Origin: Candidatus Shapirobacteria bacterium
GTDB lineage: Bacteria; Patescibacteriota; Microgenomatia; UBA12405
Direction: 5' to 3'
Assembly (NCBI GenBank): GCA_041659325.1
Contig: JBAZYN010000001.1
Span: 302,819-366,818 of the forward strand
DNA length: 64,000 bases
The notes below the pieces were generated by a model. That model was not told where the DNA came from. It ran no database searches and worked only from the letters and a program-made list of their open reading frames with translations. Shown here piece after piece: positions 1 to 64,000 of this stretch (within the stretch, counting starts at the first letter, position 1; every line of letters begins with the position of its first letter). The translations under genes were made by a program, and so were the position numbers.

Positions 1-475
1 CCTGGTTGGTTCCGCCGCCACCCGTAAAAATGTAGTCGACCACCCCTGGAACAAAGACATTCTTTGGGTTCAGTCTATAGCACCATCGCTCCAATCCTCT
101 AAAGCTCTAACACTAACGGGCTTCGTTCCCGACGGAGATCTCCCCCTAATCTTCAACCTCGCCACAATTTATTGTCAGCCATCCTACGCCGAAGGTTTTG
201 GCTTACCTCTTGTCCAAGCGATGAAATCCGGCTGTCCAGTCGCATATAGCCAGGAATCAAGTATCCCCGAAATTATGGACTACAATGGCGTTTTTTTTGA
301 TCCGTATTCTCAAAAATCCATGGAAAAAGCGATTGGCTCCCTTTGGAAAAGTAGAAAACTCAGACAAAAATACGCACAGCTTGGCCGCAAAAGAGCGGAA
401 ATTTTTGACTGGAGCTACACCGCCATTCAAACTCTATCCGTTTACGAATTAGCCCTAATCGACCAAAATGGGTAA
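1..475 (+). CDS. Glycosyltransferase family 4, C-terminal fragment; the 5' end lies outside the window
   Basis: Reading frame is open from position 2 with no stop. Translation ...IYCQPSYAEGFGLPLVQAMKSGCPVAYSQESSIPEI... matches the GT4 C-terminal E-x7-E/GFGLP region. Stop is TAA at 473-475. Confidence 0.6.
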   Translation, partial: LVGSAATRKNVVDHPWNKDILWVQSIAPSLQSSKALTLTGFVPDGDLPLIFNLATIYCQPSYAEGFGLPLVQAMKSGCPVAYSQESSIPEIMDYNGVFFDPYSQKSMEKAIGSLWKSRKLRQKYAQLGRKRAEIFDWSYTAIQTLSVYELALIDQNG

Positions 476-1271
476 CAAACCACACTTTCTGTCTGTCATT
501 ATCCCAATCTACAAACAGGAAAAGACTCTATTTCAAGATTTATGTAATATTAGCCAAACACTCGAAAAGATTCGCTATGACTATGAGATTATCGCCGTCG
601 TTGATGGAAAATATATCGACAAGTCTTATCAGATAGCCAAAAAATGTCAAATCAAAAAATTAAAAGTTTTTGCTTATAAAAAAAACCGGGGCAAGGGCTA
701 TGCCGTCCGTTTTGGGATGGCACACACAAGAGGGGATTATATCGCCTTTATTGACGCCGGTATGGAAATAGACCCCAACGGAATATCAATGGTTCTCGAG
801 CATATGGAATGGTATAACGCCGATATTGTTGTTGCCTCTAAAAAACATCCAGCCTCCAGAGTTAACTACCCTCTTCAAAGAAAGGTAATAAGTTTTGGTG
901 CTTTTATCGTTGCCAGAATTCTTTTGGGAATCACCATCCACGACACCCAAGCCGGTCTTAAAATCTTTAAAAGGAGAGTTCTAAAAAAGGTGCTTCCCAG
1001 ATTATTAGTTAAAAATTACGCTTTTGACCTGGAAATCCTGTCGGTCGCCAATCACCTCGGATTTAATCGTATATACGAAGCTCCCGTAAAACTAACATAC
1101 TGTTTTGATAGCTTAACTCATGCCACAGGATTAAAAACTATTTATAATAGCCTACTCGATGCCTTGGCAGTTTTTTACCGTCTCCGAATCCTGCATTATT
1201 ACGACAACCACAATAAACGGGAGTGGGTGTACGACAAAGATTTAGATATGAGAATTAATACCGGAAAATAA
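468..1271 (+). CDS. Glycosyltransferase family 2
   Basis: N-terminal LSVIIPIYKQEKTL, then DGKYID and the DAG motif, typical of the GT2 GT-A fold. Overlaps the upstream gene by 8 bp. Confidence 0.65.
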   Translation: MGNKPHFLSVIIPIYKQEKTLFQDLCNISQTLEKIRYDYEIIAVVDGKYIDKSYQIAKKCQIKKLKVFAYKKNRGKGYAVRFGMAHTRGDYIAFIDAGMEIDPNGISMVLEHMEWYNADIVVASKKHPASRVNYPLQRKVISFGAFIVARILLGITIHDTQAGLKIFKRRVLKKVLPRLLVKNYAFDLEILSVANHLGFNRIYEAPVKLTYCFDSLTHATGLKTIYNSLLDALAVFYRLRILHYYDNHNKREWVYDKDLDMRINTGK

Positions 1272-1272
1272 A

Positions 1273-2181
1273 ATGACAATTCCTATCTTTTCAATTATTA
1301 TTCCCGTCAAAGTCCCCACTCAATATCTCAAAGAAACCCTTAAAAAACTAAAAAAACAAAGTTTTAAATCCTTTGAGATACTTGTTATTACCGATAAGAT
1401 TTCGAAAAGCTCCAATCCCTCTGTTAAGCGAAATCTTGGGGCCAAAATGGCCAAAGGAAAGTATTTGGCTTTTTTGGACGACGATTCGTATCCGTCAAGA
1501 AATTGGTTAAAAAACGCCAAAATAGTTCTTGATAAAAAATCAACTGCAGCCGCTGCTTGCGGCCCCTGTTTAACCCCGCCCAAAGACACTGTTGGACAAC
1601 TTGCTTCAGGATTATTCTGGTCAAGTTGTCTCGGAAGCGGGGGAGCCGGAAACTATCGAAGCTCAGTCCAAGCTAGCCGATCGGTTGATGATTTTCCGTC
1701 AGTCAATTTGATTGTCAAAAAAAAAGACTTCGACAAAATTGGTGGCTTTAGTACCAAGGACTGGCCGGGAGAAGACACGGTGCTCTGTCTCGACTTAACA
1801 AAAAAACTCAACAAACAAATTATTTATAATCCAAAAATTGTTGTTTATCACCACCGCCGTACTATTCTCAAACCGCACCTCCAACAAATTGGCCGCTATG
1901 CCAAGATGAGGGGCTCTTTTGTCAAAAAATATCCCGCCACTAGCGCTCGTCTCGGTTATTTCCTCCCTAGCCTATTTTTTTTGTACCTCATTTCACTCCC
2001 AATCCATCGCTTCCTTTTTCCCCTCTATCTGTACCTACTTGCCCTTTTTATAACTTTTTTAATTTTTATTAAAAACAAAAGTAATCCCACAGCCTCCTTT
2101 TTGGCCATAATCATCACCCCGATTACCCATCTTTATTATGGTATTTTATTCCTAGTCGGCCTTTTTCAAAATGAAAAATAA
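1273..2181 (+). CDS. Glycosyltransferase family 2 with C-terminal transmembrane segment
   Basis: FSIIIPVKVPTQYL ... AFLDDDSYP (DxD) motif. Hydrophobic C-terminal ~70 aa. Antisense ORFs 1320-1624 are judged spurious. Confidence 0.6.
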   Translation: MTIPIFSIIIPVKVPTQYLKETLKKLKKQSFKSFEILVITDKISKSSNPSVKRNLGAKMAKGKYLAFLDDDSYPSRNWLKNAKIVLDKKSTAAAACGPCLTPPKDTVGQLASGLFWSSCLGSGGAGNYRSSVQASRSVDDFPSVNLIVKKKDFDKIGGFSTKDWPGEDTVLCLDLTKKLNKQIIYNPKIVVYHHRRTILKPHLQQIGRYAKMRGSFVKKYPATSARLGYFLPSLFFLYLISLPIHRFLFPLYLYLLALFITFLIFIKNKSNPTASFLAIIITPITHLYYGILFLVGLFQNEK

Positions 2182-3604
2182 ATTCTCTGTCTCCATCTCT
2201 TACCCACCTCTCGAATCTACCAAAGGTTCAGCTTTTTTATCTCAAAACCGCCAATTTCAATGGGGCAACACCGACAGTGTTTTCTATCCGGTAATTATGG
2301 CCTATGCCGCAACTCTTCTAAAAAAAAACGATTATCAGGTTTTTTGGGATGATGCCATTGCTGAAAGACTCAGCTACCAAAAATGGCTTTCCAGGCTAAT
2401 CACCAACAATCCCGACCTGGTTGTAATCGAAACAAAAACTCCGGTTGTCAAAAAACACTGGCAAATAATCAGTGATATCAAAGATAAACTCCCAAAAACT
2501 AAAATCGCCCTTATCGGCGACCACGTAACCGCCCTGCCGCAAGAATCGATATCAAACTCCAAAGTTGATTTCGTCTTAACCGGCGGTGATTACGATTTTA
2601 TGATTCTAAACCTCGCCGATCAGTTATCAAAAAATATATGCCCCGACAAAATCATTAACACACCACCCACTCATCTTCTCACTCCCCTCCCCATAATCGA
2701 CCGCAATCTGACCAAATGGTATCTATACTCCCAAAACAATACCAACTACAAATACAAACCCGGCGCCTACATAATGTCTGGACGTGATTGTTGGTGGGGC
2801 CGATGCACCTTCTGCTCCTGGACAACTCTTTTTCCGGGTAGAAATTACCGTCGTTTTTCTGTCGACCACACCATTAAGGAAATTAATAACCTGGTCGTAA
2901 ATTTTGGAGTAAAAGAAGTCTTTGACGATGCCGGGACTTTACCGGTAGGGGACTGGCTTCAAAAACTGTGTCAAAGACTAATCGATACAGGACTAAACCG
3001 AAAAGTCAAAATTAGCTGCAATATGCGATTTGGTGCGTTAACCGAAAATGATTATCAGCTGATGGCCAAGGCCGGTTTCAGGTTTATCCTCTATGGCCTT
3101 GAATCTGCCAACCCTCAAACTATCGAAAAAATTAACAAAAATATAGATCTGAAAAATGTCCCCAAAGAGCTTAAAATCGCCAAAAAATGCGGTCTGGAAC
3201 CCCATATAACCATAATGATCGGTTATCCCTGGGAAACAAAAAAAGATGCCCAAAACACTCTCAATTTTGCCAAAAAGTTATTTCGCCAGGGAATAGTGGA
3301 TAGTATGCAGGCCACCATTGTCATTCCCTACCCCGGAACCCCTCTTTTTGACTATTGTCAAAAAAATAATCTGTTAAATACTAAAAACTGGGATAATTTT
3401 GATATGCGCCAACCGGTTATAAAAAGTCCGATTTCTTCTGATGACCAGAAACAAATTGTTCAATCTTTATTCAAGGGCATCATCACTCCCAGATTTATGT
3501 TTAACAAAATTAAATCAATAAAGTCCCTCTCTGATCTAAAATTTCTTCTGGGATATACCTACAAGTTTTTCCGAAAGCTTAAAGACTTCAAAAAAGATTT
3601 ATGA
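2171..3604 (+). CDS. B12-binding-domain radical SAM protein (class B-like), putative sugar C-methyltransferase or related
   Basis: N-terminal Rossmann-like B12-binding region (VVIETKTP...IALIGDHVTALP) followed by a Cys cluster, SGRDCWWGRCTFCSW (Cx4Cx2C). 477 aa. TGA stop overlaps the next ATG (ATGA). Confidence 0.55.
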   Translation: MKNKFSVSISYPPLESTKGSAFLSQNRQFQWGNTDSVFYPVIMAYAATLLKKNDYQVFWDDAIAERLSYQKWLSRLITNNPDLVVIETKTPVVKKHWQIISDIKDKLPKTKIALIGDHVTALPQESISNSKVDFVLTGGDYDFMILNLADQLSKNICPDKIINTPPTHLLTPLPIIDRNLTKWYLYSQNNTNYKYKPGAYIMSGRDCWWGRCTFCSWTTLFPGRNYRRFSVDHTIKEINNLVVNFGVKEVFDDAGTLPVGDWLQKLCQRLIDTGLNRKVKISCNMRFGALTENDYQLMAKAGFRFILYGLESANPQTIEKINKNIDLKNVPKELKIAKKCGLEPHITIMIGYPWETKKDAQNTLNFAKKLFRQGIVDSMQATIVIPYPGTPLFDYCQKNNLLNTKNWDNFDMRQPVIKSPISSDDQKQIVQSLFKGIITPRFMFNKIKSIKSLSDLKFLLGYTYKFFRKLKDFKKDL

Positions 3605-4614
3605 CACCGCTTGTTTCAATTGTTATTCCTACTCTAAATTCCCAAGCAGTTCTCTCCGATTGTCTGAAATCCATTAAAAAACAAATCGGGGTATCCCTAG
3701 ATATAATTATCGCCGACGGGGGATCAACTGATAAAACGATTTATATTGCCAACCAATACAAATGTCAAATTGTTAAAAACCCTCTCAAAACCGCCGAATC
3801 CGGAAAAGCTATTGGCCTAAAACATGCCTCCGGTGAATTTGTTGGTTTAATCGATTCCGACAACATCCTTCCAAAATCCAATTGGCTCAAAAGCATGATT
3901 TCTCCTCTAATCAGAGATAAAGCCCTAATAGGTTCCGAACCGTGGAAATTTACTTACCGAAAAAATGGCGGTTTTATCGAAAGATATTCGTCACTTATTG
4001 GCGCCAACGACCCATATGCATTCGTTACCGGCATATATGACAGAAAAAATTATATCAATCATAAATGGACGGAGATGAACGTCAAAACAACCAATTATCC
4101 CAAATATCTAAAGCTCAAACTTACCAAAAATCAACCAATCCCAACAATTGGCGCAAACGGTACAATTTTTCGAAGTTCTTTCATAAAAAAGCACTTCTCC
4201 GGTGATTATTTGTTTGACATAGACGTCATCAGTCTCGCCATTACTAAAACCAACTTACCACTCTACTTTGCCAAAGTAAAAATCGGCATTATCCACACCT
4301 TTTGTGAATCCTCAATTTCAAAATTTATCAAAAAACAACAACGTCGGCTCACCGATTATTACACACTAAAAGAAATAAGGGCATTTAATTGGGACCAGAC
4401 CAATCGATTTGGTATTGTTAAATTTACTTTCTACACTTGCTGTATAATCTGGCCAATTGTGGACTCATTCCGTGGATTTTTTCATAAGCCTGATTTTGCC
4501 TGGTTTTTTCATCCATTCGCCTGCGTAATAACCTTATTTATATATACTCAAATAACAATCAAAAATAAAGTCGGATTATTAAAACCCCTAGATCGTCAAC
4601 AATGGCAACAGTAG
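3601..4614 (+). CDS. Glycosyltransferase family 2
   Basis: VSIVIPTLNSQAVL ... IIADGGSTDKT ... DSDN motif; hydrophobic C-terminus. Confidence 0.6.
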   Translation: MTPLVSIVIPTLNSQAVLSDCLKSIKKQIGVSLDIIIADGGSTDKTIYIANQYKCQIVKNPLKTAESGKAIGLKHASGEFVGLIDSDNILPKSNWLKSMISPLIRDKALIGSEPWKFTYRKNGGFIERYSSLIGANDPYAFVTGIYDRKNYINHKWTEMNVKTTNYPKYLKLKLTKNQPIPTIGANGTIFRSSFIKKHFSGDYLFDIDVISLAITKTNLPLYFAKVKIGIIHTFCESSISKFIKKQQRRLTDYYTLKEIRAFNWDQTNRFGIVKFTFYTCCIIWPIVDSFRGFFHKPDFAWFFHPFACVITLFIYTQITIKNKVGLLKPLDRQQWQQ

Positions 4615-5609
4615 ATATCCTTATCCCCACCTACAACGGTGCCATCTTTGTCAAAGATACTTTACAAAGCATCTTGTCCCAAAGTTACCCAGATTTTCGT
4701 ATCTTAATCTGCGATGACGCTTCTAAAGACGACACTCTCGGGATAATCAAAAAGATAAATGACAAAAGAATTGCAGTAATAAATAATAAAAATAACCTTG
4801 GCTACTCCGCCAACTTAGAAAGGGCCAGAAAACATGCTACCGCCGAATTTATTTATTTAATGGGTCAAGATGATATTATGGCAAGAGACACTCTGAAAAA
4901 TACCATTAAAGCCTTCTCACTCTCGTCGGATATCGGAGCAGTCACCCGTCCGTATTTCTGGTTTGATAAAGACATTCGTCTTCCGGTTCGGGCCAAAAAA
5001 AAGCTTGATCCGACAAACGATACTATTGTCAACATCACCGATAATCCCTTCAGAGTCATCCGCGTTTTTGAAACCCTTGATCAACTTTCAGGCCTCGCTT
5101 ATCGCCGCCGATTCATGGATTTACCTTTCCATCCGGATATTTTCCCCTGCCACATTTACCCCTTTGCCTCTATTTTCAAAAAACATCCGATAGTATTTTT
5201 AAAAGACTATAATATTGCTGTCCGAATCAGTAGCAGCCAAACCCGAAGCCTATCCTCAATTTACGATAAATCACCACTCTTAAGTTGGATCGAAATGGTT
5301 AAATCTGTTTATTCAGAAAAAGAATATCATCCCGTCCAAAAATATTTAATCAAAAATTTTATAACCAAAAACTATATCGGTTTGGTTCAGATAAGAAACT
5401 ACGCCAAATATCGGTATTTAATCCGGGAAATTTGGTATCTCATTAAATTTAATCCCCACAATCTTCTCAACCCATTATTCTGGTTTTTTTCCATCGGCTG
5501 TATAATTTCTCCACCATTTTTATTGATCCCCATGGTCGAATGGTATAAAGAAGCTATCTATTCAAAGACTCTGACAAAAATTAGCTTTGAACACAATAAT
5601 TTTCAATAA
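4602..5609 (+). CDS. Glycosyltransferase family 2
   Basis: VDILIPTYNGAIFV ... ILICDDASKDDT, GT2 hallmarks. Confidence 0.65.
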   Translation: MATVDILIPTYNGAIFVKDTLQSILSQSYPDFRILICDDASKDDTLGIIKKINDKRIAVINNKNNLGYSANLERARKHATAEFIYLMGQDDIMARDTLKNTIKAFSLSSDIGAVTRPYFWFDKDIRLPVRAKKKLDPTNDTIVNITDNPFRVIRVFETLDQLSGLAYRRRFMDLPFHPDIFPCHIYPFASIFKKHPIVFLKDYNIAVRISSSQTRSLSSIYDKSPLLSWIEMVKSVYSEKEYHPVQKYLIKNFITKNYIGLVQIRNYAKYRYLIREIWYLIKFNPHNLLNPLFWFFSIGCIISPPFLLIPMVEWYKEAIYSKTLTKISFEHNNFQ

Positions 5610-5614
5610 ATACC

Positions 5615-6235
5615 ATGTTTTTAGAAAAATTTAGACCAAATTTTTTGTACACAGAACTAAAACGAATTTTTCCAAAATACTTTAGTGTTGTTGACATCGG
5701 TTGTGGACCAAATTCAATTCTTAGATTGTTTAAAAATAACATCACATACTCCTATGGTTTTGAAATACACCCACAGTCAGTTTATACATCAAAAGCAAAC
5801 AACATTCATTCAGAATACATCCTGGATAATGTTTTGAATCTTAAAAAACATTTTAAAAAGAAGAGCATCGACATCGCATTCTGCCTCGACACAATAGAAC
5901 ATTTAAAAAAAGTTGATGCAATAAAACTTATAAAATGTATGGAATATATCGCCATTAAAAAAATAATAATTCAAACCACTAACGGGTATATTCATCAAAA
6001 TACTTATAACAATAATTGTTACCAAAAACATCTCTCAGGTTTCGACACGAAATATTTTCGAGAAAAGGGTTATAAAGTTTTAGGGATAGATGGTCCATAT
6101 TTTTTACGGGTTACTAAAAATAAAACAATAAAAGAAAGAAATATTTTCACCTCTATTTTGGCAAATCTACTCGATCCAATTTTTAGGTATTTTCCCAACC
6201 ACTCATTAAACTTTCTGGCTTACAAAAATGTTTAA
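5615..6235 (+). CDS. Class I SAM-dependent methyltransferase
   Basis: VVDIGCGPNS (motif I, GxGxG-like) and a downstream acidic motif (CLDTIEHL). Confidence 0.55.
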   Translation: MFLEKFRPNFLYTELKRIFPKYFSVVDIGCGPNSILRLFKNNITYSYGFEIHPQSVYTSKANNIHSEYILDNVLNLKKHFKKKSIDIAFCLDTIEHLKKVDAIKLIKCMEYIAIKKIIIQTTNGYIHQNTYNNNCYQKHLSGFDTKYFREKGYKVLGIDGPYFLRVTKNKTIKERNIFTSILANLLDPIFRYFPNHSLNFLAYKNV

Positions 6236-6809
6236 TATAATTTTTGGGATTTATAATTATTTTATTAAAAAAGGCTTTTATCACTTCGGGAAAAATTCTT
6301 CAATTAAACCTTTTTTAAATACAACAAATAAAAAATACATTTCTATCGGAGACAATGTTTCTATCGGTTCCTTTGCATGGATCGGAGTGGACACCGACTT
6401 TGCCGGCATAAAGTGTAAATCCAAAAACAAAATAAGACTAAAAATAGGTGACAACTCCACCATAGGTAACAACTCAATCATCACAGCAAACAATTCTGTT
6501 TTAATCGGGAAAAATTGTATTTTATCCGCCTACGTTTTTATTTCCGACCATGTCCACGAATATAACAATATTTCAAAAAATTTAAATCAACAACCACTAA
6601 GCGAAAACGGCAGTGTAATCATCGGCGATAATGTATTTATTGGGACAAAAGCCTCGATTATGCGTAATGTTACTATTGGCGAAAGAAGCGTAATCGGAGC
6701 AAACACCGTTGTAACCAAAGACATTCCTTCATATAGTGTAGTGGTAGGAAATCCGGGAAAAATCATCAAAAGATATGATTTTATTAAAAAGGATTGGATA
6801 AAATTTTAG
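6228..6809 (+). CDS. Hexapeptide-repeat (LbH) acyl/acetyltransferase
   Basis: Repeated [LIV]G-x-x-x-x hexapeptides: ISIGDNVSIGSFAWIG ... IGDNSTIGNNSIIT ... IGDNVFIGTKASI ... IGERSVIGANTVV. Confidence 0.65.
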   Translation: MFNIIFGIYNYFIKKGFYHFGKNSSIKPFLNTTNKKYISIGDNVSIGSFAWIGVDTDFAGIKCKSKNKIRLKIGDNSTIGNNSIITANNSVLIGKNCILSAYVFISDHVHEYNNISKNLNQQPLSENGSVIIGDNVFIGTKASIMRNVTIGERSVIGANTVVTKDIPSYSVVVGNPGKIIKRYDFIKKDWIKF

Positions 6810-6816
6810 AAGCGGT

Positions 6817-7491
6817 ATGAATCTGGTAAAAAAAATTTACTCAAACACAACTATCGGGAAAATTTTCCACACATTAGTAAATTGTCTACAAAATGAGCTT
6901 CTGGATTGCGAAACGGTTTTGGATTTAGGGTGCGGACCTGATTCTCCAATTAAATATTGTAAAAATATTAACAATAGTATTGGTGTTGAAGCGTTCAAGC
7001 CATATCTGACAAGATCACAAAATAGTCACATCCACACAAAATATCTCCACGACAAAATCGAAAATATAAACTTTCCCGAAAAGAGTTTCGATGCAATAAT
7101 ATTAATCGAAGTTATTGAGCACCTAACCCAAGAGGAAGGCCAAAAAATAATCGTGAAGGCGGAAAAGTGGGCCAAAAAAAAGGTAATCATATCTTCCCCA
7201 AACGGTTTCCTCCTCCAACATGCCGTCGATAACAATCCACATCAAAGACATCTCTCTGGCTGGACTTACGAGAAAATGCAACTCCTAGGATATAAATGTC
7301 ACGGACTTGCAGGGTTAAGGGTTTTTCGTAGGGAAACCCAGAGCAACACAATGGGTGATGATTTACTTGTATCTATCCGCTGGTGGCCAAAACCTTTTTG
7401 GTTTGCCATTGCTACCCTTAGTCAGCCTTTAAGCTACTATCTTCCCCGACTTGCATTTGAATTATTTTGCGTAAAAAACATCAAAGCATAA
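6817..7491 (+). CDS. Class I SAM-dependent methyltransferase
   Basis: VLDLGCGPDS motif I; ILIEVIEHL motif. Confidence 0.55.
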   Translation: MNLVKKIYSNTTIGKIFHTLVNCLQNELLDCETVLDLGCGPDSPIKYCKNINNSIGVEAFKPYLTRSQNSHIHTKYLHDKIENINFPEKSFDAIILIEVIEHLTQEEGQKIIVKAEKWAKKKVIISSPNGFLLQHAVDNNPHQRHLSGWTYEKMQLLGYKCHGLAGLRVFRRETQSNTMGDDLLVSIRWWPKPFWFAIATLSQPLSYYLPRLAFELFCVKNIKA

Positions 7492-7496
7492 AAGCA

Positions 7497-8444
7497 ATGA
7501 AGCCTACAATAATCATACCCGTATACAATAATCAAAGTACTCTTAACGATACTCTAAGGTCGCTTCTAACTTATAAAAAAGAAATAGAGAAAATTATCAT
7601 TATAAATGACGGATCTACGGACAGTTCGCTCAAAATTATCAATATATTTTCTAAAATATTGTCCAACAAGTTTTTTAAAATTATCAACCACAAAAAATCT
7701 CGGGGACTAGCTTACAGTTACAACGAAGGTATAACTAAAAGTGAAACAGAGATTGTGATAACCATGCACGCTGACATAATTCTAAAAAAAAACGCCATCA
7801 ATCTAATCCTCTCTCCTCTAAGGAAAAAAGATGTGGTTGCCTCAGTACCGATAGTTGAATATCCCAGAAATATCTGGAAAAAATATAGTTTTTGGCAAAA
7901 ATGTCATTTTTCCAGATTAGTAGGTAAAAGTTATTCTGGTCTGGGAGGTAAATTTGATGCCGTCAGAAAGGATACTTTTATGAAAGTCTATCTTTTTGAC
8001 GGAAATACCTTCTTGCGTGCCGGTGAAGACGGAGATATGGCCAAAAAACTTTCAAAAATCGGCAAAATTGCTAATAGCGATGCCCACATTATTCACGTCC
8101 ACAGCAAAGAATTAAACTTTGGTCTGAAAAAATATATCCATAAAAACGCTCAATACGCCGAAGCTCAGGGAGCCTCATTAAGAAAATATGGTATTTTGAA
8201 TTTCAAATATTTTGTACTTTCCTTTTTTAGAGAATTTTTGGTTGTCTCTTTATTTATTCCTAAAGTTCGTGTATTATCGATAATCCTTATCATTATATAT
8301 TCTGTCGCTTACACCAAAGAGGTATACCTATCTGAATATAAAAACCCTAAAATCATTATTCTCCCGATAGTCAACACATATCTTTTATTCATAAGTTGTT
8401 TTTATTCTGCCAGGGGATTTATATCCGGGAAACAAAAAATATGA
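7497..8444 (+). CDS. Glycosyltransferase family 2
   Basis: Start chosen at the internal ATG (MKPTIIIPVYNN) just after the upstream stop. IIINDGSTDSS motif. TGA stop overlaps the next start. Confidence 0.6.
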   Translation: MKPTIIIPVYNNQSTLNDTLRSLLTYKKEIEKIIIINDGSTDSSLKIINIFSKILSNKFFKIINHKKSRGLAYSYNEGITKSETEIVITMHADIILKKNAINLILSPLRKKDVVASVPIVEYPRNIWKKYSFWQKCHFSRLVGKSYSGLGGKFDAVRKDTFMKVYLFDGNTFLRAGEDGDMAKKLSKIGKIANSDAHIIHVHSKELNFGLKKYIHKNAQYAEAQGASLRKYGILNFKYFVLSFFREFLVVSLFIPKVRVLSIILIIIYSVAYTKEVYLSEYKNPKIIILPIVNTYLLFISCFYSARGFISGKQKI

Positions 8445-9154
8445 AAAACCTATTTCCTCCGTTAAAAAGATTACTTTTTTATAATCGTTTTCTTGGTTAC
8501 AGCAAATATAGGCTAACAAAATACGTTCAAAATATATCTAAGTCCTTAATTCCACATAAAAAAATACTTGATGCCGGAGCCGGAGAGTGCCAATATAAAC
8601 AATATTTCAAAAACATGAATTATGTTTCCCAGGATCTCTGCATTGGAGACATCCGGTGGGATTTTAGCCAGATTGATATAAAATCAGAAATTTACGACAT
8701 TCCAGTAAAAAATCACAGCTTCGATTACATACTTTGTATTGAAGTTTTGGAGCACCTAAAATACCCCGATCGCGTTTTCGCTGAATTTTCACGAATATTA
8801 AAACAAGGTGGAAAATTATTTTTGATTTGTCCCTTGGTTTGGGGTGAACACCAAAAACCACACGATTATTTCAGATATACTCAATTTGCCCTTCAGCTGC
8901 TCGGAAACGACAATGGTTTTACATTAAAAAAAATAGAAAAACAGGGCGGGAAATTTATTTGCTTAACTCAAATAATCACTGAAATCGCCCCTTCTTTCTT
9001 TATAGAAAGAAAACTCATTTTATTGGGATATATTTTCAAAATATTACTATATCCCATCAATTTTACAATTGGATTCATTTTCTATTTTTTGGATAAAATA
9101 GATAAGGACAAAGACCTGACTTCACAATATGAGTGTACTTTTATCAAAAAATAA
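8441..9154 (+). CDS. Class I SAM-dependent methyltransferase
   Basis: ILDAGAGECQ motif I and LCIEVLEHL. Start set at the ATGA overlap (MKNLFPP...). Confidence 0.55.
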   Translation: MKNLFPPLKRLLFYNRFLGYSKYRLTKYVQNISKSLIPHKKILDAGAGECQYKQYFKNMNYVSQDLCIGDIRWDFSQIDIKSEIYDIPVKNHSFDYILCIEVLEHLKYPDRVFAEFSRILKQGGKLFLICPLVWGEHQKPHDYFRYTQFALQLLGNDNGFTLKKIEKQGGKFICLTQIITEIAPSFFIERKLILLGYIFKILLYPINFTIGFIFYFLDKIDKDKDLTSQYECTFIKK

Positions 9155-9163
9155 ACATCCCAA

Positions 9164-10321
9164 ATGAAGATATTAGTAAACCTAACCACTGTTGGAAAAA
9201 ATGGCACTTATCCCCGTGTTATCTCTAAAATTAAAACATTTTTAGATTTAAAGGCGACCGTATCTATACATTGCGGCAACTTCATCGCCCCCGTCAACAA
9301 TATCAAAAACACTCTCACTTTCAATCAAACCTTCCCTTGGTTCCAAAAAATACCCACCTATAAACTAACCAGGCTCAATTTCATTGTCGATGCAATAAAA
9401 AAAAACTTTAATTCCATCGTTCGTCTCTCACAATTTAAAAATTTTGACGTAATCTACACTACATCATCAGTTTTAGACCTAGTCATCACTCCGTTTTTTG
9501 CCAAAGTTTTCTATCCAAAAATAATTTGGGTAACTGTTTTTGACAATATCGTTCCTTTTACCGACCCAGGTAATAAACTTATTCGGCTATTGGCCTGGAT
9601 ATTTTTCCAAATAAGTCTGGTCCTTATCAGATTTTCTGACAAAATATTTGTCTCCACCCCGGAATTAATGACTTTTCTCATATCAAAAAAGTACCCACCA
9701 AATATACTTTATCAAACTCATTTAGCTATCGAAAATGATCTAATTCGCGATGCGAAACCAAATCCAAAAATTAAAATCGATTCTCTATATATTGGCCGTA
9801 TCAACGAAACAAAAGGTATCTATGATCTACTAGAAATGATGAAAATCGTAACCCGAAAATTTCCCCATTTTCAGCTGGCCATAATGGGGGAAGGAGACGA
9901 AATCACCGTTCGGAAATTCAACGATAAAATTACCCAATTCAAACTCTCCAAAAACATAAATTTCCTTGGCTTTGTCCCTGAATCCGAAAAATATAATATT
10001 ATAAAAAGTAGTAAGACCTTCGTCTTTCTCAGTAAAAGTGATTGTGAAAGCTTTGGATTAGCTCTTTTTGAAGCCGTCTGCAGTGGCTTACCCGCTTTTG
10101 CCTATGACCTCCCGCCGTTCAAAACAATTTATCAAAACAACGAAGTTGATATAAGTCCAATAGGTGACTACAAAACCGTAGCCAACAAAATCATAAAGAC
10201 ATTTGAAAATAATAATTTTACAAATCTCAAGGGTAAGATATTATTGGGAAAATATTCCTGGGAAAATATTGCCAAAAAAGAACTGCTAGAAATAATAAAA
10301 CTAATTCATGAAAAAACATAG
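9164..10321 (+). CDS. Glycosyltransferase family 4
   Basis: C-terminal FVFLSKSDCESFGLALFEAVCSGLPAF, the GT4 E-x7-E region. 385 aa. Confidence 0.6.
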   Translation: MKILVNLTTVGKNGTYPRVISKIKTFLDLKATVSIHCGNFIAPVNNIKNTLTFNQTFPWFQKIPTYKLTRLNFIVDAIKKNFNSIVRLSQFKNFDVIYTTSSVLDLVITPFFAKVFYPKIIWVTVFDNIVPFTDPGNKLIRLLAWIFFQISLVLIRFSDKIFVSTPELMTFLISKKYPPNILYQTHLAIENDLIRDAKPNPKIKIDSLYIGRINETKGIYDLLEMMKIVTRKFPHFQLAIMGEGDEITVRKFNDKITQFKLSKNINFLGFVPESEKYNIIKSSKTFVFLSKSDCESFGLALFEAVCSGLPAFAYDLPPFKTIYQNNEVDISPIGDYKTVANKIIKTFENNNFTNLKGKILLGKYSWENIAKKELLEIIKLIHEKT

Positions 10322-11579
10322 CCTAAAAAGAATCTTATCAACAGGACTAATATTAGCCATAATCAACTATACTAGCGCATTCAGTAACTATCTCTTTCAT
10401 TTAATATCGGGAAGAATATTAACTCTTGATTCCTTCGGACAGCTACAGAGTCTGATAAATCTAAACACCATCGTCGGTATGTTGGTGAGCGCTGTCGGAC
10501 CTGCAATCATCCTGTTCTTCAGCAGTATCGACGACAATAATATCAAAAGCAATCTCAAATTAGTAGAAAAGAAAATATTTTCGATCTCTTTTTTCACCTC
10601 CATCCTTCTCATTGTTCTCTATCTACCGTTAAAGTTACTCTTAAAAATACAATCCGATATATATCTTATTTGGATAGTTCAGGTTGCGGCCTCGGTTTTC
10701 TATCTTCTCTATCTTTCTGTTTTTCAATCAAAACTAAAACTCATTATTTACGCCCTCTCAGGCTTATTTTTTTCAATACTCAAAAATATTTTCTCTATCC
10801 TTTTTTCTTTTACTGCAATAAGAGCCCTCGGCCCATACCTTAGCCCGGCACTTACCACCGTTATTATGGCAATATGCCTTAAAATATTAATTTCGGAAAT
10901 ATGGCCATCAAAAAATTACACCGCCATTAAATCAGACACCTCTATTTCTTTTTGGAAATACTCATTCTCTGCCCTCCTTACCAACACCTTTCTTATCTTT
11001 GTGATATCTCAGGATATTTTTATTGTCAGATATTATTTTTCTGAAACTACTTCCGGTATTTATTCGTCGGCGTCTATTATCGGGAAAATAATTTTATACG
11101 CTGTTTCCCCGATTACTATTTACCTTTTCCCTTTATATATAAAATATCGCAACGATATCCAAAAACTAAAATATATGTTATATACATCAACTCTAGCTAT
11201 AATTGCAGTCACCACCATCGCCTCGATTATCTATAAACTTTATTCCGATGCCATTATAAACCTGCTTCTTGGGACAAAATTCTCTGAATCTGCAAAAATT
11301 CTACCCGTTTATGCCGTTTTTATATCAATCTACTCAGTTCTTTTCCACGTTTGCCAGTTTTTTCTTTCCCGAAAATCATCGTTATCCTACAAAATACCGA
11401 TCTCAATTTTTTTGACCCAATCCTTACTTCTGTATCTTTTTCATCAAAACTCAAAACAAGTTATCTTAATGTCAACTATCTCAATGCCCCTCGGAGTTAT
11501 ATCTTTATCGTTATTAACTTTGTTGCGTCAACTGTATCATCGCGTCCTTGGCCGGTTTGTAAGTAGGAGATTTCTGTAA
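10308..11579 (+). CDS. Oligosaccharide flippase-like polytopic membrane protein (MOP/Wzx-like)
   Basis: 423 aa, about 12 predicted TM helices. N-terminal region resembles the polysaccharide biosynthesis protein family. Its 3' end overlaps the convergent gene by about 66 bp. Confidence 0.45.
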   Translation: MKKHSLKRILSTGLILAIINYTSAFSNYLFHLISGRILTLDSFGQLQSLINLNTIVGMLVSAVGPAIILFFSSIDDNNIKSNLKLVEKKIFSISFFTSILLIVLYLPLKLLLKIQSDIYLIWIVQVAASVFYLLYLSVFQSKLKLIIYALSGLFFSILKNIFSILFSFTAIRALGPYLSPALTTVIMAICLKILISEIWPSKNYTAIKSDTSISFWKYSFSALLTNTFLIFVISQDIFIVRYYFSETTSGIYSSASIIGKIILYAVSPITIYLFPLYIKYRNDIQKLKYMLYTSTLAIIAVTTIASIIYKLYSDAIINLLLGTKFSESAKILPVYAVFISIYSVLFHVCQFFLSRKSSLSYKIPISIFLTQSLLLYLFHQNSKQVILMSTISMPLGVISLSLLTLLRQLYHRVLGRFVSRRFL

Positions 11580-13223
11580 AATCATGGAAAAAATCTTTTC
11601 TGCTTCCTTCGTAAACCCCGCCTGGGCATTTACCACCCCATAAACATACCACGCCTGTAAATCATTTGGCTGCATATCTAAATATTTTTTCGAATGTTCC
11701 AATGCCTGATCATATTTCATCTCGGCCAAATCAATTTGGGTTAAACTCAAATAGGTCTGGAACAGCCCCGGAGAATACGACAAAGCCGTATTATAACTGT
11801 CCCGTGCCAAGTCAAACCGGCCCATTTTATAAAAAATATTAGCCCGATTGTGGAAAGCATCGGCATAGTTTGGCTTAACAATTGTTGACTGGGTAAATCC
11901 CTTTATCGCATTTTCGTATTGCGCCAACTTATCATAATCATCTCCAATATTATTCCAAGCATTGTGACTATTCGGAGAAACCTGGCACGTATTTACCCAT
12001 AAATTATGGTTAGTCTGCCAATCAATATTTCGAAGATAAACCCTTGCCCCATACAAAAACACAATCGACGCCAACAAAAAGTATTGAACCATAAAAAACT
12101 TGTTCCAAACCGAATCCAAAATTAACGCCAAAAAAGCCGCAAATCCCAGTGATCCTAGAAAGGCATATCTTTCGGCCACTAACCAACTTACCTTAACCGG
12201 TGCCATTGACGGCACCATTGCGAAGATCACATAAGCGAGCACAAACGCAATCCTTGGCTTCCTAAATAAGAAGTAAATAACCAACGCTACATACATCGTC
12301 AGCACCACCCAATTTAACCAAACGGGAATTACATACATTGTATGATACAAAGTCAAATCAATCGGCACAAACATTAACTGCAAATATTTAGTTATCGCTG
12401 TCGGATATTGAAAAAAAGGACTATAAAATACGCTTTCAGAAAAATTGTATCCACTATTAACTGTCGAAATACGATTCTGTATCATCCTCCACAAAATTAA
12501 TATGGCAACAGTCAGTATTGCCGCAATACCCGGAAGTACGGTAGTCCAATTTACCCGTCTCAATCTATCCCTACTAAAACAAAACAGATAAAGCATTATC
12601 AGAAACGGTAAGGATAATGACCGCACCATCTCAAACCAAAACACAATCGGAATTGAAGCAAAAAACCAATATAAATACTTCTTTTTGTTTGTTTTGTCAT
12701 ACATTGCAAACAAACTCATGGAAATCAAAATCATTAAGGCATTCATAAGATATGGTTTACCGGAAATCCATGAAACGGCCTCAACGTGAACAGGCATAAC
12801 CGCAAAGATCAACATCGCGATCCTGGCCACCCTCTCTTTAAACAAAATTGTTAAAAAAACAAAACCTGCCAGGCATGTTCCTAAATACAGAACTAGACTA
12901 AAAAGGTGAAACGGGGTAGAGCTCGTAACTCCAAACACCTTTGCTATCACATAATTCATCATCGTCACTGCAAAAAAACCTTTGGACATATAAGAAAAAT
13001 CTTTTACCTGCGGATTTTGGCTAATTGTGGCATAATCATCCGACACAAAGTCACCCTTCATCCCGTTCATATACAAAAGTACAATTCCCAACAGCAATCC
13101 GGCAAGATATATCCAGTTCTCCCCCAAAATCTTTCTTATCCCGATAGATATATCATATTCAATCCCGCTATCTTTTCGAGCAATTTCCTTAATTCTCTCT
13201 TGTTTATGCCTCTTTTGCGACAT
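11514..13223 (-). CDS. Polytopic membrane protein with C-terminal TPR repeats (GT-C-like / O-glycosyl-transferase-like)
   Basis: 569 aa. The N-terminal ~400 aa are multi-TM. The C-terminus carries TPR-like repeats (AWNNIGDDYDKLAQYENAIKGF ... ADAFHNRANIFYKMGRFDLARDSYNTAL ...). Confidence 0.45.
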   Translation of the reverse strand: MSQKRHKQERIKEIARKDSGIEYDISIGIRKILGENWIYLAGLLLGIVLLYMNGMKGDFVSDDYATISQNPQVKDFSYMSKGFFAVTMMNYVIAKVFGVTSSTPFHLFSLVLYLGTCLAGFVFLTILFKERVARIAMLIFAVMPVHVEAVSWISGKPYLMNALMILISMSLFAMYDKTNKKKYLYWFFASIPIVFWFEMVRSLSLPFLIMLYLFCFSRDRLRRVNWTTVLPGIAAILTVAILILWRMIQNRISTVNSGYNFSESVFYSPFFQYPTAITKYLQLMFVPIDLTLYHTMYVIPVWLNWVVLTMYVALVIYFLFRKPRIAFVLAYVIFAMVPSMAPVKVSWLVAERYAFLGSLGFAAFLALILDSVWNKFFMVQYFLLASIVFLYGARVYLRNIDWQTNHNLWVNTCQVSPNSHNAWNNIGDDYDKLAQYENAIKGFTQSTIVKPNYADAFHNRANIFYKMGRFDLARDSYNTALSYSPGLFQTYLSLTQIDLAEMKYDQALEHSKKYLDMQPNDLQAWYVYGVVNAQAGFTKEAEKIFSMILQKSPTYKPAKDAMIQLTQQS

Positions 13224-13343
13224 AGATTTATTTTAGCAACAGACACTCCTTATCAAAAGTGCTCAAAATTCTACTAATTACCCTTCCTCACCAAGACCAA
13301 CCATAATTATCTGCAAGTTACGAAACATCCCGACTATTATATA

Positions 13344-14153
13344 ATGAACTACATGTCAGAAATCATCAATGAATTCGGTGCCATTATCAAAAGGAGAGAA
13401 TTGTTGTGGCAAATGGTTGGCCGAGAAGTTAAATCCCGATATAAACAATCAATCCTGGGCTATTTCTGGGTAATTCTAAATCCGCTAGCACAGATGATGG
13501 TTATGAGCTTTGCTTTTTCTCTGATTCTTCGCATCCCCACTAATGCCGCCGGCAACATCCCATATTCTATTTTCCTCTTTGTCGGCCTCCTACCCTGGAA
13601 CCTGTTTTCTAACTCCCTAACCTTTGCCTCGAACTCCCTGGTTGGATCAGCTCCTCTCATTACCAAGATTTATTTTCCCAGAACAATCCTCGTCATCTCT
13701 ACCATTATTGCCAAAATTATTGACTTCCTTTTTGCCCTGTCCATTCTGGTGGTCTATATGGTCATTTACCAAATCCCGATTAACACCAATATCCTCTGGG
13801 TTGTCCCCATCTTCTTAATCCAACAGATTTTCACCATGGGTTTATCCTTATTTTTTGCCGCCGCTAATCTTTTGTACCGCGATATCCAATACCTCTTAAG
13901 CCTTATTATCACCTTGTGGATGTATGTTACTCCCGTCATTTACCCCGCCGATCTGGTCCCGGAAAGATTAAGATTTGTCTTTCAGCTTAACCCGATGGCA
14001 GTTATCATCAACGCCTACCGCCAAACCATCCTGGGTGGGGGACCCCCCAATTACTCCAGCATCTTTATTGCCCTACTCGTTTCCCTCATTACCCTTTTGC
14101 TTGGCCTCTCTTATTTTAAATCCCGGGAAAAAATCTTTGCAGACAATATTTAG
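13344..14153 (+). CDS. ABC-2 type polysaccharide export permease (Wzm/TagG-like)
   Basis: RELLWQMVGREVKSRYKQSILGYFWVILNPL is the canonical ABC-2 permease N-terminus. Six TM helices, 269 aa. Confidence 0.75.
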   Translation: MNYMSEIINEFGAIIKRRELLWQMVGREVKSRYKQSILGYFWVILNPLAQMMVMSFAFSLILRIPTNAAGNIPYSIFLFVGLLPWNLFSNSLTFASNSLVGSAPLITKIYFPRTILVISTIIAKIIDFLFALSILVVYMVIYQIPINTNILWVVPIFLIQQIFTMGLSLFFAAANLLYRDIQYLLSLIITLWMYVTPVIYPADLVPERLRFVFQLNPMAVIINAYRQTILGGGPPNYSSIFIALLVSLITLLLGLSYFKSREKIFADNI

Positions 14154-14217
14154 CGCATTAGCACTTTAGAACTTTGGAACGTTAGAGCTTTAGTGCCGTA
14201 GATCTTTAAACAAAAAT

Positions 14218-14585
14218 ATGAATTTTACTAATCTAAAAATCTGGGAAGAAAGTCACAATCTGGCTCTAAAATTTACAAACTTTGTAAACAATTTCCAAAA
14301 ACAGAAACCTTCGGAATCATCTCACAAATACAAAGATCATCTTCGTCAGTTCCCGCCAACATTGTTGAATGATTTGGCAGAAAGAGCAATAAGGAATTTA
14401 TTCAATTCCAATATCAAGCCAAAGGCTCTTTAATAGAAACCGAACGTTTTTTAATACTTATAAACTATCTAAATTATGCCAACAAATTAACAATAGAAAA
14501 TTTATTAAACGAATACGAAATACTAGCTAAAATGCTAAACTCCTTTATCACTCAGCAAAAAAACAAATCTCATGTCCAAATTTAA
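14218..14585 (+). pseudogene. Decayed four-helix-bundle protein gene (23S rRNA intervening-sequence protein / Avd-like family). It has a frameshift in an A4 run near 14268-14271 and a single in-frame TGA at 14370-14372.
   Basis: Frame 1 from ATG 14218 gives FTNLKIWEESHNLALK. Frame 0 from about 14238 gives KIYKLCKQFPKTETFGIISQIQRSSSSVPANIVE[TGA]FGRKSNKEFIQFQYQAKGSLIETERFLILINYLNYANKLTIENLLNEYEILAKMLNSFIT. This matches the family consensus ...SQxRRAAxSIxxNIAEGFGRxSxKEFxxFLxIAxGSxxExxT... The TGA sits at the invariant Gly. Confidence 0.6.
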
Positions 14586-15411
14586 CGCTCCAAAGCTCCA
14601 AAACTCTAATACTCTACCGCTCCAAAGTTCTAACACTCTAACGCCCCAAAGTTCCAAAGTTCCAAAGCTCCAACCCTCCGACGTTCCAATCATCCAATTC
14701 TCCCACGTCACCAAAGACTTTAGTCTTCAAAACCAAAAAACATTCAAAGAGTTTTTACCTGCCCTGTTTTTAGGTGAAAAAACCGTCAACAAATTCACCG
14801 CCCTTTCCGACATCTCTTTTGAAATCCAAAGAGGGGAGTGTGTCGGCATCATCGGCCCAAACGGTAGTGGCAAATCAACCATTCTAAAGCTTGTAGCCGG
14901 GGTAATGTCGCCTACCTCCGGAAAAGTTACGGTAGAAGGAAAAATCTCCCCTCTCATCGAGCTTGGTGCTGGCATGCATCCGGAACTATCAGGCAAAGAA
15001 AACATCTACCTCAACGGCTCCATTCTCGGCCTGAAAAAATCAGAAATAAATAATTATCTTCAAAGTATCATTGACTTTGCCCAACTAGTGGATTTTATTG
15101 ACCAACCGGTTAAACATTACTCATCCGGCATGTACATGCGCCTGGCCTTTGCCGTCGCCGTCCACGTTGATCCAGAAATTTTAATTGTCGACGAAATCCT
15201 GGCTGTTGGCGATTCTGCCTTTCAGGAAAAATGCTTCCAAAAGATGGAAGAATTCAAAGCCAAAGGAGTTACCATACTTTTTGTTTCCCACTCCATGACC
15301 CAAGTCCAATCCTTTTGTTCCCGGGTCATATACCTAAACCACTCAAAATTAGTCGACCAGGGAACTCCGGAAAAAATTATCGAAAGATATCAAACTGACC
15401 AAGTCAAATGA
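14572..15411 (+). CDS. ABC transporter ATP-binding protein (Wzt/TagH-like, short form without C-terminal carbohydrate-binding domain)
   Basis: Walker A GPNGSGKST. Signature LSGGQ-like YSSGMYMRLAF. Walker B ILIVDE. H-loop SHS. An unusual ~45 aa low-complexity N-terminal extension (NAPKLQNSNTLPLQSSNTLTPQSS...) is encoded by tandem CTCCAAAG-like repeats, so the real start is uncertain. Confidence 0.75.
   Translation: MSKFNAPKLQNSNTLPLQSSNTLTPQSSKVPKLQPSDVPIIQFSHVTKDFSLQNQKTFKEFLPALFLGEKTVNKFTALSDISFEIQRGECVGIIGPNGSGKSTILKLVAGVMSPTSGKVTVEGKISPLIELGAGMHPELSGKENIYLNGSILGLKKSEINNYLQSIIDFAQLVDFIDQPVKHYSSGMYMRLAFAVAVHVDPEILIVDEILAVGDSAFQEKCFQKMEEFKAKGVTILFVSHSMTQVQSFCSRVIYLNHSKLVDQGTPEKIIERYQTDQVK
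14575..14690. repeat. Degenerate tandem octamer repeats (C/T)TCCAAAG(C/T) at the 5' end of the ABC ATPase gene. A reverse-complement copy (ctttggaacgttagagctttag) lies at 14170-14195.
   Basis: ccaaagctccaaaactc...cgctccaaagttctaacactctaacgccccaaagttccaaagttccaaagctccaacc...acgttccaat. Intergenic 14171-14195 actttggaacgttagagctttagtg is the reverse complement of a ctctaacg(tt)ccaaagt-type unit. Confidence 0.6.
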
Positions 15412-16649
15412 AAGTTTTACTTTTTGCCAATATCGGCGGCGTTCCAAACGGTTTGTATTACCATGTTGGAGATGAAGCTATGTTCCTCCAAACTTATCAC
15501 TTATATCAAAAATATTTTCCAAAAATAGAATTATCAGCTTTTGTAAGTTATCCCTCTCACACTGATCTAAAAATTACAGAGCAGTCACTTCCTCCTTTCC
15601 CTTCAAATCGGTATCTTGTTAATTTTATAATCAAATTTCTAAAATTATTATCATTAAAATTATTGCACTTGAATTTTTTCTCCCCAGAAGATATTCGTTT
15701 TATAGACTGCCTAAAAAAACAAGACGTAATCCATTTCTGCGGTGGTGGTAATCTATCCAGCTTGTTCCAAAGCTGGCTCTATCTATCTGCCTTTACAATT
15801 ATTACCGCTAAATTATTAGGCAAAAAAATCATTTTGACAAACCAAACAATTGGTCCATTCAAATTTAGAGACTTACCCTTTATCATCCCGATTCTGAATC
15901 TGCCAGAAAAAATCGTTATCAGAGAACCTAGCTCTACACTCTCACGTTATGGAATTTTGATCCCAAAAACCTCCGGGGCACCTGATATTACCTGTTTTTT
16001 AAAAAATAATCCTGTAAAAATCCAACCTAAAAAGCATATCCGCATCGGAATCTCCATCCACAATTGGGGCAAATACAACAAAATACTTATAGACAGTATT
16101 GCCCACTCTCTAAACACTGTTTCCCGATCAAAAAAAATAGAAATATTATATTTACCTCATATAATTACAAACGTTAGTGATGAGCTTGATGACTCAATTT
16201 TTATGGCTCAGTTAAACCGTCTTTTCAACCCAAAAATTAAAATCATTTCTCTCGATTTAAAAAATATTATTTATCCTGAATCAAAATTAGCAGCAAAAAT
16301 TAAGTATCTTACCTCCACTTGTGATTTAACAATTTCTACCCGATACCATAATCTTATATTTTCTTTGTCAGAAAACGTGCCGGGAATTACCTTCACCTCA
16401 GAGTCATACTATTATCAAAAGAATTCCAATGCTCTAAAATTTTATTATCCATTATCATACGGCAATTATTTAGTTCAGTTAGATCGTCATCCCCAAAAAA
16501 GAGATGCTTTTAATACTACTCTTTCCAAAATAATAACCCGGATTCATTCCAATCAGGCAGAGAAAAAACACTTATCAAAAATAAACAAAAAATTAAATTT
16601 AACAGCCAAAACTAACCTATCAAATTTTTTATATTCCGAATCTGCTTAG
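15408..16649 (+). CDS. Polysaccharide pyruvyl transferase-like (CsaB/WcaK family)
   Basis: N-terminal NIGGVPNGLYYHVGDEAMF resembles the GDEA motif. C-terminal TRYHNLIFSL resembles the conserved R-H-x-x-I pyruvyltransferase motif. 413 aa. Confidence 0.45.
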   Translation: MKVLLFANIGGVPNGLYYHVGDEAMFLQTYHLYQKYFPKIELSAFVSYPSHTDLKITEQSLPPFPSNRYLVNFIIKFLKLLSLKLLHLNFFSPEDIRFIDCLKKQDVIHFCGGGNLSSLFQSWLYLSAFTIITAKLLGKKIILTNQTIGPFKFRDLPFIIPILNLPEKIVIREPSSTLSRYGILIPKTSGAPDITCFLKNNPVKIQPKKHIRIGISIHNWGKYNKILIDSIAHSLNTVSRSKKIEILYLPHIITNVSDELDDSIFMAQLNRLFNPKIKIISLDLKNIIYPESKLAAKIKYLTSTCDLTISTRYHNLIFSLSENVPGITFTSESYYYQKNSNALKFYYPLSYGNYLVQLDRHPQKRDAFNTTLSKIITRIHSNQAEKKHLSKINKKLNLTAKTNLSNFLYSESA

Positions 16650-17496
16650 CCCACCTTATTTTTTTGGGTACTGACACTCGTTTTATCAGGCCCTTTACCA
16701 GATATCTATCTGTTTTTCCCTTTAAACATAATTTGTTGTATTCATCAATCAAATTTCCCGCTTTATAAATTTTGTACCACGCTTTCCAATGCCATCCAAT
16801 ATTTGGGTCGTTTAGCGGATTTTTTTCATAAGCCGTACCGCCATTAATAACCTTACATTTAAAATGTTCAAATGATCTTATAGGAAAATGATGTATAAAT
16901 ATATCGTTTCTGATGATTTTTTCTTCATTTAATCCTCCGCTTCCTCTTTTAATTTCGTGATTACCATACCCAATTTTCCGGTACTCGCGAGTAGTTATCA
17001 CCTTCGGAGCGTATTCATACAATAAAAATTTGTCACTATACATCTTTAAAAGAGTCTTCGGATATTTCAATGGTTTAACCACCATTAAATTCATTGCCGC
17101 AATGCCTTCTCCTTCATCTCTCTCTGGCGGCAAATAATTTAGCACATTTACGTAGTTCACCCCAACCATATCTCTTATAGTCTCCCTCAAACTTCCATTA
17201 TTCGGAAACCACATTTCATCAGCATCACAGTGAATTAAATGTGTCGCCCCCAAATTATCAATAGCCTCCTCCGCCATCGACGACACCCATTTGTCTTGCT
17301 CATAAGTGTGTTCTTTTACAATTCTATAGTTTAAAATTCCCTTTTTAGAATATTTGTCTAAAACATCTGTAGTACCATCGATCGACCCATTGTCTATCAC
17401 TACAATATGGTCCACCCCATTGTTCAAATGAAAACAAATATTATCCTCGATAACATCCTCTTCGTCCCGAACTAACAAAGTCATTATTAATTTCAT
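16612..17496 (-). CDS. Glycosyltransferase family 2-like (Glyco_tranf_2_4-type)
   Basis: MTLLVRDEEDVIEDNICFHLNNGVDHIVVIDNGSIDGT. Convergently overlaps the upstream gene by 38 bp. Confidence 0.5.
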   Translation of the reverse strand: MKLIMTLLVRDEEDVIEDNICFHLNNGVDHIVVIDNGSIDGTTDVLDKYSKKGILNYRIVKEHTYEQDKWVSSMAEEAIDNLGATHLIHCDADEMWFPNNGSLRETIRDMVGVNYVNVLNYLPPERDEGEGIAAMNLMVVKPLKYPKTLLKMYSDKFLLYEYAPKVITTREYRKIGYGNHEIKRGSGGLNEEKIIRNDIFIHHFPIRSFEHFKCKVINGGTAYEKNPLNDPNIGWHWKAWYKIYKAGNLIDEYNKLCLKGKTDRYLVKGLIKRVSVPKKIRWAKQIRNIKNLIG

Positions 17497-17654
17497 CTTT
17501 TTACTATATCCACTTATAGCACACTTCCAAGGAAGAATATATCAACATGCTGATTGCTCCATAACTATACCATTTGCTTACACAACAATATTTGTCGGAT
17601 TCACAAACCAAATACACCACCTGAACTATTATTGGTAAAAACGATAAACTACCG

Positions 17655-17668
17655 ATTTTTTGCTATAA
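17655..17668 (+). promoter_or_regulatory. Putative -10 box (TATAAT) upstream of the SPASM radical-SAM gene
   Basis: ttgcTATAATcttgaaagtATG. The hexamer lies 13 nt upstream of the start. There is no clear Shine-Dalgarno sequence. Confidence 0.3.
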
Positions 17669-17678
17669 TCTTGAAAGT

Positions 17679-18725
17679 ATGAAACGTTTTATTGATGTCT
17701 TAGTTCCATCGCCAACATGCAACCTATGTTGCCATTATTGTTACGTACCCCAAGAGATAAAACAAAGTAAAGTATCATCTTTTTTATATGAGCCAAAGCA
17801 TATTGGTCTGGCATTATCAAAAAAACGATTGGGCGGAGTATGCCATTTTAACATTTGTGGAATGGGCGAGACATTGATTCCAAAGCAGGTTTTAGATATC
17901 ACTCGAGAAATATTGAAAAATGGTCACTACGTCATGATAGTTACTAATGGCACTTTGACGGAGCGATTTCATCAATTTACTAGACTTCCGATGAAATTAA
18001 GAGATAGGTTAGGTTTTAAATTTTCATTTCACTACTTGGAGTTGGTCAAACGAGGATTGTTAGATCTTTTTTTTGACAACATTGACTTAGTAAAAAAATC
18101 GGGAATGTCGTTTTCAGTGGAAATAACTCCGTCTGACGAACTGGAACCATATATTGAAGAAATTAAAAGAATTTCAAGGAGTAGAGTCGGGGCATTGCCC
18201 CATTTGACCATTCCTCGTGATATGAAGGTATCTGATATCGTGTTACTCTCAAAATATTCATTGGATGAATTCATAAAGAAGTGGAAAGGGTTTGATTCGG
18301 AAATGTTACGTTTTAAAAAATCTACCTGGGGAATTAAGCGATGTGAATATTGTTATGCAGGAGCCTGGTCCGGTCTGTTGAATATCGGAAACGGGATTTT
18401 GACAGCATGTTATGGTAGTAAAATTACTCAAAATATTTTTGAGGATCTTAAAAAACCAATTATGTTTGTAGCCGTAGGCAAGGGATGTAATTTACCCCAT
18501 TGTTATAACTCACACTCACTGTTGACATTGGGTAATATTCCAAAAATAAAGGGTGTATACGCCAACATAAGAAATCGTAAAAATGAAAAAGATGGAAGTG
18601 AATGGTTAAAACCAAATATGAAAAAATTCTTAAGTCATAGGCTTGAAAATTACAATAAGCAATTTACATTGATAGAAAAATTAAAGAACTATACGAGAAA
18701 AAAAAGAATCGAAAATAAAAAATGA
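17679..18725 (+). CDS. Radical SAM protein with SPASM/twitch-like C-terminal Cys clusters
   Basis: CNLCCHYCY provides CxxxCxxC. C-terminal clusters CEYCYAG...ACYG and GKGCNLPHCYN. A TATAAT box lies at 17660-17665 upstream. Confidence 0.6.
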   Translation: MKRFIDVLVPSPTCNLCCHYCYVPQEIKQSKVSSFLYEPKHIGLALSKKRLGGVCHFNICGMGETLIPKQVLDITREILKNGHYVMIVTNGTLTERFHQFTRLPMKLRDRLGFKFSFHYLELVKRGLLDLFFDNIDLVKKSGMSFSVEITPSDELEPYIEEIKRISRSRVGALPHLTIPRDMKVSDIVLLSKYSLDEFIKKWKGFDSEMLRFKKSTWGIKRCEYCYAGAWSGLLNIGNGILTACYGSKITQNIFEDLKKPIMFVAVGKGCNLPHCYNSHSLLTLGNIPKIKGVYANIRNRKNEKDGSEWLKPNMKKFLSHRLENYNKQFTLIEKLKNYTRKKRIENKK

Positions 18726-19357
18726 AACTACCATCCGTTTTCATAGTTGGCGACAGTATTTCGATCGGCTATGACCCATATCTTCGTAAATATTTAAAAG
18801 GGAAGTTTTGGTATTCACGAAAACTAGGCACCAAAGAGACTTTTTGGAACCCCGGTACACCCATGAGTGCAAACGGAGGAGATTCTTCTCTTGTACTAAA
18901 ATACCTTCAAAACAACCATAAACATAAAGAGATTCCAAAAGTTAATTATTTATTATTTAATTGCGGTTTGCACGATATTAAGACAAACCCCATCACTGAG
19001 AAAAAACAAATTACTATATCAAGATATAGGGAGAATCTACGCCTCATTCTCCAAAAGGCAAATAAGTTTACTAATTACATTGTTTGGGTAAACTCAACGC
19101 CAGTCAATGATACATGGCATAACACCAGGTGCAAAGATTTCTCTCGCTACAATAAAGATGTGTTGGAATATAACTGCGCTGCAAAAAAAATAATGCAAAA
19201 GCACAAGATACCCACTATCGACCTTTACTCACTCACACTAAAATTTGGACAAAATCTCTATACCGACCATATACATTTCAAAAAAACAATATATCAGAAA
19301 CTAGGCAGATATATTGCATTTTTCCTCTATAAACAACACCACCTAAACATCACCTAA
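18722..19357 (+). CDS. SGNH/GDSL-family hydrolase (esterase / acyltransferase fold)
   Basis: VFIVGDSISIGY block I with the catalytic Ser. Block GLHD-like CGLHD. C-terminal DHIH, matching the DxxH catalytic pair. Confidence 0.55.
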   Translation: MKLPSVFIVGDSISIGYDPYLRKYLKGKFWYSRKLGTKETFWNPGTPMSANGGDSSLVLKYLQNNHKHKEIPKVNYLLFNCGLHDIKTNPITEKKQITISRYRENLRLILQKANKFTNYIVWVNSTPVNDTWHNTRCKDFSRYNKDVLEYNCAAKKIMQKHKIPTIDLYSLTLKFGQNLYTDHIHFKKTIYQKLGRYIAFFLYKQHHLNIT

Positions 19358-19465
19358 CACGATACGCTCATTCTAATTTTTCTTCTAATTCCTTCACCAT
19401 CCGAGTGTCAGACCAAATATTTTTATTTCCAATAATTATCATCATTATATATCACCACAATAAGA

Positions 19466-20417
19466 TTAATATTTGGTTACCTTGACTTTTGCTTGTTCAA
19501 TCGCATAATGATAAACCATCATGTGACCCATACCCACATACCAAACATCAGCTCGGTTCTTTACATAGTCTAGATGAAGGGGAAAATATCCTCTACCCCC
19601 CCAAGATACTTTTTGTAAGTGAAACCCTAGGTGGTAAATTTTTCCCAAAGCATAATCACTGTCAAACCTAGCATTCATGATCTCCAAACTTGCCGATTCG
19701 GCAAATCCATATCTATCCCAAAGCTCGCATAGTCCGTCTACCCCATCCCACTCGGAGAAAAGACCATCATGAATATTAGTCCCGAAACCAGCAATATTAG
19801 TTAAATATTTATACTTTCCTGCTTTTGCCTACATTGTTTCACCATATTCACTAAAGGGTGCTATCCATGAAAAAATATATTCATCAGCGCCTTTTTTATT
19901 CAAAAATGGCATAGTGAGGTTATCCAATATCATTTGTCTTGATTCTCCCATCTCCACATCAAAGTCGTATGGCATATGCAAGTGAGACATACGGTGTGAA
20001 GTTAGCTCGACATATCCATTGTCAATTTTCGCCTGAATGTTCACCCAGGTCTCGGTAGTAAAATCTCCCATTTTAAAAAATCCTGCAGTAACCCAAAATT
20101 TTTAGAGGGATCTCCATCGTTGTTTTTCTTCCAGACTTCTATACCGCTTGAAAAAGGTGAAATCTGGAATTTATATTTTAATGGATAAGTTAGTCCATAA
20201 TCTGTTCTCGCAGTGGTATCTGAAATTATTCTAAATTGTAAGTTATTTTATAATTATTACTTTCCTTATGTTTGGCGGGAGGGGAGAAAACATAATAAAG
20301 CACTATCAGGAATGTGGTAACTGGCAAAATAACTAATGACAGTTTTCTCAAATGGATGCTACATATAGGCATATTCTTTATTATCATGCAAATTAAATTA
20401 ATTGTATCAAGGCCCAA
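19466..20417 (-). pseudogene. Disrupted gene: N-terminal TM fragment (20417-20226), a frameshift, then a ~210-codon body interrupted by one in-frame TAG at 19826-19828. Possible polysaccharide-deacetylase-like hydrolase.
   Basis: ORFs 19829-20071 and 19466-19687 are in the same frame. The stretch between them translates without further stops (AKAGKYKYLTNIAGFGTNIHDGLFSEWDGVDGLCELWDRYGFAESASLEIMNARF...). His-rich motifs SHRMSHLHM and GMGHMMVYH are present. Confidence 0.45.
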
Positions 20418-20519
20418 TCATAGTCTGTAAAAACAAGGTCCTCTATATTTGATTCTATTTTTAGATCTTCTTTTTTCGCGACACCAAACATTAAGTTAAT
20501 CTTATGTATAATATAGGCA

Positions 20520-20708
20520 TTGCAGGATATGGTCACAAAAAGTTTAGGTAATTATCTGGTCTCGAAAAACTCTCAATTCAAAAAAGAGCTTGCCGACACA
20601 AGGGCCAATCTCACTCAGATCAATTTGGATCTAGCCAAAGTCAAATCATCAAAATTTTACCGTCTCTGGCGCATATATCGCTATATTATAGAAAATGGAC
20701 AACCCTAA
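20520..20708 (+). CDS. Small hypothetical protein (62 aa, TTG start)
   Basis: ORF follows a TATAAT-like box (tgtataatat, ~20496-20506). Charged, coiled-coil-like composition. Could be a leader or a spurious call. Confidence 0.2.
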   Translation: MQDMVTKSLGNYLVSKNSQFKKELADTRANLTQINLDLAKVKSSKFYRLWRIYRYIIENGQP

Positions 20709-22011
20709 AAAAACAACACCACCAGACCTTTTCAAAGTCATCAAAGAAAATGAAAAACTCTTAACAAAGATTATCTCCTTAAAATATAAAAAACAGGATC
20801 GCCAAAAAGAACTATCAATTATCGTAAATTCCAGGGCTTATAAAATTTGGCGACTTTTTATTAAACTTAGGAAATATCTTTTACTTATTCCCGCCCAACT
20901 ATTATTCAGATTACCAATAAGTGTTTTTTACACCGCTATTTTTACCTTAATTTTTATTTTCTCTAAGTTTGTCTCCATATTTCAAGTATTTACCGGCAAA
21001 AAACTGACACTCACGACTCGGGAAACAATACTTGACGGCATTAGTTTTATTATTCCCACCTGGAACAAAAAAAATATGGTTCTCAAATGCCTGTCCCTAT
21101 TAGACCAAATTGCCACCGCCGAGAGGTCCGAGTTACCAGTTGAAATTATTGTTGTTGAAAATGGCTCAATTGACGGTACCTTCGATGCTCTAAATAAGCT
21201 CAAGACCAAAAATCGCCTACTTGTTCTAAAACAAAGTACCAATCTGGGTTATGCAAAAGCCGTCAACCTGGCCGTTCAAACCGCTCAGTACAATTACGTC
21301 TACCTCCTAAACAACGACATGGAACCACAAAAAAACTTTTTGTCCGAACTAATTAAGTTGACTCGAAAACTGATCGATAAAAATAAACTATTTTTTGGTA
21401 TCGCTTCACAAATATTCTTTTATGATAAAACTAAACGTCGGGAAGAATCCGGTAAAACCTTTTTTCATATGCACAACGGTTTTCTAGATGTTGCCCACGT
21501 CATTAATAAGTATAATCTTGAGGATATCAGTATAATCGCCTATGCAGGAGGAGGATCATCACTCATAAACAAGCATCTCCTTGTCAAACTGGGTCTACTT
21601 GATCACAAAACTTACACCCCACTTTATTGTGAAGACATGGACATAGGATATCTGGCCTGGAAATATGGATATCCTTCTTATTTTCTTCCATCATCACAAA
21701 TTATTCACCACCATCAATCATCATCAAAAAACCTTAGCCGCGACCCCAGATACTATATGTACAAAAACTTTGTTGCCTTTATTTTAAAAAATACCATGTC
21801 GTCCAAACTTTTCTTTAAATACCTTACCGTCTTTATGTTCAGGATAAACTTGTCTGAGGATGCATATAACTACGCCACCGAAAATTTACTAAACGTCTTT
21901 AATATCTTTAAAAGCAGAGTTAAATCCAATAAATATTTATCTGTATTTTCAGATAATAAACTTTTTGATTTTGTTAAATTTGAAACTAAATATGGAAGCA
22001 GATTCCTCTAA
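20695..22011 (+). CDS. Glycosyltransferase family 2 with N-terminal membrane anchor
   Basis: TM helix, then FIIPTWNKKNMV ... IIVVENGSIDGT ... LLNNDM (DxD-like). 438 aa. Confidence 0.6.
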   Translation: MDNPKKTTPPDLFKVIKENEKLLTKIISLKYKKQDRQKELSIIVNSRAYKIWRLFIKLRKYLLLIPAQLLFRLPISVFYTAIFTLIFIFSKFVSIFQVFTGKKLTLTTRETILDGISFIIPTWNKKNMVLKCLSLLDQIATAERSELPVEIIVVENGSIDGTFDALNKLKTKNRLLVLKQSTNLGYAKAVNLAVQTAQYNYVYLLNNDMEPQKNFLSELIKLTRKLIDKNKLFFGIASQIFFYDKTKRREESGKTFFHMHNGFLDVAHVINKYNLEDISIIAYAGGGSSLINKHLLVKLGLLDHKTYTPLYCEDMDIGYLAWKYGYPSYFLPSSQIIHHHQSSSKNLSRDPRYYMYKNFVAFILKNTMSSKLFFKYLTVFMFRINLSEDAYNYATENLLNVFNIFKSRVKSNKYLSVFSDNKLFDFVKFETKYGSRFL

Positions 22012-23200
22012 AAAAAATATATTAATCATATCGGCCATTTCACCTTTTCCCGCAGACAGTGGAGGAGCCACCCGCATCTATAACACCATAAAACATCTGT
22101 CCGGCCATTACAATTTGTATTTCTTATTACATAAAAATCCCAAATACCGGCTTAAAACAGACGAATTAGACTTTCTTCTAAAAAACACCATCGAATATTA
22201 TGTTTTTGACCTCAAAGAAGAAAAAACCAATTGCTTTTTTGGCTGTAAAACCATCCCTTACTGGTTTTCAAATTGGTTTGACAGTGAGCTGATTCTGGGG
22301 ATAAACAAAATCATTTCAACCCACGCCTTTGACTTTATTCAGGTAGAAACCACCCAACTTGGGTACCTTATCGATTATCTACCGGCTGATATTCCCAAAT
22401 CGCTTACCGCCTATGATGTTTGTTTTGTCTCTTTTTTGCGCCGATTAAAGGAAACAAGGGGCATAAAAACAAAATTTACTCATTTTTTTCTCTGGCTACA
22501 AATATATATTTTTGAAAACAAATATCTTTCTAAATACAATTTTGTCACTGCCATGTCGTCAGCAGACGATAAATTTTTTAAGCAATATTTAAACCTGAAA
22601 AACACTTTTATTGTTCCAAATGGAATTGAAAAAATTGAACCAAAAATATCAGCTAAAAAATCAACGCTAAAGCTAGGCTACATTGGCTCATTTAACCATC
22701 CTCCAAATTACCATGCTTTCAAATTTTTTGTCAATCAGATCGCCCCTCTTCTTGAAAAGAAAAATATAAAATATGAATTTATCTTAGCCGGTAATAACAA
22801 ACCCGAAGATGTAAGATATCTTGTCAACAATTCGCCCATAAAAAATAAAAAATCTATCAAGCAAGTTGGTTTTATAAAAGATTTAAGAGATTTTTATCAA
22901 CAAATCGATTTGTTAATCACCCCGATATTTTCCGGCTCGGGCACCCGCCTTAAAATCCTTGAATCTTTAAGTTTCAGCACCCCCGTAATTTCCACCACCA
23001 TCGGCGCCGAAGGTATCAACAGCATTGATCCAAAATATCTAATGATTGCCGACACCGCCCAAGATTTTTATAAGAAAATTTCTACTTATCTTTTCCCCAA
23101 AACAACCCAATCTTTGGTTAAATCACCCGGTCTTAGAAAGTATCTTTGGTCAAATATTTTTAAAAGTTATTATCAAGTTTTAAATCACCGATTTCAATGA
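21992..23200 (+). CDS. Glycosyltransferase family 4
   Basis: Start taken at the internal ATG (MEADSSKK) after the upstream stop. ISPFPADSGGATRIYN is the GT4 N-domain. C-terminal ITPIFSGSGTRLKILESLSFSTPVIST. Confidence 0.6.
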   Translation: MEADSSKKNILIISAISPFPADSGGATRIYNTIKHLSGHYNLYFLLHKNPKYRLKTDELDFLLKNTIEYYVFDLKEEKTNCFFGCKTIPYWFSNWFDSELILGINKIISTHAFDFIQVETTQLGYLIDYLPADIPKSLTAYDVCFVSFLRRLKETRGIKTKFTHFFLWLQIYIFENKYLSKYNFVTAMSSADDKFFKQYLNLKNTFIVPNGIEKIEPKISAKKSTLKLGYIGSFNHPPNYHAFKFFVNQIAPLLEKKNIKYEFILAGNNKPEDVRYLVNNSPIKNKKSIKQVGFIKDLRDFYQQIDLLITPIFSGSGTRLKILESLSFSTPVISTTIGAEGINSIDPKYLMIADTAQDFYKKISTYLFPKTTQSLVKSPGLRKYLWSNIFKSYYQVLNHRFQ

Positions 23201-23991
23201 AACAATATCAAAAATACCCAATTGTAGACCACACCTCATTTATTGAAAAAGCAATTATTTATTTAGGAAAATTCCCAGTTTATTGCCCCGTCTGCGGGAA
23301 TATTTCCTTTATTTCAAAAATTAATAAAATCAATCTCCGCGAGAGCTGTCAGAGTTATTGTTGCAATTCCACAAACAGACAACGACAGATGGCCATAGCA
23401 ATTTGCAAATATCTGAGAACTTCATCGTTAAAAAAGATTTCAAAATATCAGGGATCAATTTATAACACAGAGTCGTTTGGTCCAATCCATAATGAACTTA
23501 TTAAGGCAGGACATTACACGTGTTCCGAATATTTTGGCAATAAATATAAAAGCGGAAAAGTTTATAACGGTACGTTACACCAGGATTTAATGAATCTTTC
23601 TTTTTCTGACCAAACATTTGACATAGTTTTGTCCTCAGACGTCTTTGAGCACATTTCAAAACCGTATTTGGCACACAAGGAAATTTATAGAGTCCTAAAA
23701 CCAGGCGGGATACATATTTTTACAGTACCATTCAGCTCCAGTGGTTATCACGATGAAAAAAGAGCATCAATTGTCAAAGGCAAGATAAAACACCATCTCG
23801 CCCCTATTGTCCATCTTGATGGTATCAGACCCGATAGCGGCACTCTTGTTTATAATATATTTTCTCTTGAAATGGTGGTCCGATTAGATAAAATAGGTTT
23901 TTCGACAAAAATTCTTAACATCAAATCCTTAATCAATGGCGTAATAGGCGAAGGAAACTTAGTCTTTATTTCATCAAAAAATACTTTTTAG
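23197..23991 (+). CDS. SAM-dependent methyltransferase with N-terminal Cys-rich (zinc-ribbon-like) segment
   Basis: CPVCGN...C..CC, then VLSSDVFEHI and VLKPGGIHIF methyltransferase motifs. Confidence 0.5.
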   Translation: MKQYQKYPIVDHTSFIEKAIIYLGKFPVYCPVCGNISFISKINKINLRESCQSYCCNSTNRQRQMAIAICKYLRTSSLKKISKYQGSIYNTESFGPIHNELIKAGHYTCSEYFGNKYKSGKVYNGTLHQDLMNLSFSDQTFDIVLSSDVFEHISKPYLAHKEIYRVLKPGGIHIFTVPFSSSGYHDEKRASIVKGKIKHHLAPIVHLDGIRPDSGTLVYNIFSLEMVVRLDKIGFSTKILNIKSLINGVIGEGNLVFISSKNTF

Positions 23992-25772
23992 CGGCTTCCA
24001 CCAATCCCCTTAACACACTTATATAGAAGTGTGTCTCCGAAAATAGTAGGGCTCTGGAAATACCACGCCGACGGGTCAAAATCCACTATGGTGCACTGCC
24101 GACCTTTCGTCCAATAAATAGAATCTGGGGCTAACCATTGTTTATTACCCACCAACAAAAAACTATTTTCATCATCTACTTTTCTAATTACTGATTTTAT
24201 TTTCTCATCAATTTTATCACTGGCAACAATCTCATTGTATTTTCCCATATCAATTGCCGACACAACCGACATTCCTGCTATATTTGCCAAATATGCTAAT
24301 AATGTCTCCGGGCCACGATTTCTAACTACCATTACTTTATTGGAGTCAAAAACTGTTTTATAGCCGTCGGTCATTTCCGCCAAACGATCCCTGCCAAGCA
24401 ACTTTAAACCGGCAATATATTGTGAAAAAAAGTATCCACGGGGTTGAGCTCTTGTCAATGACCGCAAATTAGGGCGCCAACCAAAATCTGTTTGAATCGA
24501 GCTAAAACAAAAAAATATAAAAAATAAATAAATCAGCAATCTCCTCTTCCTCTCCAAAACTAGACGTAAAAAACGATCGTCAAGACCCTCCTCGTTTATA
24601 AGCCACAACCAATTTACACCAACAAAAACAATAAGATAACGGGAATATCCAAACAATACCGACCATAAAATATAACCTAACAAAAACAATCCGTATTTCA
24701 ACTTCCTTCTTCTCAACAAAAACCACCACGATAAACAATAGGGAACCGCACTAAATGCCGAAAAAAAATATTTTGCCATTGTATTTACGATTCCTTCTCC
24801 ATATCTAAGAGTAAATTGGCCAATTACTGGCCACAAAAAAACCTCCACCAGTCCTTTCGGGCCCCATCTGGTATCTTTAAAATTAGCCAGTGAATACAAA
24901 GGCGATTTAAAATAACTATTATACAAAAAAGCAATTGGATTACCGGTATTTACATAAGAAACCACAAAATATATCACTATTAGAAACAAAAACAATACTA
25001 CCCATCTCCACTTTATATCCTTCTTCTTCTGCCAAACAAAATACAAAAATATGGGCATTACTACAACTCCCGATGACTGTTTAATAATCATTGCTAAAAA
25101 TCCCACTATTACCCCCACTGTTCTGTTACCCCTCGCTGAAACCAATTGGTAAAACATCTCCAAGCTCAAGATCAGAGTCAAAAAATCCACCATAAAAGTA
25201 ACATGCGTCGCCATTAAATGCGGTACAAAAAATATGTACAAAAATATTATGTCCCACAACATCCTCTTGCTTGCACTTTTTTCCCCAGACTTTAGTCTTA
25301 AATTTATTGAGATATACCAACCAATCAACAACAGACCATTAATTAAGAGACTTAATCTAATTCCAAAAATTTCTAGCAAATACGGATACCCCAATTGAGC
25401 TACAGGATAAACATAAGTACCAAAATCCAGAGGCAAAAAATTAACAGCCTGCCAAATATCACTTGCGTAACCCCCAATGACTAAATGGAAAGCAAAATCA
25501 TCATACACCGGAAAATAGATTGGAAATCGGCTAACTAACACCAACCATAAAGGGATGGTCCATAACAATTCAATTTTTGAGAAAATAATTTGTCGATCTA
25601 CAACAAATTTCCATAAAACATACCACCACGTCAGCCACAAGACCAATAAAGTCCAACCAAATATTTGACGATCACTCATCAAGGGTAACACCGAACCAGC
25701 GGCCAGCAAAACCACTCCCGCAATTAAAAAACTGATATACCCAAGATAAAAATTTGCCAAAAAATCCTTCAT
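23988..25772 (-). CDS. Large polytopic membrane protein, putative GT-C-type glycosyltransferase/polymerase
   Basis: 594 aa. About 12 N-terminal TM helices, then a ~200 aa soluble C-terminal domain. Confidence 0.3.
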   Translation of the reverse strand: MKDFLANFYLGYISFLIAGVVLLAAGSVLPLMSDRQIFGWTLLVLWLTWWYVLWKFVVDRQIIFSKIELLWTIPLWLVLVSRFPIYFPVYDDFAFHLVIGGYASDIWQAVNFLPLDFGTYVYPVAQLGYPYLLEIFGIRLSLLINGLLLIGWYISINLRLKSGEKSASKRMLWDIIFLYIFFVPHLMATHVTFMVDFLTLILSLEMFYQLVSARGNRTVGVIVGFLAMIIKQSSGVVVMPIFLYFVWQKKKDIKWRWVVLFLFLIVIYFVVSYVNTGNPIAFLYNSYFKSPLYSLANFKDTRWGPKGLVEVFLWPVIGQFTLRYGEGIVNTMAKYFFSAFSAVPYCLSWWFLLRRRKLKYGLFLLGYILWSVLFGYSRYLIVFVGVNWLWLINEEGLDDRFLRLVLERKRRLLIYLFFIFFCFSSIQTDFGWRPNLRSLTRAQPRGYFFSQYIAGLKLLGRDRLAEMTDGYKTVFDSNKVMVVRNRGPETLLAYLANIAGMSVVSAIDMGKYNEIVASDKIDEKIKSVIRKVDDENSFLLVGNKQWLAPDSIYWTKGRQCTIVDFDPSAWYFQSPTIFGDTLLYKCVKGIGGSR

Positions 25773-25786
25773 GATCCCTTAGCTTC

Positions 25787-27190
25787 ATGATATCATCACA
25801 TCAAATGCTTTTCAGCTCCAATCTCTTCCTTTTTCTTTTTTTACCAATCATCCTTTTAGTCTACTTTGGTATCAATAAAATAGTCAAACCGCCTATTCTT
25901 ATCTCCAACCTTATCCTAATTATCTTTAGTTTCTTCTTTTATCTCTGGGGTAGTGGTTTATTCACCGCTATCTTTTTAGCCTCTATTTTTATCAACTATC
26001 TATTCGGTCGACTAATGGCCAAACACGCACGTTTAAAAAAAATATTTCTCTTTTTGGGTATAACCGCTAATCTTTGTTTGCTAGGCTATTTCAAATATTT
26101 TAATTTCTTCTGTCAACAAATCTCTACCTGGTTACACCTTACTCCTCCAACCATCGTCCCTATTTTTCTCCCCATCGGTATCTCTTTTTATTCATTTATG
26201 GCTATCTCTTATCTTGTTGATGTTTACCGTCAACAAAAATCAGCCAACTTTATCGACTTTGTTTTGTACCTTAGTTTTTTCCCCCACTTAGTCGCCGGAC
26301 CAATCGTCCGCTACCAGGAAATTGCTGAAGAAATAAAAAAACGCCAACCAAGCATCGACCAGTTTTTTGAAGGTCTTTGGAGGTTTTCTCTGGGTCTTAG
26401 TAAAAAGGTGATTATCGCTAACTCCGTAGGGCAGCTCACCGACAAGGTCTTTTCCCTGCCTCCAAACGAAGTCGGTTCACTTTTGGCTTTATCGGGGATA
26501 ATCGCATACACCATTCAAATCTATTTTGACTTTTCCGGTTACTCCGATATGGCAATTGGTCTGGCTGGTTTTTTTGGTTTTAAATTCCCCGAAAATTTTT
26601 GCCATCCCTATATGGCCAGTTCCATAACTGATTTTTGGCGGCGCTGGCACATGTCTTTATCACGTTTTTTCAGAGACTATCTCTATATCCCCCTTGGAGG
26701 AAATCGTCTTGTCTCAATACGAACTTATTTCAATCTTATTGTTGTCTTCACCCTCTGCGGGCTTTGGCATGGGGCCTCTTGGACATTTGTCGTGTGGGGA
26801 CTTTATCATGGAGTATTACTCGTAATCGAACGGATTCTCAAAAATAAATTTCATTATGAACCTAAGGGTATTTTCTCCATAATCTTAACTTTTTCTTTAG
26901 TTTCTTTAGGTTGGATTATTTTTCGCTCTCCTACGTTATCCTTTGCCATAAATTATGTCAAGACATTGTTTGCTTTTTCTGACAGATTACCTCCATTCTA
27001 TACCCTCCGCTATTTTATCCCACCCAACGTTGCCTTTTATCTGGCAATAGGGCTAATATTTTCTTTCTTCCCGCTGACTAAACCTAAAAACGCTTATCTT
27101 CGCGGGCTAATAATATTAACCTTAACCCTAATCTCACTCTCCTTTCTTTCTAAAATATCATTTACCCCTTTTATCTATTTCCAGTTCTAA
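25787..27190 (+). CDS. MBOAT family membrane-bound O-acyltransferase (AlgI/DltB-like)
   Basis: FWRRWHMSLSRFFRDYLYIPLGGNR carries the invariant MBOAT His. 467 aa, multi-TM. Confidence 0.75.
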   Translation: MISSHQMLFSSNLFLFLFLPIILLVYFGINKIVKPPILISNLILIIFSFFFYLWGSGLFTAIFLASIFINYLFGRLMAKHARLKKIFLFLGITANLCLLGYFKYFNFFCQQISTWLHLTPPTIVPIFLPIGISFYSFMAISYLVDVYRQQKSANFIDFVLYLSFFPHLVAGPIVRYQEIAEEIKKRQPSIDQFFEGLWRFSLGLSKKVIIANSVGQLTDKVFSLPPNEVGSLLALSGIIAYTIQIYFDFSGYSDMAIGLAGFFGFKFPENFCHPYMASSITDFWRRWHMSLSRFFRDYLYIPLGGNRLVSIRTYFNLIVVFTLCGLWHGASWTFVVWGLYHGVLLVIERILKNKFHYEPKGIFSIILTFSLVSLGWIIFRSPTLSFAINYVKTLFAFSDRLPPFYTLRYFIPPNVAFYLAIGLIFSFFPLTKPKNAYLRGLIILTLTLISLSFLSKISFTPFIYFQF

Positions 27191-27195
27191 CATCA

Positions 27196-28398
27196 ATGGC
27201 CATTCATAATCTTAAAGTCCTCATTATTTTTTTAGTAATAAATTTTTTGGTTCTCAAAATATATGCAAAGGCCAAAGGACCTAAATTTTACTTTAACCCA
27301 AAAACACCGTTCGTTGCTTTTTTTCTTTATTTAATATGTTTCCCGTTTTTTCAGGAAAAGACCAACATTTTCCGTTATCAATCCGTCGAAGAAAACCGCA
27401 AAAAAATTTCCCATCCTCTCGGTAATCCTATTGTTGAGCTTCTCAATACAAAAAATAATTACTCCTCCGCCTACGAAAAATATTTTAACGACAACTATGG
27501 CTTGCGGGATCTTTTTATTCGTCTCAAAAACCAAATCGATTACTCGGCGTTTGGAGTTTCCGATGAAATTATCATCGGTAAAAACCACTGGCTATTTTAC
27601 AAAAATGTCGTTGAACGGGAACAATTTTATCTTGAACAGCAAACCGAAGCTCAATTCGAAAATATTCAAAATAAAATTCTTTCACTAAATCAGTATTTCA
27701 AAAAGAGGGAAGTCCTCTTTGTAGTAATGCCTATTCCTATGAAAAACTCCGTCTATCCAGAACATTACACCAACCGCACCACCAATAGGCCATCGCCGAC
27801 CAAATTTGAAAGATTTATAACTTTTTTAAAATCACATCCGGAAGTAGCCTTTATTGACGCCCCTGCCATCTTGCAACAATACAAAAACCAATACCAATTG
27901 TTTCACAAAACAGACTTCCATTGGAATGACACTGCCGCCTTTCTCGTTTCCCAAGAAACTATCAGCTCTATTAACAAATGGACAAACCGTTCCGTCCGCT
28001 GGCAATACCCGCTCAAAACACAAAATGATACTGACTTTACCGGAGGCCAAACCAATTCTCTTGCTATCCTTATTTCCCCAAAAGAAAACATTTTACGAAT
28101 CAGTAACTCACCAAAAAGCGCTATCCCCGACCCAATCACACCTCTACCATTTCTATATTATTTTAAATCTCCGGTTTCTTCGCAAAACCTATTCCCAAAA
28201 ATGCTTTTGATCGGTAACTCTTACCTTCTTAATTTTCTCAACACAGGAATTTTTGATCATTTTAGCGAAACCCTGATCATCCATAGTAACGACATGCAAA
28301 AAATTCCGACTGCCGTTCCCAAAGACGTCAAAATTGTTATTTGGGAAATGATAGAAGTCGATCTTCTCAAAGAGTCTCTTTTTAAAATAAATTACTAA
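27196..28398 (+). CDS. AlgJ/AlgX/DHHW-family protein (periplasmic/extracytoplasmic O-acyltransferase partner of MBOAT)
   Basis: N-terminal TM. FHKTDFHWN is a DxHW-type motif characteristic of AlgX/AlgJ/DHHW partners. Lies immediately downstream of the MBOAT gene. Confidence 0.5.
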   Translation: MAIHNLKVLIIFLVINFLVLKIYAKAKGPKFYFNPKTPFVAFFLYLICFPFFQEKTNIFRYQSVEENRKKISHPLGNPIVELLNTKNNYSSAYEKYFNDNYGLRDLFIRLKNQIDYSAFGVSDEIIIGKNHWLFYKNVVEREQFYLEQQTEAQFENIQNKILSLNQYFKKREVLFVVMPIPMKNSVYPEHYTNRTTNRPSPTKFERFITFLKSHPEVAFIDAPAILQQYKNQYQLFHKTDFHWNDTAAFLVSQETISSINKWTNRSVRWQYPLKTQNDTDFTGGQTNSLAILISPKENILRISNSPKSAIPDPITPLPFLYYFKSPVSSQNLFPKMLLIGNSYLLNFLNTGIFDHFSETLIIHSNDMQKIPTAVPKDVKIVIWEMIEVDLLKESLFKINY

Positions 28399-28410
28399 CG
28401 GAAATTCCTA

Positions 28411-30624
28411 TCATCTTTTCGGCAGTTTACCAATAACAGCCACATTCTCAATAACCTGAGGATTATCTAAGTCAAAATTATTTTTCCTCATCCTGGCCAA
28501 AATACACGTATCCCAGTTTTCAGCCTGTTGTCCATAATTTATTGAATAAAATCTAGCATCACCGATTTTATTCTTATCAAATAGCATTATTACTTTATCA
28601 ACTCCGTCCAACTCAACAGGATAATAAAATATCTCTTGTTTTAAAAATGGGTAGGCTAACGCTTCTGGTAAAGAAATCATATCATTTATACCGACACTGG
28701 ATTGAAACTTCATAAATTTATCAATTATACCTTTTCGGCTTAAGTACAAAGTTTCGTAACTCTTATATATTTTGTCAAAAACATAACTTGATTCACCGAT
28801 TTTATAATTATCGACATTAAATTTGGAAATGAAAACTAAATACCCAAATAAAAATAAGGTCAAAAATACTTTATTTTTAAATTTGATTAAAGATACGGAA
28901 TAAACAAACAGCCACAATGTAGGAACAAAATACGATATATGATAATGGGTAGACCATGCAAGTTTACCAATCTGTATCATTATATTTGGCATTAAAAAAA
29001 ATATCCAAGCAATAAAATTTTTCGGTTTAAACAAAATTATAAAACCGCTAAAAATTATATTAACTAAAATAAATATACCGGAAGAACGAGAGATAATTAC
29101 ATTATAGAGATTTACTACGATACTAATAATTCCCCCCGAAAACGTATTGTTTATTACACTATTTTGTGTTGAACCTGGTTCGGCAGTTTGTTTGATTATT
29201 GTAATCATAATCAAACTTATAATCAAAGAAAACAAACCGATAATTAATATTTTTTTATCTCTTTTAAATAAAAATAAATAAACCAAAAAAACCATAAATA
29301 ACGAAATACCATAAATCTCATTTGACGAAATCGCCAACAAAGAGAAGATAGAAATCAATAAATAGTTTAACTTTTTACGAGACAACAATAAGATGGTCAA
29401 AGAACAAAACAACAAAAAAAATCTATTAAAATAAAATTGTCCGTAAAAACCCTGCAACCAAAGAGGATGCTGCGATGCAATTAAAACCAATATTGCAGAA
29501 TTTAAACTATCCACCATGTACCTTCTCGCCGCCAAATAAACAAACAATAATACCGTTGAATAAATAATCGCCTGCGTTAAGGCTATAAACCAATAAATAT
29601 CAAAAAATCGAAGCAAAAATCCCAACGGAAAAGCAATTAGATAGAAATGACCCCAGGGGGGAAACTCTTTTGGGGTAATTAGCGAACGGCCACAAACATA
29701 TTCGGCACTTCTATACCAAACGTCGTTAAGTGAATAAGTAATAGACCTGGCATAACTACTTTCAAACCCCAAACCTTTACTGATATTCAACATTATCTGG
29801 GCTGCAAAAGTTGTATCCCCAAACTGAGATTGCATATTCCGATAAAATAATAACCTAGTAAGAATCAATGATATTAAGATATAAAACACTACCACGATAA
29901 ATACTTCATATTTTTTACAACACATAATCTCGATTTTGAAAAATAGCTCTCTAAGCTTTTTCAAATAGGCCGTGAATATTTTTGTACTCTTAAACGTAAA
30001 AAAAAATATATACAAGTAAATTACAACAAAGATTAATAAATAATTTACCAAGGAAACATTACCAAAAAAAGACCTTATTTTATTGAAAACAAATCCAATA
30101 ATTTCTTCTTTATGCTCCAATAAATATTCTTTTGGAAAACTATGCTTACTCAAAATTGAAGAACCTTTAGCCACCATTTGAACCGAGTTCCCGTTTACCC
30201 CATCCAAGGACTCTATTTCTATCTGATATTTTTTGTTTTTTGAATCTTTAATTCCAGGAAACCCAAAGGGAAAATATTGATTATTTTGGAATTGGTCAAC
30301 CTTATATTTATTGCTGTAATACCAATCACCACTACCTATTTCCTTTATCCTAAATTGTAAGTAATCATCGTTAATTCTTCCATGCGTGTCAAACTTGACT
30401 GCGACTATACCTAAATTATTATTTTTAGCCGCAAATTCCTCCGAAACCTTCACACCCTTAAGTAATTCTCTGTTTTGACTACCTACAAAATCATGGCCTT
30501 CAACAATCACTGTAAAATTGTAATCCTGAAATTCACTAACTTTCATAAAACCTATCCCTATCAACACTAACACCGCTAAACCCAAAACAATTGCCAATTT
30601 ACTTTTAAAATACATAATATTCAA
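28411..30624 (-). CDS. Very large polytopic membrane protein (737 aa), putative GT-C fold glycan transferase/polymerase (YfhO-like?)
   Basis: Signal/TM, then a ~190 aa extracytoplasmic domain, then more than 12 TM helices, then a C-terminal soluble domain. Confidence 0.3.
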   Translation of the reverse strand: MNIMYFKSKLAIVLGLAVLVLIGIGFMKVSEFQDYNFTVIVEGHDFVGSQNRELLKGVKVSEEFAAKNNNLGIVAVKFDTHGRINDDYLQFRIKEIGSGDWYYSNKYKVDQFQNNQYFPFGFPGIKDSKNKKYQIEIESLDGVNGNSVQMVAKGSSILSKHSFPKEYLLEHKEEIIGFVFNKIRSFFGNVSLVNYLLIFVVIYLYIFFFTFKSTKIFTAYLKKLRELFFKIEIMCCKKYEVFIVVVFYILISLILTRLLFYRNMQSQFGDTTFAAQIMLNISKGLGFESSYARSITYSLNDVWYRSAEYVCGRSLITPKEFPPWGHFYLIAFPLGFLLRFFDIYWFIALTQAIIYSTVLLFVYLAARRYMVDSLNSAILVLIASQHPLWLQGFYGQFYFNRFFLLFCSLTILLLSRKKLNYLLISIFSLLAISSNEIYGISLFMVFLVYLFLFKRDKKILIIGLFSLIISLIMITIIKQTAEPGSTQNSVINNTFSGGIISIVVNLYNVIISRSSGIFILVNIIFSGFIILFKPKNFIAWIFFLMPNIMIQIGKLAWSTHYHISYFVPTLWLFVYSVSLIKFKNKVFLTLFLFGYLVFISKFNVDNYKIGESSYVFDKIYKSYETLYLSRKGIIDKFMKFQSSVGINDMISLPEALAYPFLKQEIFYYPVELDGVDKVIMLFDKNKIGDARFYSINYGQQAENWDTCILARMRKNNFDLDNPQVIENVAVIGKLPKR

Positions 30625-31374
30625 CTATATTTTTTGAAGCACTACCGTTAAACCCAGTCCTATTGGCGGTCTTATATACTTTTCCACAAATTTTTGAAAG
30701 GGAACGACATAACTATCATAAAATTTCCCCTGATTCTTGACCAGATTAATCCCGGAACCCGAACCAAGAGTTATTTTTTTAAACTTAAAATATAATAAAG
30801 ACCCTAACACACCAATAAAATCCTGATACCAAATATCTACGACGTTAAATCTTTCTCTATTTATTAAACCCAACATATATTTTTTCGAGTATCTCCGGTA
30901 ATGACCCAAAAATTTATCGTGAGATGAATACAAAAAAGGTAAGGCAGGGACTTCAATTAAAATCATACCACCAGGTTTGAGAAGTTCATAAGCTTTTTCT
31001 ATGGCTTTAATATCTTCTTTAATATGTTCCAACACATGAATAAACAAAATCGTGTCAAAATGTCCGACTGTTTTATCCTTTAGCTTAAAGAGATCTTCCA
31101 TTTGAAAAGAGACATATTTAGGAAAAACGAATCTCTTCTGATGAAGCTTAAAAAGAGTTTTTGAAGGTTCTATCGAGACCAATCTTTTTATACCCCTCGC
31201 ATTTTTAACAATTTCGTTTGTAAACCCCTTTTCTCCACTTCCTACTTCTAAAATTTCCCTCCCGACATATTTACCAATTAGATCATATTGATATTTTCGG
31301 TAATTATTTAGTTCATAATCTTTCACTTTCTTAGTCCAATCCATACCACACACATAATTATCGTCTTTCTTCAT
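30625..31374 (-). CDS. Class I SAM-dependent methyltransferase
   Basis: ILEVGSGEKGFT motif I; ILFIHVLEHI; LKPGGMILIEVP. Confidence 0.55.
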   Translation of the reverse strand: MKKDDNYVCGMDWTKKVKDYELNNYRKYQYDLIGKYVGREILEVGSGEKGFTNEIVKNARGIKRLVSIEPSKTLFKLHQKRFVFPKYVSFQMEDLFKLKDKTVGHFDTILFIHVLEHIKEDIKAIEKAYELLKPGGMILIEVPALPFLYSSHDKFLGHYRRYSKKYMLGLINRERFNVVDIWYQDFIGVLGSLLYFKFKKITLGSGSGINLVKNQGKFYDSYVVPFQKFVEKYIRPPIGLGLTVVLQKI

Positions 31375-31375
31375 A

Positions 31376-32497
31376 TTATTTTTTTAAAGATACTAGTAAT
31401 TCAATAATTTTTTCGGCCGCGCTAATTGGTAGTCCTCCGTAAAATGGCAATGCTAACACTTCTTGTACTACACGATGGGCATTAGGTAAGTTCGTTGGGT
31501 TTGATGAAGGTAGGTTTTTATAATACGGGTATTGACTGCAAAGTGGAAAAAAATACTTCCTCGGATATATGTTATACGTCTTTAAAATTTCACTTACCTC
31601 ATCACGGGAACGCCCAAATACTCTTTTGTCAATTCTAATAACAAAATATTGGTAACTTTTTTTTACATTAGGCCGATCTTTCAGGTAGGTTATTCCTTCA
31701 ATTTTATCAAGATGGTTCTGATACATCCTGCTAATTAGCATTCTTTTTTTTCTTTCAGTATTTACTAGTGATAAAACTACAAGACCAAGCACGGCCTGAA
31801 TCTCATTCATCTTACCGTTGATTCCAGGAACAAGCACTTCTTCCCCGATTATCCCAAAATTTCTAAGCAAATCAATTTTTTCTTTTAACAATTCATCTTT
31901 ACAAATCAGAGTTCCACCTTCCCCTGTGTGGAACAATTTTGTCGGGTGAAAACTAAACATTGAAATATCCCCAAAATTCCCGATGCCCACACCATCGATT
32001 TCGGTTTCAAAAGCATGGGCAGCATCATATATTACTTTTAAACTACGATCGTTTGCTATCTTCTGGATTTTTTCTACATCACATGGCGTCCCAAAAACAT
32101 GAACAGGTAAAATAGCCGTGGTTTTCTTGGTAATATTTTTTTCTATTTGGTCAGAGTCAATATTCATTGTTAAAGGGTCAATATCACAAAATACAGGTTT
32201 AATATTGCACCAGGTCAAACAATTTGGGGTTGCCGGAAAAGTAAAAGGTGTAGTGACAACTTCCCCTTTAAGATCAAGACTCTTAATGGCCGTTAATAGA
32301 GCTATTGTACCGTTATTAAATATTGATACTTGGGGAACTTTAAGTATTTTTTTAATTTTCTTTTCTAAGGTTTGAAGTTGTATTCCATTATTTGACAACC
32401 ATTTACTTTTCCATACCTCTTTTAATTTTCCATTAAATGCCGCTAAGGGCGGAAAAAGAGGCCTTGTAATATAAATAGGTTTCTTAAACGGTTTCAT
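31376..32497 (-). CDS. DegT/DnrJ/EryC1/StrS-family PLP-dependent sugar aminotransferase
   Basis: FSFHPTKLFHTGEGG carries the Lys of the PLP site. 373 aa, aminotransferase-like. Confidence 0.7.
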   Translation of the reverse strand: MKPFKKPIYITRPLFPPLAAFNGKLKEVWKSKWLSNNGIQLQTLEKKIKKILKVPQVSIFNNGTIALLTAIKSLDLKGEVVTTPFTFPATPNCLTWCNIKPVFCDIDPLTMNIDSDQIEKNITKKTTAILPVHVFGTPCDVEKIQKIANDRSLKVIYDAAHAFETEIDGVGIGNFGDISMFSFHPTKLFHTGEGGTLICKDELLKEKIDLLRNFGIIGEEVLVPGINGKMNEIQAVLGLVVLSLVNTERKKRMLISRMYQNHLDKIEGITYLKDRPNVKKSYQYFVIRIDKRVFGRSRDEVSEILKTYNIYPRKYFFPLCSQYPYYKNLPSSNPTNLPNAHRVVQEVLALPFYGGLPISAAEKIIELLVSLKK

Positions 32498-33432
32498 AGG
32501 TATTTCTTCCTAATGACATAATTTGGTTTCTTTCGAAGCTCACTATAAATACGCCATGTATATTCACCTATCACCCCCAGCATAATCATTATCAAGCCTC
32601 CCACAAATAAAATCGCCACCATAATCGGTGCCCACCCCGTAAAAGGTGTTTTACCGACAAACCAAGCGTAAATAATGGTTAACCCATATATAACCCCGAC
32701 AATAGAAGTGATAATGCCAGACAAAGAAATAAAACGGATGGGAAGATAAGAGGCGTCAAGAAAAGCATCCAAGAAATTTTTTAACTTTTTTGAGAAATTG
32801 TATTGCGATTTACCAATCGTTCGTTTCAGTCGAGTATAGGGGATAAAGCATGTTCGATAGCCAGTCCACAACAAATCTCCCTGAAAAGACCTATTCCGAA
32901 TATCTATTGTATTGTATTCATCCAATGGTTTTCGATCTATAAGGACATAGTCAAATCCACCTATAGGTAACTGAGGAAAAGAGAGCTTTAAAGCTCCATA
33001 TGCCAAACGGGAAAAAAATTTAGCCGCAAAAGTATCTGAACGACCCACCCGGTAACAAGCAACTATCTCTGACCCTTTCCTCCAACTTTTAATCATTTTC
33101 GGAATCATCTCCACCGGGTCCTGCATATCCGCCGAAATGTTAATGACCGCATCACCACTAGCCTCTTTTAACCCTGCGAGAATAGCTGCCATTTGACCAA
33201 AATTTCTGGTAAATGATATAGCTTTTACCCGTGAGTCTTCTTTTCTTACATTAAATATTTCTTTCAGCGAATCATCATCTGAACCATCATCAACAAAGAT
33301 AATTTCGTATTCATAACCCGCTAATGATTTTGCAAAAACTGATTTAATTTTCTCATATGTTTTGCAAATAGATCCCTCGTTGCGATATACGGCAATAACT
33401 AATGAAATTTTCATTGTTCTATCCTTTTTCAC
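32494..33432 (-). CDS. GT2 polyprenyl-phosphate sugar synthase (GtrB/ArnC/DPM-like) with two C-terminal TM helices
   Basis: ISLVIAVYRNEGSI ... IIFVDDGSDDDS ... ISADMQDP (DxD). C-terminal double TM. Confidence 0.65.
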   Translation of the reverse strand: MKKDRTMKISLVIAVYRNEGSICKTYEKIKSVFAKSLAGYEYEIIFVDDGSDDDSLKEIFNVRKEDSRVKAISFTRNFGQMAAILAGLKEASGDAVINISADMQDPVEMIPKMIKSWRKGSEIVACYRVGRSDTFAAKFFSRLAYGALKLSFPQLPIGGFDYVLIDRKPLDEYNTIDIRNRSFQGDLLWTGYRTCFIPYTRLKRTIGKSQYNFSKKLKNFLDAFLDASYLPIRFISLSGIITSIVGVIYGLTIIYAWFVGKTPFTGWAPIMVAILFVGGLIMIMLGVIGEYTWRIYSELRKKPNYVIRKKYL

Positions 33433-34159
33433 AAAGTAAAAAAATACTGGAACACAAATCCGGATACTGTTGACCTAGTTGATAACAGCCCTCTAGATAT
33501 TCCAATGAAATAATATCTGTTTTCAATAATCTATCCCATTGAAAATTGGCTAAAGCCTTAAAAAAAATACCAGAGCGATAAACCACTTTCAGCCCAGCAG
33601 TTTTTACATCTCGCTCGAGAGTGTCAAAAGTATAAGATATTTTATGCCCATGTTCCGATTCACTTTGGGTAATCGCCGTGTTATGACTTATTAGACCCAT
33701 TTTTACCGCAATTTGTCTTGAAGGAGCATTGGCATTAGGACAGACCAAAAATAGCCTCCCTCTGTCAGATAGCCATTTACTATTTATTTTTTTCAATAAG
33801 TCAACCGGAATGTCGATGTGTTCTAAAACGTGGGTTAATATAACATTATCATATTTTACCGGCAAATCAACAGTTTCAAAAAGCGAATTATATACGATTA
33901 CCTTTCCCCGTAACTTTCTTTCGGCTTCAGAAACTGCTTCATCTGAAGCTTCCACACAGGTAATATCGGTAAAATATGGAAGAAGTCTTTTAGTGAAATC
34001 ACCCTTAAAACTCCCTAGTTCGAGTACGTTACCTTTATTGAAAAAGGGGATAAATGATTTCAACATAAAAGAATGCATGACATCAAAATCAAAACTATAT
34101 ACATATTTATGACTTGGTGTATTTTTAAGCTCTTTATTATAGTCTCTTACCTTATTCAT
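33419..34159 (-). CDS. Class I SAM-dependent methyltransferase
   Basis: VLELGSFKGDFT motif I; VILTHVLEHI. Confidence 0.5.
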   Translation of the reverse strand: MNKVRDYNKELKNTPSHKYVYSFDFDVMHSFMLKSFIPFFNKGNVLELGSFKGDFTKRLLPYFTDITCVEASDEAVSEAERKLRGKVIVYNSLFETVDLPVKYDNVILTHVLEHIDIPVDLLKKINSKWLSDRGRLFLVCPNANAPSRQIAVKMGLISHNTAITQSESEHGHKISYTFDTLERDVKTAGLKVVYRSGIFFKALANFQWDRLLKTDIISLEYLEGCYQLGQQYPDLCSSIFLLCEKG

Positions 34160-34167
34160 TTTATTTA

Positions 34168-34623
34168 TTAAATATTGTCTAATGTTACCATCATCTTCAA
34201 TGAGTCGTCTTCAGTATCATACTGTCTAAAATTAAACTTTTTATACAAACTAATCGCCAAACTATTGTGTTTATTTACTTCCAACAATATTTTACAAAAC
34301 TTATTCTCTTTTACGTATTCGATACATCTTAATAATAACCCGGAGGCAATTCCTTGACCCATATACTCTCTTATTACACTCACATTTGTGATATATGCTA
34401 AATGGTTAATCTTGTCATTGATATAAGCGGCCACACACCCCACCAAAACTTTACCTGACCACGCCTCAAATCTAATTGCTTTTGCAAATAATTTTTTTGA
34501 ATACTTTTCGATATTAACTGTTTTGGATAACGAAGGGACAAAATCACCATCACATTTGACCAAATGTGAATATATCTCTTTTTCGGAAGCGGTATTAATT
34601 TCATATCTTATATTATTAGCCAT
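34168..34623 (-). CDS. GNAT-family N-acetyltransferase
   Basis: 151 aa. ITNVSVIREYMGQGIASGLL is GNAT motif A (Q/RxxGxG/A). Confidence 0.6.
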   Translation of the reverse strand: MANNIRYEINTASEKEIYSHLVKCDGDFVPSLSKTVNIEKYSKKLFAKAIRFEAWSGKVLVGCVAAYINDKINHLAYITNVSVIREYMGQGIASGLLLRCIEYVKENKFCKILLEVNKHNSLAISLYKKFNFRQYDTEDDSLKMMVTLDNI

Positions 34624-34629
34624 ATTGAA

Positions 34630-35583
34630 TTACTCCTCAAGCACAGCCATACCAAATCCACATCGTCCAAATTCATTCCCGTTATATAACAAATATATTT
34701 TGTCCCCACTTCGAAAAACATGTGGATAACACAACATGTCGCTATCCCAACCATTTCTTGAAACTTCAATACCAACTTTACTGTCATCTCTGATCCAATT
34801 GGTCAAATCCTGTGAAAAAGCATATCCAAGTCGATACCCCCTGTCTTTGTTTTCTCTAAAACCAATCGCCTCTCTATAACAAAACAACATATGGTACTGA
34901 TCATCAAAATTAATAATTGTCGGAAGTGCCTGACATTCCTGTAAATTTAATTTGTCAGGGATTAATTGCCTGCCCTCTTTTTGCCAACGAAAACCATCCT
35001 CAGAAGTTGCGTGACCAATTTTATAAATACGTTGCGGTTCTTTACCCTCTGTCTCTTTCAGCCATTTAATACCATAGATGTACCACATATGATATTTATT
35101 ATTATAGATTTGAACAAAAGGATCGCCTACCAAAAAAGGTTCATGTTGCGATGAGGTCAACACTGGACCGTCTCCTACTCTTTTAAAAGTCAGACCGTCA
35201 TCATCACTTATGGCCAAACCAATAGAAGTTTCAACTGATACAGACACCCTCCTGCTCCACCCACCGATATACCCCAATATCTTATTTTTTGTCCTTAAAA
35301 TATTTAGAGGAAAAATACCATGTTCATCAAAACAGCCTAAATTCCCAAGTTTAATTACTGTTTTTTTTGACACATTAATAATATTTGTAAAATTTTTGTC
35401 AAAATCAATAAATGAAATATGGCTCAAAAATTTACCGGTCTTGTCCTTTTCCCTAGTCGAAAAATAAATCCTCACAAAATCATCAAACAATAAAGTTTGT
35501 GGTGACTGAGCAAACTCAACACAATTATTTAATAATTTATGATCGCGGGGATCAAATATCTTCCCCAATTTTTTCCATTTCAT
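34630..35583 (-). CDS. Five-bladed beta-propeller glycosidase/phosphorylase-like protein (GH130/DUF377-like; GH43/GH32 clan also possible), paralog A
   Basis: 317 aa. About 40% identical by eye to the adjacent ORF. C-terminal ...YLLYNGNEFGRCGFGMAVLEE. Confidence 0.35.
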   Translation of the reverse strand: MKWKKLGKIFDPRDHKLLNNCVEFAQSPQTLLFDDFVRIYFSTREKDKTGKFLSHISFIDFDKNFTNIINVSKKTVIKLGNLGCFDEHGIFPLNILRTKNKILGYIGGWSRRVSVSVETSIGLAISDDDGLTFKRVGDGPVLTSSQHEPFLVGDPFVQIYNNKYHMWYIYGIKWLKETEGKEPQRIYKIGHATSEDGFRWQKEGRQLIPDKLNLQECQALPTIINFDDQYHMLFCYREAIGFRENKDRGYRLGYAFSQDLTNWIRDDSKVGIEVSRNGWDSDMLCYPHVFRSGDKIYLLYNGNEFGRCGFGMAVLEE

Positions 35584-35589
35584 ATATTT

Positions 35590-36549
35590 TTACACTTTAT
35601 ATGACTGAAGCTCTGCTAACCCAAAACCAAACCTCCCGACTTGATTTCCAAGATATAACATAAAAAGATTACCATCTAGTTCAAATACGTGGGGATAAGC
35701 AATTGACTCATCGTCCCATCCTTTTTTTGAAATGTCTATACCGACTTTGGTATCATCTCGGACCCAATCGACAAGATTATCAGAAAATGCATATCCAATG
35801 CGGTAACCTCTCCTATCACGATAATCTGTACTATACCTATAACAAAAAAACATGTGGTACTTACCTTTATAAAAAATTACATCCGGGCTAGCTTGAGCTT
35901 CATTCTCTTCCAATTTCACTTTAATTAGATCTTTGCCATGCTTCTTCCAGGTCGCTCCGTCCTTTGAAAATGCCACTCGAATTTTATACACTGGCTCTGG
36001 CTTACCGTTATCTAATATCCATTTCTTACCGGCAATATACCACAAGCACCACATATTATTATACTTTTTTATTTTTGGACCACTTATGATGTACGGTTCG
36101 TCAAGATCAAAAGATAATATCGGTCCCGGACCAAGCTTTTCAAACGTTATCCCATCGTCATAACTTATTGCTTTTCCAATAGCTACATTAAACGGCACCG
36201 ATTCACATCTTGTATAACCAGCATAATAAGCTATTATTTTTTTTCCGTCTTTTATCACCGACACCGGATAAGTTCCAAATTCATCAAAAGTACCCGTTTC
36301 TCCTAATTTTAAAATTGGTCTTTGGGATATATCAATTATTTTAAATAGATTATGCCGACTTAAATCAACATAACCGGTATAACTCACATACTGTCCATTT
36401 TCATCTCTAGGAGGTCTACAAGAAAAGTAAACTCTCACAAATTTTTCAAATATTAAAGTAGCCGGCGCTTGGGCAAATTCATGCATCCAATCCAAACCTT
36501 TATACTCTGTCGGATCAAAAACCTTCCCTAATTTTTTCCATTTAAACAT
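35590..36549 (-). CDS. Five-bladed beta-propeller glycosidase/phosphorylase-like protein, paralog B
   Basis: 319 aa tandem paralog: MFKWKKLGKVFDP..., and a GYRIGYAFS..LV.WVRDD block shared with paralog A. Confidence 0.35.
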   Translation of the reverse strand: MFKWKKLGKVFDPTEYKGLDWMHEFAQAPATLIFEKFVRVYFSCRPPRDENGQYVSYTGYVDLSRHNLFKIIDISQRPILKLGETGTFDEFGTYPVSVIKDGKKIIAYYAGYTRCESVPFNVAIGKAISYDDGITFEKLGPGPILSFDLDEPYIISGPKIKKYNNMWCLWYIAGKKWILDNGKPEPVYKIRVAFSKDGATWKKHGKDLIKVKLEENEAQASPDVIFYKGKYHMFFCYRYSTDYRDRRGYRIGYAFSDNLVDWVRDDTKVGIDISKKGWDDESIAYPHVFELDGNLFMLYLGNQVGRFGFGLAELQSYKV

Positions 36550-36565
36550 TTTCTGAGTTCACTTT

Positions 36566-37270
36566 TTACTGTAACGTAAAGTTAGAATTTAAATATTTCT
36601 TTATTTCCTCTATGGAATTAAACATCATCACATCGACAATTGATAAAAACGGAATATATTCATTCTCAAACTGCTTATAACTAAAATTACTTGTTTTTAT
36701 AAAATGTAAATCTATACCTTGTTTTTTAAATTCCTCTTTATTATATAACTCAACTCCCCCAATCGGATTTATATATATATTAGCTTTCCTAGCTTTACAA
36801 ATTGCTAATACTTTTTCTGCCGACTTAAGAGTATGATCAATCTCTACGCTAGAAGACACGATAAAAGTAGTCTTTATCTCTAAATACTCTTTTATTTTTA
36901 TCAGGGAATTATAAATAAATAGAAATAAGTTCTTTTCTTCAAACAAAACACAATTTTCTATTAACGGATACACCATTTCAAAATATGGTGCTTTTCGATA
37001 AGACTCTTTTATCCTATTTAAGAGCTTACTTTTATCCGTCACCCAAGTATCTGCCAAAAACCTGTCTTTCACATCAGAAGTATCAGGGTCTTTTCTTAGT
37101 GGAATTGTAATGTAGGAGTCCTTCCCATTTACCAAAATTCTATTACGATTAATCCATCCTTTTTTTGTATATTTGATATTATCGTAAACCACAAACTCAT
37201 CGACCGCATTGATTAACTGAAAATATCCTATATAAGGAAAGAAATATGGTTGCATAATACCTACTTTCAT
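36566..37270 (-). CDS. WbqC-like family protein (O-antigen-cluster-associated, function unknown)
   Basis: MKVGIMQPYFFPYIGYFQLINAVDEFVVYDN is the signature N-terminus of the WbqC-like family. Confidence 0.6.
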   Translation of the reverse strand: MKVGIMQPYFFPYIGYFQLINAVDEFVVYDNIKYTKKGWINRNRILVNGKDSYITIPLRKDPDTSDVKDRFLADTWVTDKSKLLNRIKESYRKAPYFEMVYPLIENCVLFEEKNLFLFIYNSLIKIKEYLEIKTTFIVSSSVEIDHTLKSAEKVLAICKARKANIYINPIGGVELYNKEEFKKQGIDLHFIKTSNFSYKQFENEYIPFLSIVDVMMFNSIEEIKKYLNSNFTLQ

Positions 37271-37470
37271 TACTATACTTTATAGCAAAAACATTTCCAC
37301 TTTGATATAACTAACATTGGCACTACTAAAGCCCGACCTTCTAAACTTCTATCTTTATAAGAGTATACTACCAATTTTTTAGGGAATTATCCGTCAATAT
37401 GTCTACAAAATCATCCCGATGTCCAAGACCAATTATACTATTATCTGCCAGTCATCGACGCTACCAATAA

Positions 37471-38430
37471 TCATTTAATTACCTCAGGTTGCTTTACAAC
37501 AATAACGATCAGATTATCCCCCTCATCCTTATCACTCAAATATACCTTTGTCTCGGATAATATTTTTCTATAATTTACTTTCATCCCTCTCATCAGCCAT
37601 TCACTCCCCAATCTGGCAACAAGGTCTTGTAATTTCGAGCTACTCCTAATCAATGAATAAACAAAAAATCTTATTTTCCCAAATAAGTTACTAGCCGGCT
37701 TCACCCTATTAGTAGAATCGACCATTAGTCTTCGATTCATTTTGTTATATGACTGCCAAATCTCATATGTCCCGAATGCCTTAACTTTTTCAAATAGTTT
37801 TCTAATTTCGTCATGATAATATTCATGTTCGTGAGGAAGAACAAATCTATATTTTCTTTTGTCATCTTTGTTAATTGCAAATAAATCCTGACAAAATTTT
37901 CTATTCGGTGTCCCGATCACCGCCACCCCACCTTCCTTCAAAACTCTGGATACTTCTTCTAAATAAAACTCAGCCTTATCTTTTGGAATATGCTCAATCA
38001 CATGCGAAGATACAACAAAATCAAAACATTTATCAGGAAAGGGTAAAATAGGACCTTGATATTGAACATATTGTACCCCTTTTTTCCCATATTGCTTTCT
38101 GGCAAAATCTATACAGGATTCTGAATAATCTACTCCGTAATAACTATAATTTTTTTGTACAGTATCTTTTACAAAAGAAATATTTCTGCCAGTACCACAT
38201 CCAAGATCCAACACAAAAGCATTGTCTTTTTTAGACCGTTCAATAATCCCTTTAAAAACAAGATATACAGGAACCGAGTTGGCATAATGTGTCAGAGGTA
38301 TTCGGTTTTCACCCGCACCCTCTTTTGCTACACCTAATGGAATCTGACCATAAGGATTTTTCTCCCCCCAGTCAATAAACTGTTTGCCTGATTTCCCTAA
38401 TTCAATTATTTTATGATCCTTTACTTTCAT
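37471..38430 (-). CDS. Class I SAM-dependent methyltransferase
   Basis: VLDLGCGTGRN motif I; VVSSHVIEHI; LKEGGVAVIGTP. Confidence 0.6.
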   Translation of the reverse strand: MKVKDHKIIELGKSGKQFIDWGEKNPYGQIPLGVAKEGAGENRIPLTHYANSVPVYLVFKGIIERSKKDNAFVLDLGCGTGRNISFVKDTVQKNYSYYGVDYSESCIDFARKQYGKKGVQYVQYQGPILPFPDKCFDFVVSSHVIEHIPKDKAEFYLEEVSRVLKEGGVAVIGTPNRKFCQDLFAINKDDKRKYRFVLPHEHEYYHDEIRKLFEKVKAFGTYEIWQSYNKMNRRLMVDSTNRVKPASNLFGKIRFFVYSLIRSSSKLQDLVARLGSEWLMRGMKVNYRKILSETKVYLSDKDEGDNLIVIVVKQPEVIK

Positions 38431-38924
38431 AATTGACCAACAAATGATAAATTTGAAATTTTTATATATTCCGTCACCACCACATTCTTTATATTATTGG
38501 GAACATAAATTATTAGTTCGCTAGGAATAGTCGGAATACTACTTAAAAATTTGATCATCGCCCCGATGTTATAAGTTTTTATCCCCGGCAAATAACCATA
38601 CTTTTTTGACAAAAAGAAAAAATATGTCATCATTCTCTTGTTGTCCAACGCCAGAGCCATATCAGCCATCTGGTTGTGTAGAATTACCCGCCCAAGCTTT
38701 TCTGATTCACTAAGCTTTAATATTTCCAGTTCACACAAAACCTTTATTCCCACGGCAAAATCCATTCTAGCCAAAAGCGGCAAAAATGGTAGATTGTTAA
38801 TCATTAGTTTTAATTTACTCATTAAATTTAATCCCAAAAAACGACTCAATATTATCCCCACCTGAGATCTGCTTGTCATTTCCCTGGCAATCAACGCCAC
38901 ATCTGGTACTATTTTTTCATTCAT
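38427..38924 (-). CDS. Hypothetical protein (165 aa), translationally coupled within operon
   Basis: ATGA and 8-bp overlaps with the flanking genes. No motif recognised. Confidence 0.3.
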   Translation of the reverse strand: MNEKIVPDVALIAREMTSRSQVGIILSRFLGLNLMSKLKLMINNLPFLPLLARMDFAVGIKVLCELEILKLSESEKLGRVILHNQMADMALALDNKRMMTYFFFLSKKYGYLPGIKTYNIGAMIKFLSSIPTIPSELIIYVPNNIKNVVVTEYIKISNLSFVGQL

Positions 38925-40824
38925 AGGATTTGTGAATAATTGATTCCGTATTTATCGCAAACTCCAAATCACTAATTAACAATTTTTTGTCATTATTTCT
39001 CACAGCCTTGACAAACAAACTATTTTCTATTGCGTACGCCTCTCCGTTTGCGTCTGGGTTAATATTAAAAACAACTGACTCCATGATTGGTTTCAGGTCA
39101 GATTCTTTTTTTACTTCGCCTTTTCCGTCGCCAACAACCCACAACACTCTACCGTCAGTTTTTATTTCTCCTCGCTCAAATTCTATTATTAATTTACTTT
39201 CGGCGATCCATTTTCCCGGTACTGACCAAGATAAATTGGCTTCGCCCTTGAAAACTCCATAATCCAAAATTACTCTGGCCTCATCGTCAACCTCCTCCGA
39301 ATAGATTTTTTTGACTTGTGCATTTACAATTTTTGGCACACCAAAAAGAAAGTTTACTATAGAAAATAAATGTGGCCCGGGATTCATCAGCACTCCTCCT
39401 CCTGACTTGGCCTTTTCAAACATCCAACCTTTTTTTGGAGAAAGCACCTCACCATGCTCATAACTTATCAAAAATTTCTTTACTTTTCCCAATTTTTCAC
39501 TGTCAACAATTCTTTTTATCTCTTTGTAAACTCTGGTATGTACCAGGGTATAACCTACCGATATAATCTTGTTGTATTTTTTTTCCAACATTCTTAATTT
39601 TTTCAACTCCCCAACGTTAAGCGCTGCCGGTTTTTCCACAAACACGTTAACTCCTTTTGACAAACATTTTTCTATTAACTTCACATGTGTAAACGTTGGA
39701 GTTAAAACCCAGACCATATCTAATCTTTCTTGCTTTAATGCCTCGTCAATATCCTGATAATAATTCCCCTCAATTCCCATACTTTGAATCGTCTTAAATA
39801 ACTTTGGATTGTTATCAACTAAGGCTAGAATTTTGACTTCTTCAAATGTTTTTAAAATAGACAAATGCAATAAACCCATTTTCCCCAGACCAACCACTCC
39901 AACCTTTAATTTATTATCACCAAAAACTATTGCCAAACCCTCCTTTATCCCAACCGTCTTTATCCCGGATTCGCGAATAATCGGCCGGGAGTCACATATG
40001 ATTTCTTGTGTTGACCCCAGTACATTGTCAATATAAAAAGGGGGATTTTTCATCTTTAAAAACTCAAACACTCTACCGGCCACAATTCCCACCCATACGG
40101 GGATGTGCAATAAGGTTACCTTCTTTCCCTTGTGGCTCATTAACAGCTTGTAAAAATAATTATAACTAATTGGTTTTACCGATCCTGCATCGTATATTTT
40201 GCCATCACCATTGGCAAAGAGCCATTCAACATATTTACACAAGTCTTTCACATAAACCGAATACACCTGAGTTTCACCATCACCAAACACAGGAACCACA
40301 GGCAAAGAAGACATTAACTTCATTATTTTCCCCACCAACCCCTTTTCCCCCTCGCCATACACCAAACTTGGCCTTAAAATTGAATATTTTATTCCGGATC
40401 TTTTTACAATTTCATCTGCCAATAGCTTCGTTTTTGAATACACCCCTTTTCTTTTTATTTTTGTTGCCTGGGTACTAAAGTGAATCAGCTTTGCTATCTG
40501 TCTTTCTTTTCCCGCCTTTATGATATTTTCTAAACCTTTTACATTTACTTCATAGCTCAAGGTCGGATGATAGCCATTTACTGCCAAATTAACCACAATG
40601 CTTTTTTGGGGAATTGCTTTTTTTAAAGAACCCAAATCCAAAACATCCGCATAATCCACCTTTAGAGATCCTTTTAAGTCAAACCCGGGGAGAGATCCTC
40701 GTCTGATCAACGCCACCACCTCGTAACCGCTACCGGCCAAGTAATTAACTAAATGCTGGCCGATAAAACCATTGGCCCCTATTACACAAATTTTACTTTT
40801 TATCACAGTTATAAATTCTAGCAA
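38917..40824 (-). CDS. Fusion protein: N-terminal NAD-dependent epimerase/dehydratase (SDR) plus C-terminal Gfo/Idh/MocA-family oxidoreductase
   Basis: N-terminal VIGANGFIGQHLVNYL is an SDR Rossmann motif. From about residue 310, KVGVVGLGKMGLLHLSIL is the Gfo/Idh/MocA N-terminal Rossmann motif, followed by an EKP motif (VFVEKP). 635 aa. Confidence 0.6.
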   Translation of the reverse strand: MLEFITVIKSKICVIGANGFIGQHLVNYLAGSGYEVVALIRRGSLPGFDLKGSLKVDYADVLDLGSLKKAIPQKSIVVNLAVNGYHPTLSYEVNVKGLENIIKAGKERQIAKLIHFSTQATKIKRKGVYSKTKLLADEIVKRSGIKYSILRPSLVYGEGEKGLVGKIMKLMSSLPVVPVFGDGETQVYSVYVKDLCKYVEWLFANGDGKIYDAGSVKPISYNYFYKLLMSHKGKKVTLLHIPVWVGIVAGRVFEFLKMKNPPFYIDNVLGSTQEIICDSRPIIRESGIKTVGIKEGLAIVFGDNKLKVGVVGLGKMGLLHLSILKTFEEVKILALVDNNPKLFKTIQSMGIEGNYYQDIDEALKQERLDMVWVLTPTFTHVKLIEKCLSKGVNVFVEKPAALNVGELKKLRMLEKKYNKIISVGYTLVHTRVYKEIKRIVDSEKLGKVKKFLISYEHGEVLSPKKGWMFEKAKSGGGVLMNPGPHLFSIVNFLFGVPKIVNAQVKKIYSEEVDDEARVILDYGVFKGEANLSWSVPGKWIAESKLIIEFERGEIKTDGRVLWVVGDGKGEVKKESDLKPIMESVVFNINPDANGEAYAIENSLFVKAVRNNDKKLLISDLEFAINTESIIHKSYE

Positions 40825-40847
40825 TCATTAATCCTTTTAGCCACATT

Positions 40848-41183
40848 CTAGAACCTTTTCCGACCTATTGCTAACTTTCTCACTAATTTCTCCAACTGCT
40901 CCTCATATTTTTTCATTTTTACATTATTTTCAAAAGTTAAATATGCCAAAATCATAAACGCCACAATTACCGCCAAATCCATTACCCTCACTATAAAAAG
41001 TTCTCTTATCAACGGTTCTAAAAGCTGTGGAAACAATGCAAAAAAAGAAAACATAAGCCAAATCAGTGCCCAGGAACCAAACATCCGGTTTGAAATATTT
41101 CTCTTTTTCCAATGCAGCAACAGCACATACATCATAAAAAAAGCAAAACCAAGCAAAACTAATTGAACACCGATTATATTCAT
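40848..41183 (-). CDS. DUF2304-like small membrane protein (GT2-associated)
   Basis: 111 aa, 3-4 TM helices, charged C-terminal coiled segment. Lies immediately downstream of a soluble GT2, as is typical for DUF2304. Confidence 0.45.
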   Translation of the reverse strand: MNIIGVQLVLLGFAFFMMYVLLLHWKKRNISNRMFGSWALIWLMFSFFALFPQLLEPLIRELFIVRVMDLAVIVAFMILAYLTFENNVKMKKYEEQLEKLVRKLAIGRKRF

Positions 41184-41208
41184 AAGTTAGTTATCAAGTT
41201 ATAACTTT

Positions 41209-41880
41209 CTACTTTCTCACATACCAAAAGGGGATATTAAAAAGAATTTTTAACGCATCTAGAATCGTAACCCCTTTGTATTTATCAATGTAGATTGTAT
41301 CAACATTTATTTCAGAAAATGGTATCTTATTTTTTCCCACCCGAGTCGCCATTTCCGTCTCTATCCCGTATCGGGGTGACTGCCACAAAATCTTTTCATA
41401 AACCTCTTTTTTCATTCCTAAAAACCCACACAATAAATCTTTTCTTTTGATATTAAACAAAAACTCGACCAACTTTAAAGCTATAATATTTCCGTATTTT
41501 CTGATAAAGGGCATCTTGCTGTTAAAACTACGATAACCAAAAACCAACTCGTTTGCCCGCAACGATTTTTCAAAATCCGACAGATGCGCTGGATTGTGTT
41601 GACCATCGGCGTCAATATAGATTATTGCTTCTGCCCCCAATTGCCAGGCTTTCTCCGCTCCGGTTTTCATCGCCGCCCCTTTCCCCAAATTAATCACATG
41701 ACGAAGTAGTGTGACCCTCTTTTTATTAGAATAATTTTTTTTCAACAAACTCCATGAATTATCAACGGATCCATCGTCTACCACTACCAAATTTTGCTCT
41801 GATAATTTCAGAATTTCTTTGATTGTGTTAACCGCCCTCTGCCCCTCATTATAAACCGGAACAATTATCGCTATTTTCAT
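41209..41880 (-). CDS. GT2 polyprenyl-phosphate glycosyltransferase-like (DPM1/ArnC-like, soluble)
   Basis: IAIIVPVYNEGQRA ... VVVDDGSVDNS ... IDADGQH (DxD). 223 aa. Confidence 0.6.
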   Translation of the reverse strand: MKIAIIVPVYNEGQRAVNTIKEILKLSEQNLVVVDDGSVDNSWSLLKKNYSNKKRVTLLRHVINLGKGAAMKTGAEKAWQLGAEAIIYIDADGQHNPAHLSDFEKSLRANELVFGYRSFNSKMPFIRKYGNIIALKLVEFLFNIKRKDLLCGFLGMKKEVYEKILWQSPRYGIETEMATRVGKNKIPFSEINVDTIYIDKYKGVTILDALKILFNIPFWYVRK

Positions 41881-41913
41881 TTTTTGTTATTTTACAACAA
41901 TAACATCTCCAGA

Positions 41914-43320
41914 TTACTTTCTGATCTCCTCCAGATACTCGGCTTCGTTATTTACCAAATTCAAATCATAAATATTTTTCCCGGCAACGAAATTTTTGGC
42001 CGCCAAAATTCCCGTATAGATCGAGTGATCCAAATTATTATAATGAAACATCCCGTTTCTGCCTACTAGCTGGACATTCTTCAGATGCTTTTTTGCATAC
42101 CCATAAATATCCTCTAAGGGTTTTACATAACTCAAATCATACTTCGGATAAGCCCCGGGTATCCAATATACCTTGCTACCCAAAATGTCACTCATTTTTA
42201 CCCCCTTCGGAGCAAAGTATTTTAGAAAATCGGATATGGTTGTCTCGACCAGTTCATTATCAGACATTTTTTCAATTTCATCACCCTTTTGGTACGGATA
42301 TTCAAAAACTAAACTTGTTTTGCCCGGCGGAGACATAGCAGGGGACCAGTTATTGGTTTCCATAAAACGGAAGGTTTTTATATTTTTTGGATGGACATAA
42401 ACCCAGGTAAAATTGGTCAAACGCTTGCCTTTTGCAAAAAGTACCACTATTTTTTGGTCAATATACCGTAACTTGCCGGCTCCGATATCAGTAAAGTTTG
42501 CCATAAATTTATCAAGCGGAATGGAAGATATAACATGTTTTGCCAAATATTGCCCTCTGGAGGTTTTGATTACATATTTGTCTCCCTGTTTTTTTATTTT
42601 TAAAAAGTCCTCGCCTAAACTTATCTTGCCCCTTCGAACCCTGATTCTTTCCGCCAATTTTTCACTTATCCGACCTGCTCCCATTTTTGGATATTTAAAT
42701 TCCGGTACCAAGGAGATAACCTTGTTGCGATTAAAACCCAAAGCATTCGTCAGAGCCGTCACCATTGACAAATTTTTCACCCTTTGATTTACAAAATCAG
42801 CCGACATTGTCTCGCAACCATTTTCCCCCCAAAGCTTGTCGTTGTATTCCCGGTTAAACCACTTGTACAACCCCCATCCAAATCTCGATACATAAGCATC
42901 TTTCATAGTAATAATTTTTCTTTTATAAAACACGGACCTTATTTTTTCCCATAAATATGTTAAAAACATATAGAAAGTTTTTGTCGGACTGATATTTTTG
43001 ACCACATCGGAAATCCTGATAGGATATTCAAAAAATTTACCGAATTGATACATCGGAGTAAGCTTTTTTACCGTAATCATTTCTTTGCCAATTAACTCAG
43101 TTAACCATTTGTTTAGCTCTTCATTTTTTGTATACCAGCGGTGTGGTGCCAAATCATAGTTATAGCCACCTTCCCTGATAGTTGCTGCCAATCCACCAAC
43201 ATACTTATTTTTTTCCAACACCAACAATTTTGTTTTTGGCAAGTCTCTCAAAATTTCGTCGGCGCACGACAGTCCGGCCACTCCGGCTCCAAGAATTAAA
43301 ACATCATAACTTTCGGCCAT
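41914..43320 (-). CDS. FAD/NAD(P)-binding flavoenzyme, UDP-galactopyranose mutase (Glf)-like
   Basis: YDVLILGAGVAGLSCA dinucleotide-binding motif. VGGLAAT; FFEYPI; YNDKLWG resembles the Glf YxKKQWG block. 468 aa. Confidence 0.45.
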   Translation of the reverse strand: MAESYDVLILGAGVAGLSCADEILRDLPKTKLLVLEKNKYVGGLAATIREGGYNYDLAPHRWYTKNEELNKWLTELIGKEMITVKKLTPMYQFGKFFEYPIRISDVVKNISPTKTFYMFLTYLWEKIRSVFYKRKIITMKDAYVSRFGWGLYKWFNREYNDKLWGENGCETMSADFVNQRVKNLSMVTALTNALGFNRNKVISLVPEFKYPKMGAGRISEKLAERIRVRRGKISLGEDFLKIKKQGDKYVIKTSRGQYLAKHVISSIPLDKFMANFTDIGAGKLRYIDQKIVVLFAKGKRLTNFTWVYVHPKNIKTFRFMETNNWSPAMSPPGKTSLVFEYPYQKGDEIEKMSDNELVETTISDFLKYFAPKGVKMSDILGSKVYWIPGAYPKYDLSYVKPLEDIYGYAKKHLKNVQLVGRNGMFHYNNLDHSIYTGILAAKNFVAGKNIYDLNLVNNEAEYLEEIRK

Positions 43321-43325
43321 ATCAC

Positions 43326-43691
43326 TTATCTATTTAGAACATATACTCCGACAAAAATCAACAACACTCCGGCAATTTTTTGAATACTAATTACCTCATG
43401 AAAGGCTATTGTACCGACAAGTAAGGTAACGACATAAGTCACAGCCAGAGAAGGATAAGCCACCGATACCGGAAATTTCTGCAATACAAACAGCCACATT
43501 ATCGAAGATAACCCATAAAAAACAAATCCTAGAAAAACCACCGGACTGAAAATTGTTTTAAAAATTGAGGCAATATCAAAAGTCAGACTCGATGAAGTAA
43601 TTCCTTTTTTCAAAAAGAATTGACCCAACAATGCCCCAATCATTGACATAGCCATAAACAAATACCTCACCATATGTTCAAAGCATAACAC
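43326..43691 (-). CDS. SMR/EamA-like 4-TM small membrane protein (ArnE/F- or GtrA-like lipid-linked sugar translocase candidate)
   Basis: 121 aa, four hydrophobic helices. Confidence 0.4.
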   Translation of the reverse strand: MLCFEHMVRYLFMAMSMIGALLGQFFLKKGITSSSLTFDIASIFKTIFSPVVFLGFVFYGLSSIMWLFVLQKFPVSVAYPSLAVTYVVTLLVGTIAFHEVISIQKIAGVLLIFVGVYVLNR

Positions 43692-43701
43692 AAGCTTTAT
43701 T

Positions 43702-45297
43702 CTAAAACTCCATCATCTTTTGGCCAAATATCTCCTGCCATTTTTCTTGGTTGAATTTTACTAAACCTATTTCCCTGTCATTCATCAAATCAGAAAAACA
43801 TTTTTTATCGCTAAATTGCAAACATCCATATATTTTATCTTCTAAATCAAATAAATTTTGGGGCTGATAACTACCATAACCATTGTAAAGATAACAACCG
43901 TGATACAAAGACGACAAGTGTATCCGAGTTAGATAATCAATTCCGGCGATTGCTCCACCCGAATAGCCAAAATGAGTCACGGGTATCTCGAGAAGCACCT
44001 TTTTTTCTGCTTGGCATACTTCTTTTATTTCTTCATACCCAGTTTTATAATCTCTTGCTTCCGATGCAAAAAATGGTAGTGATTCGGCCAGGAATATAAC
44101 TACCAAAATCAACCAGACACGACTGCTCTTGATTTTTTTCAATCCTTCAAGGGCAAAAAATGTCAGTCCAAAATATAATAGAAAATTCCACCTGGCCATG
44201 GCTCGAATCGAATCAGCGAAAGGAAAATACCGCCCAATTAGCACATACAGAGTTGGTACTCCGTAAACCCTCGTCCCCAACGAATTTACCAATCCCAAAA
44301 TCATTATTATCAAAAAAAATAATCGCTTTTTATCAAAGACGAAATTTATCTTTATTTTTTTATTCAGGGCAATCTTTACCAGTCCCGCCAACGCCAGCAA
44401 AGACAGAACTATACCGGGAAATTTCCCTTTCTCTCCCTGAACATGCAAATCAAAAGAATTCCATCTTTTCGTTATCGATGTTTTACCAAATATGGTTGGG
44501 GAATCGGTTGTAAAAAAATAGTCTGTTAAATGGGCCGCATACATTTCATATTCCGCCCGGTTTCGGACAAAGCCATACATATTTTTCATGCCTATATATC
44601 CACCGATAAATACCCCATCAAGCATCAAAAATACTAAGACTACTATCAAAAAGTCCTTAACTTTCCCATGTTTCAGCAGCGCCGAAATCGCCAGAGCTAC
44701 AAGTAAGTACACCACCAAATATACTGATGCCAAAAATTGAACCGCCAAAGCTACCCCAACCAGCACCCTCTTGTCTTTAAACCAAAAGTACAATGCCAAG
44801 AAAAACGGCCAGAATGAAAGCATTTGCGGATGGTTTTGTTGCAAAACCAAAAATGGCCCAAATATAAAAAAAATAGCTCCCAAAAATGCCAAAATATGTG
44901 TTTTAAAAATCAGCTTCCAAAAAATAAACAAAGACCAGTAATTTAAAATGAGTGTCAAAAGCAATACTAAATTAAAAACTAAAATTGGATTGTTTGTAAA
45001 AAAAGTTAAAGGTAAAGCAGTTAATGACTGGGGGATCAGTAAATCAGAAAAGAACAACGATAATTTATTTGGATAAAAAGCGTTCGTTTCAAAAAATTCG
45101 GTGACATTTCCGCTTTTGATATGCCCGATATTCTGAAACATTACCCATATCAGATACGGAGGATCGGACCAACTGACCAGATTAGTACCTATATGAATTA
45201 TCAAATCCCAATAACTAGCCGTTAATAGTCCCAAAAATACCAAAAAAAACCCAAAACTATTTATCGATCCCAACCTTTGGGATGACCTTTGTACCAT
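43702..45297 (-). CDS. GT-C-type polytopic membrane glycosyltransferase (ArnT/PMT-like)
   Basis: 531 aa. At least 10 TM helices, with loops in the N-terminal third. Confidence 0.4.
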   Translation of the reverse strand: MVQRSSQRLGSINSFGFFLVFLGLLTASYWDLIIHIGTNLVSWSDPPYLIWVMFQNIGHIKSGNVTEFFETNAFYPNKLSLFFSDLLIPQSLTALPLTFFTNNPILVFNLVLLLTLILNYWSLFIFWKLIFKTHILAFLGAIFFIFGPFLVLQQNHPQMLSFWPFFLALYFWFKDKRVLVGVALAVQFLASVYLVVYLLVALAISALLKHGKVKDFLIVVLVFLMLDGVFIGGYIGMKNMYGFVRNRAEYEMYAAHLTDYFFTTDSPTIFGKTSITKRWNSFDLHVQGEKGKFPGIVLSLLALAGLVKIALNKKIKINFVFDKKRLFFLIIMILGLVNSLGTRVYGVPTLYVLIGRYFPFADSIRAMARWNFLLYFGLTFFALEGLKKIKSSRVWLILVVIFLAESLPFFASEARDYKTGYEEIKEVCQAEKKVLLEIPVTHFGYSGGAIAGIDYLTRIHLSSLYHGCYLYNGYGSYQPQNLFDLEDKIYGCLQFSDKKCFSDLMNDREIGLVKFNQEKWQEIFGQKMMEF

Positions 45298-46265
45298 TTT
45301 ATGAGTGATTCTACACTATCCTTGACCGTCCTCTTTGGTACCCAACCCAAAAGCTCAGTTGCCCGACTAATATCGGCATACACCTCAGCATATTCACCTT
45401 TTCGTGTCTCACCACTGCCCACCGGAAATTTTATACCCGTTAACTCCTGTACTTGATTTACAATCTCCAAAACCGAATTCCCGCTTCCGGTTCCAAGATT
45501 AATCGTGGTGCTTTCTTTGCCTTCCTGCAAATATTTCAATGCCGCCAAGTGCGCCTCGACCAAATCGATTACGTTAATATAATCTCTAATCGGTGTCCCA
45601 TCTCTGGTATTAACTTTTGGGCAAGTAAGCTTAAAAGGTTCTATCCCCAAAGCACCCCGTACCACATTTTGGATCAACAACTGTGATGGTTTTTTACTAT
45701 CTCCGATCAATCCGTCTTCAGCTGTTCCCGAAACATTAAAATATCGAAAGATCACATAATTCAATCCATGGATTTCTCCAAACCACCGCAGCATTTTTTC
45801 CACTAACAACTTTGACTCACCATAGGGATTGGCCGGAGAGGTCGGATGCTTTTCGTCCATTGGTAAATATTTGCTTTCTCCGCATACGGCACAAGTTGAA
45901 GAAAATACTATATTTTTTACTCCGGTAGCTACCATTGCTTTTAGCAAGCTCAAACTTCCGCCAACATTATTTTCAAAATACAGCTCCGGTTTCTCCATTG
46001 ACTCATTCACCAAACACAACGCTCCGAAGTGGAGTATCCCTTCGGGTTTTGTTTCCAGAAGAATTTTTTCTATGGCCGGATAATCTCTTAAATCTGCTTT
46101 ATAAAAACACAGTTTATGTTGTCCGTATTTTTCCTGAAGTATTTCTACTGGCTGCATATATCCCCTGAATAAATTATCCACAATCCCCACTTCATATCCG
46201 TTTTCCAACAACAACTTTACCGCATGTGACCCGATATAACCGGCTCCTCCTGTTACTAAAATCAT
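45261..46265 (-). CDS. galE: UDP-glucose 4-epimerase (GalE-like SDR)
   Basis: MILVTGGAGYIGSH; catalytic S..YxxxK block (PYGESK). 334 aa. Confidence 0.75.
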   Translation of the reverse strand: MILVTGGAGYIGSHAVKLLLENGYEVGIVDNLFRGYMQPVEILQEKYGQHKLCFYKADLRDYPAIEKILLETKPEGILHFGALCLVNESMEKPELYFENNVGGSLSLLKAMVATGVKNIVFSSTCAVCGESKYLPMDEKHPTSPANPYGESKLLVEKMLRWFGEIHGLNYVIFRYFNVSGTAEDGLIGDSKKPSQLLIQNVVRGALGIEPFKLTCPKVNTRDGTPIRDYINVIDLVEAHLAALKYLQEGKESTTINLGTGSGNSVLEIVNQVQELTGIKFPVGSGETRKGEYAEVYADISRATELLGWVPKRTVKDSVESLIKWYKGHPKGWDR

Positions 46266-46266
46266 T

Positions 46267-47217
46267 TTATTTATCCTCCGACTTTAAATTACTAATTAAA
46301 ATCATCACTCCGCCAATAAGGGCGCACAGCACTCCGATTATACCGCTATAGGTGGACACCAGCAAAATTTTTTCGCTTGGTATCCCAATTTGGGAAAAGA
46401 AATAAACAAAAAGTCCCTCCCGTGGGCCAAAACCAGCAATCGATATCGGCAAAGCAATAATCAAATTGATAATCGGCACAAAAATAAAAATCGGAATTAA
46501 CCCGATTCCGGCATCAAAAATCAAACTATATAGCCAATAAGCAATAGTCCAAATCGGTTCCCATAAAAAGGAAAATAAAAGCACTTTAAAGACTCTATTT
46601 TTATTTTCTTTTTTCAAAACTATCATTAGCTCAAAAACTTTTTTCAACACAGCAACTTTGCCCACAAATTTTTCAAAATCAAAAAAGAATACTAATATAT
46701 AAAACAAACAAAACCCCACAAATAATATTATAAAAAACCAAAAAAGTGCGTCCGGAAACTGATACCCCAAAAGCTTTCCGACAATTACCACAATAAATGC
46801 CATAGCTGAAAAGGCAGACATCCCGATCATCCTATCTAGCAATACCGAGCTCATTAGCCGGGTTTTTGAAAGATTCGGATACCGCTTCATCAGCGGCATC
46901 CACTTAACCAAATCTCCTCCTATTGTCGAGGCCAAAAAAATACTATAAAAATTTCCAATATATGACGCCTTTGTAAACTCCCAGATATCTTTAAACCTAG
47001 GTTTATCGAGTAAAAGCATGCTCCATCTCCACGACCATAAAATATTTCCAAACAAAAAATATACCAAAATCGACAGAGTTGCCCACACCGGCACACCGGC
47101 GATTTTGACCAATATACCCACCATATCCACCCTTTTGAAGGCAATAAAAATCAAAACGGCAGAAAAGACTACCCGAAAAACTTTTGAAAAGAATATTTTC
47201 TTTAACGTATCCTTCAC
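46267..47217 (-). CDS. Flippase-like membrane protein (lysylphosphatidylglycerol-synthase TM region / UPF0104 family)
   Basis: 316 aa, 8 TM helices, GFGPREG motif. GTG start at 47217. Confidence 0.45.
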   Translation of the reverse strand: MKDTLKKIFFSKVFRVVFSAVLIFIAFKRVDMVGILVKIAGVPVWATLSILVYFLFGNILWSWRWSMLLLDKPRFKDIWEFTKASYIGNFYSIFLASTIGGDLVKWMPLMKRYPNLSKTRLMSSVLLDRMIGMSAFSAMAFIVVIVGKLLGYQFPDALFWFFIILFVGFCLFYILVFFFDFEKFVGKVAVLKKVFELMIVLKKENKNRVFKVLLFSFLWEPIWTIAYWLYSLIFDAGIGLIPIFIFVPIINLIIALPISIAGFGPREGLFVYFFSQIGIPSEKILLVSTYSGIIGVLCALIGGVMILISNLKSEDK

Positions 47218-47243
47218 TATTTCATTCTACAATATACATTGAA

Positions 47244-48398
47244 ATGAAGTTCCTATTGTTTTCCCACATCTCCCCGCCAGCCACCGATGGGGGATCAAGA
47301 CTCTTGTCCCAAATCGGCCAACACCTCTCCAAAAACCACACAGTAGAAACCTTATCTTCCGACTGTCAAAGCACCGATGATTTTATTAATCCCCGCTCCA
47401 AATCCCAAAAAAATGGCCTTCCAGTTTATAAGTTTCTTTACCGCCCCTTCAAATTACTGTCTCTGATTTTCCCCTCTATTTTGATTTTTGCCAAAGGCCC
47501 GATTTTTAAATTTATCCCGCTTGTTAAAACTATTATAAAAATCCAAAAGTTTAAACCTGACTTCGTAATTGCCGGGCCTTTCCCAACCACTATCCCGATC
47601 TATGCCCTGATTTTTTCAAGACTGATAAACCCCCGCCCAAAACTTATCCTGATCCCTTGTTTCCACTTTAGCGATCCCGTATTTTCAAAAAATATTCTCC
47701 TAAACATCTTAAGGCAAGCCGATTTTATCTGGTCTCTTACCGGTTTTGAAACCACCATGTACATTAATAAATTTGGTATCCACTCAAATCACATTCTCAC
47801 TCTGGGGGCCAGTATAGACATAGACACAACTCCCTTGCCCAAACCCAAAATCGGCAATCAAAACTTACTCTATGTCGGTAGTTTTGCCGCTCACAAAGGT
47901 ATCGATGTCCTAATCGACTCCTTTTCCGCTTTGTCCAAAAAATTCTCATCTCTATCACTCACTCTGGCCGGCCATCCTACTTTATATTCACCATTTATCT
48001 ATCAAAAAATTCAAAAACTCCCAAAAAATTTAACTCAAAGAATTACGGTCATTCCCAACTTTAAAGATTGCAAGTTGGCCGCTATCATCGATAAATGCTC
48101 TATCCTTGTCTTGCCCTCAAAACAGGAGAGTTTTGGCCTGGTGCTCCTGGAGGCCATGAGCAGAAAAAAACCAATTATTACCAGTGACATCCCCGCTTTA
48201 GCGGAAATGGTTGATTGCTCCCGTGCCGGTAAAACATTCAGCATTAATCATCCGTCTGATTTGAAAAACGTTTTAGACGAATTGCTACAAGATCCGACGT
48301 TGAGACAAAAATTAGGTCTATGCGGATATAAGTACCTTCAAAACAGCTGTAATTGGGATAAAATAATAGATAACCTATGCCAAAATATCTATCCATAG
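47244..48398 (+). CDS. Glycosyltransferase family 4
   Basis: Start set at the internal ATG (MKFLLFSH), avoiding overlap with the divergent gene. ILVLPSKQESFGLVLLEAMSRKKPIITSD is the E-x7-E region. Confidence 0.6.
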   Translation: MKFLLFSHISPPATDGGSRLLSQIGQHLSKNHTVETLSSDCQSTDDFINPRSKSQKNGLPVYKFLYRPFKLLSLIFPSILIFAKGPIFKFIPLVKTIIKIQKFKPDFVIAGPFPTTIPIYALIFSRLINPRPKLILIPCFHFSDPVFSKNILLNILRQADFIWSLTGFETTMYINKFGIHSNHILTLGASIDIDTTPLPKPKIGNQNLLYVGSFAAHKGIDVLIDSFSALSKKFSSLSLTLAGHPTLYSPFIYQKIQKLPKNLTQRITVIPNFKDCKLAAIIDKCSILVLPSKQESFGLVLLEAMSRKKPIITSDIPALAEMVDCSRAGKTFSINHPSDLKNVLDELLQDPTLRQKLGLCGYKYLQNSCNWDKIIDNLCQNIYP

Positions 48399-48844
48399 TT
48401 GCAATTCTAATCTTGTTCGGATTTCTGGTTTACAAAATCTTGTCAAAAGATTCACCCAAGGGAGTCGTCACCCTCGCCATCAACAATCAAAATTTCGATT
48501 TGGAGATTGCCAAAAGTATGGGGCAAAAAAGCGCCGGACTTTCGGGAAGACCCTCCCTGTGTAAAAACTGCGGTATGATTTTTGTTTATTCAACAGATGG
48601 TATATATCCGTTTTGGATGAAAGACACTCTTATCCCTCTTGACATGATTTGGATTAGCAAAGACGGAGTGATTACTGATATTTTTACCGCCCACCCGCAG
48701 CCCGATACCCCGATTACCAGGCTTACCCTCTATCAAAACACTACTCCCGCCCGATATATTATCGAGCTAAACGCCGGCATATCTACTCAAATCGGGCTAA
48801 AACCCGGTAATCGCATATGGATCGATCCCCCAACTTTTCCATAA
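48377..48844 (+). CDS. DUF192-domain protein with N-terminal signal/TM
   Basis: MIFVYSTDGIYPFWMKDTLIPLDMIWISKDGVI is the DUF192 (COG1430) core. Confidence 0.5.
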   Translation: MPKYLSIVAILILFGFLVYKILSKDSPKGVVTLAINNQNFDLEIAKSMGQKSAGLSGRPSLCKNCGMIFVYSTDGIYPFWMKDTLIPLDMIWISKDGVITDIFTAHPQPDTPITRLTLYQNTTPARYIIELNAGISTQIGLKPGNRIWIDPPTFP

Positions 48845-49791
48845 TAATTCCGAACTTGAACGGTAGTTCGTATCTGAAACTCTGTTTGCCTTCTCTTCTC
48901 ACCTCGGTTTCTAACACCAGAAGCTCAAAATTTGAAATAATTCTTATCGATAACGGCTCAACCGACGACAGCATTGATGTTTTTGGCAATCTTTTGCCGC
49001 CATCCGACTTACTTTCAACCAAAATTATCCTGCATACCAAAAACACCGGTGTATCAGCGGCATTCGCGCAGGGGATAGAAAGATCGTCTTTCCCCTGGAC
49101 TGTAATACTAAACAACGATATTACTTTCAAACCAGACTGGTTTCCTTTGATTTCACAAGCTATTTCCAAAAATAATGACCCAAAAGTTGTCACTTTTTTG
49201 GGCACCATCCTAAACCACGACGGTTCGAAAATTGAAAGCCAAGGGCTGAAATTTTTCTACCGTGGCAAATGCCTCAATATCAACAACGGAAAACTCTATA
49301 GCTCCAACGATCCATCGCTTCAAAGCTCTCCTACTCTAATTTGGGGGGCTCCCGCTGCCTGTGTCGTTTACCATCGCGATACTATTTTAAAAGTCGGCAA
49401 CTTTGATCCTGACTTCTTTGCCTACGAAGAAGATGTGGATTTAGCTCTCCGGCTTAGTAACCTAGGTTACAAAACACTCTATATTCCGCAAGCTATCTCT
49501 TATCATTTGGGAGGCGCCACCTCCTCAAAGATGGGAAATTTCCGTCATTGCATGGACGCCAAAAATTGGTTTTTCATCATCATAAAAAATTACTCCCTCA
49601 AAGAATTAAGAGCCAATTTATTTCCCATTATTGAAGAAAGGCTGAGAAATTTGTCATATCTTGTAAAAAAAACCCCTCTCCGTCTAGTTTTTAATTCAAT
49701 AGTTGCAACTTATTGGGGAGTAGCCAAACAAATTCCTGCCATGATTCGCAAGCGTAAAGCGATCAAAAAATTGATAAAATCAGCTACATGA
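48817..49791 (+). CDS. Glycosyltransferase family 2
   Basis: FSIIIPNLNGSSYL ... IILIDNGSTDDS ... ILNNDI. Confidence 0.65.
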   Translation: MDRSPNFSIIIPNLNGSSYLKLCLPSLLTSVSNTRSSKFEIILIDNGSTDDSIDVFGNLLPPSDLLSTKIILHTKNTGVSAAFAQGIERSSFPWTVILNNDITFKPDWFPLISQAISKNNDPKVVTFLGTILNHDGSKIESQGLKFFYRGKCLNINNGKLYSSNDPSLQSSPTLIWGAPAACVVYHRDTILKVGNFDPDFFAYEEDVDLALRLSNLGYKTLYIPQAISYHLGGATSSKMGNFRHCMDAKNWFFIIIKNYSLKELRANLFPIIEERLRNLSYLVKKTPLRLVFNSIVATYWGVAKQIPAMIRKRKAIKKLIKSAT

Positions 49792-50921
49792 TCATCTGCA
49801 TAGACATAACTTCGATTCCTTATGGCACGGGTGTCAGCAACTATACCCTCAACCTGGTCCGTAATTTGGTCAGACTGGACAAGGGCAATAATTATAAGTT
49901 ATTTTTTTCGTCTTTCCGCCTGCCGATTCCCTCCGAAATCACTGAGCTGAAAAAGTACCAAAACGTCAAAATTTATCGCTATTTCCTACCCATCAGTTTT
50001 CTTGAAATTATCTGGAACCGTCTGCATATTTTCCCGATTGAATTTTTTGTCGGCAAATGCGACATTTTCCACACCTCAGACTGGACCCAACCACCCACCG
50101 CTCAAGCCAGAACCATAACCACCGTTCACGATCTAGCTCCGTTTTTATTCCCCCAGTGGCAACACCCGAAAATCATTGAAACCCACTCCCGTAAGCTAAA
50201 ACTAGCCACCAAAAAATGCTCTCGGTTTATCTGTGTTTCCCAAAATACAAAAAAGGACCTCCTCCATTTTTTCCCTCAAATTTGTACCGACAGAATTTCG
50301 GTAATTTATGAAGCAGCCGAAGATAAATATGATAAATTCGTCAAACTTTCCAAAGAACTACAAAAGAAAAAAAAGGATATTATCCACCACCAATACGGAC
50401 TTAACAAATTTATATTAGCTCAGGGAACCAGAGAACCACGAAAAAATCTTACCAAGCTTATCGAAGCCTTTAATCTCTTCAAAAAAGCTAACCCCAGAAG
50501 TACTATCGAGCTAGCTATTGCCGGCAAGTATGGTTGGGGACAAGATGTGATTCATCTTAAAAACCCATCTGTAAAAATACTGGGGTATATACCGGAAAAA
50601 GATATGGTGGCTCTCCACGCCAGTGCTCTTTGCCTGGTCTATCCCTCGCTTTATGAAGGTTTTGGCTTACCGATTGTAAAATCAATGAAAGTCGGCACCC
50701 CGGTCATCGCCGGTAATACTTCTTCCCTGCCAGAAGTAAGCGGAAATGCCGCTATCCTGGTAGATCCCACCAGTGTCGGTAATATCGCCAAAGCCATAGA
50801 AAACATTGTTAAGTCGCCCAATCTCCGCCGTAACCTAGTCAACAAAGGCTACAAACAGGCAGCAAAATTTAGTTGGAATTTAGTGGCAAAAAACACTATA
50901 GATGTTTATAACTCACTGTGA
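49788..50921 (+). CDS. Glycosyltransferase family 4
   Basis: CLVYPSLYEGFGLPIVKSMKVGTPVIAGN. Confidence 0.7.
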   Translation: MIICIDITSIPYGTGVSNYTLNLVRNLVRLDKGNNYKLFFSSFRLPIPSEITELKKYQNVKIYRYFLPISFLEIIWNRLHIFPIEFFVGKCDIFHTSDWTQPPTAQARTITTVHDLAPFLFPQWQHPKIIETHSRKLKLATKKCSRFICVSQNTKKDLLHFFPQICTDRISVIYEAAEDKYDKFVKLSKELQKKKKDIIHHQYGLNKFILAQGTREPRKNLTKLIEAFNLFKKANPRSTIELAIAGKYGWGQDVIHLKNPSVKILGYIPEKDMVALHASALCLVYPSLYEGFGLPIVKSMKVGTPVIAGNTSSLPEVSGNAAILVDPTSVGNIAKAIENIVKSPNLRRNLVNKGYKQAAKFSWNLVAKNTIDVYNSL

Positions 50922-52018
50922 TTATCGGCATCGATGGCAATGAGGCAAATACCTACTCCCGATTTGGGGTAGGACAGTATGCCTTTCACACGCTTATAGC
51001 CCTCTATAAACTCGACTATAAAAACCAATACCACATCTATCTAAAAAATCCACCGTTGCCTGATCTCCCGCCAAAAAGAAACAATTGGACCTATCATATC
51101 TTTGGCCCATCCCGACTCTGGACCAAAATAACTCTCCCCCTACACTTATATTTTGACCGAGTTAAACTCGATCTTTTTTATTCTCCGGGGCATTACTCTC
51201 CCCAATTTTCTCCCTTTCCCACCATGCCCACCATCCACGACCTTGGATATCTTCAATCCCCCAAGCAATTTACAAAAAAAGACTTTTATCAGCTGAAACA
51301 TTGGACAGAAAATTCCTTAAAATCCGCCTCTCACATCGTTACGGTGTCCGAATTTTCCCGATTGGAGTTAATGAAAATCTATCAAATCCCATCCACAAAA
51401 ATCACTCTCGCCAGAAACGGAGTAGGGAAGCCGCTTCCCATCTCAAACAACCTATCTGACAAGATTCTCTCAAAATTTAAGATAAAAAAACCATATTTTT
51501 TGTGTCTTGGGACCCTTAAACCAAATAAAAACATCCCCTTTCTAATCAAGGCTTTTTCCGAATCAAAAATTGCCGACCATCAGCTCGTCATTGCCGGAAA
51601 AAAGGGTTGGCTTTTTGATGATATTTTTGAGGCAGTTCTTAAGGAAAAAATGGAGAACAAAATAATATTTACGGATTTCATCAGCGAAAAAGAAAAATGG
51701 GCACTATACCAAAATGCTATCTGTCTGGTCATCCCAAGCCTCTACGAAGGTTTTGGCATCCCTGCCATTGAATCGATGAAAGTCGGCACTCCGGTAATTG
51801 CTAGCAACATCCCCTCTCTTTCTGAGGTAACAGGAAATGCCGGGCTGCTAGTAGACCCCTTCGATTCAAAAAGTCTGGTTTCAGCCCTCAGACAATTGAC
51901 AAACCCGAAGATCCGTCAAAAGTTATCCGCCAAATGTTTACCTCAAGCCAAAAAGTTTACCTGGGTCAACACTGCCCGGTCCCTCATCTCTGCATTTACT
52001 AAAGTAACCAGGATTTAA
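50918..52018 (+). CDS. Glycosyltransferase family 4 (GTG start)
   Basis: CLVIPSLYEGFGIPAIESMKVGTPVIASN; paralogous to the previous gene. Confidence 0.7.
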   Translation: MIIGIDGNEANTYSRFGVGQYAFHTLIALYKLDYKNQYHIYLKNPPLPDLPPKRNNWTYHIFGPSRLWTKITLPLHLYFDRVKLDLFYSPGHYSPQFSPFPTMPTIHDLGYLQSPKQFTKKDFYQLKHWTENSLKSASHIVTVSEFSRLELMKIYQIPSTKITLARNGVGKPLPISNNLSDKILSKFKIKKPYFLCLGTLKPNKNIPFLIKAFSESKIADHQLVIAGKKGWLFDDIFEAVLKEKMENKIIFTDFISEKEKWALYQNAICLVIPSLYEGFGIPAIESMKVGTPVIASNIPSLSEVTGNAGLLVDPFDSKSLVSALRQLTNPKIRQKLSAKCLPQAKKFTWVNTARSLISAFTKVTRI

Positions 52019-52030
52019 TATAATCAAACC

Positions 52031-52627
52031 ATGAAAGATAAAAACGGCAAAAACCTTGAATCCGGGGAGGTCTTTGAAAAAATATCCAACCGCATCGGCT
52101 CAGTCAGTCTGGAATTTTGGCTGATGGTTCTTCGTTTTGTCGGGTTTATTCCCCTGCATACGGTACGAAAACTTTTTTATCTTGCCTCGGGTCTAAAAAT
52201 TCCATTCTTTGGCTCTACCATCCATATTGGCGCCAACTTTTTTAATCCCGAAAACATAACAATTGGCCACGATACTATTATTGGCGACCACTGCTTTTTG
52301 GACGGACGAGCTTCGCTGACTATCGGCAGTCATGTCGGCATTGCTTCCCAAGTCTTAATCTACAACGATGAGCATGATATAAATTCACCCGATTACGGCA
52401 ACTCATTTGGGCCAGTAACTATTGAGGATTATGTTTTTATTGGCCCTCGGGTCATTATTTTACCAGGAGTAAAAATTGGTAGGGGAGCGGTAATTGCCGC
52501 CGGAGCTGTTGTTACCAAAGACATCCCTGCCCTTGAAATCTGGGGAGGGGTACCGGCTAAAAAAATAAAAAATAGGGAGATAAAAAACTTAAATTATCGT
52601 CTCGGTCGACCAATGCTTTTCCAATGA
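52031..52627 (+). CDS. Hexapeptide-repeat acetyltransferase
   Basis: IGHDTIIGDHCFL...IGSHVGIASQVLI...IGPRVIILPGVKIGRGAVIAAGAVV. Confidence 0.65.
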   Translation: MKDKNGKNLESGEVFEKISNRIGSVSLEFWLMVLRFVGFIPLHTVRKLFYLASGLKIPFFGSTIHIGANFFNPENITIGHDTIIGDHCFLDGRASLTIGSHVGIASQVLIYNDEHDINSPDYGNSFGPVTIEDYVFIGPRVIILPGVKIGRGAVIAAGAVVTKDIPALEIWGGVPAKKIKNREIKNLNYRLGRPMLFQ

Positions 52628-53178
52628 ACATAAAAAAAATCGCAAAATTTGTTCCCTTGTTCTTTTTTAATCTTCTGGCTGTCTTTTACCTGATCGCCCC
52701 CCTCCCGGCAATTCCGGACTTATCAAACAGCGCCAAATCTGACGAACCCGGAGACACCACCCAACTACAAAACGTAGCCGGGTATTACACCAACCTCAGC
52801 CGCACCGAAGTTATAAATTTCTATAAAGCCAATTATAATGGATTCTTTCGAATCCAAATCAACCATCCACCTGAAAAAGCAAAACAGATTATCAGAGATA
52901 CTATCCAAAGCTACTATCTGGAAGAATTTATCCTGCCTTTCAGAGAATCATTGTTCGTTAATGGTTTTGAATGGAAAAACGACGTATTTACAAAACCGGA
53001 AAAAAGAATTGCCAATCGTCTTCTCTTTAAAGGCATAGAATACCAAGCAAAAATTACTACAAAAACTTTCCCCGTCCCGATTTTAAACCGATTAGTCTCT
53101 TTCTTCTTTATTGAAACAGTCGTAATTATTCTCTTAAAAATCTATTCGGGTTTTATCTTTAAAAAACGTCATGCTTAA
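52624..53178 (+). CDS. Hypothetical membrane-anchored protein (N- and C-terminal TM)
   Basis: 184 aa. ATGA-coupled on both sides. No motif recognised. Confidence 0.3.
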   Translation: MNIKKIAKFVPLFFFNLLAVFYLIAPLPAIPDLSNSAKSDEPGDTTQLQNVAGYYTNLSRTEVINFYKANYNGFFRIQINHPPEKAKQIIRDTIQSYYLEEFILPFRESLFVNGFEWKNDVFTKPEKRIANRLLFKGIEYQAKITTKTFPVPILNRLVSFFFIETVVIILLKIYSGFIFKKRHA

Positions 53179-54127
53179 ACCGGTAATTTCCATCATCATA
53201 GTTTCTTTTAACACCGAAAAAATCACTTTCGACTGTATAAAGTCGGTCCTAGCTGACAAAGGATTATCTTTTGAGCTCCAAAGAATCGATCTGTCGGGAA
53301 AAACTCCAGCAGAACTTATAGTTGTCGACAACTACTCCCGTGATAATTCATTAAAAGAAATCGCCAAATTCCCCTTTATCAAGATAATAAAAAATAAATC
53401 AAATCTGGGATTTGGTAAGGCCAACAATCAGGGGATCAATAAAGCCCTTGGCAACTACCTCCTTTTTTTAAATTCCGATACCGTAATCCTTCATTCCGCC
53501 ATCAGCCAAGCCCTAAACTGGCTCTCTTCACATCCTGAAGCCTCTGCATGTACTGCTCAATTACTCAACTCCGATCAAACTATTCAAGCATCTGGAGGTT
53601 TTTTCCCGAATTTGCTAAATGTTTTTACTTGGTCGACAGGGCTTGATGACCTACCTCTGATAAACAAACTAATTCTACCCCTCCACCCTCACACTCCGCA
53701 GTTTTACACCCATGATGATTTTTATAAAAAGGATCATCCCCAGGACTGGATAACCGGAGCATTCATGCTCCTCCGAAAATCAGCGTTGACCGAAAATCCC
53801 GGATTTGACGAAAACTACTTTATGTACGGCGAAGAACTGGAGTGGCTGTACAGAATTAAAAAAAGCCACCCCACAACACAAACATGGTATCTTGTTGGAC
53901 CGCAAATTATTCACCTGGGCGGCGCCTCTGCCACCAACAAAGCCGATCCTGTTATCAATGAGTATCTTGGTATTATGTCATTTTTCAAAAAACACAAAAG
54001 TGACCTCCAATTCCGAACGGTCAGGTTACTTTTGAAAACTAACTGCTCTCTTCGACGTATAATATATTCAATATTTGGCGAAAAAACCAAATCTTCTATT
54101 TACACCCAAGCATGCTCAAAAATTTAA
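53171..54127 (+). CDS. Glycosyltransferase family 2
   Basis: ISIIIVSFNTEKIT ... LIVVDNYSRDNS ... FLNSDT. Confidence 0.65.
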   Translation: MLKPVISIIIVSFNTEKITFDCIKSVLADKGLSFELQRIDLSGKTPAELIVVDNYSRDNSLKEIAKFPFIKIIKNKSNLGFGKANNQGINKALGNYLLFLNSDTVILHSAISQALNWLSSHPEASACTAQLLNSDQTIQASGGFFPNLLNVFTWSTGLDDLPLINKLILPLHPHTPQFYTHDDFYKKDHPQDWITGAFMLLRKSALTENPGFDENYFMYGEELEWLYRIKKSHPTTQTWYLVGPQIIHLGGASATNKADPVINEYLGIMSFFKKHKSDLQFRTVRLLLKTNCSLRRIIYSIFGEKTKSSIYTQACSKI

Positions 54128-55527
54128 AAATCTTGCGACCGGTTTTAGCTTTACTAATTCTGTTTATTCCTCTCTATCCAAAGTTCCCCCTGTCTTCCGT
54201 AAAAGGAACCTATGTTGCTATCAGACTTGATGACATCATTGTTTCTATTGCCATCGTCATTTGGGTGATATATCAGTTAAAACATAGGCTCCCGATTATA
54301 AAATTAAAAATTAGCCAATTATTTATTGCCTATTTTCTAGCAATCATTGCTAGTACTATCAATGCAATTCTTGTTTATCAGACTGACCCGATCAACATCC
54401 TTGTTCTCCACTTAATCCGTCGCTTCGAGTATATGGCCTTATTTTTTATCACCATCGATGCCATTAAAACAAAAAAAGACCTGCTCTTTCCATATATATT
54501 CCTCCTGGTGGCGACCGTATCAGTCACTGTCTACGGATACGGTCAAAAGTATCTGGAATTTCCGGTAGTTTCTACCATGAATTCTGAATTTTCTAAAGGC
54601 CAACTCCTGCAGATGGATATCTGGACCAGAATCAATTCAACCTTTGCCGGGCACTATGACTTAGCCGCTTACCTGAGCGTCGTGCTGATAATCATCGGCT
54701 GTGCGTTTGTCATCTCAAAAAATAAATATCTAAAAATTGCCAGTCTCTTAGCTTGGCTTCCTGCTTTTCAAATTTTTACCTTTACTGCCTCAAGAATATC
54801 CACCTTTTCTTTTTGGGGAGCCATAGTCCTGACCTTATTTTTAATTAGAAAATATCTCTGGATTATTCCTGTTTCCGCCATCGTCATTTTTAGTATTATG
54901 AACTCCAAAGACTTAAACCAAAGACTTTTGGCCACTATCCCCTCCATTGCCGGGATTTTTCAGGCCAAAGCTACCGTCACCCCGCTTCCGACCATTACCA
55001 TCGCCGCCCCCACACCCCAAGTTATTGTTACTGTCATCCCCACCCCTACGATCATCATCGTTGCTACCCCTATCCCCACTATCTTTCGCCACCCGCCCAT
55101 AGATGAATTTATTCCGGTTGATAGCGATGTTGGTGTCGTCCGCTCGGGTGAAATCCGTTTTAATGCCGAGTGGCCAAGAGCCATAAGTGCCTATTCTAAA
55201 AATTACCTGGTTGGTACTGGTCTAGGTTCAATCACCCTAGCCACCGACAATGACTATCTCCGACTGTTGGGAGAAAGCGGTCTTTTGGGTTTTATTTCTT
55301 TCATGGCCATAATTGTCTACTTCATCGTTCGATCAATCCCTTCAGTTTTCAGAAAACAACAAACAACTCTGGATATCATCAATTTAATCCTACTGGGTGG
55401 ACTAATCGCCACATTGGCAAACGCCATGTTTATCGACGTGTTTGAGGCCTCCAAGACTGCTTACACTTTTTGGATTATGATGGGTATCTTTTATCAGAGT
55501 CTAGCCCTCAATGTCAAAAAATCTTAA
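54112..55527 (+). CDS. O-antigen ligase/polymerase-like (Wzy/WaaL superfamily) membrane protein with Pro/Thr/Ile/Val-rich insert
   Basis: 471 aa, multi-TM. Low-complexity insert TVTPLPTITIAAPTPQVIVTVIPTPTIIIVATPIPT at about aa 285-325. Confidence 0.4.
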   Translation: MLKNLKILRPVLALLILFIPLYPKFPLSSVKGTYVAIRLDDIIVSIAIVIWVIYQLKHRLPIIKLKISQLFIAYFLAIIASTINAILVYQTDPINILVLHLIRRFEYMALFFITIDAIKTKKDLLFPYIFLLVATVSVTVYGYGQKYLEFPVVSTMNSEFSKGQLLQMDIWTRINSTFAGHYDLAAYLSVVLIIIGCAFVISKNKYLKIASLLAWLPAFQIFTFTASRISTFSFWGAIVLTLFLIRKYLWIIPVSAIVIFSIMNSKDLNQRLLATIPSIAGIFQAKATVTPLPTITIAAPTPQVIVTVIPTPTIIIVATPIPTIFRHPPIDEFIPVDSDVGVVRSGEIRFNAEWPRAISAYSKNYLVGTGLGSITLATDNDYLRLLGESGLLGFISFMAIIVYFIVRSIPSVFRKQQTTLDIINLILLGGLIATLANAMFIDVFEASKTAYTFWIMMGIFYQSLALNVKKS

Positions 55528-56992
55528 ACCAATTCTGGTCTTGGCTCTGTTGGCTCTCGGGACCTTTGTCCGCCTTTACAAAATCACCAATCCCGTTGCC
55601 GATTGGCACTCGCATCGCCAAGCAGATACCGCCTCAGTCACCCATAATTTTCTTGAAAATGGAATTAATTTTTTTGTCCCCATTTATCACGATCTATCCA
55701 ATGTTCAGTCGGGAATCGACAACCCAAAAGGCTACCGAATGGTAGAAGCCCCGATCTACAATATCGCTTCAATTTTCGTCCATCGGATAATTCAAATTTT
55801 TGACAAAAATATTACCATCGATAGATCATCGCGCCTCACCTCCGTTCTTTTTTCCGAAATTAGCGCCCTCCTAATTTTTTTTATCTGCCAAAAATATACC
55901 GGCAATTTTTTTGCCTCGATTCTGAGTATGGCCGTATTTCTTTTTCTACCTTTCAACATTTATTACTCCCGATCAATCCTTCCCGAAAATACCGCCATTA
56001 CCCTAATGCTTTTGTCCATTTGGACTTTTGACAAATCCATTATTTTATCCGGTTTCTTTATCTCTCTTTCAATCCTTTGTAAACCCTTTACTGCCCTTAT
56101 CTCATTTCCAACGCTTTTATATCTGTCATATCAAAAATATCGACATACCATAAATTTAAAAAGCCTGCTCTCCCTACTTCTGTTCGGCGTAATTGCCCTG
56201 ATTCCTTTTTATTTTTGGCGTCGTTGGATCGCTCAATTCCCCGAAGGTATCCCCGTAAACGCCTGGCTTTTTAATGACAACCCCACTCCTTTTCTTCCCG
56301 AATGGTACAAAGGGTACAACCTGACCTTTTTTAATAAACTTGTGGCTTTCCGTCCTTTTTGGTTTAAGTGGCTTTTTTTTGAACGAATCAATAAACTCAT
56401 TCTTGGCTCTTTTGGCCTAATTCCATTGTTCCTGGGCTTTGCTTATAAAAAAAACCACAGCCAAAAAATTACCCTGTCCTTGGTCCTTGGAATTCTTTTA
56501 TATTTTATTATCGTTGCCCAAGGGAATATTCAACACGACTATTATCAGGCTCTAATTATTCCATCCATATCAATTATCGTCGGCTTCGGATATTTTTATA
56601 TGGCCAACTTTGTTTTTAAAAACAAAACCATCGCCTGGTTTTCAATCCTTATCGTTTACCTTTTTTCCTTTTACTTTTCCTGGGACCAGGTAAAGACATA
56701 CTACAAAATTAATAACTCCGCCATTGTCGCCGCCGGAGACAAAATCCGAGAGTTGACCCCCAAAAACGCCCTTGTCGTTGCCCCCTATAACGGTGATACC
56801 GCCTTTTTGTATCAAACCAAACGATCGGGCTGGCCGACCGAAATCTATAACCTGGATGAGTTAAAATTAAGACACGGGGATAACCCATTTTATTTAGTCT
56901 CCGTCAGTTTTGACAAATACACCACAGACTTTGCCGCTCAATACAAAACTGTCTACAAAAATGACCAATTTATTATTTTGAATCTAAACTGA
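55511..56992 (+). CDS. GT-C-type membrane glycosyltransferase (PMT/ArnT-like, GT39/GT83-like)
   Basis: 493 aa. N-terminal TM, then a loop with the DxD-like HSHRQADTAS motif, then multiple TM helices. Confidence 0.4.
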   Translation: MSKNLKPILVLALLALGTFVRLYKITNPVADWHSHRQADTASVTHNFLENGINFFVPIYHDLSNVQSGIDNPKGYRMVEAPIYNIASIFVHRIIQIFDKNITIDRSSRLTSVLFSEISALLIFFICQKYTGNFFASILSMAVFLFLPFNIYYSRSILPENTAITLMLLSIWTFDKSIILSGFFISLSILCKPFTALISFPTLLYLSYQKYRHTINLKSLLSLLLFGVIALIPFYFWRRWIAQFPEGIPVNAWLFNDNPTPFLPEWYKGYNLTFFNKLVAFRPFWFKWLFFERINKLILGSFGLIPLFLGFAYKKNHSQKITLSLVLGILLYFIIVAQGNIQHDYYQALIIPSISIIVGFGYFYMANFVFKNKTIAWFSILIVYLFSFYFSWDQVKTYYKINNSAIVAAGDKIRELTPKNALVVAPYNGDTAFLYQTKRSGWPTEIYNLDELKLRHGDNPFYLVSVSFDKYTTDFAAQYKTVYKNDQFIILNLN

Positions 56993-58212
56993 TGGGTACA
57001 AATACAAAACGAAAAATTTTGATGATTACCCCTTATATCCCCAGACTTTCTCAATCAGGCGGTCAAAATAGCTCTTATTATTCTATAAAATACCTTGCCA
57101 AAGATAATGACATTACCCTCATATGTTTTAGTAGGGATGCCGAGGGACTCGAAGAAGTTAAACCTTTTTGTAAAAAGGTCGTCGTCGTCAAGAGAGGCAA
57201 AACCTGGGATCTGAAAAAAATTCTTTCTACCGGTTTCGGGCCTTACCCGTTTTTGGTTACAAACTACATCTCTGCTGAATTCAAAAACGCCATCCAATCA
57301 GAGCTAAACAACAATCGATTTGACCTGATCCACTGCGATTGTTTTTACCCAATGCCAAACATTCCCAAAACCGATATCCCCATCGTCCTGGTTGATTTAA
57401 CAATAGAATATGGAGTCTATCAGCACTTTGTAGAAAATTTAAAAGGTATAAAAAAAATATTTGCTCCATTTCTTTGGATTGATGTCCTAAAACTGAAATA
57501 CTGGGAAACTCACTACTGGAAAAACACCCATACGGTTGTTGCCTTCGGCCACGATGATCAAAAATTAATCTCCCGTGTTACCGGCCGAAACGATATTCAG
57601 GTTTTCCAAAACGGAGTTGACAAAAAATTCTATGATTCGCCGCCAAAATCAAAAAAAAGCAATCAACCTTCGATGATCTTTGGGGTTTCCAATATGAAGT
57701 GGATGCAAAACCGAGAATCCGTCGACATGATAATCAGAGACATTTGGCCCAAAATTAAAAAAGAAATCCCCTCATGTCAGCTTTATATCATCGGTCGTTT
57801 TGCCCCCGACTTTTATGGACACCTCCAGTCAGAAGACATTATAGTCACCGAAGCAGACCACGACGGCGAACCAAAAGACCCTCAATATTACTACCACCTG
57901 TCCTGGATTCTTCTGGCTCCGATGGGCAGTGGGGGTGGAACCAGAAATAAATTTCTGGAGGCCATGGCCTGCCGATTACCAATCGTTACTACTCCGGAGG
58001 GGATGGGGGGAATTGCAATTGAAAATTATAAACACGCCATCGTCTGTGACTTAAAAGATATCACCACAGAGGCCATAAAACTTCTCCGTAACAATAAAAA
58101 AAGATTGCAAATTGGTATTGAGGCCAACAAGCTCATCAAAGAAAAATATTCCTACGAGCAAAGTGTCCGGGAGTTAAACCAAATTTATGAAAATATCACT
58201 CGAAAAAAGTAA
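56992..58212 (+). CDS. Glycosyltransferase family 4
   Basis: MITPYIPRLSQSGGQNSSYYSIKYL is the GT4 N-domain. 406 aa. Confidence 0.55.
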   Translation: MGTNTKRKILMITPYIPRLSQSGGQNSSYYSIKYLAKDNDITLICFSRDAEGLEEVKPFCKKVVVVKRGKTWDLKKILSTGFGPYPFLVTNYISAEFKNAIQSELNNNRFDLIHCDCFYPMPNIPKTDIPIVLVDLTIEYGVYQHFVENLKGIKKIFAPFLWIDVLKLKYWETHYWKNTHTVVAFGHDDQKLISRVTGRNDIQVFQNGVDKKFYDSPPKSKKSNQPSMIFGVSNMKWMQNRESVDMIIRDIWPKIKKEIPSCQLYIIGRFAPDFYGHLQSEDIIVTEADHDGEPKDPQYYYHLSWILLAPMGSGGGTRNKFLEAMACRLPIVTTPEGMGGIAIENYKHAIVCDLKDITTEAIKLLRNNKKRLQIGIEANKLIKEKYSYEQSVRELNQIYENITRKK

Positions 58213-59095
58213 CCATCCGATACTATCCATAGTAATTTTAAATTACAATTCCGGTGAATACCTAAAAAACTGTCTCTTGAGTCTGTATCACTCAACACTA
58301 GCCGCTCAAAATTTTGAAATCATAGTCGTGGACAATTCCTCGACTGACAATAGTATCATCCAGGCCCAAAAAATTTCCGTCCCACACACGAAATTCCTGA
58401 AATTAAAAACAAATAGAGGATTTTCTTTTGGGAACAATAGGGGAGTTGAAGCAACAAACCCTAAAAGTAATTTTATTCTCTTTTTAAACCCCGACACAAT
58501 TGTCAAAGAAGCAACTCTCGAAAAAATGATCGGATTTTTTGAAAAAAATCATCAGGTTGATGCGGCTACCTGTAAAATAATTCTGGCAAAAACCAATCAA
58601 ATTCAACCAGAATGTCACCGGGATTTCCCGACTCCATTAAACGCTTTCATGCATTTTGGCGGTATTTCCAGTCGACAATATTTTATGGAATATCTCGACT
58701 TTTCAAAAACTCAAAAAATTAATGCCTGTGTCGGGGCATTTTTTATGATCAAACGGGAAATCGGAAACAAAGTCGGCTGGTGGAATGAAAAATATTTTAT
58801 GTACGGCGAAGATTTGGACTTTTGTTTTAAATTAAAACTAAAAAAATATAATTTGTTTTATTACCCCAAAACACATATTACTCATTTTCAGGGAATCTCG
58901 TCGGGAATTAAAAAGACCGTCTCTGCCGCCTCCCGCGCCACCAAAGTCCGGTCCGCTCTTGCCACCACCAACGCAATGCGCATTTTCTATCAGGAAAACC
59001 TTTTTTCGAAATACTCACTTTTCACCCAAACCCTCGTCCTTGGCGGAATAAAACTATTGGAAATATTTAGAGTCTTTAAAGCAAAATACCTATGA
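58187..59095 (+). CDS. Glycosyltransferase family 2
   Basis: LSIVILNYNSGEYL ... IIVVDNSSTDNS ... FLNPDT. Confidence 0.65.
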   Translation: MKISLEKSNHPILSIVILNYNSGEYLKNCLLSLYHSTLAAQNFEIIVVDNSSTDNSIIQAQKISVPHTKFLKLKTNRGFSFGNNRGVEATNPKSNFILFLNPDTIVKEATLEKMIGFFEKNHQVDAATCKIILAKTNQIQPECHRDFPTPLNAFMHFGGISSRQYFMEYLDFSKTQKINACVGAFFMIKREIGNKVGWWNEKYFMYGEDLDFCFKLKLKKYNLFYYPKTHITHFQGISSGIKKTVSAASRATKVRSALATTNAMRIFYQENLFSKYSLFTQTLVLGGIKLLEIFRVFKAKYL

Positions 59096-60207
59096 AACAC
59101 CTGGTAATCGATGCCAGACTATATGGCAGCACCCACACCGGTATCGGCCGATATACCAAAAATCTTCTTGTTGCTCTGACAAAAATTCCCGACTTTCAAA
59201 AAGTCAAAACCACTTTAATTGTCTATCCTGAGCTCCTGGATGAAATCAAAAAAGACCTGGGCACTAATTTTTCATACGTCATCACAAATATCCGACATTA
59301 CTCGCTCCAGGAACAGTTATTTCTGCCCTTTTTGCTATACCGGCTCAAACCTAACTTAGTCCATTTTACCCACTTTAATAAACCCCTTTTATATTTTGGA
59401 AAATCACTAGTTACTATCCACGACCTTATCAAACACTTTTTCCATGGCAGACAAGCCACGACTAAAAATTCATTTATGTATTGGCCAAAATATCTGGCCT
59501 ATCTTTTGGTAACCCACATTGTCATAAAAACCAGTGCCATTATAGTTCCGAGTAATTTTTGGAGAAATTATCTAATCAAAAATTATCATGTCTCCCCAAA
59601 AGACATAACTACCACCTACGAAGCCGTCGACCCGAAATTTATTACCAATTACGGATTACCGATTACTAATTACAAAAATTATATTCTGTATACCGGCAAC
59701 CTTTATCCCCACAAAAATATCCGGATAGTAATCGAAGCTCTGAAAAAAATACCTGACTTAAAATTAAAAATCATTTGCGCCAGAAGTATATTTTCTCAGC
59801 GGGCCCAACGACTAATTCAAAAATACCAAATAGAGCAGCAAGTAGAATTTTTGGGCTATGTACCGGACAGCGATTTTAAAAATATTTACCAACATGCTCT
59901 AGCTCTGGTTCATCCTTCTCTTATGGAGGGCTTTAGCCTGACCGGGCTAGAAGCAATGGCCCTGAATTGTCCGGTAATTTCCTCAAACGCCAGTTGCCTC
60001 CCCGAGATTTATGGAGACAAATCAGTCCTCTATTTTGATCCCTACGATCCCGATGATCTGGTTATAAAAATCCAACAACTCCGGTCATCCGACAGGCTTC
60101 GTCAAAAATTGATCAAGTGGGGGCATCTACAAGTTGCCAAATATTCCTGGTCAAAAACAGCCATTCAAACACTAGACCTTTACTCAAAGATACTTTCTAC
60201 AAAATGA
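59092..60207 (+). CDS. Glycosyltransferase family 4
   Basis: ALVHPSLMEGFSLTGLEAMALNCPVISSN. Confidence 0.65.
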   Translation: MKHLVIDARLYGSTHTGIGRYTKNLLVALTKIPDFQKVKTTLIVYPELLDEIKKDLGTNFSYVITNIRHYSLQEQLFLPFLLYRLKPNLVHFTHFNKPLLYFGKSLVTIHDLIKHFFHGRQATTKNSFMYWPKYLAYLLVTHIVIKTSAIIVPSNFWRNYLIKNYHVSPKDITTTYEAVDPKFITNYGLPITNYKNYILYTGNLYPHKNIRIVIEALKKIPDLKLKIICARSIFSQRAQRLIQKYQIEQQVEFLGYVPDSDFKNIYQHALALVHPSLMEGFSLTGLEAMALNCPVISSNASCLPEIYGDKSVLYFDPYDPDDLVIKIQQLRSSDRLRQKLIKWGHLQVAKYSWSKTAIQTLDLYSKILSTK

Positions 60208-61238
60208 AAACACCCAAGGTTGCCCTGTTTTATGATTGGCTCAACCAATGGGGAGGAGCCGAAAGGGTACTTTTAGATCTCCATAAACTATACCCAGACG
60301 CGCCTATTTACACCTTGGTTTACAATCCGGAAAAAACCGCTTGGCTCAAAAACGCAAAAGTTATTACCCCAGATTTTTTGTTCAAATACCCTTTTTTTTA
60401 CCCCTTAATGGCGCAACAGCTCGATTTTTCCGATTATGATATTGTTATCTCGACCACCTCATATTTTGGTCATTGCCTCCTGACCAAACCACCCACCAAA
60501 TATTTTTGTTATTGTCATACTCCAAACCGCTATGTCTGGCATAAAAATTATCTAAAGTTCTATCGCCCTACCGATTATATTTATGGTCAACGACCGGATT
60601 TTTTTATCGCCAGTTCGAAAAATTCACAACAACGGATTTTAAAATTTTACAATCGGGATTCAACACTAATTTATCCCGGCATTGATACCAATAAATTTGT
60701 CCCCAAAGTTACAGATTACAGATTACAGATTACAGATTACTTCCTCATTGTTTCCCGTCTGGTCCCTCACAAAAAAATTGATCTGGCCATTCGCGCTTGT
60801 CTTCAATCTCACCGGCATTTATACATCGCCGGCACCGGCCGTTGTCTTGGACAACTTACTGCCCTGGCTTCCCAAAGCCCATTAATCAAATTCCTGGGTT
60901 ATGTTTCCGAAAAAAAATTACTTAATCTATACCAAAACTGCCGGGCTCTTATTCATCCCCAAGAAGAAGATTTCGGACTTACCGCCCTTGAAGTTCAAAG
61001 TTGCGGTAAGCCAGTAATTGCTTTCAACCAAGGTGGCAGCCTGGAAACAATAATAGATGGGAAAACCGGATTATTTTTCAATAATCAATCCACAGAATCG
61101 CTGACGGAGGCTCTGGAAATTTTTGACTCGTATAATTTCAAGCCAGCAGATTGCCGGCGCAACGCCCTCAGATTTTCAACCCAATCATTTATGCTAAACT
61201 TTAGAAATTACATAAACTCAGTATGCAGTTACCGGTAA
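60204..61238 (+). CDS. Glycosyltransferase family 4, containing a heptanucleotide tandem repeat (candidate phase-variable)
   Basis: Start set at the ATGA overlap (MKTPKVALF). ALIHPQEEDFGLTALEVQSCGKPVIAFN. (TTACAGA)x4.6 at 60709-60740. Confidence 0.6.
   Translation: MKTPKVALFYDWLNQWGGAERVLLDLHKLYPDAPIYTLVYNPEKTAWLKNAKVITPDFLFKYPFFYPLMAQQLDFSDYDIVISTTSYFGHCLLTKPPTKYFCYCHTPNRYVWHKNYLKFYRPTDYIYGQRPDFFIASSKNSQQRILKFYNRDSTLIYPGIDTNKFVPKVTDYRLQITDYFLIVSRLVPHKKIDLAIRACLQSHRHLYIAGTGRCLGQLTALASQSPLIKFLGYVSEKKLLNLYQNCRALIHPQEEDFGLTALEVQSCGKPVIAFNQGGSLETIIDGKTGLFFNNQSTESLTEALEIFDSYNFKPADCRRNALRFSTQSFMLNFRNYINSVCSYR
60709..60740. repeat. Perfect heptanucleotide tandem repeat (TTACAGA)x4 plus TTAC inside the GT4 coding sequence
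   Basis: Direct reading: gTTACAGATTACAGATTACAGATTACAGATTACttcc. Confidence 0.9.
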
Positions 61239-62332
61239 CCCCTAACGACATTTATATTCTAATTCTCTGTGGCGGATCAGGCCCCAGGCTTTGGCCCTTA
61301 TCCCGTGCCGACTCCCCGAAACAATTTTTAAAGCTGTTTGGGCCTAAATCAATTCTCGAACAAACCATCTCCCGCTCCAGAAAAATCACCAGAAAAGAAA
61401 ATATTTATCTAATTACCAACCATAAATATCTTGACAAAGTTCTCAAAGAAACAGCCGGAAAAGTCCTCCCCAAAAACATCCTTTCTGAACCCACAAAGAA
61501 AAACACCACCATGGCGCTAATTTATGGAACTATCGCTATAAAAAACATTAACCCCAATGCCATTATTACCAGTTTTCCCTCCGACCACCTCATCCTTGAT
61601 ACCAATCTTTTCAAAACCACCATCCTCTCTGCCGCTAAACTGGCAAAAAACACCAATTCTATCGTTGCCATAGGCACAAAACCAACCAATCCCAATCCTT
61701 CTTACGGCTACCTTATCCCCAAAGAACAAAAAAAGGGGGTTTTTACAGTTTCAAAATTCGTTGAAAAACCGGATTTTGTACAAGCCCAAAAACTAATCAG
61801 CCAGGATGCTTATTGGAATTCAGGTATTTACACTTTTTCGGCAGAAACATTTGTTAGTGAAATCGCCAAAAACCAACCCGGATATTTCAAGATCCTTAAT
61901 CTCATCGAAAACAATTTACACCACAAAAAAATAATCACCAAAGCTTATCAGCTTTCTGAAAATCTCTCCTTTGATATTGCCATTTCCGAAAAAACAAAAA
62001 ACCTTTTAATGCTTCTGGCTACCTTTGATTGGAGTGATATCGGCGAATGGGGCTCAATTCATAACCGTCTGAAGAAAGACCAAGACGATATTTCAATACT
62101 AAACAAAAAAACTCAAACTATTAGCCATAACTCAAAAAACTGTCTTGTTTCAGGATTAGACAAAAAATTAATCGGGCTTGTCGGAGTCAAGAACCTCGCC
62201 ATTATCGACACTCCTGATGCACTACTTATATGTTCGTTGCAAAACAGCTCAAACGTCCGGGATTTAGTGGGTAAAATTGTTAAAAGCAACAAAACCATTA
62301 GTTATTTTTTGACTAAAAGTTATAATGATTAA
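61223..62332 (+). CDS. Mannose-1-phosphate guanylyltransferase-like nucleotidyltransferase (ManC/GMP family)
   Basis: ILCGGSGPRLWPLSRADSPKQFLKL is the canonical N-terminus of GDP-mannose pyrophosphorylases. 369 aa. Confidence 0.65.
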   Translation: MQLPVTPNDIYILILCGGSGPRLWPLSRADSPKQFLKLFGPKSILEQTISRSRKITRKENIYLITNHKYLDKVLKETAGKVLPKNILSEPTKKNTTMALIYGTIAIKNINPNAIITSFPSDHLILDTNLFKTTILSAAKLAKNTNSIVAIGTKPTNPNPSYGYLIPKEQKKGVFTVSKFVEKPDFVQAQKLISQDAYWNSGIYTFSAETFVSEIAKNQPGYFKILNLIENNLHHKKIITKAYQLSENLSFDIAISEKTKNLLMLLATFDWSDIGEWGSIHNRLKKDQDDISILNKKTQTISHNSKNCLVSGLDKKLIGLVGVKNLAIIDTPDALLICSLQNSSNVRDLVGKIVKSNKTISYFLTKSYND

Positions 62333-62999
62333 CGAAAAGTCGCACAAGCTCTTTTTAAAACAACGGATTGAACTATTTAATCTCTTCAAACGATCGATCG
62401 ACATTTTCGGATCCATCTTTTTGATTTTTCTGTTTTCCCCTATAATGCTTGTTACCGCTGTTTTGGTAAAGCTATCCTCCCCCGGTCCGATCTTTTTTAA
62501 GCAACAAAGGGTAGGTAAAAGTAGTAAACCGTTTCATATGTTCAAATTTCGGTCAATGTACATAGGCGACAATGATAAACGACTAAAAGAAAACTATCCT
62601 GATTTATGGGACAAATACAAAAAGTCAGGCTGGAAACTACCCATGAACGAAGACCCTAGAATTACACCAGTTGGCAAAAAGATTCGCTCACTTACTATCG
62701 ATGAATTCCCCCAACTCTTTAATGTATTAAAAGGCGAAATGAGTTTAACCGGCCCCCGCGCCTACCGGGAAGAAGAACTAAAAGAATATGAGGCAAAATA
62801 CCCTCTCACCAAAAAATATATAGATGATATCCGGTCCGTGAAGCCAGGAATCACCGGTCCGTGGCAAACATCCGGTCGAAATGCTCTAAATTTTGAAGAC
62901 CGGGCCAAACTCGACTCTCATTATGTGAGAACCCTGTCTGTCAGGCAGGAACTCCTGATTCTGATAAAAACTCCTCTGGCTATGATTTCGCGCTGGTAA
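62325..62999 (+). CDS. Polyprenyl-phosphate hexose-1-phosphate transferase (small WbaP/PglC-like 'bacterial sugar transferase')
   Basis: Single N-terminal TM. PGPIFFKQQRVG ... DEFPQLFNVLKGEMSLTGPR ... KPGITGPWQ, hallmark motifs of initiating sugar-phosphate transferases. Confidence 0.75.
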   Translation: MINEKSHKLFLKQRIELFNLFKRSIDIFGSIFLIFLFSPIMLVTAVLVKLSSPGPIFFKQQRVGKSSKPFHMFKFRSMYIGDNDKRLKENYPDLWDKYKKSGWKLPMNEDPRITPVGKKIRSLTIDEFPQLFNVLKGEMSLTGPRAYREEELKEYEAKYPLTKKYIDDIRSVKPGITGPWQTSGRNALNFEDRAKLDSHYVRTLSVRQELLILIKTPLAMISRW

Positions 63000-63028
63000 A
63001 AGAAAATATGTTAGTATAGACTCATAGA

Positions 63029-64000
63029 ATGGAAGAAATTATCAACCTCGCCCCAACCGTCGATACAGAAAGCAAACCGGTGTCTAAACAACCGGGCCAA
63101 AAGCTTCTAAAACAAAAGACTGTCCTCCAAAAAATCCTAACCGTTTTATTTTCCATAATTTGTGTTTTGTTAATTATCATTACTATTACAGGTACTCTGG
63201 CTTTCTTTTTTGTCTATGTCCCCGGTAAAAAGCTTTACGACAAGGTTGACCTGGCAAAAACCGAAGTTGCAAACCTCCAACTTGCTCTATCAGAAAAAGA
63301 CCTAAAGAGAGGACAGGAGAGTTTAGTAGCTCTAAGAAGTCAGCTCTCGACCATTGAATCCGACTATAAAAAACTTTCCCATCTCAGTAAATTACCCTAT
63401 TCAAAAGAGTATTATGCCGACGGTGAACAGGTCATTATTATCGCCAAAGAAGCTCTTGATACAGGTGAAATTATTATAAAAGCGATAGAACCCTACACTG
63501 ATTTTCTCGGGCTAAAAGGTGCTTCCACCGACAGCGGAAAAACCACCGAGGACAGAATCGCCTTTTTAACCCAATCCGTTGAAGGGTTAGTCCCTCATTT
63601 AAAAACAATCGAAGAAAAAGTAGGCAAAATTGAAAGCTCGCTTAATAAAATTGATCCTAACCGTTATCCCGACGAATATAAAAATATAAAAATAAAATCC
63701 ACCCTTCTTAAGGCCAAAGAAACTATTTCAGAAACCCGAAAATTAATCAGAGACGGTAGCCCGATCCTCACCAAAACCTCCTGGCTTTTGGGCAAAGATA
63801 AACCCCGAACCTACTTAATGATTTTTCAAAATGATGCCGAGCTTCGGCCCACCGGTGGTTTCTGGACCGCCTATGGATTATTGAAAGTCACCGACGGCAA
63901 GTTTACCCCCTTGGGTTCCGACGATATTTATTCGCTTGATGCCAAGTTCAACAGCACGATTCCCGCTCCCCGGCCGATAAAAGCCTATCACATCAACGTC
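63029..64000 (+). CDS. DUF4012-domain protein, N-terminal part (the 3' end lies outside the window)
   Basis: Open frame from ATG 63029 to the window end (324 codons). N-terminal TM helix. MIFQNDAELRPTGGFWTAYG matches the conserved DUF4012 core. Confidence 0.5.
   Translation, partial: MEEIINLAPTVDTESKPVSKQPGQKLLKQKTVLQKILTVLFSIICVLLIIITITGTLAFFFVYVPGKKLYDKVDLAKTEVANLQLALSEKDLKRGQESLVALRSQLSTIESDYKKLSHLSKLPYSKEYYADGEQVIIIAKEALDTGEIIIKAIEPYTDFLGLKGASTDSGKTTEDRIAFLTQSVEGLVPHLKTIEEKVGKIESSLNKIDPNRYPDEYKNIKIKSTLLKAKETISETRKLIRDGSPILTKTSWLLGKDKPRTYLMIFQNDAELRPTGGFWTAYGLLKVTDGKFTPLGSDDIYSLDAKFNSTIPAPRPIKAYHINV

Follow-up and report, generated by a model that had tools for sequence, protein, structure and literature searches.

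The genes from 47217 to 40848 of the window (the whole 64,000-nt stretch of Candidatus Shapirobacteria DNA analyzed here) are best explained as one operon for extracytoplasmic glycosylation, which works through a polyprenyl-phosphate-linked sugar and is supplied with a furanose. Very probably, a lipid-linked three-component module and an NDP-sugar furanose mutase work together in it; the full chain, in which the lipid itself carries the furanose as a polyprenyl-P-furanose donor, we put a little short of an even chance.

Layout and conservation of the probable operon

A preliminary description of this DNA had claimed five consecutive co-directional genes, and all five ORFs are present, on the minus strand. 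In transcription order, they encode a 531-aa GT-C-fold polytopic membrane protein (GT-C candidate; 43702..45297), a 121-aa EamA/SMR-like small membrane protein (43326..43691), a 468-aa PRK07208-family FAD enzyme homologous to UGM (41914..43320), a soluble 223-aa GT2 (41209..41880), and a 111-aa DUF2304 protein (40848..41183), with intergenic gaps of 10, 5, 33, and 25 nt. The block lies in a co-directional run of ~19 kb (47217..28411), which opens with a gene for a 316-aa, 8-TM LPG_synthase_TM or "flippase-like domain" protein (46267..47217, minus strand; PF03706 at 102.7 bits versus a cutoff of 33.4, and a weak TIGR00374 match). Directly upstream of the block is the gene for a 334-aa UDP-glucose 4-epimerase, GalE (45261..46265, minus strand), which overlaps the longest GT-C ORF by 37 nt. 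As the preliminary description had proposed, this is a bona fide GalE, based on TIGR01179 (336 bits, cutoff 262.3) and on PDB sequence matches, the best 33 of which are all UDP-Glc/Gal 4-epimerases (top match 2c20, 9.5e-74). After the DUF2304 gene, the run continues with a gene for a 635-aa fusion (38917..40824, minus strand) of an SDR epimerase (Pfam Epimerase, residues 12-214) and a GFO/IDH/MocA protein (GFO_IDH_MocA, 306-554), and farther downstream with DegT, WbqC, GNAT, and methyltransferase genes. We assign the SDR-GFO fusion to the context, as part of a sugar-nucleotide modification pathway; its membership in the module is putative.

The exact five-gene block is not conserved in the relatives examined, and the island mixes many independent GT and sugar-modification genes. 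Both observations would fit five mere neighbors in a large glycan-biosynthesis island, without a common pathway, but we would find this most surprising: the gaps of only 5-33 nt suggest co-transcription, and the same functional classes recur near the mutase family in distant phyla, also as single-polypeptide fusions. No promoter or terminator signals above shuffled expectation were found between block members. In the closest relative (locus L090, mutase 76% identical), GT-C, mutase, GT2, and DUF2304 are contiguous, while L088 keeps the order LPG_TM–GalE–GT-C–mutase. Synteny of the LPG_synthase_TM gene with GalE and the mutase extends to L006, L087, and L088. In an HMM screen of 82 comparison loci (L001-L086), neither an SMR-like gene nor a DUF6311 GT-C turned up beside the mutase; later look-ups showed a DUF6311 GT-C adjoining the mutase in L088 and L090. 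The SMR-like gene was found at its block position in none of the relatives examined, including L088 and L090. In relatives, the slot directly upstream of the mutase holds GtrA (12/78 loci) or LAB_N (L006, L087, L091, L092). Conservation of the block thus extends to GT-C–mutase–GT2–DUF2304 (L090), not to the full five-gene unit with the SMR-like gene.

Identity of the 468-aa flavoprotein

The flavoprotein had been called Glf-like on the motifs GAGVAGL and YNDKLWG, and both are found in it (residues 11-17 and 159-165). Its kinship with UGM stands, but it is of the eukaryotic type rather than the bacterial Glf type. In Pfam it matches Amino_oxidase (61.8 bits, cutoff 19.8) and NAD_binding_8. In NCBIfam the nearest PRK07208 model is PRK07208.1-4 (345 bits, under the cutoff of 389), and both TIGR00031 (38.7 bits, curated cutoff 303.75) and TIGR00562 (PPO; 43.5 bits, cutoff 97.85) score below their cutoffs. 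A profile built from 35 homologs and searched against the PDB matched eukaryotic UGMs over the full length (positions 6-455) at E ~3e-32 and bacterial UGMs at E ~1e-19; PPO, LAAO, and CrtI were matched only via the ~80-residue Rossmann N-terminus. The AF2 model (pLDDT 88.7) agrees: the best 34 Foldseek matches all belong to the UGM of A. fumigatus or T. cruzi (TMq 0.80-0.84), with PPO structures next best (TMq 0.68-0.76). Structure prediction therefore gives a UGM fold, and no confident modeling as an unrelated oxidase.

We compared the active site at the 20 positions of Table 2 in PMC3322874. About 16 of the 20 published UGM positions are identical or conservative in the flavoprotein family, and 13 residues that align with the AfUGM active site are family-invariant (H60, Y99, F155, W164, R180, W306, Y308, R318, E340, Y391, R421, Y427, and N429). 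The flavoprotein keeps both essential arginines (AfUGM R182 and R327, here R180 and R318), the diphosphate tyrosines (Y162, Y317, Y419, and Y453, here Y159, Y308, Y391, and Y427), the His loop (H63, here H60), and the eukaryote-specific W315 (here W306). The UMP moiety is bound in UGMs by Y104, F158, Y162, and W167; their counterparts here, Y99, F155, Y159, and W164, are invariant or near-invariant in the family. Conservation fails at two AfUGM residues, Q107, which contacts uracil, and N207, which contacts Gal O4; the nucleotide and sugar are therefore possibly other than UDP-Gal.

Profile search, fold search, and active-site residues thus bear out the UGM-like assignment, and we regard the 468-aa flavoprotein as a eukaryote-type UGM homolog and predicted NDP-sugar pyranose/furanose mutase. 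With the UGMs of A. fumigatus (PDB 3ute/3uka) and T. cruzi (PDB 4dsg) it shares a full-length three-domain fold with an FAD Rossmann domain, the His loop, both catalytic arginines, the diphosphate tyrosines, and the eukaryote-specific Trp315/Tyr317 pair. It differs from them in sequence (~19-20% identity), in length (468 aa versus 480-510 aa), in the loss of Q107 and N207, and at Q458, which is Met/Leu in the family, as in prokaryotic UGMs. Unlike eukaryotic UGM, the family is prokaryotic and often membrane-tethered via GtrA or other TM fusions, and its mutase activity is predicted. It comprises ~2,700 clusters at 50% identity in many phyla, and we found no characterized member or enzyme activity within the PRK07208 mutase family in the literature. 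Public annotations name the flavoprotein "protoporphyrinogen oxidase" or "FAD-dependent oxidoreductase."

Those annotations, the Pfam Amino_oxidase match above cutoff, the PPO structures as next-best fold matches (TM 0.73-0.76), and the SDR enzymes that are the commonest upstream neighbor of the family and are sometimes fused to it would all suit a redox enzyme of the amine-oxidase/PPO superfamily (an oxidase or dehydrogenase) in place of a mutase. Such an enzyme could be half of a DprE1/DprE2-like two-step epimerase with the adjacent SDR, or could modify polyprenol. We consider this very improbable, since UGMs align over the full length where PPO, LAAO, and CrtI share only the N-terminus, the PPO model stays below its cutoff, and UGM-specific catalytic residues are invariant, among them R327, which leaves the enzyme inactive when changed to alanine. 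The fold of DprE1, which is of the VAO type, also differs from that of the flavoprotein. A PPO or amine-oxidase identity was rejected by the profile and fold searches.

Probable machinery for a polyprenyl-phosphate-linked sugar

The GT2 had been described as a polyprenyl-P-sugar synthase with DUF2304 as its small membrane partner, and our analyses agree on both. The GT2 matches PF00535 (80 bits), carries the DxDxQ hallmark as DADGQ (residues 90-94), and reaches 171.5 bits against an HMM built on DUF2304-linked DADGQ GT2s; its best NCBIfam match, PpgS (70 bits, cutoff 370), as well as AglJ and others, fall below cutoff, and no TM helix is predicted in its 223 residues. Motif and HMM score make it a GacI/WpsA/PpgS-like polyprenyl-phosphate glycosyltransferase. 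The adjoining DUF2304 gene encodes a protein that matches PF10066 (61.9 bits, cutoff 25.5) and has three predicted TM segments; by sequence, it is the GT2's activator and membrane anchor, of the GacJ/WpsB/Rv3632 type. The roles of GacJ, WpsB, and Rv3632 have been shown experimentally, as has the making of sugar-P-polyprenol by GacI/GacJ, WpsA/WpsB, and PpgS/Rv3632 (bioRxiv 10.1101/180810, PMC10821137).

The 531-aa protein has no match in Pfam, NCBIfam, or PDB sequences, although its homologs bear PF19830/DUF6311. The GT-C assignment is upheld by its AF2 model (pLDDT 87.6), which matches GT-C enzymes only: the best 14 Foldseek matches (probability 0.89-1.0, TM 0.31-0.49) include DPY19, AglB, PglB, ALG9, Pmt4, ArnT, ALG12, and AftB. 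The loop that joins TM1 to TM2 carries two near-invariant aspartates, D45 and D85. Homologs also conserve the N-terminus, which makes the 479-aa JGI gene call too short. Based on the model, we predict a DUF6311-related extracytoplasmic transferase that uses a lipid-linked donor.

Small translocators accepted for polyprenyl-P-monosaccharides are GtrA, ArnE/F, and GtcA. The 121-aa protein, previously described as SMR/ArnE-like, is indeed EamA/ArnE/F-like: it reaches 28.3 bits on EamA (cutoff 28.2) and is closest to ArnF (46.4 bits) and ArnE (43.2 bits), both sub-cutoff. A Kyte-Doolittle scan gives three hydrophobic segments, and four TM are expected from EamA/SMR homology. It is a candidate polyprenyl-P-sugar translocase and/or membrane partner of the mutase, and the 316-aa LPG_synthase_TM-like protein is a candidate second translocase of lipid-linked sugars.

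Known systems share parts of this logic. The GlcNAc-P-Und side-chain system of S. pyogenes (GacI/GacJ/GacK/GacL) and PpgS/Rv3632/Rv3779 of M. tuberculosis likewise place a 3-TM DUF2304 activator next to a soluble DxDxQ GT2 and add a translocase and a GT-C transferase; unlike the window, they load HexNAc and have no mutase, and GacK is Wzx-like, not a 4-TM protein. The Arn (ArnC, ArnE/ArnF, ArnT) and phage/Shigella GtrA-GtrB-GtrX systems follow the logic proposed here, in which a GT2 puts a monosaccharide onto Und-P for a small 4-TM protein to flip and a GT-C to transfer. However, ArnC and GtrB have C-terminal TM helices where the window's GT2 has DUF2304 instead, the ArnE/ArnF pair compares with one small gene whose best NCBIfam matches, ArnF and ArnE, are below equivalog cutoffs, and the GT-C family (DUF6311) differs.

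Proposed pathway and neighbors of the mutase family

The pathway below, from its substrates and step order to the lipid-borne sugar and the final acceptor, is our inference. GalE would make UDP-Galp, and the flavoenzyme, prokaryotic but of the eukaryote-type UGM lineage, would contract the ring of the nucleotide sugar, most likely converting UDP-Galp to UDP-Galf. The soluble DxDxQ GT2, tethered and activated by DUF2304, would transfer a sugar from the nucleotide to polyprenyl phosphate. The lipid-linked sugar would then reach the outer face via the 4-TM EamA/ArnE/F-like protein, possibly with the LPG_synthase_TM-like protein, and the DUF6311-type GT-C would pass the sugar to a cell-surface acceptor. 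In our preferred version, the furanose itself is on the lipid as polyprenyl-P-Galf, and the GT2 would pull the unfavorable mutase equilibrium.

We surveyed the neighbors of 78-81 mutase-family loci from many phyla, as raw counts. SDR epimerase (19), GtrA (12), GT2 (6), and PMT_2 (6) lie directly upstream of the mutase, and GT2 (18) and PMT_2 (6) directly downstream. Where the flanks reach 3 kb or more on both sides (62 loci), raw counts give 39 loci with a large polytopic membrane protein no farther than 5 kb away and 29 with a GT2; about one-fifth of mutase loci have none of these partners. The UGM-like domain is also fused to an SDR epimerase (P0195, P0291), a GFO protein (P0235), a GT2 (P0218), a GT2 plus a PMT_2 GT-C (P0224), GtrA (P0176, P0192, P0305), LPG_synthase_TM (P0181), and a 10-TM EamA-like region (P0212). 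The family is thus recurrently linked, by neighborhood and fusion, to SDR enzymes, GT2s, GtrA-type proteins, and GT-C proteins. This is consistent with the order given in the preliminary description (UDP-Galf, polyprenyl-P-Galf, flipping, GT-C transfer), but a documented HexNAc-P-polyprenol route fits equally well.

Such a route is modeled on the lactococcal PSP system (WpsA/WpsB, Glf, WpsG, and the GT-C WpsJ), which resembles the window in its GT2 plus DUF2304, UDP-Galf-forming mutase, flippase, and GT-C, and differs in its classical bacterial Glf (eukaryote-type mutase in the window) and Wzx-like flippase. In that single L. cremoris pathway, a cytoplasmic Leloir GT adds Galf from UDP-Galf to GlcNAc-P-C55. 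By analogy, the GT2 and DUF2304 would make HexNAc-P-polyprenol, either as the monosaccharide donor of the GT-C or as a primer for cytoplasmic Leloir GTs, and the mutase would only give soluble UDP-Galf to a Leloir enzyme encoded elsewhere in the glycan island, with no lipid-linked furanose monosaccharide. All three characterized GT2+DUF2304 pairs convert UDP-HexNAc (UDP-GlcNAc or UDP-GalNAc) to HexNAc-P-polyprenol, and none uses a furanose; the GT2 domains that P0218 and P0224 join to the mutase look Leloir-type (EpsD/MftF-like), not DPM1-like. The window also holds at least seven further GT2-like ORFs (HMM), GT4 genes, and an amino-sugar pathway (SDR-GFO, DegT, GNAT, WbqC). Gottesmanbacteria-type loci set the DADGQ-GT2/DUF2304 pair 4-8 kb apart from the mutase, whose direct downstream neighbor is a different GT2 without a clear ortholog in the window. 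Even so, we judge this route rather unlikely. From GalE to the SDR-GFO gene, the DxDxQ GT2 is the sole GT-A enzyme, leaving the operon core without a Leloir GT; oligosaccharide-lipid flipping is usually Wzx-type, not by 4-TM proteins; and small 4-TM, GtrA, and LAB_N partners adjoin the mutase directly or are fused to it. In addition, mutase-adjacent GT2s of other phyla look like Dol-P/Und-P sugar synthases: the ~250-aa GT2 downstream of the mutase in Gottesmanbacteria-type loci best matches polyprenyl/dolichyl-P sugar synthases (PpgS, AglJ, and a Dol-P-hexose transferase), and the upstream GT2s of Altiarchaeota (L060), Chloroflexota (L023), and L046 best match this class, ArnC, and PgfS.

The close ties to membrane partners also suit a mutase acting on the lipid: the GT2 would make polyprenyl-P-Galp, the flavoenzyme, docked on its small membrane partner, would convert it to polyprenyl-P-Galf, and flipping would remove the product, as a hexose counterpart of the DPR-to-DPA conversion. 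GtrA, EamA-like, and LPG_synthase_TM proteins are fused to the mutase or immediately upstream, without a GT2 between; Syntrophomonas-type loci (GalE–GtrA–mutase–600-aa membrane protein) have no GT2 within 5 kb; and the phosphate-binding arginines and tyrosines are also compatible with a monophosphate. We nonetheless hold this improbable, as the (near-)invariant UMP-binding residues Y99, F155, Y159, and W164 are unexpected for a lipid substrate, the SDR, RmlD-like, and GFO enzymes fused to the mutase act on nucleotide sugars, and UGM action on a lipid-linked sugar is without precedent. GtrA may also be there as a membrane anchor and not as a flippase; the role of Rv3789 is contested.

For the preferred polyprenyl-P-Galf, the closest parallels are lipid-linked pentofuranose donors: mycobacterial decaprenyl-P-arabinofuranose (DprE1/E2, Rv3789, Aft/Emb) and Citrobacter polyprenyl-P-ribofuranose (PMC11127046, which mentions neither galactofuranose nor a mutase). 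There too, as proposed here, a GT-C delivers a furanose outside the membrane from a polyprenyl monophosphate, and auxiliary enzymes set the identity of the sugar. Those systems start from PRPP via a phosphoribosyltransferase and modify the sugar at the lipid level, rather than using a nucleotide hexose, a flavin mutase, and a GT2. The operon, which joins such a mutase to a lipid-linked glycosylation system, suggests a possible new lipid-linked furanose donor.

Fold and active site of the flavoprotein

The 468-aa flavoprotein (43320..41914, minus strand) is recognized in Pfam by two broad models alone, the Amino_oxidase superfamily model, which it passes, and NAD_binding_8 (43 bits against a cutoff of 21.9), and it carries the FAD-binding Rossmann motif GxGxxG as GAGVAGL at residues 11-17. 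Its best NCBIfam model is NF005548 (PRK07208.1-4, "hypothetical protein"), at 345 bits and so under the equivalog cutoff of 389. Relatives in which the domain is fused to others reach 420-680 bits on the PRK07208 models, and the window protein is a divergent PRK07208 member. The TIGR00031 and Pfam GLF models both derive from bacterial UDP-galactopyranose mutase (UGM; Glf). TIGR00031, whose cutoff is 303.75 bits, gives 38.7 bits over the N-terminal 180 residues only, and Pfam GLF has no match in the window flavoprotein, with weak PF03275 matches in some homologues.

Structural comparison places the protein closest to eukaryotic UGMs. In a single-sequence search of the PDB, the A. fumigatus and T. 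cruzi enzymes rank first (~1e-11) over nearly the full length. A profile built from 35 homologues matches eukaryotic UGMs at E 3e-32 over positions 6-455, bacterial UGMs at ~1e-19 over the first 170 residues only, and protoporphyrinogen oxidase (PPO), L-amino-acid oxidase, CrtI, and LSD1 over the ~80-residue Rossmann N-terminus only, the PPO matches being restricted to residues 2-79. When the AF2 model (pLDDT 88.7, pTM 0.88) is searched with Foldseek, the top 34 matches are eukaryotic UGMs (TMq 0.80-0.84), followed by PPOs (0.68-0.76) and bacterial UGMs (0.63-0.65). The protein is thus predicted to adopt the full-length three-domain UGM fold and to lie nearer to UGM than to other GR2 flavoenzymes. 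The preliminary description had named a confident match to an unrelated oxidase such as PPO as the result that would speak against its reading; UGMs are the best match by both profile and Foldseek. It had also pointed to Glf-like sequence blocks, and these are borne out as motifs, GAGVAGL being the Rossmann motif and YNDKLWG the segment from Y162 to W167 (A. fumigatus numbering), but the enzyme is of the eukaryotic type rather than that of bacterial Glf.

The active site tells a similar story. We mapped the 20 active-site positions of the A. fumigatus enzyme (AfUGM; Table 2 in van Straaten et al., PMC3322874) via HMMER alignments onto the columns of the 35-sequence alignment. All 35 sequences retain AfUGM H63 (family H60), F158 (F155), W167 (W164), R182 (R180), W315 (W306), Y317 (Y308), R327 (R318), Y419 (Y391), R447 (R421), Y453 (Y427), and N457 (N429); E373 (E340) is likewise invariant, and Y162 (Y159) is kept in 33 of 35. 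Changes are conservative at F66 (Y/F63) and R91 (R/K86). N163 is kept as N160 in the window flavoprotein, with S in the family consensus, and Q458 is replaced by M/L430, with Met as in prokaryotic UGMs. AfUGM Y104, which stacks on uracil (PMC3322874) and lies outside Table 2, corresponds to Y99 in 35/35. Two positions are not kept: Q107, which hydrogen bonds to uracil, is K, R, E, or Q across the 35-sequence alignment, and N207, near Gal O4, falls in the flap region, where model confidence and alignment are weakest. The R327A variant of AfUGM is inactive, and W315 and Y317 are specific to eukaryotes, with Thr/Val and Asn at those places in prokaryotic UGMs (PMC3322874). The residues that a pyranose/furanose mutase of nucleotide sugars uses for catalysis and for contact with diphosphate and UMP are thus present in the family, and from here on we call the flavoprotein, a predicted mutase, simply the mutase.

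Several other identities were weighed and set aside. A PPO, amine oxidase, or CrtI identity is rejected as the likeness is confined to the Rossmann N-terminus and the UGM catalytic residues are invariant; TIGR00562 (PPO) gives 43.5 bits against a cutoff of 97.85, again over the N-terminus only. We regard it as very improbable that the protein is a redox enzyme of any kind. A classical bacterial Glf is rejected because the alignment is limited to the N-terminal 170 residues, TIGR00031 falls far short of its cutoff, and Trp315/Tyr317 follow the eukaryotic pattern. The DprE1/DprE2 type of epimerase combines a VAO/PCMH-fold FAD oxidase with an SDR reductase. Such a lipid-level epimerase is also rejected, as the fold of the flavoprotein is GR2/UGM, not VAO, and adjacency to an SDR is the sole analogy.

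The genes around the mutase

The mutase lies within a block of five minus-strand genes separated, in transcription order, by 10, 5, 33, and 25 nt. Upstream of the block is a gene (46265..45261, minus strand) whose product scores 336 bits on TIGR01179 against a cutoff of 262.3 and matches PDB 2c20 at 9.5e-74, which marks it as a bona fide GalE by sequence. Just upstream of GalE, beyond the stretch covered by the preliminary description, is an LPG_synthase_TM or "flippase-like" gene (47217..46267, minus strand). Three relatives (loci L006, L087, and L088 from other genomes) keep it in synteny with GalE and the mutase, and because of this synteny and its fusion to a UGM-like domain in one relative protein, P0181, the functional module probably starts at 47217. 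The longest open reading frames of LPG_synthase_TM (GTG start) and a divergent plus-strand GT4 (TTG start) overlap by 34 nt (47184-47217); the true starts of both are probably further in, leaving a short divergent promoter region.

The first gene of the block encodes a 531-aa polytopic protein (45297..43702, minus strand), our GT-C candidate. It has no family match in Pfam, NCBIfam, or PDB sequences, its relatives carry PF19830/DUF6311 only, and by Pfam and NCBIfam it is a member of no named GT-C family (PMT_2, ArnT, YfhO, etc.). The candidate assignment comes from its fold: with an AF2 model of pLDDT 87.6, the top 14 PDB matches in Foldseek are all GT-C enzymes (DPY19, AglB, PglB, ALG9, Pmt4, ArnT, ALG12, and AftB), at probabilities of 0.89-1.0 but modest TM-scores of 0.31-0.49. 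Near-invariant D45 (33/34) and D85 (31/34) fall between TM1 (9-27) and TM2 (105-123) in the inferred topology; the long TM1-TM2 loop is the usual site of GT-C catalytic aspartates. The longest reading frame shares 37 nt (45261-45297) with the end of GalE, and the JGI gene call is 479 aa. We consider this call too short because it loses TM1 and the W43/D45 region that is conserved in the family. The orthologue in L088 is 503 aa.

The second gene encodes a 121-aa small membrane protein (43691..43326, minus strand) that is EamA/DMT-like at the borderline of detection (EamA 28.3 bits against a cutoff of 28.2; SMR 16.9 against 23.7). Its best NCBIfam matches are below cutoff (ArnF 46 against 99, ArnE 43 against 92), and a crude hydropathy scan gives 3-4 TM segments. 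ArnE/ArnF-like paired subunits are not seen, the block having a single small gene, and the protein could possibly act as a homodimer. ArnE/F, GtrA, and GtcA are the small proteins accepted as translocators of polyprenyl-P-monosaccharides, and there is dispute over what Rv3789 does (PMC12992685).

Downstream of the mutase are a 223-aa GT2 (41880..41209, minus strand; PF00535, 80 bits) and, 25 nt further on, a 111-aa DUF2304 protein (41183..40848, minus strand; PF10066, 61.9 bits) with three predicted TM segments. The GT2 is predicted to be soluble, with no TM helix, and has DADGQ at residues 90-94, an instance of the DxDxQ motif proposed as a hallmark of GT2s that load sugar onto polyprenyl phosphate, e.g. 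DPMS, GtrB, GacI, and WpsA (PMC10821137). On our own HMMs from the comparison loci, it scores 171.5 bits for the DADGQ GT2 found next to DUF2304 versus 45.7 for the other GT2 type; the PpgS equivalog model gives 70.2 bits, under its cutoff of 370. The DUF2304 proteins GacJ, WpsB, and Rv3632 bind and strongly activate GacI, WpsA, and PpgS, respectively, whose products are GlcNAc-P-Und, GlcNAc-P-C55, and a polyprenyl-P-GalNAc donor (N-acetylgalactosaminyl-phosphate-undecaprenol) (bioRxiv 10.1101/180810; PMC10821137).

Conservation of the exact five-gene block, which the preliminary description had named as a check, is rejected: parts of it are kept in relatives (L090 and L088), but the complete unit is found in none of those examined. 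In the closest relative (L090; mutase 76% identical), the order is GT-C (C-terminus 65% identical), mutase, GT2 (223 aa), DUF2304, and radical SAM, with no small gene between GT-C and mutase. In L088 (GT-C 67% identical), LPG_synthase_TM, GalE, GT-C, and mutase are followed by an AbiE-type toxin-antitoxin pair. This DUF6922/AbiEii pair (L088 10957-11851) sits at the position of the window's GT2 and DUF2304 genes, and the replacement suggests a recent rearrangement at that junction. These two cases of GT-C adjoining the mutase came from separate look-ups; across 82 comparison loci (L001-L086, duplicates excluded), iterative HMMs found neither the SMR-like protein nor a DUF6311 GT-C homologue. 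L006 and L087 have the order LPG_synthase_TM, GalE, PMT_2 (on the opposite strand), LAB_N, and mutase, and in L091 and L092 a LAB_N gene is directly upstream of the mutase. The LAB_N (PF07578) proteins are 85-90 aa (L006 7742-8011; L087 6564-6830; L091 4507-4764; L092 335-607), and their shared place upstream of the mutase in these four Shapirobacteria-like relatives hints that LAB_N belongs to the same functional class as the SMR-like gene and GtrA. None of these partners surrounds the mutase in L001. Locus L089 has no mutase; there, translational coupling joins a DUF6311 GT-C to a GT2 of 245 aa, and an EamA protein of 107 aa lies close by, making up an ordinary three-component module. That the genes of the block are merely coincidental neighbors strikes us as extremely unlikely.

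The co-directional minus-strand run extends down to ~28.4 kb. A scan for promoters and terminators gave counts no higher than in shuffled sequence; therefore, such signals neither split nor delimit the block, and Rfam finds nothing across the window. The downstream part of the run (28411-40824, minus strand) encodes a probable amino-sugar pathway: a 635-aa fusion of SDR epimerase and GFO/IDH/MocA domains, a 165-aa reading frame without a match, a 737-aa protein without a Pfam match, three methyltransferases, WbqC, GNAT, a GT2, a DegT aminotransferase, and two tandem proteins with weak Glyco_hydro_32N matches (34630-36549). The window as a whole is an island dense in glycosyltransferases. Genes are on the plus strand at 1-28 kb and 47-63 kb and on the minus strand at 28-47 kb, and GC skew is negative in all 2-kb windows of 1-64000 (cumulative -7.16). 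Since the skew is negative on either gene strand, the bias tracks the replication strand, not the coding strand.

Distribution, fusions, and neighbors of the mutase family

Searched in full with HMMER, 1.84 billion cluster representatives yield 2,743 clusters of the mutase family at E <= 1e-30. In GTDB representative genomes, 361 stretches encode relatives; they belong to CPR lineages, Chloroflexota, Syntrophomonas, Planctomycetota, Zixibacteria, Omnitrophota, Altiarchaeota, and others. Because single-sequence phmmer is too insensitive past Microgenomates, Pfam scans of neighbors and iterative HMMs were used instead.

Of the best 149 cluster representatives, 17 reach 560 aa or more, and Pfam architectures reveal a range of fusions. 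On the nucleotide-sugar side, the UGM-like domain is joined to an SDR epimerase (P0195), an RmlD-like SDR (P0291), or a GFO/IDH/MocA domain (P0235), and these fusions argue for an NDP-sugar substrate. It is also joined to a GT2 (P0218), to a GT2 plus a PMT_2 GT-C in a 1,409-aa protein (P0224), to a C-terminal GtrA (P0176, P0192, and P0305), to LPG_synthase_TM (P0181), and to a preceding 10-TM region with a weak EamA match (P0212); more fusion proteins have TM extensions without a family match. The fusions thus physically link the mutase to SDR/GFO, GT2, GT-C, small DMT/GtrA-type, and LPG_synthase_TM domains, i.e., every class that flanks it in the window. The GT2 domains in P0218 and P0224 are Leloir-like, with EpsD and MftF as best matches; therefore, in some lineages the furanose is probably used straight from the nucleotide.

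Neighboring genes fall into the same classes. As raw counts, with no background frequency, Pfam identifies the gene directly upstream of the mutase as an SDR epimerase (19/78), GtrA (12/78), GT2 (6/78), or PMT_2 (6/78), and the gene directly downstream as a GT2 (18/81), PMT_2 (6/81), or PTPS_related (4/81). We also surveyed 5 kb around the mutase with local HMMs and a crude TM count in the 62 loci flanked on both sides by 3 kb or more. The raw counts, likewise, are 39 of 62 loci for a large polytopic membrane protein, 29 for a GT2, 25 for an SDR, and 13 for GtrA or another small TM protein.

Two arrangements recur. In type A (Gottesmanbacteria-type), several GT-C genes precede an SDR that overlaps the mutase, which is followed 3-80 nt away by a ~250-aa GT2 and then a GT-C; a pair of DADGQ GT2 and DUF2304 lies 4-8 kb further on. 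The strict DxDxQ motif is present in 2 of the 23 GT2s that adjoin the mutase in Gottesmanbacteria, the consensus being HPDYQ with both metal-binding residues, Asp and Gln, kept. For L012, the type-A GT2 tested, the best NCBIfam matches are PpgS, AglJ, and Dol-P-hexose transferase, and GT2s adjoining the mutase in L060 (Altiarchaeota), L023 (Chloroflexota), and L046 match the same class plus ArnC and PgfS, all of these being models of polyprenyl/dolichyl-P sugar synthases. As the motif is mostly missing yet the best matches are such synthases, the DxDxQ test alone is not decisive for type-A GT2s.

In type B (Syntrophomonas/Planctomycetota-type), the order is GalE (404 bits, TIGR01179), GtrA, mutase, and a 600-aa protein with 13-14 TM segments. 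A ~600-aa, 13-14-TM protein follows or faces the mutase in L032, L035, L039, L041, L064, L076, L083, and L086 (~11340-13300 in each). The Syntrophomonas-type protein has nothing significant by Pfam, by profile against the PDB, or by hhalign against the DUF6311 alignment; judging solely from an N-terminal DTD...R...W motif, it may be an undescribed GT-C-like family. No GT2 is found within 5 kb in type B, which, together with the direct fusions to translocase-like domains, would fit a mutase that acts on the lipid-linked sugar itself. Against this, the UMP-contact residues are invariant, and we consider a lipid-level mutase quite improbable.

Candidate routes to a lipid-linked donor

The best-supported reading, which we hold to be highly probable, is that a three-component lipid-linked module (GT2 with DUF2304, small translocase, and GT-C) works with GalE and an NDP-sugar furanose mutase. 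That polyprenyl phosphate receives the furanose itself from the GT2, as the preliminary description had proposed, is a narrower claim to which we give slightly less than an even chance. In its favor, the operon core has no GT-A enzyme other than the polyprenyl-P-type GT2, and the closest relative keeps GT-C, mutase, GT2, and DUF2304 contiguous. DPM1-like GT2s also stand beside the mutase in other phyla, with frames that overlap or nearly abut in the Gottesmanbacteria type, and small translocators of the monosaccharide type adjoin or are fused to the mutase. The alternative is a PSP-like route, named for the lactococcal system, in which the GT2 makes a HexNAc lipid and the furanose enters elsewhere via a cytoplasmic Galf-transferase. 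Every characterized pair of GT2 and DUF2304 loads HexNAc, and the lactococcal pathway has a cytoplasmic Galf-transferase alongside WpsA/B, Glf, a flippase, and GT-C enzymes. Moreover, the DADGQ/DUF2304 pair is not the direct neighbor of the mutase in type-A loci, and the window island holds many other glycosyltransferases and an amino-sugar pathway (SDR-GFO fusion, DegT, GNAT, WbqC, and methyltransferases). We judge the PSP-like route somewhat less likely than direct loading of the furanose.

If the GT2 does load the furanose, an NDP-sugar would be converted to the furanose form by this prokaryotic branch of eukaryote-type UGMs, and a DPM1-like GT2 would load it onto polyprenyl phosphate. Flipping of the loaded lipid would fall to a small 4-TM, GtrA, or LAB_N protein, and GT-C enzymes would use the flipped donor. 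By extension, a polyprenyl-P-hexofuranose (e.g., polyprenyl-P-galactofuranose) may be an extracytoplasmic donor in many uncultivated bacteria and some archaea, a proposal that we advance tentatively and think somewhat less probable than its opposite.

Three-component systems, pairs of the GacI/GacJ type, GalE, and UGM are each known individually. What is new here is that a branch of the eukaryote-type UGM lineage, prokaryotic and so far mis-annotated, is placed in lipid-linked/GT-C glycosylation modules whose chemistry is a proposal. To our knowledge, all known routes to hexofuranose incorporation start from UDP-Galf and use Leloir enzymes that work at the cytoplasmic or Golgi face. For pentoses, lipid-linked furanose donors have been described, DPA and polyprenyl-P-ribofuranose (PMC11127046), and that paper makes no mention of galactofuranose or a mutase. 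In the literature searched, we found no report of a lipid-linked Galf or other hexofuranose monosaccharide donor, no characterized PRK07208-family protein, and nothing relevant to a link between UGM-like and GtrA-like proteins.

If true, a lipid-linked hexofuranose donor for GT-C enzymes would open a new branch in how glycans are assembled and be the hexose counterpart of decaprenyl-P-arabinofuranose and polyprenyl-P-ribofuranose, extending the "three-component" concept recently shown for pentofuranoses. It would also give a function to a family of ~2,700 clusters whose members now carry the label "FAD-dependent oxidoreductase" or "protoporphyrinogen oxidase." Mammals lack galactofuranose and other hexofuranoses, and these sugars are targets for drugs and vaccines. 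Regardless of the lipid-furanose question, our analysis gives this large, widespread, and mis-annotated flavoprotein family a testable function, and it shows that many relatives of the "eukaryotic-type" UGM architecture occur in prokaryotes. GtrA-type domains often tether them to the membrane, which bears on the debate over GtrA as flippase or anchor. For CPR bacteria, with their minimal metabolism, the mutase modules offer a first view of cell-envelope decoration.
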